A stretch of DNA of 64,000 nucleotides from Fimbriosthenelais zetlandica (lineage: Eukaryota). Both the position numbers and the translations under genes were made by a program. This document shows positions 1 through 64,000 of the stretch, in pieces. Where the stretch lies: assembly GCA_977030845.1 (NCBI GenBank), contig OZ365110.1:30070001-30134000 (forward strand), read 5' to 3'. Positions within the stretch are counted from its first letter, which is position 1, and every line of letters begins with the position of its first letter. A model generated the notes under the pieces. That model searched no databases. It saw nothing but the letters and a program-made list of their open reading frames with translations, and had not been told where the DNA came from.

Positions 1-1
1 T

Positions 2-388
2 CAGTCTAACTGTGATGTGAACCAACCTGGATATGACAGACTCTCTCCTCTCTATTATGAAGGAGAGACTGTCATGCCGGTAGAGTTTGCCTTGAATCGT
101 CACCGTTGGATCGTGGTCCGGGCCCTGGTTGTGGCCGGTTGTGACCGAGGTCCCATCAGAATCTGGCTTCAGCGAGTTCTCGAAGAAGGCTATGTGCATT
201 ACGGAGAAGAAGCTATTCAGGAAGTAAGAAGTCTCATTTTCCAGCCGATGTCGCTGAAAGATCAAGCCAGGATCTTCATCAGAAATCGCTTCTCCAGCGG
301 GTTGCTGAAACAAGTCCATCGGCTGCCCATCCCTCAAGTATTACGCAGCTTCGTCCTCATGAATGAATTCATTTCAGTGGAATATTAA
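2..388 (+). CDS. 3' terminal coding part of an ankyrin-repeat and SOCS-box (ASB-like) protein; 5' part lies outside the window
   Basis: Frame is open from nt 2 (QSNCDVNQPGYDRLSPLYY, ankyrin-repeat-like). The C-terminus SLKDQARIFIRNRFSSGLLKQVHRLPIPQVLRSFV matches the SOCS box pattern (BC box xLxxxxRxxIR plus LPLP-type Cul5 box). Stop TAA at 386-388. Confidence 0.75.
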   Translation, partial: QSNCDVNQPGYDRLSPLYYEGETVMPVEFALNRHRWIVVRALVVAGCDRGPIRIWLQRVLEEGYVHYGEEAIQEVRSLIFQPMSLKDQARIFIRNRFSSGLLKQVHRLPIPQVLRSFVLMNEFISVEY

Positions 389-1934
389 GGGCCTGGGAAC
401 TATTTTTTAAAGTGGTTTTTGATCGTCTGTTCATGATATTACTCGTGGCTTATTCTATGCCAAGAGTGGATTTATGTTTTTCCAAAGTCGTCCTCACAAA
501 ATGTCAACCCTGCATTTGTTGGCATCAGCACATTTAACTTTATATTCGATCTGGAAGAAACCATGTATGTTGACATCAGTGTCTTTTTGTAAACATCACT
601 AAGCTGAACAGACTTTAGTTATTTACCTTTATACACCTATAGTTAAATGAAAGCCATGAAAACCTTATCGTGATATTTTTTTATTTCCCTATTTTGATAT
701 TTGGTGCCATCATAAAGAATCAAAGTCCTAACCTTCGAAATGTTAATTCCTTAGAATTGTATTTGAAAAACTGTTGTACAAGCTCTTCTGATAAAGACCG
801 TGGTGCGCTACAATATTGTCTTATGCCACAAAAATCAACGTATTGGCCATATATTTATCTAACCCCATTCCACATATTATTATTGATGAAAATATGTGTC
901 TCTATAGATATCTAGATGAAGATATTTCTCTCTATATATTTGAATGTATATGTATTTACTAACTGATTTCGTATCCACTTCAGGTCCATCTGAACAAGAA
1001 AGGTTTTAACCTAACCCATTTGTGACAATTTGTATACTCATATTCATATTGCAGTGAACCATGTGTAGTGTTTGAAATAACTTGCTACTGATTCTTGAAT
1101 TTTCCCCCTTTATTTTTGAGGACATAATACTGTTGTATGGTGCTCTTTGCCATGTCTACCATGTTATCTATATTTACAGAATGTTGTTAAGTCTCCTATT
1201 GACAAGTTAAAGTGTTTGGTGTTGGCTGTATCTACAGTGTGCTATTAGCGCTAGTGTTTCCATGGGAAATTATCTACATATCTTGTCAAGATTTAGACGT
1301 TTCAGATGTTGTTTTGATGTTATGGGGATCTACTTTTGGTACATGTTTTGTGATGTGAATTTGAACATGGCAGGAGAGCTCTCCGCTCAGAGTGAAACCT
1401 TTGATGTCACACTATTGCGGAATGTGATCAATGAATCTTATTTTGTTGGAATTTTTTGGGGGGAAGAATTATTATTTTTGGTTTGAATGAAATATGCTTG
1501 ATGAATCTGTCTTATATCGTAATGTATACATGTCAGGTTCCATGAGGGATTTTTGTTCCTATCACGGCTGTATACAAATCTGACTGCATTCTGCCTAAAG
1601 TCATTGTTATTCCGACTGGATGCATTGGATCCTATATAAAGTATATCAAACTGCGGTGGTAATTTAGTCAGAGTTTGCAAATATTAAACAACTCTCCCAG
1701 AATCATATGTAGTCACCCAATAGTGTGATTGACGATACAATTACTGTATTATGTGACCATTATAATGGTGTTGCCACTAGACAAGTTTATAATTAGAAAA
1801 TTTCTCATTATTCTTAGCATATTTTGTTTAACATTCTTTATGAAGTGCAATTTGGTATTATTTTTACTTGTGGATCTGAATAAAAGTACATAATAATGCC
1901 GTTATTAGTTATAATAAATCATAACTGTCTGATA

Positions 1935-2140
1935 ACTTGAGTTAAATGGACTAGTGTTATTACTATGGTTGCTTATCTACCCTCCAAATTCTGTACTGTA
2001 TATATATTCGTGTTATATCGGGCAATGGCCATCTATATACATGACTTGAGTTCAAGGGTCTAGTGTTCTTACTATGGTTGTTTATCTACCCTCCAAGGTG
2101 TGTACTGTAATACTGGGCAATGTCCATCTAATACATGTAC
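1935..2140. repeat. Diverged ~109-bp tandem duplication
   Basis: acttgagtt..ctagtgtt..tactatggttg..tatctaccctccaa..tgtactgta..gggcaatg.ccatcta begins at 1935 and again at 2044. Confidence 0.75.
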
Positions 2141-4716
2141 ATGTACTTTATTAAAATTTTGCATCTAAAATTATTAAGTGTCTGGATGTGTATTACATGT
2201 ACATCATTCTGAAAATGAAGAAATCTATCACAAAAATAGTCATTACCTGTCTCCTGGTGTTGGACTGCGTGTACCGTAAACATGTACCGGGATAAGTATA
2301 ATAATATTATCATATATTGTTTGTTGTATATGAATCTGACTATATGAAGCATGTCCCTTTAAATTTGGTAGCCTTTCTTGGAAGACTGTTTTTCACAGTT
2401 TTCCTATCTGGTGCCTAATTGTATCATACAGTTGCTATCAGTATAAACGTCAAGCGATATTGTTGGTGGGTCGTTGTAATGAATCAATGGTCCAAGACAA
2501 GTTCAATGTTGTATGTGCAGGTCTGATGCGTGGACCATAACTTTAGTCTGGCCTACTCGTTAAGTTTATCTTAAAGGAATGTCATTAATTCTCCTCTCTA
2601 AAATTCTTGGTTTGCTAATATTTACTTTGGTGGAAATTTTCGGTCTCATACCTCACGTTTCTCTCATGTTTGGATCAAAAGAGCAATATTTGTGAAGATA
2701 AAATAAGCAATGACTTTACTATGGTATCTCTTTCCACTTTTCAGGACCTCTTGAACAGATTTTTAAATTTGAATCCTATCCATATTAGTACTTGGCTTAC
2801 AGAATTTAAAAGTGTCATACCTAAGTGAAGGTTTATACAATACCTGTAGGGATAGAACCATGATTCAGAGGTGTAGGCCGCACAGGCAGGAAGGGGAAAA
2901 TGTCTAGATGGTAGTTATAGATTGACAGGTGGATCCCTAGACTTTAGATTTAGAGGTGGTCACTATAACAGAACTTACACTTGCACTAATGGGATGTATA
3001 TCTTACTCTTTTGAGGAGTATAACCTTTCATAATCTATTATGATATCTACTACGATATGGCCAGGGCCCATTGGTAAAGCTGCTTATCCTTTCATGTGAA
3101 ATGTTTTAAACTGTTCATACGTGTTTACTGGAATATATTTCATTTAATTCTTAATACATGATGGAATTCTGAGAATGATTCTAAAATTCATAACTATATC
3201 CACTGCCCACTTTGTATAGGTAGAGATTAAATATGTTGTCTCTAACTTAGCCCTGTACCACGTGGCAAATGTAATTCTATAATATTTTTATGGGGTAAAC
3301 ATGCATTCGTAGTCAGGTGTAGTAACGTAACATATTTAATTTTTCCCCTTATATAAAGCATAAGACCTCTCATGAATGGATGCTTGCGTATTGGGGGAAT
3401 GTTCCCCGGTATTATGGTGTTTCATTGTCTTTGGAATTATGGATCCAAGGTATGGCTCAAGGCTGAAGATTGTGCTTTTCTTTGTATTTAAACCCTATAT
3501 CAATTTGGAGTATTTGGACTGTGTCAATGTCTATCAACTATTTTTAAAGAGTTTGCTTCAGATAATGTTGTAAATATTTCGTTGTGCTAACTTACTTACA
3601 ATGGTATTTAGATGTGATATCTCGGCATAATTTTGGTTATTTTTATATGTTGATAATGATTTCGTTATGAATTCAGTATATAGTCAATACTCCAGTACGA
3701 TCCTTATCTGGTTCTGTCTTTCTGGTTTTTCTTTTTCTGCCCATTCGCTATGTCTCTTCCTCCTCCCTCTGTCACTCATTCAAAATCTCTCACAAATTCT
3801 GAACTGCAGAACAGTTCTACAGAATTCCCACTGATTTTCTGAATTCATGATCAAGAGAACATTAGTTATTCGGAATATATGGTATTGTAGCGTCATCGAA
3901 TTAAATTCTCAAATTTTTGTCATACCGGTAACCCGCAATTAACTGTACAGCATAAAATATTATGATCTTGAAGTCTTCAGAAATATAATCAATTTTCACA
4001 TGATATGCGATTTGTGCCTGCCATTGGCTGTATTAAGTGGTATAGGTTTTCGTCGTTTGCACCTCACATTTGGATTCTGATGTTGTCTATAATTATGCTT
4101 GCCTGTTGCGCTTAGGCCTAATCGAGATGCTCATTTTCTTGATTTCATACCTTCTGTTGTTTCCAATTTTACATGTAAGTTGATCTTTATATTTCTATGC
4201 ATAAACATTATGAAGACTGAATATTTGTACAATGATTCGAATAAAGGAAATTCTTCATTGAATTTGAAGATTCTCTTTTTCTTGAAAGTATATACCGGTA
4301 GGCCTATGCCTATGGATCCGGCAGTAGATTTTTCTATACGCTTACAAGGCCTACAAGTCTCGCTCCAGACATTGATACCATTCAAGTTTGGGATTTTCTT
4401 TTTTAACTTACCGGTAATGTAGGCCTACCGATCATTTGATCTGACCAATCAGTAAAATCAACTAAAATTAATGTCCCTTCTAAACTCAAATAATGACCCA
4501 TAAGTGGTTGTTATTCCATGCATAGACCGTCAACTATAAGGCATATGTCAGTCGTTTATGGCGCGGGACCGCTCTTTAGCGCCACCCTCCTACCTACGGT
4601 AACTGGCCACACTAATATTTATAGTACGAGTTACATCCGCCAGGCATCCGGCAACTGCGAACGGGAAGACAACAATGGCGAGAGAACGCTCAAAATAAAC
4701 CAATACTCCTCCAAAC

Positions 4717-7314
4717 ATGAGTGCGGTAAGTCCCATCTTAGAATCTAAAACTTTATATAAAACTAGGTTTGCGAATGTGAAAAGCATTTAATGCCACTAT
4801 CAAACTCGAAAATAAGTATATACCCATATCCCCAACTGGTTCAAGGCCAAGCTTTGACAAGTAAACTGCTGGAGTGGCTGACACTGACAGGTTTTGTTTT
4901 CAAAATGTAGGAAGATGAATTTGTACTGTCTTTGTGCATTATGGGTGTAATTGTTTGACTTAATTAATTTGATTTGTATAATAAAGATTAAAACTTGTTT
5001 GCTACACAATTTAAAAGCATAATACATTATTTCACCTAGTTATAATTTGTAAAACGTATTCCTTACCCCTATTATCGCTCATGAAAGGTTCCATTTTGCC
5101 CTGGCCTAGATTCTAGAAATCTAGTAGACTACTAATCTAGCCTGGGCCTAAGAATTTCATCACTGGCAAATATCACATTTGCACTCTGGAGGAGACCACG
5201 ATTGTATATCTCTCTTCATATTGATAATTATTAATTAACAGAAAACCAAGGCAAGTTTGAATATTACTAATTAAATAGATCTATAGATCTAATAATTAGG
5301 CCTATAAGATGATAATATGATGTCATTACCGGTATGTGCTTGTTCATTTCTAGTCTGGACGAAGAAACGTTAGGAGAAAAAGACCAAGATCTGGTCGTGG
5401 ACGGAGCAGACATCCCTCTATAGAGGTATTGGATGATCTAGGCGAAGACACCCTGCCTGACATCCGGCCCCCTGGCCGTGCAAGAACACGAGGTAAATAT
5501 CCTGCAGTAGGCCTAGTGTAGGCCTAGGCATAGACCTATGTCTTTCGCCAAATGTCCACTAATAGTAATATTGATCAAAATACCTCAGAATTTTAAGTTG
5601 AATGAAAATTACCGGTAATCATATTTACCCATGTTGGACGTCATTTCCAGCCTGCAGGTAGAATCCCTCATCAAACGGTCCATTACATTTAGGTCTAAAA
5701 TTTTGAACAACTGTCTTGTCATTATAGTCAGAGAACCAGAGCCCACAATAGACTTGACGTGTGCTGACGGTGCTGATGATGATATTGTTGTGACAAGAGC
5801 CGTTCTTCCTGTAGTCGACCTCACAAATGTAATTGACAGTCCCATAGTGGTAGGTACCGTATACTTAATCACTTATACATGGTAATACTTCTATATTCTA
5901 TGTTGTTTATTCCATCTACTAACTTTTACATTTTTGTCCGTATACATACATGATGTACAAAATGACAAAATTAGTAAACTGGAGAAAGGTTCAACTATGC
6001 TAACACTGTATTTCCAGAATTAAGTTAAATTTGCTAATGATATACATGTTTACGGTATTAAAGGTAAAATATTCATTTCACATGTATTTTCCGATTCCCA
6101 CGACCATGCACGACGCTCACTTTTACAGGGTATAGGATATTTAAACATTTATTTATATAACTTGAAATATGATGGAAATATTTTTGTTCTTTCTTCCAGA
6201 TAGGAACACCTGGTAAGTAGATAGATTCATTTACAAATATTAAGAATCCATTGTGGTAAGTTCCAGTCAAAAGTGACACCTTCCCCTTACAATAATGTAT
6301 TTTTAAAAGACAATCGTACAGAGACATTTGAACGAGTCTGCATTATTACATAAAGTTCTAAATAAAAATATAAGAGTGATGGTCTTAATCACAGAAAATG
6401 ATCCTCATTGATTATTTACAGATTCGCCTCCACGACGCCGGAATCGAACCCGCATACCTAGTAACAGTGACTCAGACTCGGATCTCCAAGAGCTCCCCCC
6501 TATTCCATTCCCCATTTCTGATTCAGCGCCTAGGTGTGTACTATTAGAACTATTGGACACCTTCTATTAACCGTGTCTTTCTCTCGATAGTTTAAAAGGT
6601 GGATTCAAACTATTTGCTATAAAATTTGAAAAAATCTATGTACATGTAATAATATACTCATAGTTAGTATTTCGGTAAATTCCCCTTACTTTAAGGGGAA
6701 GGAGTTCCATGGATGTCCTAGAAAATTAACAGAGCAATTTTTAGTCCAATTTGTATTTTTTTCTAGCACTATGATAGGTGGCCCAGCGTCAGGAGGTGAC
6801 GTCGCTTTCCCCTCCTCCTCCTCTCCCCTCCCGGCACCCTCACGTACTGTGACCTGTCCTGTATGCCTAGATACGGCTGATGAGGTGAGATTATGTAATC
6901 TTTCCAAATCTTGTAGTCTTATTTAAAAGGCCAGTAGCTGAATTCCACATAATATTTCTCCCTCTCCTCAGTGCTGTAAACTGGGATGACAATTGACCCT
7001 ATGCTTGGAATGTGAGGGGCATGCAAAAGAAATAAGAGAGATAAGAACAGACTTTAGTTCCAGCAGTGTATTTCCTCCATGCTCCGATTTCTGTTTCTGC
7101 GGCCATAAACTGCCAAATGAACCCGCCAGATCATATCTAATAACTTTTTTGTTTTGTTTTGTAGGTACAGTCTAGTGGACGTCAGTTATGCTCAACCATA
7201 TGTGGTCACGTATTCTGTAACATTTGTATTTCTGACTCTATAAAAAGGCTGAAATGTTGTCCATCCTGCAGAAGGAAACTCACTGGAAAACAATTTCACC
7301 CTCTTTTTATCTAA
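4717..7314 (+). CDS. RNF4: SUMO-targeted E3 ubiquitin ligase RNF4; exons 4717-4725, 5354-5492, 5728-5849, 6200-6212, 6422-6533, 6767-6884, 7165-7314
   Basis: All introns are GT-AG with compatible phases. The spliced protein has a basic N-terminus (MSASGRRNVRRKRPR), SIMs IEVL, TIDLT, VVDLT and PIVIG, an Arg-rich motif RRRNRTR, and a C-terminal RING CPVCLD...STICGHVFCNICISDSIKRLKCCPSCRRKLTGKQFHPLFI* that closely resembles the vertebrate RNF4 C-terminus. Confidence 0.93.
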
Positions 7315-8511
7315 CCATCATTAATTTAAAAATCGCGAATATAATCGGAGCGAGTGGGAAGAGTGCACCCCCTCTTATTGTATCAAATGGGATCCGATTT
7401 ATTTTCTGAGCTCATACTTAAATGTACACTTCTCGTCTGTTCATTTTTGAGATTTAGGAGATATTAATTTTTATATTAAATTAAATCTTCTCGGAGTTAT
7501 TCGGTTATTAGGTTCCAATAAGGAGATTTGTCTATATAGGCCTAATTAATGACAATATCGCCATTTTGAGGCAAACCAACGTATTTGTCATGAAAATGTG
7601 AAAAGAATTTCATATGAATTTTTTTTTATCAAATTGCATCTTCTGGGAGTTATTCGAATAATCGACTGTCTTACAAAGCAGGTTCCAATGAGCAGAGCTG
7701 TCTGTTATTACAGGCGTACTTCATGACATTATCACTATTTTGAGACAAACCTATGTAAATATCATCAAAATGTGAAAGGAATTTCCAATGACATTCCCAC
7801 CAATGTTATACCATGTTCATTGAATATTATATCTAGATCTATGTATAAAGTCGAAACTTATCCCAACCAACACTTCATGTGCAGTATGTAGGTGCTCTGT
7901 CATTTGGCTCTCCGTTGGGAGCTTTATCATTGACATTCTGTGTGTGAGTTTCTTGGCCTCATTCACACAATAATGAGTCAAGTGTCGCAAGTGTCGTGAG
8001 TCGCAGACAGTGTCTAGATTTATTTTCATAATTAGCTGTGTCTGGTGAATTTAATACGTGTGTATTGTATTTGAGAGTTTTGTAATTATATGGAGTTAAA
8101 TTTAGGGACGGGGCTGGGTCTCTCTATATATATAAAGAGCAAAAATTATAACCAACTCTGATTTCACTTATAGTATTAATAATTTTGGTATGATATGGTA
8201 TTAATAAAACCTTCATGAAAATGAGATATGTAAGGAGTGTTGTATTAGATTGATCTATAAGAAAATTATTCATAATCGATTTCTGCCAAACCAAACAATC
8301 CTTTAAATTCTAACAATTTTTATTTCAATAAGAAATATACAGAGGCTACATTAACTGCAAAACATTTGAAAGCTCGCCATTTTCACGGTGGGGGGGAAGC
8401 TTTCTCGATCTAGAAGCGCACGGAGAAATCGGCAGTAGGCGTCATTGAGGAGGGAGTAGACATCTTGACTGAGGGGGTGGTAGACATTCTGGTGGGAGTA
8501 GGTGGCATCGT

Positions 8512-8643
8512 TTAGGGTGCAGTAGACATCCTTGAGGGTGTAGTAGACATCCTTGAGGGTGTAGTAGACATCCTGGAGGGTGTAGTAGACATCCTGGAGG
8601 GTGTGGTAGACATCCTGGAGGGTGTAGTAGACATCCTGGAGGG
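8512..8643 (-). repeat. Coding 21-bp minisatellite, (PSRMSTT)x6, at the EFCAB9 C-terminus
   Basis: Six units of gagggtgtagtagacatcc(t/c)n-type sequence on the + strand. Degenerate units continue past the stop to about 8420. Confidence 0.92.
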
Positions 8644-9739
8644 AGAGGTCAGCCCTACACTCATAGTCATACTGCTCGCTCTGGTTTTCTTTGCTTTCTC
8701 TAAGGGATGGGCTTCTCCCTCCTTGTAGAAAGTCACACTTTGATCCACATTAGTGTTTTGGAAAAGCCCCAAGAAGCGACCGATCAGATTGTTACAGAAA
8801 CCGTTGCGTTGCTCCAAACGACGCCGCTTCTTTAATTCGCGAAGCTCTTTTTGTTTGTCGATGCAAGCCATGGCAAACATACGGAATTCTTTATAATCCA
8901 ATTCCTAGGTTGGCACAAGAAAAAAAAGAACAATATTATTTTTTAATCTGGATGGCAACTATTTCTGATTGTCTTTTATTTTTGATATCATACCGATCAA
9001 ATTTTCATCCACAAAAAAAAAATCTTTTTTTTTTCTTTTTTTGTCAGCAGCGGTCGTATTGAAGTGGGGACAGGTCTCTTTACTTATGTTGTTATAAAAT
9101 CATTTTCAAGTCAAAAGGGAAAAACTACCTGATCCCCAGAGATGTCAAACTCGTTAAAAATTCTTCGGACAGCATCACCTTGGAAGTTGAAGAGAAACCC
9201 AAAGTTTTCAAACTCATCAGCAGAGATGGTCTTAGATCCGTCCTCATCAAGGAGATCAAAAACTGTCCTTGAATGGCGGTAAATAAACTGCTTCTCTTCA
9301 TTGTCCTGTCAAAAAAAAGTTGAATGCAGATTATTTATCAGAGAGATGGCCTATTAGATTTTGCTGTTCTAGGCCAAGTCCTACCACTATACTCAAATCC
9401 ATAAATTGTATAGGATCGAGGTAAACAGGACAAAAGTTAAGTATGCCTGTAATATTACCTTGTTGGCAATAAGAATACAAAGGAGGAGGTAGAACTCATC
9501 AAATTCTATTTCCCCTGATGCATCTACATCCAACATGTCAAAGACCTTATAGATCTTGCTCTTGTTTAGGTCTGTGACTGTAGTCATAAACTGACAAAAT
9601 TGGATATCTGAAAAATATAATGTTATGCATAGATAAACTATTTTGTATGGTGCCATGAATTTCCAGCCTGGTGGAAAAAAACATCAATATTATAATATTT
9701 GAGCGACAAAAAAAAACCATCTCCCAATCCAAGCGGGGA

Positions 9740-9770
<31 letters not shown>

Positions 9771-10068
9771 GCTACCAACGTTAGTCGATAGGCCTACCGC
9801 TAGTGGCGTAGATATCCATAAACCTACCCTGCCCAATTTTCTGGGGAATAATTCACAGTTTATGGATTTTATATTCATAATTTACTTTTTACAAGCGAAC
9901 TAATCTATTGTAATAAATGGGAAACAAAACCCAACCGTTGAGCCCATTTTCTTTGTGGATATCTAACTGGTTGAACAGATGGAGACTGATGTTCACCGAT
10001 CGAGCCGTCAATAAGCTGTAGTTCGGATCGAGATGAAGGTGTTGCAAACACTTAGACCGGATTTTCAT
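8512..10068 (-). CDS. EFCAB9: EF-hand calcium-binding protein EFCAB9 (CatSper-associated Ca2+/pH sensor family); exons 10068-9936, 9607-9459, 9305-9129, 8904-8512
   Basis: Spliced protein MKIRSKCLQHLHLDPNYSLLTARSVNISLHLFNQLDIHKENGLND-IQFCQFMTTVTDLNKSKIYKVFDMLDVDASGEIEFDEFYLLLCILIANK-DNEEKQFIYRHSRTVFDLLDEDGSKTISADEF...EFDISGDQ-ELDYKEFRMF. It has three EF-hand loops and the FIYRHSRTVFDLLD motif I recall from mammalian EFCAB9. Intron phases 1,0,0 are consistent. Confidence 0.88.
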
Positions 10069-10190
10069 TTTCTATGCTTTTTGGGCTGAACACACAGAAT
10101 TTTGGACAAGTTTCCGATCTAGAATAAACGGAATGAATAAAGTTTCGGGCGACGAGAAATGTTTTTCCGTCTCACAAGCTGACAACAAGG

Positions 10191-10267
10191 TTTCCCGCGT
10201 GACTATCGTTTCCGCCCAAGCTGGTCACATGATAAATAAATCACGTGGTACGTGGACAAAATGGCGG
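10191..10267. promoter_or_regulatory. Shared divergent promoter of EFCAB9 and the sugar transporter
   Basis: Lies between ATG 10068 (-) and ATG 10385 (+). Contains TTTCCCGC (10191), GTCACATGA (10224), TCACGTGG (10241) and CAAAATGGCGG (10257, YY1-type). Confidence 0.55.
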
Positions 10268-10384
10268 ACGAATAAACAAGGGACAACGAAAACGACGGGC
10301 GAGGGGAGTTTGGTTTTTGCATTCAGTGTGGATAACACCGCAATAACCGACCGAAATAATCAATATCTGAGAGATTCTAAAACC

Positions 10385-11932
10385 ATGGATCGCGATGAAG
10401 TCGGTGTTCCTCTTTTACACGATGCTGCAGGCTCAAATTCCCCGCTAATCCAACACCCGGCTGACGACGATGACGATGTGTTCACATTCCGTCCTATACA
10501 TCAGGCAAAACCGCCGCCTGGATCATCGCTGTCGCCAGTTTACAGGCAAAAAACTCCAAAATTCAGGCAGATTCTTGCTACTGTCATCTGTGCCTTCGCT
10601 CCTCTTTCTTTCGGACTGGTCCTAGGGTATTCATCTCCCACCATATCTGGATTAACAAAGGATGGCATACTGGATAAAAGTAGAGAAACATGGTTCGCTT
10701 CTGTCCCCACCTTGGGCGCCCTCGTTGGGGCCTTGGTGGGCGGATTCTCCATCAACAAGATAGGAAGGAAGGGTACACTGATTGCTTGTGGTTTACCCTT
10801 TGTCATCGGTTGGGGAATGATTATCTTTGTCAAATTAACATCTTCATACCCATTACTTCTTGCTGGTCGAGCCGTTTGCGGGGCCTCTATGGGTGTTGTC
10901 TGCACAGCTGCACCAACATACATCGGAGAAATAGCATCCCCCGATATGAGGGGGGCTCTGGGTACCGTCTTTCAAGTTGCAACATGTTTAGGAATTTTCA
11001 TGGCTTTTATCGTTGGTATACCACTCAGTTGGCAGTGGTTGGCTGTCGTTTGTTTAGCAACGAATGTGCTCATGACTATTCTCATGGTATTTGTTCCTGA
11101 AACACCAAGATATCTTGCAGCAAAAGGGTTAGATGCCCAAGCTAGAAATTCTCTTAAATGGCTCCGTGGGAACAGTTACGATATCGAAGAGGAATATGAA
11201 GAAATCACTGCCCAAATCGATGCTAATCCCGACACTTCTATCACCATAAGTGACTTAAAAAAGAAATCAATTTACAAGCCAGTTTTGTTAAGCATGGGTC
11301 TGATGTTTTTCCAACAAAGCAGTGGCATCAACGATATTGTCTTCTATGCTGAATCTATCTTCAACAATGTTCCTCAAACAATGCCAAATTCGACCAAGTC
11401 AACCACTGCTGCAGTCTTTGCCAATCCTGCCATTCCTGGGGTGATAATCACAGCCGTCCAAGTCGTAGCTACTGCTTCTTCTCTTTTTGTGATAGACCGG
11501 CTCGGTCGGAGGATCCTACTGAGTATTTCAGGGAGTCTCATGTGTGTTGGTTGTATAACAATGGGGGTGAATTACTACATACAAGAACACAATCACCAAG
11601 CTGGATATTCTTGGCTGCCCATCGCTTCATTGATTCTCTTTGTGACTGCTTTCAGTCTTGGATTTGGACCTGTTCCGTGGACACTCATGGCCGAGTTAGT
11701 TCCCTCCAGAGTTAAAGGCGTGGCCAGCGGTATTGCAGTTGTCACGAATTGGCTCACTGCCTTTATAATTACTAAAGAATTTGTTGATTTAGAAAGAGGT
11801 ATCCACCAGTATGGGACCTTCTGGTTGTTTGCTGGCATCAATGCCTTGGGTGTGATTTATGTATTCCTCCTCCTGCCAGAAACCAAAGGCAAATCTCTTG
11901 AAGAAATCGAACAATTCTTCTCTTCAATTTAG
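10385..11932 (+). CDS. Intronless MFS sugar porter, GLUT8/GLUT6 (SLC2A8)/Tret1-like
   Basis: Single ORF with about 12 hydrophobic segments and sugar-porter motifs (IGRK, YIGEIA, PETPRYL, FFQQSSGIN, IDRLGRR, GFGPVPW, LPETKGKSLEEIE). The frame is open from 10133, but ATG 10385 (aaccATGG, downstream of promoter motifs) is the preferred start. Confidence 0.92.
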   Translation: MDRDEVGVPLLHDAAGSNSPLIQHPADDDDDVFTFRPIHQAKPPPGSSLSPVYRQKTPKFRQILATVICAFAPLSFGLVLGYSSPTISGLTKDGILDKSRETWFASVPTLGALVGALVGGFSINKIGRKGTLIACGLPFVIGWGMIIFVKLTSSYPLLLAGRAVCGASMGVVCTAAPTYIGEIASPDMRGALGTVFQVATCLGIFMAFIVGIPLSWQWLAVVCLATNVLMTILMVFVPETPRYLAAKGLDAQARNSLKWLRGNSYDIEEEYEEITAQIDANPDTSITISDLKKKSIYKPVLLSMGLMFFQQSSGINDIVFYAESIFNNVPQTMPNSTKSTTAAVFANPAIPGVIITAVQVVATASSLFVIDRLGRRILLSISGSLMCVGCITMGVNYYIQEHNHQAGYSWLPIASLILFVTAFSLGFGPVPWTLMAELVPSRVKGVASGIAVVTNWLTAFIITKEFVDLERGIHQYGTFWLFAGINALGVIYVFLLLPETKGKSLEEIEQFFSSI

Positions 11933-13619
11933 AATCACAAGATATGACGAACTGGCTAACTCTGACACAGTGATTCGTTTAAATATTGTTTAGCCATAAT
12001 TCTCTAAACACAAGATTCTCTAATATTTCACTAAACTTTTCAAGATAATCAGATGGTCAAAGATTCCTATGTATTTCTTGAATCTCGTTCTCTGAAAGAT
12101 TGATAGAAAACCGCTTAGGTGTGTCCACACCATAAGACAATACAACATATGTCATTAAAGTCTACATATATATGTAAAAGTTGTCCCTGCGAACATGTGC
12201 AATATGTAACTTGCAGCTGCAATATGGCTTAATACTCGAGATATACAAACATTGCTGCCTCATGGACATGGAGAGAAATAATAGGTATATGATGAGAACC
12301 ATAGAGAACTCATTACATTTTCTGACTTTTTTTTAAAATGCGTATCATTCGCACGTGCCTATTGGACACAGGCCTTGTGGTAAAGTTGGAAATTGGGTAT
12401 ACTGTAAGCATTAACAATAAAATTAGTAGGATATAATCATCGAATCGAATACATTGGTACAAATAGCGGATACGTAAAAGGATTAGCCATCTCACTCATG
12501 CTCACTCATGTGACTGTGGTACCAGCATGCTTGCCTAGGCTTTAACATTGATGATGAATGTATTTGTCATGAGATTTACTAATGTAAAATCTACTACCGT
12601 TATTTTAATATATTGACATCAAAAACATTAGTTATAGATACACTCATAAACTACTATTAGTGCATGCTGGATCTCAGTCCCCTAGAGAATTGTTTTATAG
12701 TATGGATTTGTAATTTTAATCATAGTTTATTTTTATTGAATATTATTGTATGGGTAACGGTAACATTCCTTTTTAGTGTATAGAAAACGGGTATATTTAA
12801 TATTAATGACGATATTACTTTGGGTGCATGTTTTAACGGGATTATCACTGAATTTATTTTGTCTTTATCTGCTGAGAATTTACTGTTATATGAATTCTGA
12901 ATTATTGCAATAAAATCTTTACAAAGTATTGGAAGTATTGGAAAGTATTTACAAAGTATCGGAAGTCTTCCTACATCATTGCACCTATTAGTGATAGTTA
13001 ACAGAAAATGACATTCCTGGTACTATCTTATCAGTTAACCTAATGATAATTAATTATTTACGTATGTTATTTCTTCAAAATTATGACAGTTCAAGTTATA
13101 TCTCTAATATGTATGTAAGGAACTGATTTATGGGCGTACGTGTGCAAATCAATAGATCTGGATTATCATGTTACGCCTCTCCTGGCAGAAATGTCGTTCC
13201 GAAAGACACTGCATGGAATTGATAAGAGATAACAGGTTTCTGACAGTTGGCGTTATTTGCATTCAGATACAAGAAATTAAGTTTAAAAGTGGTATTATAA
13301 AATGGGGCTTCGTCCTGTCATATGAGAACACTGAAGTTCCCTGTCTTACCTGCTTTCTGAATCCTTATCTCCATTTCCCATCCAAATGACTACACTGTAT
13401 TCTTATTTCTTGCAGGTTCAGGGTCAGTATTATGTACATTTCAGTGGGGACCTGTCTCCATTGAATAAGATGTGTAGGCCTAGGCGGAACAAGATTTGGT
13501 GGTCACATAAAAGTTGCTTTATTCCTTCACCAAAGTCTATCATGGGATGATTTTAAAATTCACTTTAAATTTATTCATATACATATTACATTTAGGCCTC
13601 TATACCATTGTTCTAATTA

Positions 13620-14290
13620 TTCCGGTGGCTTGATATTCCGGTGGCTTGACAAGCCACCGGAATACTGTTTTTCACGCCGTTTGTATCTATAGGAATTGTC
13701 GTAGTTAGACAAAGTTTGATTTTCGACTTTCTACTAGAGACAGGAATCTGGTCTTTTGTCCACATGTAGGGCAAGGACTAAGAGGTCAAATTCTATGAGC
13801 TTGACATCAGGTGACGTCACAAAAATTAAAATTAAATTAAATTAAAAAAAAATAAATGGTCACCAAAAATGATGTCACTGGTATCAGGTTACATGTCTAT
13901 GATGCCCTATCATATGATCCCATTATTTGAGCTGTGACTTAATTAATTTTTGCTAATCAGCTAATTAGCATGATATCACTTAAAGCCCGACTCCTCCCAG
14001 CATGGTTATTTCAGGAGAATCATTATATCGATGTGGACTCTTCTGAGGCTTCCTGTTAACGTGGGCTTTTGGGTTTTTTGATTATGTAAGTTGTCAGCGT
14101 CATAATGACCATAGAATTCTATGATAGACGTCACAAAATGATGACATGACAAAAAGTGCTTCACATAAGGGAAATAGTCTCAAAATCAGACTCCCTTGGG
14201 TAATGTCCACATCCTTGCTAAATTTCGTCAACCAACGACCATTATTAAGGGTGTAAATTAATTTTTTAAAAAGAAAAAAAAATATTCCTG
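13620..14290 (-). repeat. Unclassified interspersed repeat with terminal hairpin (TATTCCGGTGGCTTG..AAGCCACCGGAATA)
   Basis: The reverse complement of 13690-13770 (accagattcctgtctctagta...gtctaactacgaca) matches 32395-32450 (accagattcctagctctaata...gtctaactacaaca). The hairpin arm AAGCCACCGGAATA recurs at about 15705. Boundaries are approximate. Confidence 0.6.
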
Positions 14291-15937
14291 CTGAGCCTCG
14301 ATCTTAAAACCCTTTGATTTGTGCACAGACGACTTAGTCCACTGACCCATCGAGATTGTTAATGGAAACAGCGCTGTGGACAAACTTATACTAGACTGAA
14401 TATTGCTAAACTTCATAACACATGCTTATTTTCGAACTATGTATATTAATAATGTCTTTCTCCACATTAGAAAGACTAATTTTCCATTGCCATCCATTGG
14501 AAGCACCTTTCTAGTAGAGTTACCAAAATATAGGCCTACAATTCCAAAATTAGATTAAACAGTCTCTAATTATCTGTGTATATAGGATAAGTACTCCTCT
14601 ATCATACCTCCATTTTACTTAGAAATCCGAATACAATTAAGTGAGAAATAAATAAATTGAAAAAAAAAATAAAACCACTTGATTCGGTTGTGCAATGCTC
14701 TAAGCGGACGCCTAACAGGTTAGGCCAGGAAGCTACGGCCATTGCATCATTCCAGAACTTGAAGTGTTTCGTACGAGATGATTTGCCTCGAGATTTTAGA
14801 GCCAACATTACATAGAAATCGCATCCATCTTGTGTTTTTTAATGAGAAATCCTTTAGAAAATATATATTGTTTGTCAATATTTATTTAATTGTTTAATGA
14901 AGAGGATGAGTATAACTTCTTTCATGAAGAAAGACCCTGTGTATTTTAGCTGGCTAAAAGGGAATCCGAGGCAACCAAAGCCTTGGGGTCACTGGGTCCA
15001 TGACTGGGTCAAAGTGACACATTTACTGTATACATTCATGTGAGGAGTCAATGAAGCTGCTGCCATCTACTGTCAACTACCGTGGTGAATTTTTTCCTAC
15101 TATGGTGGCCCAAAGGTGAAAAATAAATAGGAAAAGTAAATGTGAAATAGTACTTTTTGGAGTTATTAGATCCTTCCCTCCCTTGTTGTTATAGACTTAA
15201 GAGAACCTAAGGTACATTTTGTCCCCACCTGCATGGGCAATTATCTATTTTAATATAAAAATACATTTCTAAATGTTCTATGTGATTAAACTGGTGCTAA
15301 TGCTCCTCCGTGAGGGATGAACAGTTATGCAGTTAAAACAGAGTAGCACATGTACTAATATTCTCCCGATATCTATCATTGAAATAAGAATTAATTTGGC
15401 CATTTTTTTCAATTGATTAGTCAGAAAACCCACAGAAATCTATCCTAAATAAAAAAGAAGAGGCCCATAACTTATATATAATTATTCTCTTGAGAAAAGG
15501 GCCTGTCAGTCACTTAAAATTATTTTTGAGAAAATGACGACCGGTACATCTGGTCATAGGTCAAAATTAGGTCACTTTCAGAATCAAGTCACAGGTCAGG
15601 TTGACCTATTTTTCCTAAAATCAAATGACAGGACCTGGACGTATATTAGGCATAACTATCACATGGTCCACTGGTTTCCCTCCCCACCTTAACATGACCA
15701 CAAAGCCACCGGAATATTACAGTAATCGCTTTGTGATTACAAGTAGACTAGTGAGCAATGTAATTAATAGGCTTCTGTTCAGGCCTACTTAACATTCTAC
15801 AAATCCATAATTGTGATACAATGAACGTTGTATTCCTGGTCAAATGTTGGATTTACTATCCCTGTGAATGATTACCCTGGAATGAAGATAGAGTTATATT
15901 AGATTTAAAATCCTAGGGCAAGGCCTAATCAAGTAAT

Positions 15938-16680
15938 CACTGTAGAACACCGGAAGGGGGTAACGCGCGTAACCTTCCTCAAAATGGCGGCCAAAACACC
16001 GCTCGCTTCGGTAAGTTTTCCTCATTTTTCTCCCATTTAGAGTTATCAGAATGACATCAAAAGTAGTGAGACTGTTAGGAAAAGTGTGCTTGATCTTCTC
16101 GATCTGTTTACTCGGTCTAGTTCACGGCAAAAGCCGCTAAAATAGCCCTCAAAGTGCGAGTCGGTGAGGAGGGTAACTGTCCTGAGGGAGGAGGGTTATT
16201 CCCCCATATGAACAGAGATGAGGAGGGTAACTATCGTTAGTTTTGCTGAATGTACCAACCATTTACAGCCACTTTATCAAAATATTGACATAGGAAACTT
16301 ATGAACAGAAGAAGGTTGCACTGTTGCATCCTATTTAACCGTATTTTGTATGAAATACATGTGGAAACATAACATATTATTTAGTCAGTTACCCTCCTCA
16401 ATCACAGAGTTACCCTCCTCAGGTGTCAAAACCGATGACAGTTACCCTCCTCACCGACTCGCACTTTGAGGGCTATTTTAGCGGCTTTTGCCGTGAACTA
16501 GACCGAGTAAACAGATCGAGAAGATCAAGCACACTTTTCCTAACAGTCTCACTACTTTTGATGTCATTCTGATAACTCTAAATGGGTGAAAAATGAGGAA
16601 AACTTACCGAAGCGAGCGGTGTTTTGGCCGCCATTTTGAGGAAGGTTACGCGCGTTACCCCCTTCCGGTGTTCCACAGTG
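15938..16680. mobile_element. Non-autonomous DNA transposon (MITE/foldback), 743 bp, 244-bp TIRs, 5-bp TSD GTAAT; Transib/RAG-like superfamily signature
   Basis: 15938-16181 is the reverse complement of 16437-16680 with 2 mismatches that I could find. Termini are CACTGT(A/G)...CACAGTG. GTAAT lies at 15933-15937 and 16681-16685. Subterminal GAGGAGGGTAAC-type motifs occur three times on each side. No internal ORF. Confidence 0.9.
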
Positions 16681-18796
16681 GTAATGGTATTTTCAGTTTT
16701 TAGTCATGTCAATTCAAGGCCTTGTACTTGCAGTGATTCCACTATTTAACCAAAAACACTAGATAATTTTGATTTAACTGTGACATCCCTTATTGCCTAT
16801 CCTATTTAGCTATTAAATACACTCTCAGCTCTAAGAGTTAGCCCATCCCATAAGCCAACCAAAATAAACATCCCTGACCTAGTGGAAGGTCGGCCATTTT
16901 GTCTGTTATTGAAAAGAACCAGCTGGGCAGGAGGTGTGTTTAAATCCAGCCTTCTGATTGGCTGATGGTGACAAGCCCCTGACTGAATCCGTGTCATCAC
17001 GGTTTTCTCCTCCGTCTCCCTATTCACCGAGAAAGAGATTTCATTTTCTTCCTTTTATACTATTTCACCAAAGACCATCTATTTCACATTGACATCATTA
17101 TCAAGCCCTGGTCTTCACTGGACCCGATTTCTTCAAGGGTAAGACCTTTTTTGTGTTCTAATCAATATATGGCATGCAGACATCAACAGTAGAATAATGT
17201 GGCTGGCAGCACTATACTAGGACCCGCAGTGGATGGACCATGGAGGAACCTTTTTTCCTTGATCCCTTCATAGCATATTATGGCAGGTGAATTATATAAA
17301 TATAAGGGCATAGACCTGTAACCACGAAGCTAATTTGCCCTTAGGTCAAATTTCTCATGCAGAAATATATATCAAGATATTTGCTACCTAGCTTAATTTA
17401 TTGATGTTATGATAATATCCCTGCATCCATATTAATATTCATGACGGCCTACACATCAATTGCACACAGTAGCCTACCATCCATGTTACATCTCCAATTA
17501 CATATCACAAATACTAATTAGGCTTTTGTCGTTTATTTAGGCCACGAGAGTCCCATCAATTTTCCTTATAGGAAAGAGTTGAAGAAAGCAAGAATTCTTC
17601 TGCTGAGACAAACTAAAAGTATGAAAAATAAGACAGGTTAAATAATACGGGTGGCTCAGTTCTGGCTGGCTGCGTTCGAATGTAGGCCCCTACACACAAT
17701 TATATGGGATGCGCTCTATTCCCACTTTGGCTTTTGGGCAATTCCCATCCCATCCACAGGTAACGTAGCCTACATTCTGTTATGCAATTACACTAAATGT
17801 ACATGTAGGCCTAATTGGTGAAATTAGGAACAATGTAAGACTAGCACTGTAGCAGGCGCTTATCTAAGGCTGTGAGAGAAGATTCTTCGCCGCTCAATAG
17901 ACCTAGCGCTAGTAGGCTTATAATATAGTTATTAACTTAATATACAAGAAAGCATAATACAAGAATATAAAACATCCCCACCCACCCATCCCGCCTCACC
18001 CGCCGTTTTCACATTCGACGCTTCTGCTGACGGTTTGATTTAGGTATTGCACGGTTGGTGGCGCGGCAAGCAGAAGGAACTATCAGATTCGCGCCAGTTT
18101 TATGGATATGGTGATTATGATAATAATGATCCTTGGGAAAGCAAACATTAAGTGGGCAGAACCTTTGGATTAACGATAGGTTAATCCTCCTACAGGCTGT
18201 AAGATTGGACCTTGTCCTCTATAGACTACTAGACTAATGTAAGCCTATTATATAATGCTGAACCTTGGTTCTCTGAATCAAGGTTCATTGTGCATGGACC
18301 CATATGCCATATTGAGCACGATGTACCATATTTGTATTTGCCATGTTACTTACTCAACTTGGGCCACAAGGAGTAGAATGTATACGTACATAACTTAGTC
18401 TACATGTACATCTGTACTCTTACCTATCGCGCCAATTCAAGTTATTTTTATCCAAGGAGCAACAGGTAGGCCTATTATAATGGCAACTAGATTTATACTT
18501 GTTCAATCTCGAATTGTGGTGAATTTGAGGGAAAATAACTCTCCAAGCTTACAAACTGGAAACAAGTTTGTACATGAGATAGATCTGTCCGTATATCTTA
18601 ACGCTCTGGGACACGTGTTTAAATGTCGAATTTGTGACGAGATTTATGCTGTATGCAGATCTATTTTTCATAAGGAAGAGAATGCATGCTTGTTGAATAT
18701 AAAATGTATTCAAATACATAATTTATACATTTTTTAACGTTTAATTTTATTTATTTTTTTAAAATCTTCTTTTTCTCTTCTTGCAGTGAAAGGAAA

Positions 18797-20803
18797 ATGT
18801 CTGTTCACGAGGATACGGCCGTTCTAAACTTCTGTATTGATAACTACGATGGCAAATTGGTCAGGAAAATACACAAATTATCAAAGTCGAAACAATGCTG
18901 TGATGTGGTATTGGTATGTAATGGCGTCAGTGTCCATACCCACAGGGTGATTCTCTGTGCTGGTAGTCAGTACTTTGCCACACTATTCTCTGACCGCTGG
19001 TCACCGTCAGTGTCTCATGATGTCTCGCATCTCTTCTCTGAGAGTAAATTACTAGAGGCATTTGTCAGTTTCATGTACACTGGAAAGATTAAGATCACTA
19101 ACGATAACATAGATGAAATACTGAATGCTGGTACACATCTACTAGTGGATGATCTCCGTGACGTCTGTTCTAAGTATTTGGTGGCCAATCTCTCGCCTAA
19201 GAATTGCCTTTGTATATGGTTGCTTGCTGAGAAATATCACTTAGTCGAAGTTTTTCAGCTCTGTAAAGAGATAACAATTAGTCGTTTCCAAGACTACCTT
19301 ATCCACAAAGAATCCACACTGGAGCTGGCTCCAGACTTCCTGGAGAAGATCGTGGGTGAAGGTGTGCTGCATTTAGTGTCTCAAGCTGATCGTGTTAGAT
19401 TTTTGTTAAAATGGCAGAATCATCAAGAAGACAGAATACTGAGTGATGTCCTGCTGAAATATGCGCCAGAGATTGAAAATGAGAAGTATCTGTCAGATTT
19501 AGGTGTTAGTGATGTGCCATCCGATGAAGGAATGGACGTGGATTGTCAATCAACTCCCCCAAGCCCAATTCACAAGAAACATTTAGTAACTGGTAAGGAG
19601 GAGCAGGTGGAGGCCATCTTTACCTTCACGTACCAAGCATGCTACATCAATATCTATGTCTATTTGAGAAATCACAATCAGTGGAGACACCTGGGGAGAT
19701 TTAATGATAATGAGTTTGGTTTCATCACTAGCTCCAGCCTGGTAGGTTTTCTGGGTCTGCTGGCAATATATGATGATGGCATCGAAGAAAGTTGTTCACT
19801 AGTTGACTTCCAGAACAAATCAGTGAAATCCCTCAAGTGTCCCAGTAATGGGCACAACTCCAGCAGACAAATTTTCTGTTTCAATGGGAAGATCATGCTA
19901 CTGCATGAGAGCAAGTGCAGAAAAGGTAATACCAGTGAAATCGCCCTCTTTGTTTTAGAGCCAAACTTGATGGAATGGCAGAAGGAGCTGGCCACTGAAA
20001 TGACTAAACTCTACCCTGAGTACTCGTGCCGTACGAAGATTTCCTACTCTGTTATAACCTCACGGGGTAAAGCATACATCTGGGCCCAGGATGTGAGCTC
20101 TAACACCTCTGGGCCTTTCTGGATGGTTCTGCAACCGGAAGCAAGTGGGAAGTATGTCATACAACCTCTGGCAAACCCACCAGTATCAATGGCAGACCTG
20201 AGGATTCTTACCCCAATGTCCCTCCGTGGCTGGAAACATGCCACCTTTCGACTAGCAACTGATTCCCACAAAATCTTTGTTTACAGAAGCAAGACTTTAA
20301 CATCCCAAACGATGAAGTATGACATGCTCTTATCATACGACAAAGAAACGGATTCGTGGACAAGAAAAGACAACGTCGTTGCAGACATCCCTAAGAGCAT
20401 TGATGTCCCTGTGACATCAAGACAGTTATCATCTGGTAAAACCTACGTGCAATTGGACCAGAAGTGCAAAGTGCAGTCTCATTTACATGGCTGTACTTAC
20501 GTCATAGAGAAAGCTTGCCCATTTGTAGCAAGACTCTGGGCTCACAGTCTCTCTGATAACTCCTGGAATCCCATGGCACCGCCCCCTATTGAAAACATGG
20601 CTTCTTTTCAGTCATATCACATAGTCAGCTTGGCCAGGTCCGTGAGTAATGCTCTGCAAGGGACAGCATCATTTGGCGGGGCAAATGAAGACTCAGATCA
20701 CAGTCCTATGGTGCATTGGGAGTTGGATGTGAAGGGACGGACATCCAAGATAGAGCTGCAGTCTGCTGCTGCATTCATGTTACAACAATGTACCCATGGC
20801 TGA
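18797..20803 (+). CDS. Intronless BTB-BACK protein with degenerate Kelch-like C-terminus (KLHL/KBTBD-like, putative Cul3 adaptor)
   Basis: 668-aa ORF. CDVVLVCNGVSVHTHRVILCAGSQYF...FVSFMYTGKI is a BTB domain and LSPKNCLCIWLLAEKYHL is BACK. C-terminal Trp-ending units (YDKETDSW, LSDNSWNPMAPPP) suggest a Kelch propeller. A splice acceptor (pyrimidine tract + CAG ending at 18786) indicates a 5' UTR intron. Confidence 0.85.
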   Translation: MSVHEDTAVLNFCIDNYDGKLVRKIHKLSKSKQCCDVVLVCNGVSVHTHRVILCAGSQYFATLFSDRWSPSVSHDVSHLFSESKLLEAFVSFMYTGKIKITNDNIDEILNAGTHLLVDDLRDVCSKYLVANLSPKNCLCIWLLAEKYHLVEVFQLCKEITISRFQDYLIHKESTLELAPDFLEKIVGEGVLHLVSQADRVRFLLKWQNHQEDRILSDVLLKYAPEIENEKYLSDLGVSDVPSDEGMDVDCQSTPPSPIHKKHLVTGKEEQVEAIFTFTYQACYINIYVYLRNHNQWRHLGRFNDNEFGFITSSSLVGFLGLLAIYDDGIEESCSLVDFQNKSVKSLKCPSNGHNSSRQIFCFNGKIMLLHESKCRKGNTSEIALFVLEPNLMEWQKELATEMTKLYPEYSCRTKISYSVITSRGKAYIWAQDVSSNTSGPFWMVLQPEASGKYVIQPLANPPVSMADLRILTPMSLRGWKHATFRLATDSHKIFVYRSKTLTSQTMKYDMLLSYDKETDSWTRKDNVVADIPKSIDVPVTSRQLSSGKTYVQLDQKCKVQSHLHGCTYVIEKACPFVARLWAHSLSDNSWNPMAPPPIENMASFQSYHIVSLARSVSNALQGTASFGGANEDSDHSPMVHWELDVKGRTSKIELQSAAAFMLQQCTHG

Positions 20804-22743
20804 ACTGATTATTTTAAGCTACATAACTGATAAGCTATATACTCTGGTACAGAGACAGTAATTGTTTAGATCGATAGATAGTAATTTAGCAAACCCTTAT
20901 TCACCCTTGAATTAGGGGGCATATATATGCTATATTAAAGCCATAGATTTCTATCTAGAGAATTGTTGACAATTAAAGTAAATAATGGTATGTCAGCTAG
21001 AGTAGGCACTATGGCATTTAATTGGTGAATGGGTATATACAGGGGGTAATCTTGACTTAGAGTGTACTAAATTAAAGGCTTATGCAATCACTTCTGAAAG
21101 TTCATAGCATGCCAAGATAACATTAATTATACTGCCAAGCTTAAAGATTATGTATTACCGCGTATATAATACTATATTTAAGCCACACTGGCCTATATGC
21201 ATTATTGCTAGACAGAGCTTCAAGTTATATATTTTAAGGGCTCGGATTTCATCAACATGTAACGAAAATCAACTAATTCTTCTGGAAAAAATAATTATAT
21301 TGTTGAAATTAATTGCCTTTGATTTATTTTATCTTCATATAGCCTACATGTACAGAAAACTATACATATAATTGTTATAATCCTTTACTATGATGATGTA
21401 TGGGCAATGACAATGTAATTAAAGCTTAATGTGATTACATATATGTAACTATATATATAAGGTATATTGGGACCATAATTGACCAATGTACATATTTCAG
21501 TGCTATATCAATAAAGATTAACTATAATTATAAATCAAATATGTTGTGCGTCTTCTGATTTTCCACGAAAATTTCTGAAATAAAGAGATAATGCACTGCA
21601 TGGGAGAATGTATTTATCCCACTTTTTAACCACATTGTTTTCGCCATGATATAACTGATCTATATTGTCATCAAGATGACCTATATGGTTAGATTACGGT
21701 TTATTCTTATCTGCTCTGTTCCTCGGCCAGTGACCCTTCCCTTAACTCTTCACATCTACTGGAAATTGGAAGAGATAGAAGAGTAATTCTTTGAAAGCCT
21801 GCCATCCCAAGGATCCATCAAACTCTCCTCGATATTTCCTCCATTTTCCTCCAGCAAATTTAAATATGTCTAATACCAAACCTTCCTAACTTTGTTCCAA
21901 TTATGGCATGGCGATAAACCATTATTCATTCATTTTTTCCATGAAACAAGTCATTAGGTCAAGATAGATGGTTTCAAAGTCCACATCATATTGACTGCCC
22001 TTAATTCTTATAATTATACCAACGAGATTAAAATAATTTTACTCTCGTTGATTATACCAACCGTATAGCTAAGCCAGTGAGGAAATCCCCAGCTGGGCCA
22101 CAAGGCTACATGGTGATTTTACTGATATCTGATACGGATTTTGTAAATAATCTGGAACCAATTGGATATTTTTCTTCACTCATTATAAGATAGAGCCCTA
22201 TACATGGGACTATATGCACCACTGAATGATTACAGTTCATCAACGACAAAATCATTATATTCTAATTGTATGTTGCTAGTAGAAAATACTTTTGGCATCT
22301 CTGACTCATGAAAATGTATCAGATTTTATATAGTGAATACCTACAACTATAAAAGTTTGCCCTCCCTATTTATACAATACTATATTACAGTCCCTAAAAT
22401 GAGATAAAAGAGAAGGGTCGTATATCAGACGGCATACTTTCATCTTAGATAAGACTAACATTTTATTACATGTTATATTCAACTTTACGGTACACAAGTT
22501 TATGTATTATAGTGCGAACGATGCATGGTTGCTAGTTACTGCATGCCTGAAAGGTATTCATGACCGGCTTAGACATTCAAATCGGGGCTTGAAGTTTCTT
22601 TACCCCTGATAATTGCTATACTATTTTTCAAGAGTGTTGATTTTATATATACATGTAGCCTATATAATACGTGTATATAGACACCTGGCTCATCCTACTT
22701 TAAAAAAAATCATATTACGGAGAGGAAATACACTTTTGATAAG

Positions 22744-25700
22744 ATGATTGCCGAGAACGGGACCAGATTACGATCGCAAGGTGGTTCCACAGACATGAAG
22801 TCAGGTAAGTACTGAACAGTTATTGCCATATTTTGATGCAAATATCAGTACACAAGGGAAACGCACATGAGATGCATGGAAAAGTTCTTATCCCAAATTC
22901 TGGCCTTCAATTTTTCGTTATAGAACATATCAATTCCACGAATACTAGGTTCAAAGTTCCATGACATATTATCGTGCGAAGTTACTATCTCGTGTCTGCC
23001 TCAACTGCCTGAAGATAATTAAGATTATTTTGAATATTTTACTAATGATAGGTATACGACGTATTTTCCAAGAAACTATCTCGAATATCCACTAAATTAC
23101 ATTTTGCATACATTAATGCGCATACTATACTATAGAGAACATTTTGAGTTTATACACAGTATAAGAATACAAAAGAATAGGTCATTATTATAGCATGCAG
23201 GCTTGGGAGAAAAGTGAAAAAGGCAGATCTATCTAAATTATAACTAAAGTAGAATCTACTATATATATGGTTTGGTTTTCATTTTGCTATAAACGTGACC
23301 TTAGTACATGTATTCATATTCTCGATAGCATTTTTAATATAAATCATGTCAATCGACTGAGTGATCGAGAAAGATAAGCATATTTATGACCTAAATAAGG
23401 AATCTACTTCATAGTCCTCAAAACCATTATCTCACATCACATCCTCCTGCCTGAATATCCCTATAAAATCACTAGATTAACAGAACGCGTATATAAATAA
23501 AAAATCTGGAGGGAAACGACCATTATTTGCCAAAACGGTGGGCAAACAGGGTTGAAAGAAAGACTTCATAAGTTCACAGTAAACAAGGTAATATATAGGG
23601 GCATATACTTGTTCTCAATTATACGTGTGCTTGTGTGATTACAAACATTATATTTATACATGGCTTTCTTATGGAATAATTTTCTGACCCCAAGTCAAAA
23701 TGTTTGTTTGTTTGTTTGTTGAATCTTAAGGTCAACGACCCTGCATGCTCTTTCTGTATTTATTTTCTACAGCTAAAGGGATTGGAGATCAAACGATGGG
23801 TAGTGCCCAGGTGAAAGCGAAGAAAGGAGAAAGTGGTTCAGTGAGAGATGGAACTGCGATGAAGGGGAAAGGCACAAAAGGAGCACCAATATTGGACGTT
23901 ATCCCTGAGAGGGAACAACTCATACCTGCCTCACAGGCTTTAGAAAACTACAATGACCATGTGGGTAACAAAGAGGAACATGGAGTTGATTTATCATCAA
24001 TCCCTCTTATTGATGAAGAATATTCGGAGGAAATATCCCCAAACGAAGACGGAAATAATAACAATAGTGATCAGGTGTATATACGAGATAACTTCACTAT
24101 TGAAAATGAAATTGACGGTAATGATGTACGACAAACTTTTTCATCGGGTTATTCTTCTCAGGAAGAAGAAAACCAGCACCCTTTTAGTATAGCAAAGGAT
24201 AGTAAAACTACAAAATCAACGTTGAAAGTCCCACATCGTGGACCACAAAATGATGAATTGAAAAGAGTGGCTCGAGAAAGGAGGACATCTGTACAATTTG
24301 CCGACGAGGAAGATTTACCTGGAAAAAAATCACCCACGTCAAGAAACAAGGGGTTACGTCTGTTTATACCTCCACCAAATCAGAGGCGGTCGACACTTGC
24401 TAATGTCTATGAACCCAATGCGTTAAATCTTATGTCGGAGGCGAGAAGGGACAGTATGCCTCCAAATCTACAAAGGACTCAACTTGGACGGTCGAATTCC
24501 AAAAGAATATTCACTGTTGTTAATTATGGAAATGTAGGAAGGGAGGCTTCGGTGACTATCCCAACTGGGAGGGAATCAGTGACAGTGTTGGAGTTGCTGG
24601 AAGATGACCAACCAGGATCCGCAGTACCTTCCATACCAGATTCAGAGATAAGCCAGGATTTTTTGGATGAAAGTAGAGAAATAGTAACGCTAGGAGGAGG
24701 TAGGAAACTGTCTGTTGTACATGTAGATGGTCCAGTATCACCAGAATTATATTTGAAAGATTTTTCTGATGAAGCAGATGAACCAGATAACGTATTTCAT
24801 GACATTGAAATTGAGCAAAGCCAGTACAATGCATCAGGAGGAAAGAAAATCAGACAAACACAAGCTATAGTCAAAAGAGGCAAAGATTATGGCCACAGAA
24901 AGAAGGACAGGCTAGTTAATAAAGATGGTGCTATTAATATATGTCAAGATAAGATATCTTGGAGAAATTACCGCTTCATACTGGATTTGTTTACCACATT
25001 GCTCGATCTACAGTGGCGCTGGGTGTGGGCTATTTTCACTGTTGCTTTTCTGGCCTCATGGTTTGGCTTTGGACTCATATGGTGGGCAATTGCCTGGTTA
25101 CATGGTGATTTTGAGCCACGTACAGGACTTTCTCCACCGGTTTGTGTAGATAATCTCGATGGATTCAAATCAGCCTTGCTTTATTCCATTGAAACCCAGC
25201 ACACCATTGGTTATGGATCAAGAGGTCTAACACCAGAATGCCCCCTAGCGTTTATTGCATTAATCGCCCAGTCTTTACTTGGAGTCATTGTGCAGTGCAT
25301 CATGGCAGGAGTTGTTTTTGCTAAATTAGCAAAACCCAAAAACAGAGCAGAGACTGTTTTGTTTTCTAAGAACGCTAATGTCTGTTTAGAAGACGGAGAT
25401 TATTGTTTGGTGATCAGAGTTGGAGATATGCGCAGGTCACAACTGGTGGGGTGTAACCTCCGTGCATTCCTTGCACGCAGACATGTAACACTGGAAGGAA
25501 GAGAAATACCATTCCATACCTCCCACTTACATGTAGGCTTTTTTCCCCCTTTTATTTTCACCCTTAAATTTGCGTATTTCATTATGCGTATAATGTAGCC
25601 TACATTCCAGCAAACATTCTAGAACATGAATTTATTTTTCCCCGTTTACAAACTTAATGTTTTAATATTAGATTATTATAATTACTTACACCTAATATGA

Positions 25701-26539
25701 CGACATAATTGTCAGATTGTATATTTTGGTCTATTGTATCATTTCAGGTACAAGCAGAATGTGAGGAACACGACCAGTCCCTGTTTTTAGCATGGCCTAC
25801 TCGTATCATTCACCGTATAACCCACGACAGTCCACTGTGGCAGGTTGGAGAAGGGGATCTTTTGAAAGAACAATTTGAAATCATTGTCGTCCTTGAGGCC
25901 ACCATTGAATCATCAGGTGAACTACATAGGCCTATTAGAGTTAGTTCTTGATAATGCATTTAAAAGCATATTACTATTTTAATTTGGTTATTTTTAACGA
26001 CGTATTACACTCGAGGTATTATCATTGCGGAATGTTTAGGCCTAGGCACTACATAATTTTCCTGTGAAATTATCTGTTTTTTTGGTTGCAGGTATGACAA
26101 CACAGATTCGTACATCTTATTTGCCCAGTGAAATAAAATGGGGAGTTACTTTCTTACCTCTCCTAACTCGCCAGAAATCCAACACACAGGTAAGTCCATT
26201 CACTACGTCTAGCATAGCCTAATTAGTTCAGAAAAAGTAGATTTTATCAGTCGATTATTTATTGTGGCGCTTTACAAACTAAAATTCTAATTTTGGGTTT
26301 TCCTCTTTTAGGTGGTAATTGATTACTCAAACTTTAATGAGTCGGAAGACCAGGCCCACATGCCAAAAATAAGTGCGATGATGTACCATCTGAGGGACAG
26401 GCGGCCAGGAACAGGAGGAGGTGGAGGGGGTCTGACACCTCTCCCATTACAATACAGAACTAACTCATGTAGGAGCATATCTGTAAGATCACGAGCTGAA
26501 AGCTGCTACCAGGGCTCAAGATACATGTATGGTCCATAA
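22744..26539 (+). CDS. Inward-rectifier potassium channel (Kir/Irk family); exons 22744-22804, 23773-25532, 25748-25916, 26092-26189, 26312-26539
   Basis: RLVNKDGAINI; M1 DLFTTLLDLQWRW; pore IETQHTIGYG; ECP; M2 followed by AKLAKPKNRAETVLFS; C-terminal [41 protein letters not shown]. Splice phases are consistent. The first exon is less certain (alternative start ATG 23796). Confidence 0.92.
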
Positions 26540-26936
26540 CAGAAATAATTATCGACATCTAGGCCTAAATATAATAGGTCTAGGCTATAGAGGAATATTT
26601 ATAAAATGAACCATGTAAAATGAAAAATAAACAATGTACCGTATTAAAATGTGAAAAAATAATCTTTTTAATTGTTTTATTATGCCTACTTTTAATCTAA
26701 AATAGGGCCTATAGGCCTAGTCTAGGCCTGAGTGCCCAGTGGCAGTGTTGACTGAAGAACTGGGGCAGTCTGGGTCTACCTCTACCGGTACCATAATATA
26801 AAACAAAACCTTACCCGTTATTGTCTCTTTTGTGTCTCTGTATTCTCAATAGGATAAACAATTCTATTCTTGGTTATATTCTGTATGGATTTATATAAAT
26901 AGACAGTGGAGTTGGCGTAGGACTGTCCTTCACAGC

Positions 26937-27149
26937 GCGGGAAAATATCCGCCGCTCGCCGCGCCTGCCTACGTCAAATATCCAAACTAAAAAAACGCGC
27001 CCACCAATCACCGATGAGCTAACATCCACAACTTGGTTGGGCTCTACCAATCAGAAAGCGCCTTATAGCCAAAGTTAATAACACGGTCCGTTACGGAGGG
27101 ATGTTTAAAGGAGACAGCACAGAAAACAGGAGGGAGATAATCATTCAAA
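26937..27149 (+). promoter_or_regulatory. CENPF promoter and non-coding first exon with cell-cycle-type motifs
   Basis: GCGGGAAA (E2F-type, 26937), CCAATCA at 27004 and 27047, CCGTTA (MYB-type, 27088), TTTAAA (CHR-type, 27104), then splice donor GTAAGT at 27150. Confidence 0.6.
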
Positions 27150-28664
27150 GTAAGTTCATTTCCTATTGTTTTGGCTCTTTATTTGGTCTAAATGTTATGG
27201 GTGGTGTAGGTCGTGTGTCAGAGGCTGATGTGTGAGATAGGCTGCCTACGAGTCCTTGTTTTGATCCCTTGGACAGGGATGAAGCGAGCATCGGCGAGCC
27301 CGCGGGATGATCGGCGGTAAAAACATGGACCACTCGGGCCCAGGCTCAGTTAATGCCCGATCGTGTCCCTTCCCCCTATTTTAATGATTTGGTCAATAAA
27401 TGGGATAAGATCATGATATAATACTCCGCTATGAGTTCCTCTCTCTTACCGTTTGACTTTGTTAGATCTAGAACAGAAAGTCTTGATGCTGAGCCTGATT
27501 CTTTGTAACGTTAGTCTGTAGTGTAGACACAGACAGACAGTGTAGTCGAGGTGGAGTCTGGAGATTCTTTAGTCTGCAATGGACAGCCCCAGGCCCAGCT
27601 TGTTTTAGTGTTCACAGACTGATATTAGCGCTAGTTTGTTTGCATTGATATTGGTGGATATGGAAACGGGGTATCTTCACACCAAAACAAAAGACACGTC
27701 ATGATTGTGAAATTGAACTTCAAAGACGGGTCTATCATGATCTATCATGAGTCTAGCCTATATGATCAGCCCCTTCTAGGGTTACACAGGCTCCACCCAG
27801 CGGCCTGTTCTTGGAATAGGGATGGATACTCTATCTATCATGAGTCATGACACCATCCTCGCACCCCCCCACCCCACCCCTTCTGGAAGTTCTGCTTCTC
27901 CTTAATATCTAATCTTAGCAAAGTTATTAAGAGCTGGTAGCCTATTTATTTATTTGTTAGTTTTTTATCCACTTTTCTATTTAGTTTGTTTTTATACACT
28001 TATTTGACGATATTTCTTCTGATGAGGTTTTCAAATATGTTAAGACTTAAGTTGTTTCTTAAATTGTTGCCTCAAATTCAAAGAAGTTAAATCACCATTC
28101 ATTCATTTATTATTCATTCAATCATCAATTAAAAAAATATTGAGGCCATTAGGCATAATCCATTAGGTAACTGCAAATAGATCTGGAGTAGACAGTTAGT
28201 CTAGTTAGGCCTACTGTATGATCAATTTGTATTAATAAATTTAACATATTAACTAACTTCATCAGTTAGGCCTAACCTACACACAGACTCTGTTATTGAC
28301 TAAAGATTACATGCATTTTGTGCAATATACTTAGACAAAATAATTGGTACCGCTAAATTAAATTTAGTGCATAGCCTAGCTCTTAAATCCTATTTTTATT
28401 CTCATTAGGTAGACAGCCTGATCTTTAATCTCGGCCTAATCATTAGGTTAGATTTTTTTTTAACGAATATGAAAACGATGGGTTCAGTAGGCCTACCCGG
28501 TAGATCTATTTTTGTGATTGTTGGTTTGGAGACTTCTATCTACCTCATATGTAGGCCCTACATGAATTTTATATCCCGGGAAAAAATAATCAGATATCGT
28601 ATTTATTTTCTTATTCTGATTGTCTGCGTTTTTTTAGGCCCGTAAAGTCTACACTGACTTCAGG

Positions 28665-31600
28665 ATGAGTTGGGCAGCCTCTGAGTGGAAGGATGGGCTG
28701 CCCCACCGTGCATTACGCAAGATCGAAGAGATTGAAAACTGCTGTGAAAAACTACAGAAAGAACGAAGTCAAAAACAGTTTCAATTTGAGTCTCTTGAAC
28801 AAGTTAGTATTGTTTAATTATTATTTCAGAACTAAAAAGTGATTATTGTACCGGTAGGGCATAATTATATCATGAATATAGCCATTTCATCTTGCATGAC
28901 GTGAAACCAGTATTCTATTTCACGCATTTAGTGAGTATTAAATGAGTTGAAATATCAGAAATTCTAAGAAAGGTTTGTGTGGCCATGTGGTTCATTAGGG
29001 ACAATCTTAAATTTCCATGAGCTGACAAAAGATTTTTCAAATTTTCTCTAGGCTTTAGCGAAACAAAAAAGGAAGACAGAGGAGGGGACACGGGCGCAGG
29101 CTGCGATCCAGCGGGATTTGCAAAGTTTGAGTGAGTCCTGTGACAACCTCGCGAAACAAAGAGAAAAGTGTGAACATGATCTACACGTCCGGGACCAGCG
29201 GATTGCTAACTTGGAGGCTCAACTTAAGCATTCTAGTGGACGAGGAAACCATGGTGAACAGGGCAAGGTGTGTGTTAATTTGATACATTTTGATCATGGG
29301 TGAGACCTCATTGAAGTTGGCCTGTTTTATGGGGTTTTTTAAACTCAAAATAGCCCCCGCAGATTATTTCTTCGGAGCTAATTTCCATATCCCTTGGGTG
29401 TGAAACAGCAAACTTACTCTGTCATTGTTTCTCTCAGAGTCCTCCTCACTCGGACGAGTTGGCAGCCGAGCAGACTGAGAAGATTCGCCAACTCGAGCAG
29501 AAGATCACAGAGCTTCAGAAGTCTAGTCAGTTAGCAGTACCAACTGAGGCGCCTGCCGCAACAGCGCCTGCCGCAACAGCGCCAGCTTTCCCTGGCAAAT
29601 CCTCCTACGCGGGATTTACTTCACAGACCTCCAGACCTGGTGAGATGTCTATCAATAATCGTCAGATGAGCAATCACATTAACACATTTCAAATATGCAA
29701 TCATTGAAGTAATATGTACCTGTAAATGGCTTTCAATTTAAGATACATAAAAAAAGTTCATTTCCCGACGATGTCGGAATGATGTAAATGGGTCTTTTTA
29801 TAGCTTATTATAATGTTGATGTCCATTAAATGAACTTATCTTGTCGTTCTTTGCAGGCGATGATTCATCGCAACAGGTAAGTTGTCTTGCTTATAGATGA
29901 TTCTACATGTGATTTTCTCCGACATTATATGTATACATGTATTGATAGGCCTATATTATAAATCGTAAACGATCACCACTGTTAACATTTTGATAGAAAC
30001 TTTTGATGGATATATTTGTGTACAGATGGCACAGCTGGAACAGAATTATAAGAAGCTGAAGGCTGACATGGAATGTCAACGTCACAACTCAGACGCATCG
30101 CGACAGGCCCTAGAACGCAAGATCAAGGAGAAGGAGCAAGAACATAAATCTGAGCTGTCAATACAGGCTGATACAATCAAAACCATGCAGAGACACCTTG
30201 ATGAGCTAACCAAAAAGTCAGAACAGGATGTTAACAAGGTACTCTATGTTACTTATTACTACCAGGGTAATAGTCATTTCGAATTCATGTATAACTAGTC
30301 ATAATGTTACCAGTAATCATTAATAATCCCATTTCCCCTGCCAGACTAACCTTTAAAAATCCACTAAGCCATTATAATATCATCATGGTATACCCGGGAA
30401 AGTTTTACAAGACAGTCTCACAACTCAATGATTAACCTCGTTAAATCAGGCAGCGTTTATCTTTAGAGATCAAGTATTCAATTGCATTACCAAGAATTCT
30501 GATGATTCATATAGAATATAACTATAGAATTAATTTATAGGAATAGACTGAAGGCAATTATCTACCTCCTGTCCAGGTCGCCAATTACAATCAGCCTAAA
30601 ACCTGTGTACATAACAAATACCCTCTGTGAGAGAAAGATGTGTATTGAGAGGCAGACTAAAAATCATACATGAGTACCAAAAAACACACTTCAAACCTTA
30701 ATATTTACTTAAAAACTTAATATATAAATGTATCTAATGCCTGTTACTCTGTTAAAATAAACTTTGAAATTTAAATATTTCAAAAATTCACTTTTTGACA
30801 TAATTCCTCATGCAAGGACTAAGTGCTTTCCAAACATAGAAAAAGTAAAATCTTTTGTTCTAGGCCCACATAAAGCAACTCCACACCTAAATCCATCTAT
30901 TTGTAATTCCTATTCCACTATGTGTAAAGTGAACATTTTCAAACTTCTGTCTAGACTCTTGTCTCTAAGCAAAGTACTGGTACTTAACTGCAGTAACAAC
31001 ACAGCCTCCAAGCCCTCTATTCTAATCCTCCACTCTTGCACCCACCCACCCACCATTCTGACCTGTTGCCATGGCTACGAGAGAGTTTCCTCCTAGACTT
31101 GACCACAACTTCTTGGTCATACCTCTAAGCATACACACCAGTCAGGGTCTCCCCCTAGACTTGACCACAAACCCCTTGGCTGTATATAATTCTTTTGGAT
31201 AATCACTTATTGTGTCAAAGTAATCAATTTCAGGCTAATGTTTTTAAATATGAGAGAACAGAAACTAAACTCTGGATAGGTATTACAAATTGTAGATGCA
31301 GATATTCTCTATCTTATACTTAACCTAATTCTCTCAGTGCCAGGAGAGGCATATAAGTTTCACTGTTACATGTGGACTCAAATGCTTCAATTACCAGAGA
31401 TGTTTCATGGCTTTCATTCAAAAGAAGCTGAACATTTCATTTTGCAATCAATCTTCTCATTAAATAGAGGCCATTGTTATGATTGACCAGCAGAGTTATT
31501 CACTGAACAGTTCAAATAAAAAATAGGATTAATGAAAGAAAGACTTAGGCAAGTCTCTGTCCAATAATCCTGACCCCCCTGCAAGTGGCCAGTGGAGGGC

Positions 31601-32452
31601 GGGGGGCTGCTGCAGGTGCTACCTTGATCCCCTAGCTCCAAGTGACCTTTGTCTTAAATTTTGTGTATTGAATTGTATATATAGAAAAAATTACTGGACT
31701 GCATAATGCAATACATGTATGCAAAGGTCAATTTTTGTGCTTTTTTTGTCTAGTACATACTAAGCTCTATCTTTAAAAATAAACTTGCCAGAGTGAAAAA
31801 AACATGAAAATATTGACCAAAATGGAAAATATTAAAAAAATCATAACAAATCAACTTATCAGTGTAATACATAATGCAATATAGGTATCAACAGGTCTTT
31901 TTATGTAGTTTAATTCATCTAATTCATTTTAAGCTTTATCTTTAATAATAAACTTGCTGGATTGAATAAACTGAAAATATTGGGTTAATTAGATTTTACA
32001 TCAATGTGACGTCATTTACGTCACATGGGTCTTCACCAAAAACTATTTTTCAGATACGCCCCACCCAAAGGATTCTTATTAACCAAGTGTAATCAATTTC
32101 TAACATTTTTTAATTGGGAAGAAATGGCATTTGAGAGATTTCATACCCCTGACCTAATTACACATAACTAATTAGGTCAAAGGTCAAATATGTAGGTCAA
32201 CTTATAGTCCATCATGTATCTTTACACTACATACCATTCATCTTATTCTAGATCCGCATGGGTCCAAAAAAATTACAATCAAATTTTACCAATTTGGCTG
32301 GTTTGGTGACGTCATATGACGTCATGTGATGACGTATGACATCCATTCATCACATGTGACCACTCCTTACTATGGTCTACAATATGTGTGAAAACCAGAT
32401 TCCTAGCTCTAATATAAACCCGTTTTTCATCAAAAGTCTAACTACAACATTA

Positions 32453-32488
<36 letters not shown>

Positions 32489-35400
32489 ATAGTGTAGAAC
32501 AACGAGCACAAAATCTAAAACCCCATTTTCCCCATAAAGGGGAAATGGGATTAATTACCACTCGCTCCCATTGCTGTCGTTAATTTTGCTAGGTCAATTT
32601 GAATTTTGATAGTTTATAAAATAAATTTATAAGGATGCCCATGGTACCGGTATAAGCTAAGGCGACTACGATATAGTTCATCATTAATTTTAGTCTTTAT
32701 GGTTTCATTAAATATACTGTTTTAAATTCTGTCAATGATCAATCGTTTTTTACAGCTCGTCAACCTTGAGCCACTCCTAAAGAGCCGAACAGCAGAAGTG
32801 GAAGCACTCAAATTGGAGCTGAAGTAAGACCTTCTTTTCGTTACTTATTTTGAGGGGGATCCTAAAACATTATATTAATTTAAAATGTGCACATAGAGAA
32901 CATAATATATTTTGAATCAAATCCGAATTTATGTAATGTTTCTTACCAGTTTCAGGCTATTTTAATTGATTGTTCCTGGTTGAATTTTGATTGAACGCAG
33001 GTATTTACTGTGTCAGGGCTACTCATATCACTGATCTGTGATCTTATTTACAGGCAGGTGTCTAATGCTAAATCTGATATGGAGACTTCCCGTTTGAAGC
33101 TGGAGGAAAAAATAACCAGTCTAACCGCCTCCAGTCAAGAGATCCAGAAACAACTCACTGCCCAGCGCACTGTCCTCGAGAAGGAGTATGCGGAGAAACA
33201 GGAAGCCCGGGATGCTGAAAGTCGGGGAGAAATAGCAATACTGCAGTCCATGGTGAGCACTCTTCTTCATACATCGTGAAGTAATTAAGAAAGGCAATTA
33301 TATATACAGATAAAATGAATTCCCTAAAGTCCGGATCACCCTGCTTCAAATGCTTTAGATTAGGGTTCCCGCGCTGCATTAAAAAGTCTTTAATTGGTTC
33401 TGGAAAATTTAAGGCCTTAAAACGTCCTCGGCCTTTTTGGTTTATATCAAAGTCTTAAAAAAAGTCTTCTAAAAATGCTGACTATACTACTGGCGATTTG
33501 ATTGGCAATTTTGCCGGCTACTAATTTATCGTCCGAAAGTATGGATTTTAGGTCTTAAAAATAAAGATCATAGGTCTTAAGTTTTATCATCTCAGAACCG
33601 CAGGAACCCTGTAGATGCTTTCCAGATTGATTGCCCCTTCAATAATTCTTGTGATATTATATATGGATGTGTAGTAAATTTGTGTTATCTTTAGGTTGAC
33701 TCATCTAACGAGGAATTAATGGCAGTTCAGAGTGAGCTTAGTGAAGTGCGGCAGGAATCTGAAAATGCCAGACTGAGTATGAACACCAAGGTAAATGCGC
33801 TGGAAGCGGAGAAAAAACATGCCGACACAGAAATGAATCAACTAAACACTCAGATGTCAACAACGACAGCCAAGTTGGACGACATGACAGCTCAACTCAA
33901 GCAAGCCCAGGAAAAACAACAACAGATGCTTCAGGAATTAGAGGAGAAACGTAGCAGCATGGCGGCCATGAAGGCCGAAATTACAGCTCTGACCGAAAGC
34001 AAGCAGAGACTATGTGGTGATCTGGAAGAGCAGAGAGTAGCTGGGAAAGAGGAGAGCAAACTACACAACGAGTATAAAGAGAAGACCGAGAATGTGGTGG
34101 CCAATCTGAGGGATGAGTTGAAGAAGCTGGAGGCTGAGAAACATGCCCTCAACCAAGAGGAACTCAAGCTCAACCAGTCTCTAGGACAGAAGGACGAACT
34201 CATTGGACACCAAGAGGCTCAGTTACATGAAAAAGACCGGCAAGTTGAACTGAGGAAACAGGAATTAGAGCAAATCACAGAGGATTTCAATGGTGCAAAA
34301 TCTCAGCTTAACACTCTAAACACTGAGAAGGCTTTGGTTGAGGGCAAGCTTGTCAGTGCCATAGATGAGATTGAGAAATTCAAATTAGAGGCAAAGGAGT
34401 CGGCCTGCAAGTTTGAAGGTTTGATAAATGAACTTCGATCTCAACTGGAGAATTCAGAACAAGAGAAGGACAAGGCCATGAAAGATGTCAGTATGCTCCA
34501 CGCCCAGCTGGAAGCAAGCCAAGAAAATATTGACAAGCTGAACAACTCATTAAAAGATAGTGAAGAGAAAAGTAACCTAAGGACACAAGAGAGTGATCAA
34601 CTGAAAATTGAGCTCGATGAATCGCAAACTTTGATCAGTAATCTCCTAAAGAATTTGGATGAAGTACAGAAAAAGTTGGATGATTTAGAGATCACTAACA
34701 AAGACCTGAGCTCCAAGATGGCTGACGCCAGTTTAAAATCTGAGAATATAACCACAGAATTGAGACAGGAAGGTGATCTCCTGAGAGAACAGAAATCAAG
34801 CCTCGAGAAGGAAAAGTGTGAACTATGTGAGAAGCTGAAGATGAAGGAAGATGAACTTGAGAGAACACGACTGGAGGTGGAGGAGGTGAGACAGCAGGCA
34901 ACCCTGGCCAACCAGGAACGTGAAAACCTGAAAACAGAAAGTACAACATTGACAGAGCAACTATCCCATCTACAGCAGACCAAAGCAGTAGTTGATGCTC
35001 AGTTGGAGGAAAAAATAGATGCCCTAAGTGAAGAAAAGAGAGAAAGTTGTGAATTTAGAACTAAAACAGAAGCTCTCATTGCAAATCTAAGAGATCAAAT
35101 ACAATGTTTAGAGACAAACAAGGTAACTGCAGATTCGGAGAACAAGAAATTATCTGAAGACTTAATTCAGAAGGAAAAATTCAATGAAGATGTCATGAAA
35201 AACCTCCAGGAATTGTCTGAGAAAAAGGACCAATTGCTTCAAGATATATCTGAGCAGAGGTCATTAGTAGAAAGACTGCAGGAGCAGGTATCAACCCTGA
35301 CTGCTGATAAAGACAGCCTGGAAGGCCAGCTTGAGTCAAAATCTGATCATCTCACCCAGACTGAGAACCAATTCCAGGAATATAGAAAGAAATCAGAGGA

Positions 35401-38400
35401 TTACATGACTGAATTGAAGGCCAAGATTGAGGGCCTGGTGTCTGAGAAAGCAGCTGTAGAGGGGCAGATCAATGAGCTTCAATTCAAGCTAGAATCCAGC
35501 CAGGAAGATGTGGAATCACTCAATATTACCGTGAAGAAACTGGAGGAGCAGCAGGAACAGATGAAGCAGGAGTGTTCTCAACTAAAGGACACAAACCAGA
35601 GCCTCCACACTCAACTGACTGACTTGACGAATGAAAAGGAATCACTGGAAGGAAAGTTAGAAACAGAGACTGATCAACTCAAAGACAGAGAGATGGAATT
35701 GCTTGAATCCAAGAAGAAATCCGAAAGTTATGTGAGTGAATTAAATGGAAAGATTGAGGGTCTGGTGTCTGAGAAAGCAGCTGTAGAGGGGCAGGTCAAT
35801 GAGCTTCATTTCAAGCTAGAATCGAGCCAGGAAGATGTGGAATCATTGAACATTACCGTGAAGAAACTGGAAGAGCAGCAGGAACAGATGAAGCAGGAGT
35901 GTTCTCAACTGAAGAACGTGGTTGAAAGCCACCAGAATGAACTTACTGAGATGAAAAAAGAAAAGGAGTCTCTTGAGGGGAAACTTGAGTCAGAGACTGA
36001 TCAACTTAAACAAACAGGCGAGGAATTGCTTGAATCAAAGAAGAAATCTGAGGGTTATGTAAATGAACTGAAAAGTAAGATTGAAAGCCTGAACAGTGAA
36101 AAAGTGGTGGTAGAAAGATTGGTTGAGGAACTCCGATTTAATCTTGAATCCAGTCAGGAAGACATTGAATCACTGAACATTACTGTCAAGAAGCTAGAAG
36201 AGCAACAGGAACAGAAGAAGCAGGAGTGTTCTCAACAGAAAGACAGCATCCAAAACCTCCAGACTGAGGTGATAGAGCTAAAGAAAGAGAAGGAAACACT
36301 GGAAGGAAAACTAGAGTCTGAGTGTGATCAGCTCAAAGAAAAAGAAACCGAGATGCTCGAGTCAAAGAAGAAATCTGAGTGTTACCTGGATGAGTTGAAA
36401 ATGAAAATCGAGAGTCTTACCTCTGAGAAATCAGCAGTTGATAAACTTGTTGAAGATATGACATTCAAGCTAGAATCCAGTCAGGAGGATGTGACATCTC
36501 TCCACCTAACAGTGAAAAGTCTAGAGGAAAAACAGGAACATTTGAGGCATGAATGTTCTCAACTGAAAGATACCATTCAAAATCTTCACACTGAACTGAC
36601 TGACCTTAAAAAAGAAAAAGAATCACTGGAAGGAAAGTTGGAATCCGAGACTGATCAACTCAAAGAAAGAGAAGGAGAATTGCTTGAATCAAAGAAGAAA
36701 TCGGAAAGTTATGTGAGTGAATTAAATGGAAAGATTGAGGGTCTGGTGTCTGAGAAAGCAGCTGTAGAGGTGCAGGTCAATGAGCTTCAATTCAAGCTAG
36801 AATCCAGCCAGGAAGATGTGGAATCACTCAATATTACCGTGAAGAAACTGGAGGAGCAGCAGGAACAGATGAAGCAGGAATGTTCTCAACTAAAGGACAC
36901 AAACCAGAGCCTTCACACCCAACTGACGGACTTGACGAAAGAAAAAGAATCACTGGAAGGAAAGTTAGAGTCTGAACAGGACAGATACAACGAAGCAGCA
37001 GACCAGTTGGTCTCCTCCACTGAGAAATCCCAGTCATTGGTGGCAGACCTAGAGAGGCAAATAAAGTGTCTGATGGAGGAGAAAGCAGGTTTAGAGAAGG
37101 AGGTAAATGAGGCCGGGTTCAAGCTGGATTGTGGGCAGAGTGACTTGGAGGATATGACTGAACAGTGGAAAGAAATCTGCTGTAAACTGCAGCAGGCAAC
37201 GCAGGAGAGTGGAGAACTCAAAAACAGGATTCCCTCCCTGGAGGAGGAAAAGGTGAAGCTAGAGACAAGTAAAGAGAAGATACAGGAAGAGTTGAAACTC
37301 AGTATTGAAGAACACAACACAACACAGGAGAAATATACTGAGCTGCAGATCAAGTCAGACAGCTTTGAGAAAGAGATGAAAACTAAATTCTCCCTACTTG
37401 AAGAAGAAAAGTCTAAAGTTGAGAAGGAGATTCAGGAACTGATGTGCACTGTAGATTCTAAAGGTGAAGGTCTTGAGAGTGCCAACCTCCAAATCGATAG
37501 TTTAACAGTTTCGCTAAGTCAACAGGAACAACAGATTCAACAACTAAATCAGGAGATAACAGATCTTAACCAAAAGTTCCTGACAGAAACTGCTGATAAG
37601 GAAACACTTGGTGAGAAAGCTTCAGCAGCAGAGGCTGAACTGAAGCAACTGAAAGAGGAAAACGCTGAAACTATCACTAAACTGCAAGCGGCACATCAGC
37701 AACTGACAGAGCAGGTGACTGCTCTTAAAGATCAGCATGAGAAAACGTGTGCTGAACTCACGTCTCGAGAAACTGAAGTGGGAGAATTAGAGGAGAGAAT
37801 GAGAGAAGTGAAGGAGGAGGTGGAGTTGAAGAAGGAAAAGGTGGAGCAGTTAGAGCAGCAGCTTGAGACTGTAACTGGCCAGCGGGAAGCACTGAGAGCT
37901 GAACTGGATGTAACAGAGCGAGAGAAGAACTCCCTGCTCAATAATCTGGATGGTCTGACAGAGGAGGAGAAGGGGTGGAAAAAGCTTCAGGAGGAATACA
38001 TGACAGAGAGACAGAATTTGCGCAGTCAAATCACTCAAATGAAAGAAGAAGCAAACTGCCAGGAATCCAGGCTGAAAGAGGCCCATGATGAACTATTGCA
38101 GATCCAAGGAGCATTAGAGGAGAGCAACTCTCAGAAAACGCAGGTTTTAGAGAATGAAGAGCTGCTCCAATCTAACATCACTGGCCTCAAAACACAAGCT
38201 GAGAAACTCCAGGCAAGTATCCAAACCCAGGAGGACAGGGTATCAGAACTAGAGGCTGTCCTCGGTCAGAAAGAAGCCACAATGGAAGACCTGCAGAAGA
38301 GTCTAGATGAGGCAGAGGAGGTCTTACACGAGGAACAGAGAACGACTGCTCAGAGGATCCAAGAGAAAGACCGTGAAATGCGCTCACTCTCTGAAGAGAA

Positions 38401-41400
38401 AGAAAAGCTAGCAGACGATTCACAACAGTTGAAACATGATCTTAAGGAAGCAGAGGAGGAGATGGAGAGTTTGAGGGCAGAGAAGGAGGGAATACAGAGG
38501 AAACTAGTTGAGATGAAAACTGAGCTTAGTTGGGAGAAGGAACGCCTCGAAGACCAGAACAAAGACTTAGAAGGCCAAATCATAGCCCTCAAACTGGAAA
38601 TAGAAGCCCATCAAAGTACTCTGATGATGAGGGAGACTGAAATCAGTGATCTGGTAATTAATCAACAGAATATTATGACAGAGGTACATGCTGAACATGA
38701 AAGGATCAATGAGGATTTCAGAGTTCGTTGTAATGAGCTAGAGTACAAGCAGTCCGAGACTAAGAAGCTCATGGATGAAGTAATAGAGCAGCACAATCTC
38801 AAAATCGCAGAGATGGAAAATGAAAAGTCTGAACTCAGTGCTAGTCTAAAGAAGGAACAAATTGTAAACGAAGAGCTCAGAAGAACTGGTGAAGTAGAGC
38901 AGGAACTTAAAAAATCCAAACTGGCAGCATTAGAGGAAGAAAATAGTTTTGCAGTACAAACTGTCCGTGAAGAAAAGGAAAAACTGGAGACTGAGATCAA
39001 CTATTTACACCAGGAAATCTCTCAGCATAAGGATGAAGCCAACAAAATTGCGATTGACGTGGCCCAGAAAATAGCAACCCTGGAGGCAGAGAAGGTGGAA
39101 GTTGAAAATGTACGTCTAGCAAAAGAGGAGGAAATAAAAAGCCTTGTGGTTCAAAAAGAGGAACTACAAAAGAAAATGTCAGATAGCATGAACATGATTG
39201 AAAACCTTGGAAGTGCCATACAAAATTCTGAGGTGGATATGCAACACAAGATCCAGAGCCTGTCAGAAGAACTCGCCAAAGCTGAGTTTGAGAAAGCTGA
39301 GCTGAAGGGAGAAGTGGAGAAAGCAGAGGTTCACAGAAAAGCCATGGAAGAACAACACTTGCAGGAGGACAAATGTATCAAGGAAAAATTAGATTTTGAG
39401 TTGGAACAAAGCAAACTGAAGGAAGCATCCATCTATGAACTTGAGGTGAGATCAGTGACGCTAGAGAGTGAATTGAAACTTAAAGATGCTCAGATTGAAA
39501 CTCTAAAGAAGGATCTTGATTCAGAAATTTCAAGGGCTGCCGGCAGTATACAGGAACTTGAATCTCAAGTTGAAGCACTGCAAGAGGAAAGTGCAAATTT
39601 AGAGACGGAGTTGAATCAAATTAAGTCAGAAAAGGAGTCCTATGAATTAGAGGCTTGTGAAAAACTAAAGGTAGAAGACTCAAAATATAAACAGGTACTG
39701 AAGGAAAGAGAGGAGGAGAAGGCACTTCTTGAAAAACAGATGGAAAACTTAAAAGATGAGCATAAGTTTGAAGTGGACGCACTGCATAAAGAAGTGGATG
39801 AAAGCAAAGAAAGATCTACTGAGCTTCAGTCAAAACTTCAAAGGCTGCAGGATTCATACTCCCAGGAGGCAGTTGAGAGAGGGCAGCAGATGGCCATGCT
39901 AGAGCAGATGAAAGAAGAACTAATGGCCAGTCAGAGCAGCTCTGAGCAGCAACATCTCGCGATGCAACAGGAGTTAGAGTCTGTAAAAGTTAAACTCACC
40001 GAGATGACACTTGAGGCGGAAAAAACAAAGCAAGACTTGGAATCCAGCCAAGCCAGTCTGGGTCATGATCTACATGAATTGCAGAATGAACGTGATAAAT
40101 TAGTGTATGAGAAGACTCAGCTTGAAGAACGGTTGGAGAAGGAAGCTCTCATAACTGAGGAAGCTACGACCAGGCAGGCATCTGAAGTCTGTCATCTGAA
40201 TGACAAATTAGATGAGCTCAGCAGGAAATGTGCTGAGAAAGAAGAGATTGCCAGTGAACTTGAGAGACGCCTATCAGACAATGCTGAGCAACTTGTCTTG
40301 AAGCAGAACGAAATAGAAGAACTTGAAAATAAACTGGAAATGGAACAGTTGCAGATACGCAAGATAGAATCAGAGATGCAGACCCAGACAGACGAGCTCA
40401 AATTTAAGATTGAGACTTGTGATACCAAGATAGAACAACTTGAACAGGAGAAAGAAGAGAAAATCAGTGAATTGAAAGAGGAACTCAGAGAAGAGATTAT
40501 TAGAATGACAAATCTCATTGAGGCAGCTGCTCAGGAACAGGCTGAACAGGAGATTAAATTAAAGGCACTCGAAGAGGAGAAAACATTCACAGTTGAAACA
40601 TTACAAGCAGAGAAAGAAGCAATTGAGTCTGAATTGACTGAATGCAAGAGCAGCTTAGCTTCACTGAAGGATGCTTCCAATAAAACAAATTCAGAGACAG
40701 TACAGCAAATAACTGAGCTGACCTCAGAGAAGACACAGATAGAAGAAATGAAAATTTCCCTAGAGATGCAAGTGAAAGATCTGACAGCAGAGAATGAAGC
40801 GATAGAAGAGAGACACCAGGAAGAGCTCCAGGCTAAAGAGGCTGAGACCCTCAAAATAAAGTCTGAGTTGGAGAGAGTTCTCGATGAGAATAAAGATCAG
40901 ATTGAAGCCCTGACGCTCAGCCAGGAAGAGGGACAACAGGAAATGAATCTGAAAGAAAGAGAAATAAAGGAGCAGTTAGCAGAATTAAGCAGAGAGGTGG
41001 AAGACCTGAAAGCTGAGCTCTCCAAGTCTAAAGAAGATTTCTCCATCCAGTGTTCCTCCTTATCATCTGATCATCATGTCACACTCTCACAAGTCATGGA
41101 GGAGAGGAACCAACTTCAGTCTAAACTAGAGAAGGTTGAGGAACTCTCTAAGCAGGACAAGGATTCCCTCAATACAACTATCAAGGAAAAATCTGAAGAA
41201 ATCTTGCAGCTTGAGAACGACATGAAACAGGTTAGGGTGGATCTGGAGGCCACAGAAACAGAACTGACAGCCACGACTGAAAAGCTTGAAAAACTAACAG
41301 AAGATGTAGAGAGTGCCGACTGTGCATTGAAAAAACTGGAAGTAGAGCTGGAAAATGGCAATGCCTTATTAATATCAGAAAGAAATGGTCACGCAGAACA

Positions 41401-44400
41401 ACTAAGTGAACTCGAAAGTCAATTGAACCTGAAATGTTCAGAATATGAAACGATTGAGAAAGAACTGGTGCACATCCAAGATGAGAATGCTCGGGTACTG
41501 AAGGAAAAGGAAGAACTGGAGACATCACTTCACAAAGCTAATGATGAATATAACAAGTTGAAGGACCTGGAACAAGAATGGGTCGAACGGACTGAAGAGG
41601 TGGAGAAGGAACTTGATGAAATGACTAATGAGAAGAATAAGCTGGAGGAAAGACAGCAACTGATCGAGCGGCAGGAAAGTGAGATGATGAGTGAGAAAAC
41701 AGAGATAGAGGACAGATTGAACAGCAGGGAGGAAGAACTATTAACAATGAAGGAACAGTCTGACTCATTAAGGTCCCAGGTGTCTCAGCTGGAGGCAGAA
41801 ATGGAGGCCTTACAAAAGAACAATAATCTCCTTTCTACTGATAAAGACGGCATTAATGCTGAGCTTCAAGCACTAAGGGATCTGGAGGAAAAGGCCAGGG
41901 TTGAGGTCGATGAGCTGGAAACCACCCAAGAAAACCTGACCCAAAAGGTGGATGATTTAGAGGAAAAGATATCTGACCTGAAAAAAGAAAATGAAACGCA
42001 TAAGTCACAAATCAAGTACCTCGGGGAGACGGTGGATACTTTGTCAGATTCTAAAGACAAGTGTGACTTGTTGGCAACAGAAAATTGCCAGCTTAAGAAC
42101 CTGATTGAGGAAAATGCCTGTGACACTCGGCGCTCACTTGAGCTGCTGCAGCAAGATCTGATGCGGCGGGAGAAAAAGATGGAGACACTAAACAAGCAAC
42201 TAGAGGATCATCAGTTGTCCCTGGAAAGCCTGGAGGTTGAGAAACAAGAGGCGTTACAAGAAATTGATACATTGAAATCAGAAATTTCTACTGGGAAAAT
42301 AACACAAGCTGGCCTGGAAGAGAAGCTCAGAAAAGCTCAGGAAGAGCTTGAAAGTGAGGAAAAGAAGACTCAGGAACAGGAGGCCATTTGTGAAGAGAAA
42401 GACATGGAACTCTCAGCCTGGGCAAGTGAAAAAACCGATCTAGAATCAGAGCTTAAAATCAAGGAAGAGGAGGTGTTGGCCCTGAAGGAAAAAGTAGAGA
42501 CTGATACGAAGGAGAAGGAAGACCTAGAAGGGAAAATAGAAAAAATGGAGGCACAGCTTGAAAAGTTAGGTGAGAAGAAGGAAAAGTTAGAAGTCGACCA
42601 CATGCTGGAGTTAGATGCAGAACATGACCGCTTCCTTCAGGTACAAGAGGAGATGAGAGGCGTCAAAGCTGCCCTGGAGCAAAATGCTAGAGACCTGGAG
42701 AAGGCAGAGGAGGAGCGAAGAGTGCTGGAGGAGCAGACCAACCTGCTGGAGGCCCGACTTAGTGAATTAACAGAGGAAAAGACTGAAGTGGAGAGAGAAA
42801 TATCAGAACTACGTGAAAGTCATGCCAGGGATAAGAAGTTAATAGAAGAGCGACTTACAGAGAGAAACAAGGACAATAATGAGTTGTTGAACCGAATGCT
42901 CCAGAACGAGGACATGATCTCTTCCCTCACAAGCTCCAAGAGTGAGTTAAGGGAAGAACTGACCAACTGCCAGTCCAAGTTAGAAGCCACAGTACAGCAG
43001 CTACAAGCACTGCAAGACACTGGGAAGCAGGAGGTACAACAGCTAAGTCAGGATCACCAGATGGAAATAACAGCCTTACAGACAGAGAAAGATCATCTCA
43101 CTACTGAGCTGGCCCAGGCTGAGGTGGAACTCAAACTCAAACAACAAGAACTGGAGGTGTCCCGCCAGACCGGGGAGAAAGACACAGAGTTGGTGAAACA
43201 GCTGAAAGAAGAGATGGGGGAGATAGAGGAGGAGATAAAGAGAGTTAGGGGCGAGGCTGAAGAGAAGGAGGTAGAAGTTACAAGGCTAAGATCTGAAATT
43301 ACATCTGCCCAGACCCAGATGCAGCAATCTACCGAGGCCCTGAGCAACAAACTTGAGGCAGTACAGTCAGGTGCAGATGAGCATGTAGAGACTCTGAAGT
43401 ATGAAATAGAATCCCTCAAGCGAGAACGGGACAGGTTGAAGAAGGCCGGTGCAATGAGTGAAAAGACAATGAAGGAGGCTTATAGTCAGAAGGAAGACGA
43501 ACTGATGGAGAGGTTAGACGAAGCAGAGCAGAAAGTCACTTCATTGACCTCCAAGGTAGGCACTTTACAAGACCAACTAAAAGCACGAGTCAGCCAAGCC
43601 AAGGCATTAAGCCGAGACCACACCAAGCAGGCACTGCAACTCTCACAACTGGAGGCTGAGGTGAAGAGACTGAAGGAGGAGGATACAGAGAGGGAGAACC
43701 AGCTCTCTGCTGTTCAAGATTCACTCTCACAGCTCAAACAAAGTAACAAACAACTAGAGACTGAGAATTTAAAATACAAGACACAAATGGGGGCACTCAG
43801 CGCACAGCTTGAGAGTGCGCTCAATTCCCTACACACGGCGGAAAACACAGCCAAACATGACATGGAACAAGCCAGAATGAAGGTAAATTATTCTTTGCTA
43901 CACAAAATTCAAACTGGGCTTTACTTGTAGTTGGTAAATAACATTTTCAAATATGTTGAGGGTCTATAAACTAATGTTACTAATATTGGGCAGGGGGTGA
44001 GGGCGGGATCACATTCCTGTTACTTAATATAATTATCTGTGGTTTAGCCATTTTATCATTGATATCAATTATCATATGTATGTAGAGAATGTATGGTGTA
44101 ATATTAAACGTATTAAACCATTTTGGCAGCATGAGGAAGAGATACACCAGCTGGAGGAGAAGTTAAAACAGAGAAACAAAGCCCTCTCACCACGACGGAC
44201 ACGAGGACGTAAGGTAGATATGAATTAAAATATTTTCAGTAAGGGACTTGTGTTTATGGGTTTTTTTTAGTTACAATTTTTATAGAGCCTGTTATGTGTG
44301 AATACCAGCTCACACTCTTGATTGCTCAAGTTTCTCGTATGATTTTATGTTATGTTTCTTTATGTATATATTGATTGAAGTCCGATATAATCATTTTTGT

Positions 44401-47227
44401 GACAATTGATTATTTTAGTCTCTGAGTGAGGTGGAGAACAATAACCATCTGTTGGAGAGTGAGTTAGCCCTGAAGGAGGACGAGTTACAGGTGGTACGGA
44501 AACACATGGAGCAGCTTGAGGGAGAGAGACAAAAGCTACAGGACAAGGTGAGGCAATAAATTCACCATGTCCAATGACTATCATTTTGATGCAGCTCTTC
44601 AGTTAAAAACCGAATTAAGATTCTTTCCAGGTCGTCATGGACTAGTCTGGAACATATGAAGTCATTTGCTCATCTCGGCTATAGTTGTCCTCTTAGTACA
44701 TATTTTCCAGATATATACCAAAGTGGCATTGCTCTCATATGATATAATATAAGAAGGGGTTGGATGGATGCAAGAAAATAGTTTGGAATTCAATGTGTAC
44801 ACTGTTATTTCGCTAAATGATGTAGACTATACTATATCGTTGCTTGGTGTTAAATTGTTTGATGAATAAAACTATCAGATTTTGTACAATCACTATTCCA
44901 GGTGTTAAATCATTATCTAACCTGAGCTGTCCTTGCTAATCCTTCCCCTTGTTCTTTACTAAGGTGACAGTATTGGAACAAAATGTGACAGAGAAGCAGG
45001 AGGAGTTGTCAGCAACGGAAGGAAAAGTGACACTCATGATGCGTTGTCAGAAGCAGGATGACCGCCTTCGGCAAAAACTACAGAACCAGTTAGCGGAGAA
45101 GGAAGAACAGATTAAAAAAATGGTCTCTGAAGCTACGAAACGAGTACAGCCAAAACCAGAGAATAACTCGGAACAACCTAAACCGGTAAGAGAAATAATT
45201 TTATGGCTTAACTTTATATATTACTAACTGAATTGTGAAAAACAGAATTAACAGTGAGCCAACTATAAATTTAAGTACTTCAATACAGTAAGAATTAAAC
45301 TACCCACAAGACTGATGTCCTTGAAATTTTATCGAATATTTTAAAATGGATTTGATTTCTATGGGTTATAAGGATACCATACATCATATGAAAATTTGTC
45401 TTTTTTAATAGATGTCTTTTGTAATAGATTTTATCTCTATTAATCAGGGTCCGTCACTTGCCCCGGATCTGTGTACAGTGAAGATCAGTCCACCCAAGCG
45501 ACAAAAGGTTCAGCAAGCCTCCTGTATTCAGGCACCACAAACTCATCTGAAGCCCACAACTCATGGTAAATCCCCGAAAGCCAGCCTCAAAACTACCTCC
45601 GACCCCGCCAAAGGTACTGGTTCCCACCTTCAGCCCCCACAAAGTACAAATCTTGCCCTAAAAAGTCCTGCAAAGAAGAGCCCCTATAAACCGCAGGCTT
45701 CTTCCACAACTACAAACGCCAAACGGGTTGCTGCACCGCCCACTACACCAGTACTCGCAAAACGGGTCCGCATGGCTGTTTCTCCGGCCCCCACCCCCAC
45801 CTCCAGCTCAAGTGCTCAGGGTGAGTGCCTGTTATATGATTCGGGGGCTAGTTTCTGGAATTTTCGTGTTTGTCTTTATTAGACAACTTCATAAGTAAAA
45901 TAATTAGGTAGTATTCTCATGGGGAGAGATTCTAAATGCTGAAACCTAGCTTTGAGTGATAGCTAACAGAGAAAAGTATTCTGTTATAGTTTGTGAGATC
46001 TATTGTAACCTCTTGTCTTTTTATCCAAAGGTGCTGGAAGTCAGACGCCCACACCTCTTAAGGCTCGTCGCTGTCTCTCACTCTCTGCCAAAAAGAAACA
46101 GGATGCAGCCTCCAGCTCTGTGATACGAGACGCTTCCTCCGGGCAAAGAGGTACGCCTCAACGTCTGATGGTACCACAAGCCGTACCTTCTGGGAGTCAA
46201 CCCCATACTACAAGCACATCCACAGAACCTGCCATCACAAAGATCATTCCTAATACTACAGAGACGGCCCAGACGGTAAGATACTTCACATCATGCTACA
46301 AGTTTATTTATTAAACCTAGACATTTTCAACCGGTGCATTCTCAGCAGGAGCAAGGCTCGAAATATGGGATGAATAAGCAATTTTTGAAGTTTAATAAGC
46401 CTTTTATTAGTACCAATTCCATTTCTACAATGTATTTTCAGGCGGCCAATTATATCTGTTTCTTTATCACACAGATAGTTTTGTACAATTTGTCCATATT
46501 ACAATAAAACTTCTATTTACAATTTATCAATTAAAATTCATAAAAATAAATACCCACCCCACATTACCATTAACCCCTACCCTCGCGCCTCTGATTCACT
46601 TCTTATATACTACTACAAATTACAGTCATCTCATTATGTCACTTTCTACAAACATTCACAATGGTAACAATGGTATCGGTGATAATGTTATTGGTACATA
46701 GATGGTCATTGGTACATTGGCACAGCGGACCCTAGCCGAAAATACATTATTGACCAAATGCTATCATTTATATACAAAACAAATATTCAAACCTACCTAA
46801 ATTACACAAACAACATTTAACACCTTAACCACTGTAACTCCACTAAACCAGCTGTATTTTTACCAGTAGAACATTAAACCATACTCCATCATCCATGGAA
46901 CCTCCATTCATTTTACACACTCTAGATCTGTGATTGACTTTATAACAAACATAATAGATTTATAAAAGACAAATTTCTGATTTTGGTTTGTTTCAGGTTC
47001 CCCTCACTTCCATCACGAACAGTCCGTCTAAAACAGGGCCGTCCAAAAGCACTGTCAAGAAATCTGAAACTGATGTGCCAGCCCGTTCAGCCAAACCCGC
47101 AAAGCCCCAAGGCACCATGATACCATCACGACGTAACCTTCGCTCAGCAGCACTCCAACAAAGCGGGCAGGTCAAAGAACGAGGACAACATAAAGGACAA
47201 AAGCCGGAAGATTGTAAAGTGCAGTGA
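28665..47227 (+). CDS. CENPF: Centromere protein F orthologue, ~4175 aa; exons 28665-28802, 29052-29267, 29438-29639, 29857-29876, 30026-30238, 32756-32823, 33054-33252, 33695-43882, 44130-44213, 44419-44547, 44964-45185, 45448-45820, 46031-46275, 46997-47227
   Basis: The N-terminus MSWAASEWKDGLPHRALRKIEEIENCCEKLQKERSQKQFQFESLEQALAKQKRK parallels vertebrate CENP-F (MSWALEEWKEGLP..AL.KI.E). A very long coiled coil follows, then a basic Pro-rich tail and the C-terminal CAAX CKVQ*. All exon phases join into a 12,528-nt ORF. Confidence 0.92.
31740..32510 (+). repeat. Interspersed repeat in a CENPF intron, same family as 13620-14290, with long A-run
   Basis: Shares segments with 13690-13770 in opposite orientation. 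Contains GTGACGTCA and AGGTCAAAGGTCA motifs and an A-run of about 35 nt at 32452-32486. Boundaries are approximate. Confidence 0.55.
33361..33611. mobile_element. Short MITE, hAT-like termini
   Basis: Starts TAGGGTTCCCGC and ends GCAGGAACCCTG. Internal (A)GGTCTTAA/GGCCTTAA motifs are repeated. TAGAT lies directly on both flanks, but no 8-bp TSD is seen. Confidence 0.55.
35423..36975 (+). repeat. Coding tandem repeat, 327 bp (109 aa) period, about 5 high-identity units inside the CENPF giant exon
   Basis: KIE(G/S)L codons start at 35423, 35750, 36077, 36404 and 36731 (exact 327-nt spacing). More diverged units extend upstream. Confidence 0.92.
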
Positions 47228-49271
47228 TGATCATATCTAGTCTAATTACCGCTTAAAATCACTGACAGACTAACTCCATGTATAGATGACTTTTATTTCA
47301 GAGCAATGATAATCCCCTGCTCCAGTTTAGTCTGTTCTAAAAACAGACCCCTGAACATTCACTGGGAAAAACTTAAGGATTTTCTCATCATATAATAATC
47401 TCTTGTATGTGCCTTTTTATGTCAAAATCTGCTTTTCCTCATAGTATTAACCGTGATACGTAAAAGTGGTTACCTAAATACTTTTTCCTTGATGTTATAA
47501 GACTTAGTTTTATATGAGTACTCTTGCATTCTGTTAGTTATGTTCTACTGTTCTACTGGGTTTTTTCCCAAGGCAAAGCATGTAAACCTACATGAAATCA
47601 TAAGTTAGGCTAACGTTTCACATTTTGTTCCATTTCATTTCGGAGGATATTTTTTTTTATTGTTTTTGGCCTCTGGCATTGGAGTAAAATATAAACACAT
47701 TTCAAGTCATATTCAGTTAACATGAAATCTATTGTTTGTATGTTCGCTATATATGTACAGTGATCTTGTAAATATACTGTTATGTACAAATCACTGTCTT
47801 CTTGATTTCCTTATCTGAACAACATTTACCAGTAATTATGAAAATACGGCAAGATGGATGAGTAGAGTAGTTGGGACTATCTCGAGAAATCTATCAAATA
47901 TGAAATAAGTTGGAGAATTTTAACCCAGCTTCATTGGGACTAATTGATTCAAACTAAATTTTTAGAAATGTAACCTCCACTAATCCCATTTCTGGTAGAG
48001 GTTGTAGGGTCATCAAATCCATTATGATAGTCATAATACCTTACCTATCAATATATATAATACGGATGGGGGGTCTCGTCCCAGTCGTGGAATCGTGAAT
48101 CCTGGCGACCCCAAGTTCTGTATTCATTCCATATGATGATGACACGGGCTCTAACATATCTAAATCTTGGACAAAATGGTGAATTTCAATTATACTTTTG
48201 GTCCAAGGTAGGCCTAGCTAAAAGCAGGGGTGTTAAAATTAGTGAAAATATATCCTTAGACCTTTAAACTCATTCGGGAATTTTGTGATAGTTCTGAGTG
48301 AAAATATATTGAATACTGCATGGTAGGACACATATTAAATAATTCTTACTTACAGCTAGGTTGGATTCATGTCTGTAGAGGCACCTCAGTGCTTGGGTCA
48401 GTACTGTAGACCAGTGTAAGTCACTGATGGTGTAGTGATCAACTTTACTCTCAATATCCATGTCACCATACGTCATCTAAAATCAAGGCACCGGTAAGCA
48501 GCAGACATATAATAAGCGATACATTGATTTAACGTCAAAAATCCCCAAAAGACGTGATGCTTTATTTTTATCTTTCCAGGTGACACGATTGTATTTGTTC
48601 TAGACATGGTCTTCCACGTAGGACCCACCGGCATTGAGTGAAGACAGCTGACCACCCCACGCACTACGAGTTACAAGCGGGGGACATCAATGCCTATACT
48701 ACCCCCTCCTACTCCTTCTAATCATCTTTATGGGCTTTTCTATCCTTCATGTCTGCATAATAACGGCGCCGAAATACACGATAATCATTGGATGCGGCCT
48801 AATATATACCTTTTCCACCTTGTAGGCTACATGTTCGGTACAGTCCAGCGCTCGGGATTCAATAAATTCAGTAAAGCTATGTGTTCTCATGCATCATTGC
48901 GCAGCTACCCATTCCAATAGCCTACCTCAAGTACACCGCCCCCGCACCCCCTCCCCGCCAACCACCCACTACACTCCCTCAAATTTAGCCTGAACTGCCC
49001 CGGACAAGGCTCATTGCATCATTGCGCAGTTACCCATTCCAATAGCCTACCTCAAGTACACCCCCCCCCCCGGCCCCTCCCCTCGCCCCACCCTCCAACC
49101 CATTCGCCGTTAACACCCTCCAAATACACCAGCCCGATTTGAAACGGCTAACATGTCAAAATCCCTTGGAATATCCCACTGTGTAGGTACTGTCCATATA
49201 ATAGAATAAGAATAGGCGCCATTGTTAAAAATTATTTAGCCCCCCGGACCCCTCCCCGGCCCCCAAACTCT

Positions 49272-49368
49272 AATTATGTAGCGAGCAGAAAAATGACTGA
49301 TTAGACAAGGAATCGAACCCCGGTCTCTCACGTTCCAGGCCAGCGTCTTACCTGTAAACCACCAGGTC
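49272..49368 (-). mobile_element. tRNA-derived (SINE-like) head, copy 1
   Basis: Minus strand GACCTGGTGGTTTACAGGTAAGACGCTGGCCTGGAACGTGAGAGACCGGGGTTCGATTCC has A-box-like and B-box (GGTTCGATTCC) elements. The acceptor and anticodon stems do not pair well enough for a real tRNA. Confidence 0.6.
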
Positions 49369-50235
49369 TTTATACTACAACCGTCCAATTTAGCCAGAAC
49401 CGCCCAGGAGAAGGCTAAATCACAATGTATATAATTATTTAGCCCCCGGATCCCTCCCTGGCCCCCAACCTCCACCACAACCCCCATGTCTACATCCAGC
49501 ACTCCCACCAACTCCCTCCAAATACACCAGCCCGATTTGAAACGGCTAACATGTCAAAATCCCTTGGAATAGCCCACTGTGTAGGTACTGTCCATAGGCG
49601 CCAATGTTAAAAATTATTTAGCCCCCCGTATCCCTCCCTGGCCCCCAACCTCCACCACAACCCCCATGTCTACATCCAGCACTCCCACCAACTCCCTCCA
49701 AATACACCAGCCCGATTTGAAACGGCTAACATGTCAAAATCCCTTGGAATAGCCCACTGTGTAGGTACTGTCCATAGGCGCCAATGTTAAAAATTATTTA
49801 GCCCCCCGGACCCCTCCCCGGCCCCCAACCTCTACCCCAACCTCCATGTCTACCCGTAGTACCCACCCCAACATTCTCCCAAAAATTCAGCCCGATCCTA
49901 TGCTTCTAACCTGTCTAAATCCACTGGATTCTACAAAAGTGTCCCGCCCATAGGCTCAATGTTAAAAATCACTCACGATTACATGGATGAGTGCTACAGA
50001 GCCGGTTTGTCAGTCCACTCAAATCGGCTTTTCTCTACCTAATACATATTATTTTCACTCAAGTCCACGGTTATGTATAACTTATGACCTCTACTGATAA
50101 ACCCCAAAAGAGCCGAGACGAAAAACCAGGAAATCCCCGATTTCTGCGAAGTTGACAAATCGGCCCTGCGTATACAGGCCTATAATTTGGCCTTTTAAAA
50201 ACCTTAACAGCGCCCTCTCACTAAAAGTCGACAAA

Positions 50236-51035
50236 GTTGAATAACTTTGTAAATAATGGGTCTAAAATTACAATTCAAACGGATTATTCTTAGTTGGAAG
50301 CACCTCCAGGTATCTATGTGTTTTTTGTGCAACTAAAATTAATTTAAAATTTCGATTTTTGAAAATGTTGCCAATTTGAGGTCTTAGCATTGGACTCTAT
50401 GGAAGGAGCAGCCTGCGCGACTGAAGCGACCCGAGATTGACGCGGCAGAAAGGTGAACTATTCTACTATGATCTACCCAACGCACCGAGAAGGGAGTAGA
50501 GAGCTTTGACTAGATCATATGACTGTAGTTCGCCGTTTCGCCGCTGTATAGGCCTATCTAGGGAGAGAACGTTCAGGACTCCTAGCCTTTCCTATAGCCT
50601 ACATGCACAAGGCCTACCATTTCCCATGTAATAAGGCCCATGCTCGGCGTCCATTCTAGGCCTACCATTTCCCATGTATGCCTACATATCACAAGGCCTA
50701 TATACCCTTGCTAGGCGTTCCTTCACTATTTCCCATACATATCACAAGCCCTATGCACAAGTTGCTGGGGGTTCCTTGTCTTTCATTCAGGCTATGCTGG
50801 CTGGCGCATAGTAGTTCCCGTTTCCGCCGCTAGGATATCTCGGGTCGCCACTGGCGATAAGGCGTCTCCTTCCATTGATTCCAATGCTAATTGAAGAAAT
50901 TCAGTCCATTTTCAAAATCCGAAATTTTAAATCAATTTTCTCGCTTCAAAAACCTGGCCACTGTTTAGAATACTTCCCAACTAAGAATAATCCGTTTAGT
51001 TTGTATTTTTAGACCCCTCTATTGCGGAGATATTT
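50236..51035. mobile_element. Diverged foldback/MITE with ~235-bp inverted arms
   Basis: Left arm gggtctaaaa..aaacggattattcttagttgg..ttagcattgga..tggaaggag..gcgacccgagat pairs with right arm atctcgggtcgc..ctccttcca..tccaatgctaa..ccaactaagaataatccgttt..ttttagaccc. The exact ends and TSD are not resolvable. Confidence 0.7.
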
Positions 51036-51547
51036 GACTTTCTAGAAATCGAGCTGCAAAGGATCATGGGAGGAGGCAATGTTGGAGAGAAAAATGGCCA
51101 GAAATAGCCTCAAGTTTTTCAACGCTTCAGTGGTCACAGGGCTTCAAGAGGCCACTGGCGGGAGTTTCGCAGAGCCAGATTGAGGGGCACTGAAGGGGTG
51201 TGGCCTTGGATGCAGAGAAAGGAGAGCGCGCCAAGAACGAAGAGGACAGAGAAGAGAAAGAAAGGTGGAAGGAGATTTCCTATAGTAGACGCGTCTGATA
51301 CTCTATGAATTCCCTATGGTAGACGCGTCTGTTACCCTACATATATATAATATAGGTTTGACAAGTAGCCTACCTGATTCGAACACCAGCGGTTTAGACC
51401 TCAGATGGCTAGTAGGTACCTGATATCACAAGGTCTATACCCGGGCTGGGCATTCCTCCTACCATTTCTCATACTTATCACAAGACCTAAAATGATAAAG
51501 AAAAAATAGCTCCCCTCGGCAAATCAATACTTCCAAGCCGAATAAAT

Positions 51548-51643
51548 AATTATGTAGCGAGCAGAAAAATGACTGATAAGACAGGGAACCGAACCCGGTC
51601 TCTGACGTTCCAGGCCAGCGTCTTGCCTCTAGACTACGAGGTG
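51548..51643 (-). mobile_element. tRNA-derived (SINE-like) head, copy 2
   Basis: Minus strand CTCGTAGTCTAGAGGCAAGACGCTGGCCTGGAACGTCAGAGACCGGGTTCGGTTCC, followed by the same TTTTCTGCTCGCTACATAATT body as copy 1. Confidence 0.58.
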
Positions 51644-54257
51644 TTTATACTACAATCGTCCAATTTAGCCAGAACCAATGTATATAATTATTTAGCCCCC
51701 GGATCCCTCCCTGGCCCCCAACCTCCACCACAACCCCCATGTCTACATCCAGCACTCCCACCAACTCCCTCCAAATACACCAGCCCGATTTGAAACGGCT
51801 AACATGTCAAAATCCCTTGGAATAGCCCATGTATAGGCTCAATGTTAAAAATCACTCACGATTACATGGATGTGTGCTACAGAGCCGGTTTGCCAGTCCA
51901 CTCAAATCGGCTTTTCTCTACCTAATACATATTATTTTCACTCAAGTCCACGGTTATGTATAACTTATGACCTCTACTGATAAACCCCAAAAGAGCCGAG
52001 ACGAAAAACCAGGAAATCCCCGATTTCTGCGAAGTTGACAAATCGGCCCTGCGTATACAGGCCTATAATTTGGCCTTTTAAAAACCTTAAACCTTAGCCT
52101 ACCCAACGCACCGAGAAGGGAGGAGAGAGCTTTGACTAGATCATAATACTGTAGTTCGTCCTAACATTTCCTATACATATCACAAGGCCTACCATTTCCC
52201 ATGACATTGTAATATACATTCCCTATGGTAGACGCGTCTGATACTCTATATATATGGGTTTGACAAGTACCTGATTCGAAAACCAAGGGTTTAGACCTCA
52301 GATGGCTGGTAGGTACCCGATATCACAATGCCGATACCCGGGCTGGGCATTCCTCCTATACCATTTCCCATATATACCACAAGGCCTAAAATGATTTTTA
52401 AAAAATAGCTCCCTCGGCAACTCAATAATGCCAAGCCTAATAAATAATTATGTAGCGAGCAGAAAAATGGGCGGGAGGTTTGCAAATCCTGTTAGGCACT
52501 GAAGGGGCGGATTGGGAGGGTCTTTGTATGATTATCCTATATATACGCCCGCCATTTTTTCCTTTGTTCTTTCCGGAGGTTTACCTCCATATTCTCCTCC
52601 CTCGCCTCTCGCCTCAAATCGCGGAGGTTTATTTTCATAATCCTCTGGAGGAGATATATTGAATTTGAAATGGAAAAATCTTGACTTGGGTGGGTTTCGA
52701 ACTGACATTGGTGTGACCCTCTAAATAGGAGTCCATTCGGCCACTGAATCTTCTATGATTGAGATGTGTCTGAGCAGTAGAATAAGCTCGAAAGCCTCCG
52801 AGGTTGGTGGTGGTTATGCATAACCTGCATAACCTCCCCAACCTCGATCTGGCCTTAGAAGTGTAGGATCTGGCTTAAGCTGTTTCCATTGGCGAATCCC
52901 CTTGATTTTGGTGGGATTTGGGATATGGGGCGGGTAGTATGTGTAATAAAAGCCAAAATTGCTTCTAAAAATTAAGATTTTCACAAATAATGATGCATTT
53001 TCAAGGTTTCTACTCCGAACACACGGTTTCCAGTTCAAAGCCCGGTGAAGGCTCTGGGAAAAGCGTAGTCCAGGCACAGTGGCGCCCTCAGGTGGTGGGC
53101 GAAGGTGGGTCTATATGTCCAGCAAATACGTCCATGGAAAATTTAGCATTGGGGTATTTCCATATCAATTCATTATATTTTCAGAAAAATCCCTGCATGA
53201 CCCCCTGCATGACAAACGCTTGCCAAATTAGGGTATAGACCCACTGGTCCCTCCGTTTCACAATGAAATATATGTAAATGTTTATATAGAAATGACGATT
53301 TTCTTAAATCCCTATAGATATTTAGAAAAGTTCTTTATTTAAAATATAATTACAAATGCAGCTTATAATTTATTATTTATTACAATATGTATCAGTTAGA
53401 TTCGGAACATTTACGATATAATTACCTAATTATAATTATGTTTCGGCGAGAACTCTTTTTTATCTCACCTACATCAGGCATTGTTCCATTTGAATTAAAG
53501 TTTGTATCTTGTTCAAACAAAAATTATATTTCTCTATGCATTAAGTAGAATTTCAATAATTAAATTTAGAATTGGTTTCGACAATTACTTGCTAAAAGAT
53601 GCTATACAACTTTAAAAACGATACTAATGTTTACAAGCAAACAACATCCACGAACAAGAATTGTAGTCTACATAAATTAAGCTGACAGAATACAATTTTT
53701 TATAATAATTATTCAATGTAGGCCTATGGTATTCAATTTCAAAAGGTAGGCCTACAACAATTATTGTTTACATGATTGAATGTTTACAAAATTACGCATA
53801 CCACCAATATTGTATTCACAAATATTAAATTCACGAAATTCGATACCGGTACAATAAAAATATATACAAATACAATAAAGTATAATAAAGTATAGCCTAA
53901 GTATTATTCTTCACTGAGGAATATATTATAATAAAAATATATAATTATTTACAATACTTTTACTAAAAGGACTTACAAATGATATTGCACAAATTCTACA
54001 AGTTTTTTCTTTAGTGTTTTCTCAACGATTCCTTCGCTTTCCTGTACCTTTGAATTAAAAACCATGAATCCAGGTAAATAAATTAAGTACCAATCAGAAT
54101 ATCACTAAACCACCTGTTACGACCGCTTATTATATTAGCACCAGAAAGGCGAGGAAAGGTATGCCCATGTTAATTAGTTTTAACTATTACATAGACATGC
54201 AACATAACAAACGAAGACAGTACCATATGATCATTCATAAAATTATACCTTTAGGAA

Positions 54258-57200
54258 TCATTGCGGTAGTAGTGTAGAAAGTCTGACTTGGCCATCCATG
54301 GCACCAGACAGACAGACATGGCAGTCCTGGGAAGAGGACCAATCAACACAAACTACCGGCGTTTTATGTCCTCCTAGGGTTAACATCCGTGTCAGACTAC
54401 CACTCTCAGATAACTGGAAGAATATGTACGTAACCAATATCACAATTTATTGACGGCCACAAAATAAAGCTTAAGTCCGATCTGGGGTGCGATTTCATGA
54501 TCTTAACGGTCTTATCAGATCAAATTTAAGTAAGATTAAAAATCGACATAATGTGTATGAAGATAAGATCATGATCGGGATGATTCTCCCATAGATCTAT
54601 GCATGTCAGATCTGATGCGATTTGGAGCAAATCTTGCATGTCATATTTTAATTTGATCAGATCATAAATCGGTATAGTGTAGAACGCGCTTTAATCATGA
54701 TCTTTAAAATTTGGGCCAGTTCGTCCCTGAGACGAACAGCCTTATTCTTCGTATTTAAACATTTAAAACTTAAAATACCATACTGAATATTGCTTCATTA
54801 CAATAGCAATTTTCTGGGAGGACAACTCACCTTATAAATGAGTCCGTTATTTTGCGAGCAGGTGAGAACATGATCACCTGTAAAGTCCAAGGAGAAAAGT
54901 TTGCCTTTTGGTGTCTGTACCTGTCTGTAACCCGCAGCACCAGTTAGAACAAACGGTCCACAGGCACCCGGATGAACACCCAGATCAGCCATCTTAGCTC
55001 CCCGCTTACGTAAACTCCACTTCATGAACTGAAAGAAAACGAGTACTCGAATATCTGATTACGGGGTTGGGAAGCGGGGCACACATGCCGATTTATGCTA
55101 GTTTGATGTCGGCCATCGACCATCTGAGCATCTCAATTGCATTTTGGACTTCATGAAATGAAGAACGTTTCCCCCTCATTCCTGGACAGAAATACAATAA
55201 ATGACCTTTATCTCTATGCTTTTTCACATTTTCACTTCTGAGGGTCTAAACAAAGGATTGCAAACACATTAAAACTATGTATTAAGTATTTTCGACTATT
55301 TTCTAAATATCCTACCTTTCCCTTGACTTTTTAAAAACAATTTTTAACCAAATTATGTATTTCTCCGTACTACAGTGGCAGTTTTCAAAATCTAGATTAA
55401 AAATCAAATTAAAGCTTTTTGCTGGGAAGGTGATATGGGCTGCTGTTACTGACACTAACAGAAGAAATATACATGGTACATAAAAGTTTTTCAACGCACC
55501 TTGCCATCAGCGCCCATACTGTAACAAGCCATCTCATCTGGACTAAAGTGAGCAGTATACACATCGCCTGTATGGGCCACCCAACTAGCTACACTCTCAC
55601 TCTTTCTTACATCTGAGGAAATAAAATTGAAGATGTTTAATTAAATACCTCGTGTACTTCATGTGAAACATTCCAACACCATGAACTTAAACTACTGAAC
55701 ATTTATGTAAGATATTCAGATGAATACATTTGCATGATTACAGTTTTTTCAAGTATAAAATGTGTGGTATTCTATTGATAGTATATGCATTAGGTCTATT
55801 TAAAGGGATCTGAAAAATTAGGTTATTTTCGTAGGTAGTTCTGACATTTAGCCTAAATTAGGCATTTAAGTTTATAGCAGTATTTTTTTTTATATTTCCG
55901 CTCTGAGGCCTGAATTATCCCATTAATATCAGAAAGGTACCCTACCGTAGAGCCTGATCACTCCATCAGCTGCACCAGTGAGGACCAGATTACCAGAGCT
56001 GTTGTGACAAGCATAGGACACTGCTGTAGGATTAGGTAACACCTGTAAATTATGCTGAAACACAAGAGAATTGAAGGGTTTTTTCATGCTAATAATAATA
56101 ATAAATTTTAAAGACAACATGCTTACAAGACCCTGATGAAGGATGTCTTATCTAATGCAATCTAACCTTAAGTTTCATAAGACTGAGATCCCAGATACTG
56201 AGTTTGCCTCCCCCTCGTCCTCTCACAGCCGCCGAAACAACGAAGGAAGAGCCGCTCGGGTTACTGGACAAAGCTACAATTCTGAAATGAACAAGTTATT
56301 GCAGAAATTATGGCGCGCTTATCCCTACATCTGAGTGTGGGGAGAGGGGGGACATTAGACTGATAATGGGGCCATTGCATAAGTTACGATCTTATCTTAT
56401 CTTTAAGATCTTATCTTAAAGGTCTCGTAGCCAATGGAAATCCAATGTGGGACGAGACCTTTAAGATAAGATTTTAAAGATAAGATAAGATACGAAATTA
56501 TGCAATGGGGGTAATCTCTACTAATCACTACCCCCCCCCCCCCCCCACCCCCGCTTCTTCCCACCATCCAGCCTGTCATCTGCGTGGCTGTGGGTATGGG
56601 GTGGTGGGGGGCTGTACAAGAATGCATACGTCCATCATAAAATATGAACTGTGAAAGATCACCTGAATAGCTGGTTCAAACTACATGTATGAAGATATGT
56701 GAGCCTTACCTGGGAAAGTTGGGATCAACGGTGGCTTCCTTCAGTGTCTTTTTATCTTTGACATCAAACAATCTCACGTTACCAGCCTTGTTACCCAGTA
56801 ACAACTGGAAGATAGAACAATGTAAAAAATTATTTAGACTATAATTATATTTCTTTCTATAATTATATAACTTCAAGCCTTTATGCGAACACCAAACCAA
56901 GGAAGATTTCCACCCAACAATAAAGACGGAAGAGTTGGAAAGAAAAGAAAAGCCATGCAGAAGGATATTATAAAATTATCATTGGCAAAGGGTGTGATAG
57001 AAGGGAAATGAAAAGCTCACCAATCGATCCTTTGGACCTGCCCACTCCAAAGACAGCAGCATGGATTTCGACATTACAGTTGCCAAGGTAACAGGCGATG
57101 GTTGTAAACCCCAGACTCTGTAGGAATTAGTCAAGTTAGTCAACAATAGAGTTAAAAACGAAAGTTTTGATATTAAACACGTAGGCCTACTTACTTGACA

Positions 57201-60200
57201 ACCCCATCAACATCAGAAGTGGCTACAGTATGCCCTGACTGAGAGAAACAGCACTGAATTATAGAGGATCTGTGTTCTTTATAATCTTCTTGGCTCAACA
57301 ACAGCAACCCTCCACCATCTGAAACGAACGTCATTTCTTGAGTATCTGGTGAACTTAGATCAATCAAAAGCTTTCAAAACATTCAAAATGTATTTCACAA
57401 TGACCTTTTTTCCAATAGATGAACCTCGATCCAACTGAGATTGTTTCCCATATTTCCAAACAAAATCAATAGTACTGTAGGCTAAGTCTACCTGGAATAT
57501 CAGCAGACACAGCCGTGGCATGTGGAGGCACTGCCGGTGATGGAACAAATGAGGTGGGCATGCACTCGACGGATTTTGAGGCTGCCAATTCGTCCTTGTC
57601 TGATTTTGCGGGAACTTCTACCGTGGTTTTATTCCTCATAACGACCTGTGAGCTTGCCTGGAGAATAAAGGCGAAATATTATATACATATTAAAGACATT
57701 GACTCAGAGAAAGGCAGACCAGTGAATAGTGATTGTTGATGTCCCAATCCATAATCAAATAAACCTTTAGGACGAACCCAGTTTAATGTATTTAAACTTA
57801 CTCATTTTATTTATCAACTTTTCATCATTGATTGCAAAGTTTCGCAGGATAGTGTATTGCATTGGTTTGAAATAAATTGCATTGGGAAAAAAACATATCC
57901 AGGATTGCTTTCATGTTTGTTAGGTTCGATCAGTCAGTGAAAAACATCAAGCATCAGAGTGTGATCCACTCCTGTGGAAAAATTTGGAATTATGTGCGAA
58001 CTAGCGAATGAATACCGAAGCATTCCTGCATAGGTATTTAAACCAATTACTAGCAATACTCAATTTGATAGCCACAAACCGTGACAAATGTAGCACATGG
58101 AGTGGTACAACAATTCATATCCTTATTATTGAACATTTCCAACTATTAAGCAATGCTTAAGTACTTCGCTCACTTGAAATAGATGGAGTAAACTTATTCA
58201 AAATTCTGGAAAGTTATTTCGGATTCGGGGGAGGTCTATGAGCTTGATATTAATACTATGACATGCACATAAAACAATATTAATTTATGTTTAATGTATC
58301 GTTGAATCTCCTTGATTATTGACTACTGATGAAAATACCTTTATCTGTAATATTCTAATTTGTAATGAAGTCATTGAAGAAATAATGACATCGACTCCAT
58401 ATAATGGAATATTAGGTTTATTTGCTATAACCCATTCCAGGTTCAACAATACATTAACATAAGTCTCAGCTAACAAATTTATGTGTGCGAGATCCACACT
58501 AATAAGAACTCTCAAAACAAGTCAAAGGGAAGCAACTAATATTTTACTCTCGTGATTCTCTCTATGGGAAATTCCGTTATTGTATAGAGCCCTTTAATTT
58601 AAAAAAGTAATAGATTTAAGAAACGTCATTTTTATAACAACACCCAAGTCATAAATCAGAATAGAAAAATATTATTCCTAATTCTAAATCCCTTAGGTTT
58701 GGAATCACTAGAGTAAAGGCCTGGAGAAAAGAGAGATTTCGTTACAAGAAAATTCAAATTATTTCTAGAAAAAAGAACTCATTCTGCAACAGTTATATTC
58801 CATGGACATGGTTAGAAAAAACTGCGAACTTGAACTTTGTGGTTCCTGCCGGGTTAATAGTCGCTAGAATATGTTATAATGAACAAACATTGTGGTGTTA
58901 GATATGAGGTTATTAGGATATAAGCAAGAATATCGGCTCTCTCAACATCGCAGCCATGAAATGCTTATTGAAGTTTTTCTAATAAAAAATTGCTTAACCT
59001 TGTGCTGAATAACAATTTTGCAGCAATGCTGCAACATTAAATATTACAAAATATTTAGCTTGTTGTTTTCAAAAAAATTGTCGTGAAAGACCAAGAATAA
59101 TAGTTATATCAGGACAAGGCGAGTAACCCAGTGGCTGGCCAGTTACAAAAAAGATAAGGATCATAAGCTCAAAGTGCTACAAAACTTCTGTACTTGGGCA
59201 GCCTACAGTAACAACACGAATAATCATGACAAGGAAACAAGCTAATAATTATGACTAGATCAAGGTAATAGGTAAATATTTTTTGGCAACCATTATAACG
59301 TTATTCATTTAATTTTATAAACAATAATAATACATGTATAAGTGATTTTATATAACACGCCATCCACTTCCAATATAATCCCATCAGATTTTGATTATTT
59401 AGGACAGGGTGTAAAATTCCGTTTAGATATCCTAATCTAAATGGAGGAAGCTTATAGGGACATTTTCATGAAATATTTCTCATTTTTGAGGCTCCATTTC
59501 AGATTCTTAATTTTCAGGCTTCCTTCAATCTTAGTAAACCGTATAATTCTATAATTTATGAGTATCAAAGTGAGAAGCTGTGAAAGCTTAATATGTAGGG
59601 AATAATGGTTCAATTTAAATATCAAATTGTGTATGGAAACTAATATTGAACGTGCTGAAAAAGTTGACATAATTTCTAATGGGATTACGACACCCTAATG
59701 TGAAAGAAATGCCTTAACACAAGTCCAAAAATATTGTTTACCTCAATGATGCTATCCATTATTTCCTAAATAATTCAAAATTAAACAAGCGATGTATCAT
59801 AAAAGAGAAAATCTACAAGAAATATTCTGCAGAAAAGTACGTTACATAAGAATGCAAAATGAGATTTTTTACTGTCATTACAGACAGAATAGAGGCGCTA
59901 AACAGATATTGGGGTCATGCATTGTTTAGGCCTCATTGACAGGTCAATAAGCAATGCATGCTTAGGCCGGGGAATAATATTTAAATTATAATGTTGTTTC
60001 CAAATCCTACCAGGGTCTAAAAAGTAACTGAATTCACCGAATGACTATCGTCTAATAATCTATTGTATCTCCCACTTTCAAAGTGAAACTCTAAATTTGG
60101 TTTCAGAAAGGAAATGGATACAACATTGTTTCTATCGGCCTTCAAATTTGTCATTATATATATACATACAATACATCAGCAAAATAAGACATAGCTACCA

Positions 60201-63183
60201 GATGCACATGCAAATGGTTCCTAATCAGAATAAATTAGGTAATATAGATATCATAGATCGGTAGGGAAATAAAAGTGAAGCAACAAGTCTGGTTTAGTAA
60301 CGCAGGAGGAAGGATCCATACATGTGTTAATAGGAGATTCCAAGACCATACCTAGCAGGAGGTCAGTGACGGTAGCCTACCTTCTCTTTCACCTTGGACT
60401 GGGAGCTGCCTTCTGATCTTTGACCTTTGTCCGTTTCGTTGCCTTGGAGATTAGGATTGCCCGCGTTTCCCGGAGGTGCCACCGCGGAGGCTGTAGAAGG
60501 ACCAGGCGTGGATTTACCCTTTACTTTAGCAGTTAAACCCTCCTTGGCTTTGACTCTGGGTTGACTTTGCTCCTCTTTGCCGACGGTGGGTTTTTTCCCA
60601 GTAGGAACAGGGGCAACATTGGTCTTCTTACTAACTATTGGTGAAGAAGGTAAACCAATGTTCTTTATAAAGGAACGTATTTGGTTGGTCTTGGGTTCTG
60701 GGTGTTCCTCTAATGTTGTGTCCCTAAAGTTAAAACAATATTTTATATTTAACTACTAGCCGCCATGTCATTTGCTTTTTAATTCTGCGAGTCTAATACA
60801 ATAAATAAGTGATATTACTTTTACAATTTAGGAAATGAAGTAAGCGATTTTACTAACTTACTGTGAAATGACAAAGAAGTCATCCATAAGGTCCATGGAG
60901 AGTGGTCCTCCTCCCCCTCCTCCACCATGGTTATTACCATTCTCAATGACCTCCACTTGCCGCAGCAGGAGTTCCATGTCCCGCCGTTCCAGCGCCTTGC
61001 CCAGCTGTTTCCGGTAGAGATTATTTTCTTCTTGGAGGCGCGTCAAACGCCGAGCATCTTCCTCAAAATTCAACAAGGCTGGCACTGGTGCTCAAGGTTA
61101 AGGACAGTAGTCATTGATTTTACTACTTCAGATCTCACGGATTATTGAATAATAATAATACCGGACTTATATAGCGCCCTTTTCATGTAAAGAAAACCTG
61201 CTCAAAGGCGCTTTACATAGAATAAATGATAAAACATGTAAAAGTTTATAAAATAAGGTTCCGGTAATGCTATTCTCAGACCAAATGATTAATTTATTCT
61301 TAGTAACACTATTATTCAGGTTCAAGGCGTGGTTCCATTGAAAGTCTATGGAGTTTTACCAGTTTTTCTCTTAAAAATAATGATTATGATAAAAGGATAT
61401 GCATGCTCTGGAATATAACGCTGAAGAAGTTGTGGAGGGAAACGAGGAATGTTTCCTGCCATTGTCGAGTAAAATAGACAGCAAACGTGTTACTCTCTTC
61501 TGGCGTACGGATGAAAGGCAGGACTAAAAAATAAACAATTTCCAACAATTTTACTTCTGAAGTTTGCATCTAGGTGACCTTTTAATACGGTACATAATTA
61601 TAGATATTTTGTATTGAAGAGAAATCATGGTTCCCCTGGAGGCATACCGGGTACCGGTATGTTATTCCATGGTTAGCCCTCAGAATGAGGCGTATTTTCC
61701 ATACTTTCTGCCAGAAGACGGCCGCTTTTGCGACTGTCACTATGGCGTCATATTTCGATAATTTCTTTTTTAAAAAGGGACCATGGAATAAAACCAAAAC
61801 TTCAGGGATGGTGGTGAAGTCGATGAAAATACCAGGCGCCCACTGGCTACGCCAGTTCGGGCAGTATTTTCATCTCGTTCACCCCCATCCCTGAAGTTTT
61901 GTTATATTAGTTTGGGATTCATACAAAAAATATTTTAAGAAGTTCAAGGCGCAAAAATGTCATACCAAACCACTCTTTCCACTCCGACTGGTGCTGTAGT
62001 TCTGAAGCCATCTTCTCAAAGAATTCGTTCACTTTATCAGAGCGGCCACTTTGGACAGCATTCACCACGTAGAATTTTAGGAGGCTAACCTCCAGTTTTC
62101 TGACACTACTGGCATACACCTGCTCCAGCCGACTGGCAATAAAATACAAACATGGGAGAATTATCTCATATACGCAGTACGGTAAGCCTACTCGATTTAG
62201 GCGACTTTACTTTTTTGATGGAAAATAATTTCAGTTTAACAACATAATTATAGGACGAATTCAGGCTTCAGATAAAAAAAAAGAATGTGTAGAAATCTAA
62301 ATCATCGGAAAACACAAAGGTTGTCCTAATCAGAATTGAGGCATAAGAATGCTTTAGTGTAGAATATAGAATATAAAAGCCTATAGATCTCACCTGAACA
62401 CTCGCTGATCCAGGTAGCTCCAGTAATCCCGCAGGCCGGTCAGCTCATAATTACTCACATAAGACTGAAGCTGGTCGACCACTCTGTCTACCTGAAAAAC
62501 CAATCCCCAAAGCATCAAAGTGGGAGCATATTGAAAAGACCCAAAGGTAGGTAGGGCCTAGGCCCTATACTGGGCTATAGTCCCTAGCTAACGACGTTAG
62601 AGATCTATTATACTACTACTTAGGCCCTATACCGGTACCCCGCCCCCTATCAATATCATGCCCTAATTAATATCCACTCTACTCCTTGAAAAATCCATAA
62701 GAATTTCCACAATAGTAGATCAAATATATAGTAATCATGATCACTATTGATGTTACTGTAATCTAGTATCAGGGTCCAGGGAGTATAAAGTATAGGCCTA
62801 GGCTATAGTATAGCATACCATAGCATAACCTAAACCATAGGCATAGGCATATAGCCTGTATAGGCCTACTACAGATACGCCTACAACCTATGCTACAACC
62901 AAGGATAGTAGAGTTACTGTAAATAGAGTACCGGTATCCTTGCTACAACTGACAGTCAGTGACAGAGAAGGAGGTGAGGGCCCATCGCGTAACAGTACGG
63001 GCCTACTTAGCGGCCATGTGCCCATGTTCCTAGCCTCCAAACTATTCTATATTATGTACTTACCCTGAACCCTTTGTCTTTCTCATTTTTTAGCTCGATT
63101 TCCAGCGATCTCAACGTTGCATTAAGTCCACGAAATAATAAATAATCTTTGACCATCTCGTCCATTCGCTCAATCGCCGCCAT
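54258..63183 (-). CDS. WDR91: WD repeat-containing protein 91 (Rab7 effector, endosomal PI3K regulator); exons 63183-63064, 62491-62394, 62132-61966, 61523-61401, 61087-60862, 60723-60381, 57657-57492, 57318-57195, 57117-57021, ~56804-56710, 56281-56167, 56054-55946, 55612-55500, 55028-54831, 54413-54258
   Basis: N-terminus [48 protein letters not shown]...[17 protein letters not shown], then [33 protein letters not shown] repeats include [24 protein letters not shown] and [13 protein letters not shown]. The whole sequence is colinear with vertebrate WDR91 as I recall it. Confidence 0.93.
56372..56508. mobile_element. Small hairpin MITE in a WDR91 intron
   Basis: 57-bp inverted arms (CCATTGCATAA..(ATCTT)n..AAAGGTCTCGT / ACGAGACCTTT..(AAGAT)n..TTATGCAATGG) surround a 23-bp spacer. 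Confidence 0.7.
61088..61400 (-). other. U12-type (minor spliceosome) AT-AC intron in WDR91
   Basis: 5' splice site ATATCCTTTT (61400-61391), branch site TCCTTAAC (61104-61097), 3' splice site ...GAGCAC| (61088). Splicing restores the frame [11 protein letters not shown]. Confidence 0.93.
61148..61217 (-). repeat. 3' tail fragment of a LINE (L2/CR1/Rex1-type) or derived SINE
   Basis: Minus strand TGTAAAGCGCCTTTGAG...GGGCGCTATATAAG...(TAT)n is a stem-loop plus trinucleotide tail of the kind seen at L2/Rex1-type 3' ends. Confidence 0.55.
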
Positions 63184-64000
63184 GTTTGTTTATATTCAGG
63201 CACCGCAACACAATATTTTCCAGAGGAACAGTTCTATGATTTTAAAAGGTGACTTAAAGATCAGCAGTATTTCTATTTATCTCAAATAATTGATTAATTA
63301 ATATTTTACACTCTATTTTGATAATTTATCCTCTATTTTGTATATAATATCGCACATTTAGACGTGTCACTCGGAATGAATCCAAAAGGAGAAGCCTCTA
63401 GGGTTACGCCACCACAGGGAAAACTGAAAACTAATTGAGAATGCGACTGTAGTACCACTTCCGTCCGCTTGAGGGCTGCCTAGTACCATAGAAGTGTTCT
63501 TCTACGATAGTATGGCCGCTGGATAATCTATGGCTGGATAACCACTTGACGTGGTAGGCCGAATTCCAATTCCCATCCCATGGACCAAGCTCCATGCTAA
63601 GCACCATGATCAATGTTTCAATCTTCCACCCAAGGGTCCCATGTTCCAATCTCCCATGACCATGTTGTCCCTCCTACCAAGAATAGTTAGGCCTAGGCCC
63701 CCTACTCTAGGCCTACTATTCTTGCTCCTACCACAGATTAGTGTGTGCTCCTACGTAGGCTAGGCCTACCTGGTATTCTACTGGTAGGTAGGCCTACCCG
63801 GTAAATATTTCTTACAAGCCTAGGCCTACATCCTAAGAAATATAGGCCTACCAGGCCTAATTAGGAACACTTAGCGGTAGGCCTATGGTTGCATGGCTAG
63901 GTTATATCAGTAGGCCTAGGCCTAGTTTCCTGTTTGGTTCCTGTTCGTCTTTAATGCACGACATCCTTCAAAATTAAGGGAACAAAATCAACATTAGCCT

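What the first reader, a model, noticed from the sequence alone, without database searches (positions are those of the whole stretch)
15933..16685. Young Transib/RAG-like non-autonomous transposon: CAC termini, 5-bp TSD, heptamer-like ends
Seen in sequence: 743-bp element with 244-bp TIRs differing at about 2 positions (recent insertion), ends CACTGT(A/G), an exact 5-bp direct flank GTAAT (2-, 3- and 4-bp flanks do not match), three subterminal GAGGAGGGTAAC-type motifs per side, and no ORF. Established: CAC termini plus a 5-bp TSD characterise Transib and RAG-like transposons (amphioxus ProtoRAG ends begin CACTATG; the V(D)J RSS heptamer is CACAGTG). CACTA/EnSpm and Chapaev have 2-4-bp TSDs. 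Inference: a recently active Transib or RAG1/2-like autonomous partner exists elsewhere in this genome. No RSS nonamer lies at 12- or 23-bp spacing, and the TIRs are symmetric.
Basis: partly seen in the sequence, partly recalled or inferred. Interest (0 to 1): 0.78.

Follow-up and report, generated by a model that had tools for sequence, protein, structure and literature searches.

The report
Young CAC-ended non-autonomous DNA transposon
A real 743-base jumping gene with no gene of its own sits between two genes of a probable annelid worm. Its ends and 5-base target duplication best fit the Transib family (relatives of the antibody-gene recombinase RAG1), but only one copy and no parent element could be reached, so the family assignment is a best guess and the element itself is ordinary.

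Summary
Window 15938-16680 is a 743-bp element with 244-bp terminal inverted repeats that differ at 2 positions. Its ends are CACTGTA.../...CACAGTG, it is flanked by an exact 5-bp direct repeat GTAAT, and it has repeated GAGGAGGGTAAC motifs and no gene.

It is a non-autonomous, palindromic cut-and-paste DNA transposon in the spacer between a sugar-transporter gene and a BTB gene. By the usual convention (terminal sequence plus duplication length) it is Transib-type, and I put that at about 0.55.

Three Transib features fail or are absent:
- there is no A-rich nonamer at 12 or 23 bp;
- the target is AT-rich;
- the long repeats and subterminal motifs look more CACTA-like.

Nothing points specifically to RAG1/RAG2-like elements. 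No second copy, empty site or transposase could be reached: the window, public collections, sequencing-run index and protein collection were all blank. The claim of a recently active partner is therefore untested.

This scan had already noted six other CAC-ended, 5-bp-duplication elements elsewhere in the same genome. One has the identical 753-letter span 9.87 Mb upstream, and one follow-up reached the same limited verdict. These notes are unchecked leads.

Verdict: a new member of a known kind, of low to moderate interest.

The parts
15933..15937 (.). left target-site duplication GTAAT
   Evidence: identical to 16681-16685; the sixth base differs
15938..16181 (+). left terminal inverted repeat, 244 bp, begins CACTGTA
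   Evidence: 242/244 complementary to the right arm
15958..15964 (+). terminal GGGTAAC core (positions 21-27 of the end), same core as the subterminal motifs; mirrored at 16654-16660
   Evidence: 7 of the 12 GGGTAAC in the window lie in the element
15981..16016 (+). AAAATGGCGGC (YY1-consensus-like), ATG plus 9 codons (MAAKTPLAS), then GTAAGT: exon-1-like piece inside the repeat; mirrored in the right arm (motif at 16627-16637)
   Evidence: sequence read directly; the functional reading is inference
16166..16231 (+). left subterminal motifs: GAGGAGGGTAAC at 16166 and 16220, degenerate GAGGAGGGTTAT at 16189
16182..16436 (.). 255-bp non-palindromic core, AT-richer and CpG-poor (o/e 0.31), no ORF
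16388..16452 (-). right subterminal motifs: GAGGAGGGTAAC on the minus strand at 16388, 16409 and 16441
16437..16680 (-). right terminal inverted repeat, 244 bp, ends ...CACAGTG
16681..16685 (.). right target-site duplication GTAAT

Best explanation
This is a non-autonomous, palindromic (MITE-like) cut-and-paste DNA transposon. It inserted at a GTAAT site in the roughly 6.9-kb spacer between a sugar-transporter gene and a BTB gene.

It has no gene, so a transposase encoded elsewhere must move it. That enzyme recognises the CAC-type ends and cuts the target with a 5-bp stagger. The gap is then repaired into the GTAAT duplication. The enzyme probably also binds the GGGTAAC-core sites, one at positions 21-27 of each end and three subterminal copies per side.

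The most likely enzyme is a Transib-superfamily (RAG1-core-like DDE) transposase. Such an enzyme would release the element by nicking at the CAC and forming hairpins on the flanking DNA.

Both ends are the same sequence, and each carries a promoter-proximal-looking piece: a YY1-like site, an ATG, nine codons and a 5' splice site. The element is therefore probably a fold-back derivative of the 5' end of its parent.

Shown here: the anatomy, the duplication, and the enrichment of the motif. Inferred: the enzyme family, the binding-site role, the origin from one end, and the age.
For: - Anatomy and exact 5-bp duplication.
- The motif is confined to the element.
- There is no coding capacity, no RNA family and no tRNA.
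- CpG is undecayed in the arms and there are only 2 differences in 244 bp.
- CAC ends plus 5-bp duplications are the signature given for Transib and RAG-like elements. hAT ends always have G at the third base and make 8-bp duplications (PMC1131882). CMC elements make 2-4-bp duplications.
- Repbase classifies non-autonomous elements by exactly these features (PMC4455052).
- Unchecked scan notes list six more CAC-ended, 5-bp-duplication elements in this genome, one with the identical span.
Against: - The call rests on a single insertion.
- There is no A-rich nonamer-like block 12 or 23 bp after the heptamer, although the Transib consensus is CACAATG + 23 bp + AAAAAAATC.
- The target is AT-rich: 34% GC over 35 bp and 27% over 15 bp. 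Transib prefers GC-rich sites.
- 244-bp repeats and subterminal motif clusters are typical of CACTA, hAT or Mutator ends rather than described Transibs.
- No Transib/RAG1-like ORF has been noted so far in 685 scanned windows of this genome, while a CACTA/EnSpm autonomous element has been.
- Duplication length and end sequence are labile within the Transib lineage, so they cannot prove membership.
Confidence: 0.55

Rival explanations
1. It is a non-autonomous member of a CACTA/Mirage/Chapaev-type lineage, or of an undescribed lineage, whose transposase happens to make 5-bp duplications. The subterminal GAGGAGGGTAAC clusters would then be binding sites for a TnpA-like accessory protein, as in En/Spm.
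For: - The ends begin CACTG, one base away from CACTA.
- Clustered subterminal repeats are present in both orientations.
- An exon-1-like leader lies inside the end.
- An unchecked scan note describes an intact-looking CACTA/EnSpm element with a tiny shared first exon in this genome.
- Duplication length is evolutionarily labile among related transposases.
Against: - Described CMC elements make 2-4-bp duplications. SmTRC1 makes 2 bp.
- At this copy the 2-, 3- and 4-bp flanks do not match, while the 5-bp flank is exact.
- The animal CACTA-related ends reported for SmTRC1, Aedes aegypti and Tribolium castaneum begin CCC.
Confidence: 0.25
2. It is mobilised by a RAG-like (RAG1L-RAG2L) transposon rather than a plain Transib. 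That would place ProtoRAG-type elements in annelids.
For: - CAC ends and a 5-bp duplication are shared with RAG-like elements. Non-autonomous RAG-like elements are known in an oyster and several deuterostomes (PMC7204232).
- The pattern CACT.T..AAC is shared with the oyster end CACTATCAAACC (8 of 12).
Against: - Only 10 of 17 positions fit the protostome consensus CACTWMCAAACKTYKBB, and the conserved AAA at positions 8-10 is GAA here.
- No RAG1L or RAG2L ORF has been noted in this genome.
- Annelids are not mentioned in any of the four RAG-like/Transib survey papers searched for the word.
- From my own background knowledge, Transibs are far commoner than RAG-like elements.
Confidence: 0.07
3. 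It belongs to another known superfamily (hAT, Mutator, PIF/Harbinger, Ginger2/TDD, Polinton-derived), and the boundaries or the duplication have been misread.
For: - Long repeats occur in Mutator and Polinton elements.
- TDD-4/5 make 5-bp duplications.
Against: - hAT: third base is always G and the duplication is 8 bp. Here the third base is C and the duplication is 5 bp.
- 8-, 9- and 3-bp flanks do not match.
- Ginger ends are TGTNR, not CAC.
- The inverted repeat cannot be extended or shifted by a single base.
Confidence: 0.08
4. It is not mobile at all: a local inverted duplication whose 5-bp flanking repeat is chance or microhomology.
For: Only one copy could be seen.
Against: - The boundaries are sharp and sit exactly at CAC...GTG.
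- The exact 5-bp direct flank has a chance probability of about 0.001.
- The internal motif architecture is typical of transposon ends.
- Unchecked notes report similar elements elsewhere in the genome, one with the identical 753-letter span.
Confidence: 0.05

Closest known systems
Non-autonomous Transib elements (e.g. Transib-N1_AG/N2_AG of Anopheles; hopper/Kodama of Drosophila melanogaster)
   Same: CAC termini, 5-bp target duplication, no coding capacity, presumed mobilisation in trans (PMC1131882; bioRxiv 10.64898/2026.08.26.747230).
   Different: The repeats here are 244 bp against tens of bp (37 bp in Nozomi/Kodama). There is no A-rich nonamer at 23 bp. The target is AT-rich rather than GC-rich or CASTG-type. 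Subterminal motif clusters are present. The host is an annelid. The transposase link is untested.
RAG-like (ProtoRAG/RAGL-B) transposon ends and their non-autonomous derivatives
   Same: CAC start, CACT at positions 1-4, 5-bp duplication (PMC7204232).
   Different: The TR2 A-rich block fits poorly (10 of 17 to the consensus). The two ends are fully symmetric. No RAG1L/RAG2L is known in this genome or phylum from what could be read here.
V(D)J recombination signal heptamer CACAGTG
   Same: The right end reads CACAGTG on the plus strand, and the essential CAC is present at both ends.
   Different: Read inward from the flank, as an RSS is read, the ends are CACTGTG and CACTGTA, not CACAGTG. There is no ACAAAAACC-like nonamer and no 12/23 asymmetry.
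CACTA/En-Spm elements
   Same: CACT start, clustered subterminal repeats in both orientations, and a leader exon close to the end.
   Different: Those elements make 2-4-bp duplications, while this copy has exactly 5 bp. No Transposase_21 partner has been tied to these ends.

Membership tests
Transib superfamily | 5-bp target-site duplication | tested here: met
   GTAAT on both sides; other lengths fail. One copy only.
Transib superfamily | Termini begin 5'-CAC with a CACAATG-like heptamer | tested here: met
   The ends are CACTGTA and CACTGTG. Positions 1-3 are exact, and 4 to 5 of 7 positions match CACAATG.
Transib superfamily | A-rich nonamer-like block about 23 bp after the heptamer (38-bp consensus end) | tested here: not met
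   Positions 31-39 read CGTAACCTT. The nearest A-run is at positions 43-47. A GGGGTAACG block sits after a 12-bp spacer but is not A-rich (consensus).
Transib superfamily | [quoted passage not shown] | tested here: not met
   34% GC over 35 bp and 27% over 15 bp, against 39% for the window. This is a tendency rather than a rule, and n = 1.
Transib superfamily | An autonomous copy with the same ends encoding a RAG1-core-like DDE transposase | not testable with these tools
   Only this 64-kb window is readable. No copy was found in public collections or the protein collection.
RAG-like (RAG1L-RAG2L) transposons | Ends fitting CACTWMCAAACKTYKBB with AAA at positions 8-10 | tested here: not met
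   10 of 17 positions fit; positions 8-10 are GAA. 8 of 12 match an oyster end.
RAG-like (RAG1L-RAG2L) transposons | Convergent RAG1L and RAG2L genes between such ends | not testable with these tools
Scan notes record none so far.
CACTA/Mirage/Chapaev | 2-4-bp target-site duplication | tested here: not met
   2-, 3- and 4-bp flanks do not match.
CACTA/Mirage/Chapaev | CACTA-type ends with subterminal repeat clusters | tested here: inconclusive
   The ends read CACTG, not CACTA. Subterminal clusters are present.
hAT | 8-bp duplication and G at the third terminal base | tested here: not met
   The duplication is 5 bp and the third base is C.

The most novel reading that the evidence does not exclude
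The element, together with the other CAC-ended, 5-bp-duplication palindromes noted in this genome, is mobilised by a still-active RAG1L-RAG2L transposon in an annelid. An alternative version is a lineage bridging CACTA-type end architecture with Transib-type 5-bp integration. Either would extend or blur the known boundary of the RAG/Transib group.
Probability: 0.08. Interest if true: 0.6.

Novelty: new member of a known kind. Interest (0 to 1): 0.3.

Why it matters
Taken alone it matters little: it is one more short DNA transposon in an intergenic spacer.

It has some value as a probe. Its terminal 50 bp could lead straight to the parent element in the full assembly. That would show whether annelids carry a live Transib or RAG-like transposase, which the survey papers read here do not report for this phylum.

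Its fully symmetric ends would also mean that the enzyme needs no 12/23-type asymmetry between ends.

The two inverted 244-bp arms fold into a very stable hairpin and carry promoter-like and splice-donor-like pieces about 2.1 kb upstream of the BTB ORF's start codon (18797). Local effects on transcription or small-RNA production are therefore possible but untested.

Tried and rejected
1. Other copies in the window. A search with the 28-nt end allowing 3 mismatches found only the two ends. Sensitive blastn of the whole element against the masked window found nothing.
2. Public DNA.
- The terminal 23-mer gave 0 hits in metagenome, viral and genome contigs.
- The paired subterminal motif gave 33 loci, all proline/tyrosine-type coding repeats or tandem repeats with no further similarity.
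- L018 shares a 14-mer within a 27-bp repeat array, which I judge to be chance.
3. Sequencing runs.
4. Orthologous or alternative assemblies through neighbouring genes. The BTB protein is not on record, and its best relative is 60% identical on a 2.3-kb contig. That is too distant for intergenic comparison.
5. Reaching other copies through protein space.
- Eight ORF-like frames of the element are not in the collection.
- A word search with the 61-aa frame of the repeat found no candidate.
6. A paralogous empty site in the window: none.
7. Rfam and tRNA scans: blank. A SINE or structured-RNA origin is therefore not supported.
8. Searching for a Transib or RAG1L transposase in relatives was not done.
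9. Literature searches for annelid Transib reports and for ends reading CACTGTG found nothing relevant.
Full report
**Observation.** The stretch is as described.
- Reading 15800-16820 and running the repeat finder give inverted arms 15938-16181 and 16437-16680, 244 nt each, with 255 nt between them.
- A script puts the element at 743 bp with exactly two arm mismatches (position 7 A/G, position 94 T/A). Identity collapses at position 245.
- Read inward, the ends are CACTGTA and CACTGTG. The flanks are ...CAAGTAAT|element|GTAATGGT..., an exact 5-bp direct repeat. It cannot be lengthened to 6 bp or replaced by a 2-, 3-, 4-, 8- or 9-bp repeat.
- The next outward bases (T and G) cannot extend the inverted repeat, so the boundaries are fixed.
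- A 5/5 match has a chance of about 0.001 at this composition (my arithmetic).
- GAGGAGGGTAAC occurs five times in the window, all inside the element, against 0.2 expected. A sixth, degenerate copy is at 16189.
- The 7-mer core GGGTAAC also sits at positions 21-27 of each end. Seven of the 12 cores in the window are in the element.
- There is no ORF beyond 49 aa, no Rfam family and no tRNA.

**Surroundings.**
- The window is gene-dense animal DNA of about 39% GC. Earlier notes of this scan take it for an annelid genome. I did not test that.
- The element lies in a spacer between a single-exon Sugar_tr/MFS ORF (10133-11932) and a BTB ORF (18797-20803). No coding frame lies around it.
- A likely splice acceptor sits just before the BTB start codon. 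The BTB gene therefore probably has an upstream non-coding exon somewhere in this spacer.

**What it is.** Several features together identify a non-autonomous cut-and-paste DNA transposon of the palindromic, MITE-like sort:
- sharp CAC...GTG boundaries;
- an exact target duplication;
- long, near-identical inverted ends;
- clustered short motifs near both ends;
- no coding capacity.

As single-stranded DNA it folds into one long hairpin: -355.6 kcal/mol, against a mean of -81 for shuffles, z = -42.

Each arm carries AAAATGGCGGC. From memory this matches the YY1 consensus. Its ATG opens nine codons that end at GTAAGT (15981-16016, mirrored in the right arm). I read this as the promoter-proximal first exon of the parent element's gene. 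On that reading the element is a fold-back derivative of one end of its parent. This is inference.

**Age.**
- Two differences in 244 bp give an upper bound on the time since the two arms were identical, not the insertion date.
- The differences may also have been inherited from the master copy.
- The intact duplication and undecayed CpG in the arms (o/e 1.03, against 0.55 for the window and 0.31 for the core) agree with a young copy.

**Which family.**
- Kapitonov and Jurka (PMC1131882) give 5-bp duplications as the mark of Transib. They report universally conserved CAC, a consensus end CACAATG + 23 bp + AAAAAAATC, and GC-rich targets. They also state that hAT ends always have G at the third base and make 8-bp duplications.
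- Martin et al. (PMC7204232) give CAC, invariably 5-bp duplications and the consensus CACTWMCAAACKTYKBB for protostome RAG-like elements.
- Repbase classifies non-autonomous elements by duplication length and terminal sequence (PMC4455052).

On these criteria the element meets the two headline Transib features and fails hAT, CACTA/Chapaev (2-4 bp), Mutator, PIF and Ginger (TGTNR ends).

It does not meet the nonamer feature. Positions 31-39 are CGTAACCTT, and a GGGGTAACG block follows a 12-bp spacer but is not A-rich. Its target is AT-rich: 34% GC over 35 bp and 27% over 15 bp.

It fits the RAG-like consensus at 10 of 17 positions and an oyster RAG-like end (CACTATCAAACC) at 8 of 12.

Long repeats and subterminal motif clusters are more familiar from CACTA-type ends. 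An unchecked scan note reports an intact-looking CACTA/EnSpm element with a tiny first exon in this genome.

A 2026 preprint shows that duplication length (5, 3 or 2 bp) and end sequence vary among closely related Transib transposases. Its authors argue that these traits support classification by transposase but should not override it. The same caution applies in both directions here.

**Attempts to reach relatives.** None succeeded.
- The window holds no other copy or fragment and no paralogous empty site.
- The terminal 23-mer is absent from metagenome, viral and prokaryotic genome contigs.
- The paired subterminal motif found only unrelated coding or tandem repeats.
- No sequencing run was listed, so no reads could be laid.
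- The neighbouring BTB protein is not on record, and its nearest relative is 60% identical.
- ORF-like frames of the element are absent from the protein collection.
- I had no tool-supplied Transib or RAG1L sequence to search with, and I did not type one.

**Earlier notes of this scan (unchecked leads).**
- Six other CAC-ended, 5-bp-duplication elements have been noted in the same genome. One has exactly the same 753-letter span 9.87 Mb upstream on the same piece.
- One follow-up reached the same limited conclusion.
- No RAG1-like ORF has been noted in 685 windows.
- Autonomous Transibs are usually present in one or a few copies, or not at all (PMC4411706). Their absence from notes therefore says little.

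**Mechanism proposed.**
1. A transposase made elsewhere binds the ends: the heptamer plus the GGGTAAC core at positions 21-27, with the subterminal copies as extra or accessory sites.
2. It pairs the two identical ends. This implies no 12/23-type asymmetry requirement.
3. It excises the element. If the enzyme is Transib-type, this happens by nicking at CAC and forming hairpins on the flanks.
4. It integrates the element with a 5-bp stagger.

Only the 5-bp stagger is read directly from the sequence.

**Probabilities.**

| Reading | Probability |
|---|---|
| Transib-type | 0.55 |
| CACTA-like or undescribed lineage with 5-bp duplications | 0.25 |
| Another known superfamily | 0.08 |
| RAG-like specifically | 0.07 |
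| Not mobile | 0.05 |

**Verdict.** This is a new member of a known kind, of low to moderate interest. Its main use is as a probe for the parent element in the full assembly.

Noticed in passing
window 15981-16016 and mirror in 16602-16637: Each inverted arm holds AAAATGGCGGC (YY1-consensus-like, from memory). Its ATG opens nine codons (MAAKTPLAS) that end at a consensus 5' splice site, GTAAGT. It looks like a duplicated promoter-proximal first exon. The left copy points towards the BTB gene downstream; that gene's ORF starts about 2.8 kb further on, at 18797.
   Followed up: partly
window 50228-51046: An old, decayed palindromic element: arms of 70 and 103 nt at 76-77% complementarity around a GC-richer core. 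No clear termini or duplication were seen.
   Followed up: partly
window 56372-56508: A 137-bp hairpin with 57-nt arms (91% complementary, 23-nt loop) built of AAGATAAGAT-type repeats, next to a long C-run. It may be a miniature inverted-repeat element.
   Followed up: no
window 61795-61901: A hairpin with 38-nt arms (89% complementary) and a 31-nt loop.
   Followed up: no
window 18760-18797: A pyrimidine tract and ttgttcag lie just before the BTB ORF's ATG, with an in-frame stop 26 codons upstream. The BTB gene probably has an upstream non-coding exon in the spacer that holds the element.
   Followed up: no
window 33719-43930: A 3403-codon open frame with strong purine skew (GC skew about +0.2, AT skew about +0.35).
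   Followed up: no
L018 1386-1690 (metagenome contig SMVA01459190.1): About ten copies of a 27-bp unit containing CAGTTACCCTCCTC, the same 14-mer as the element's subterminal motif. The period equals nine codons and there is no other similarity, so this is probably a coding repeat and a chance match.
   Followed up: partly
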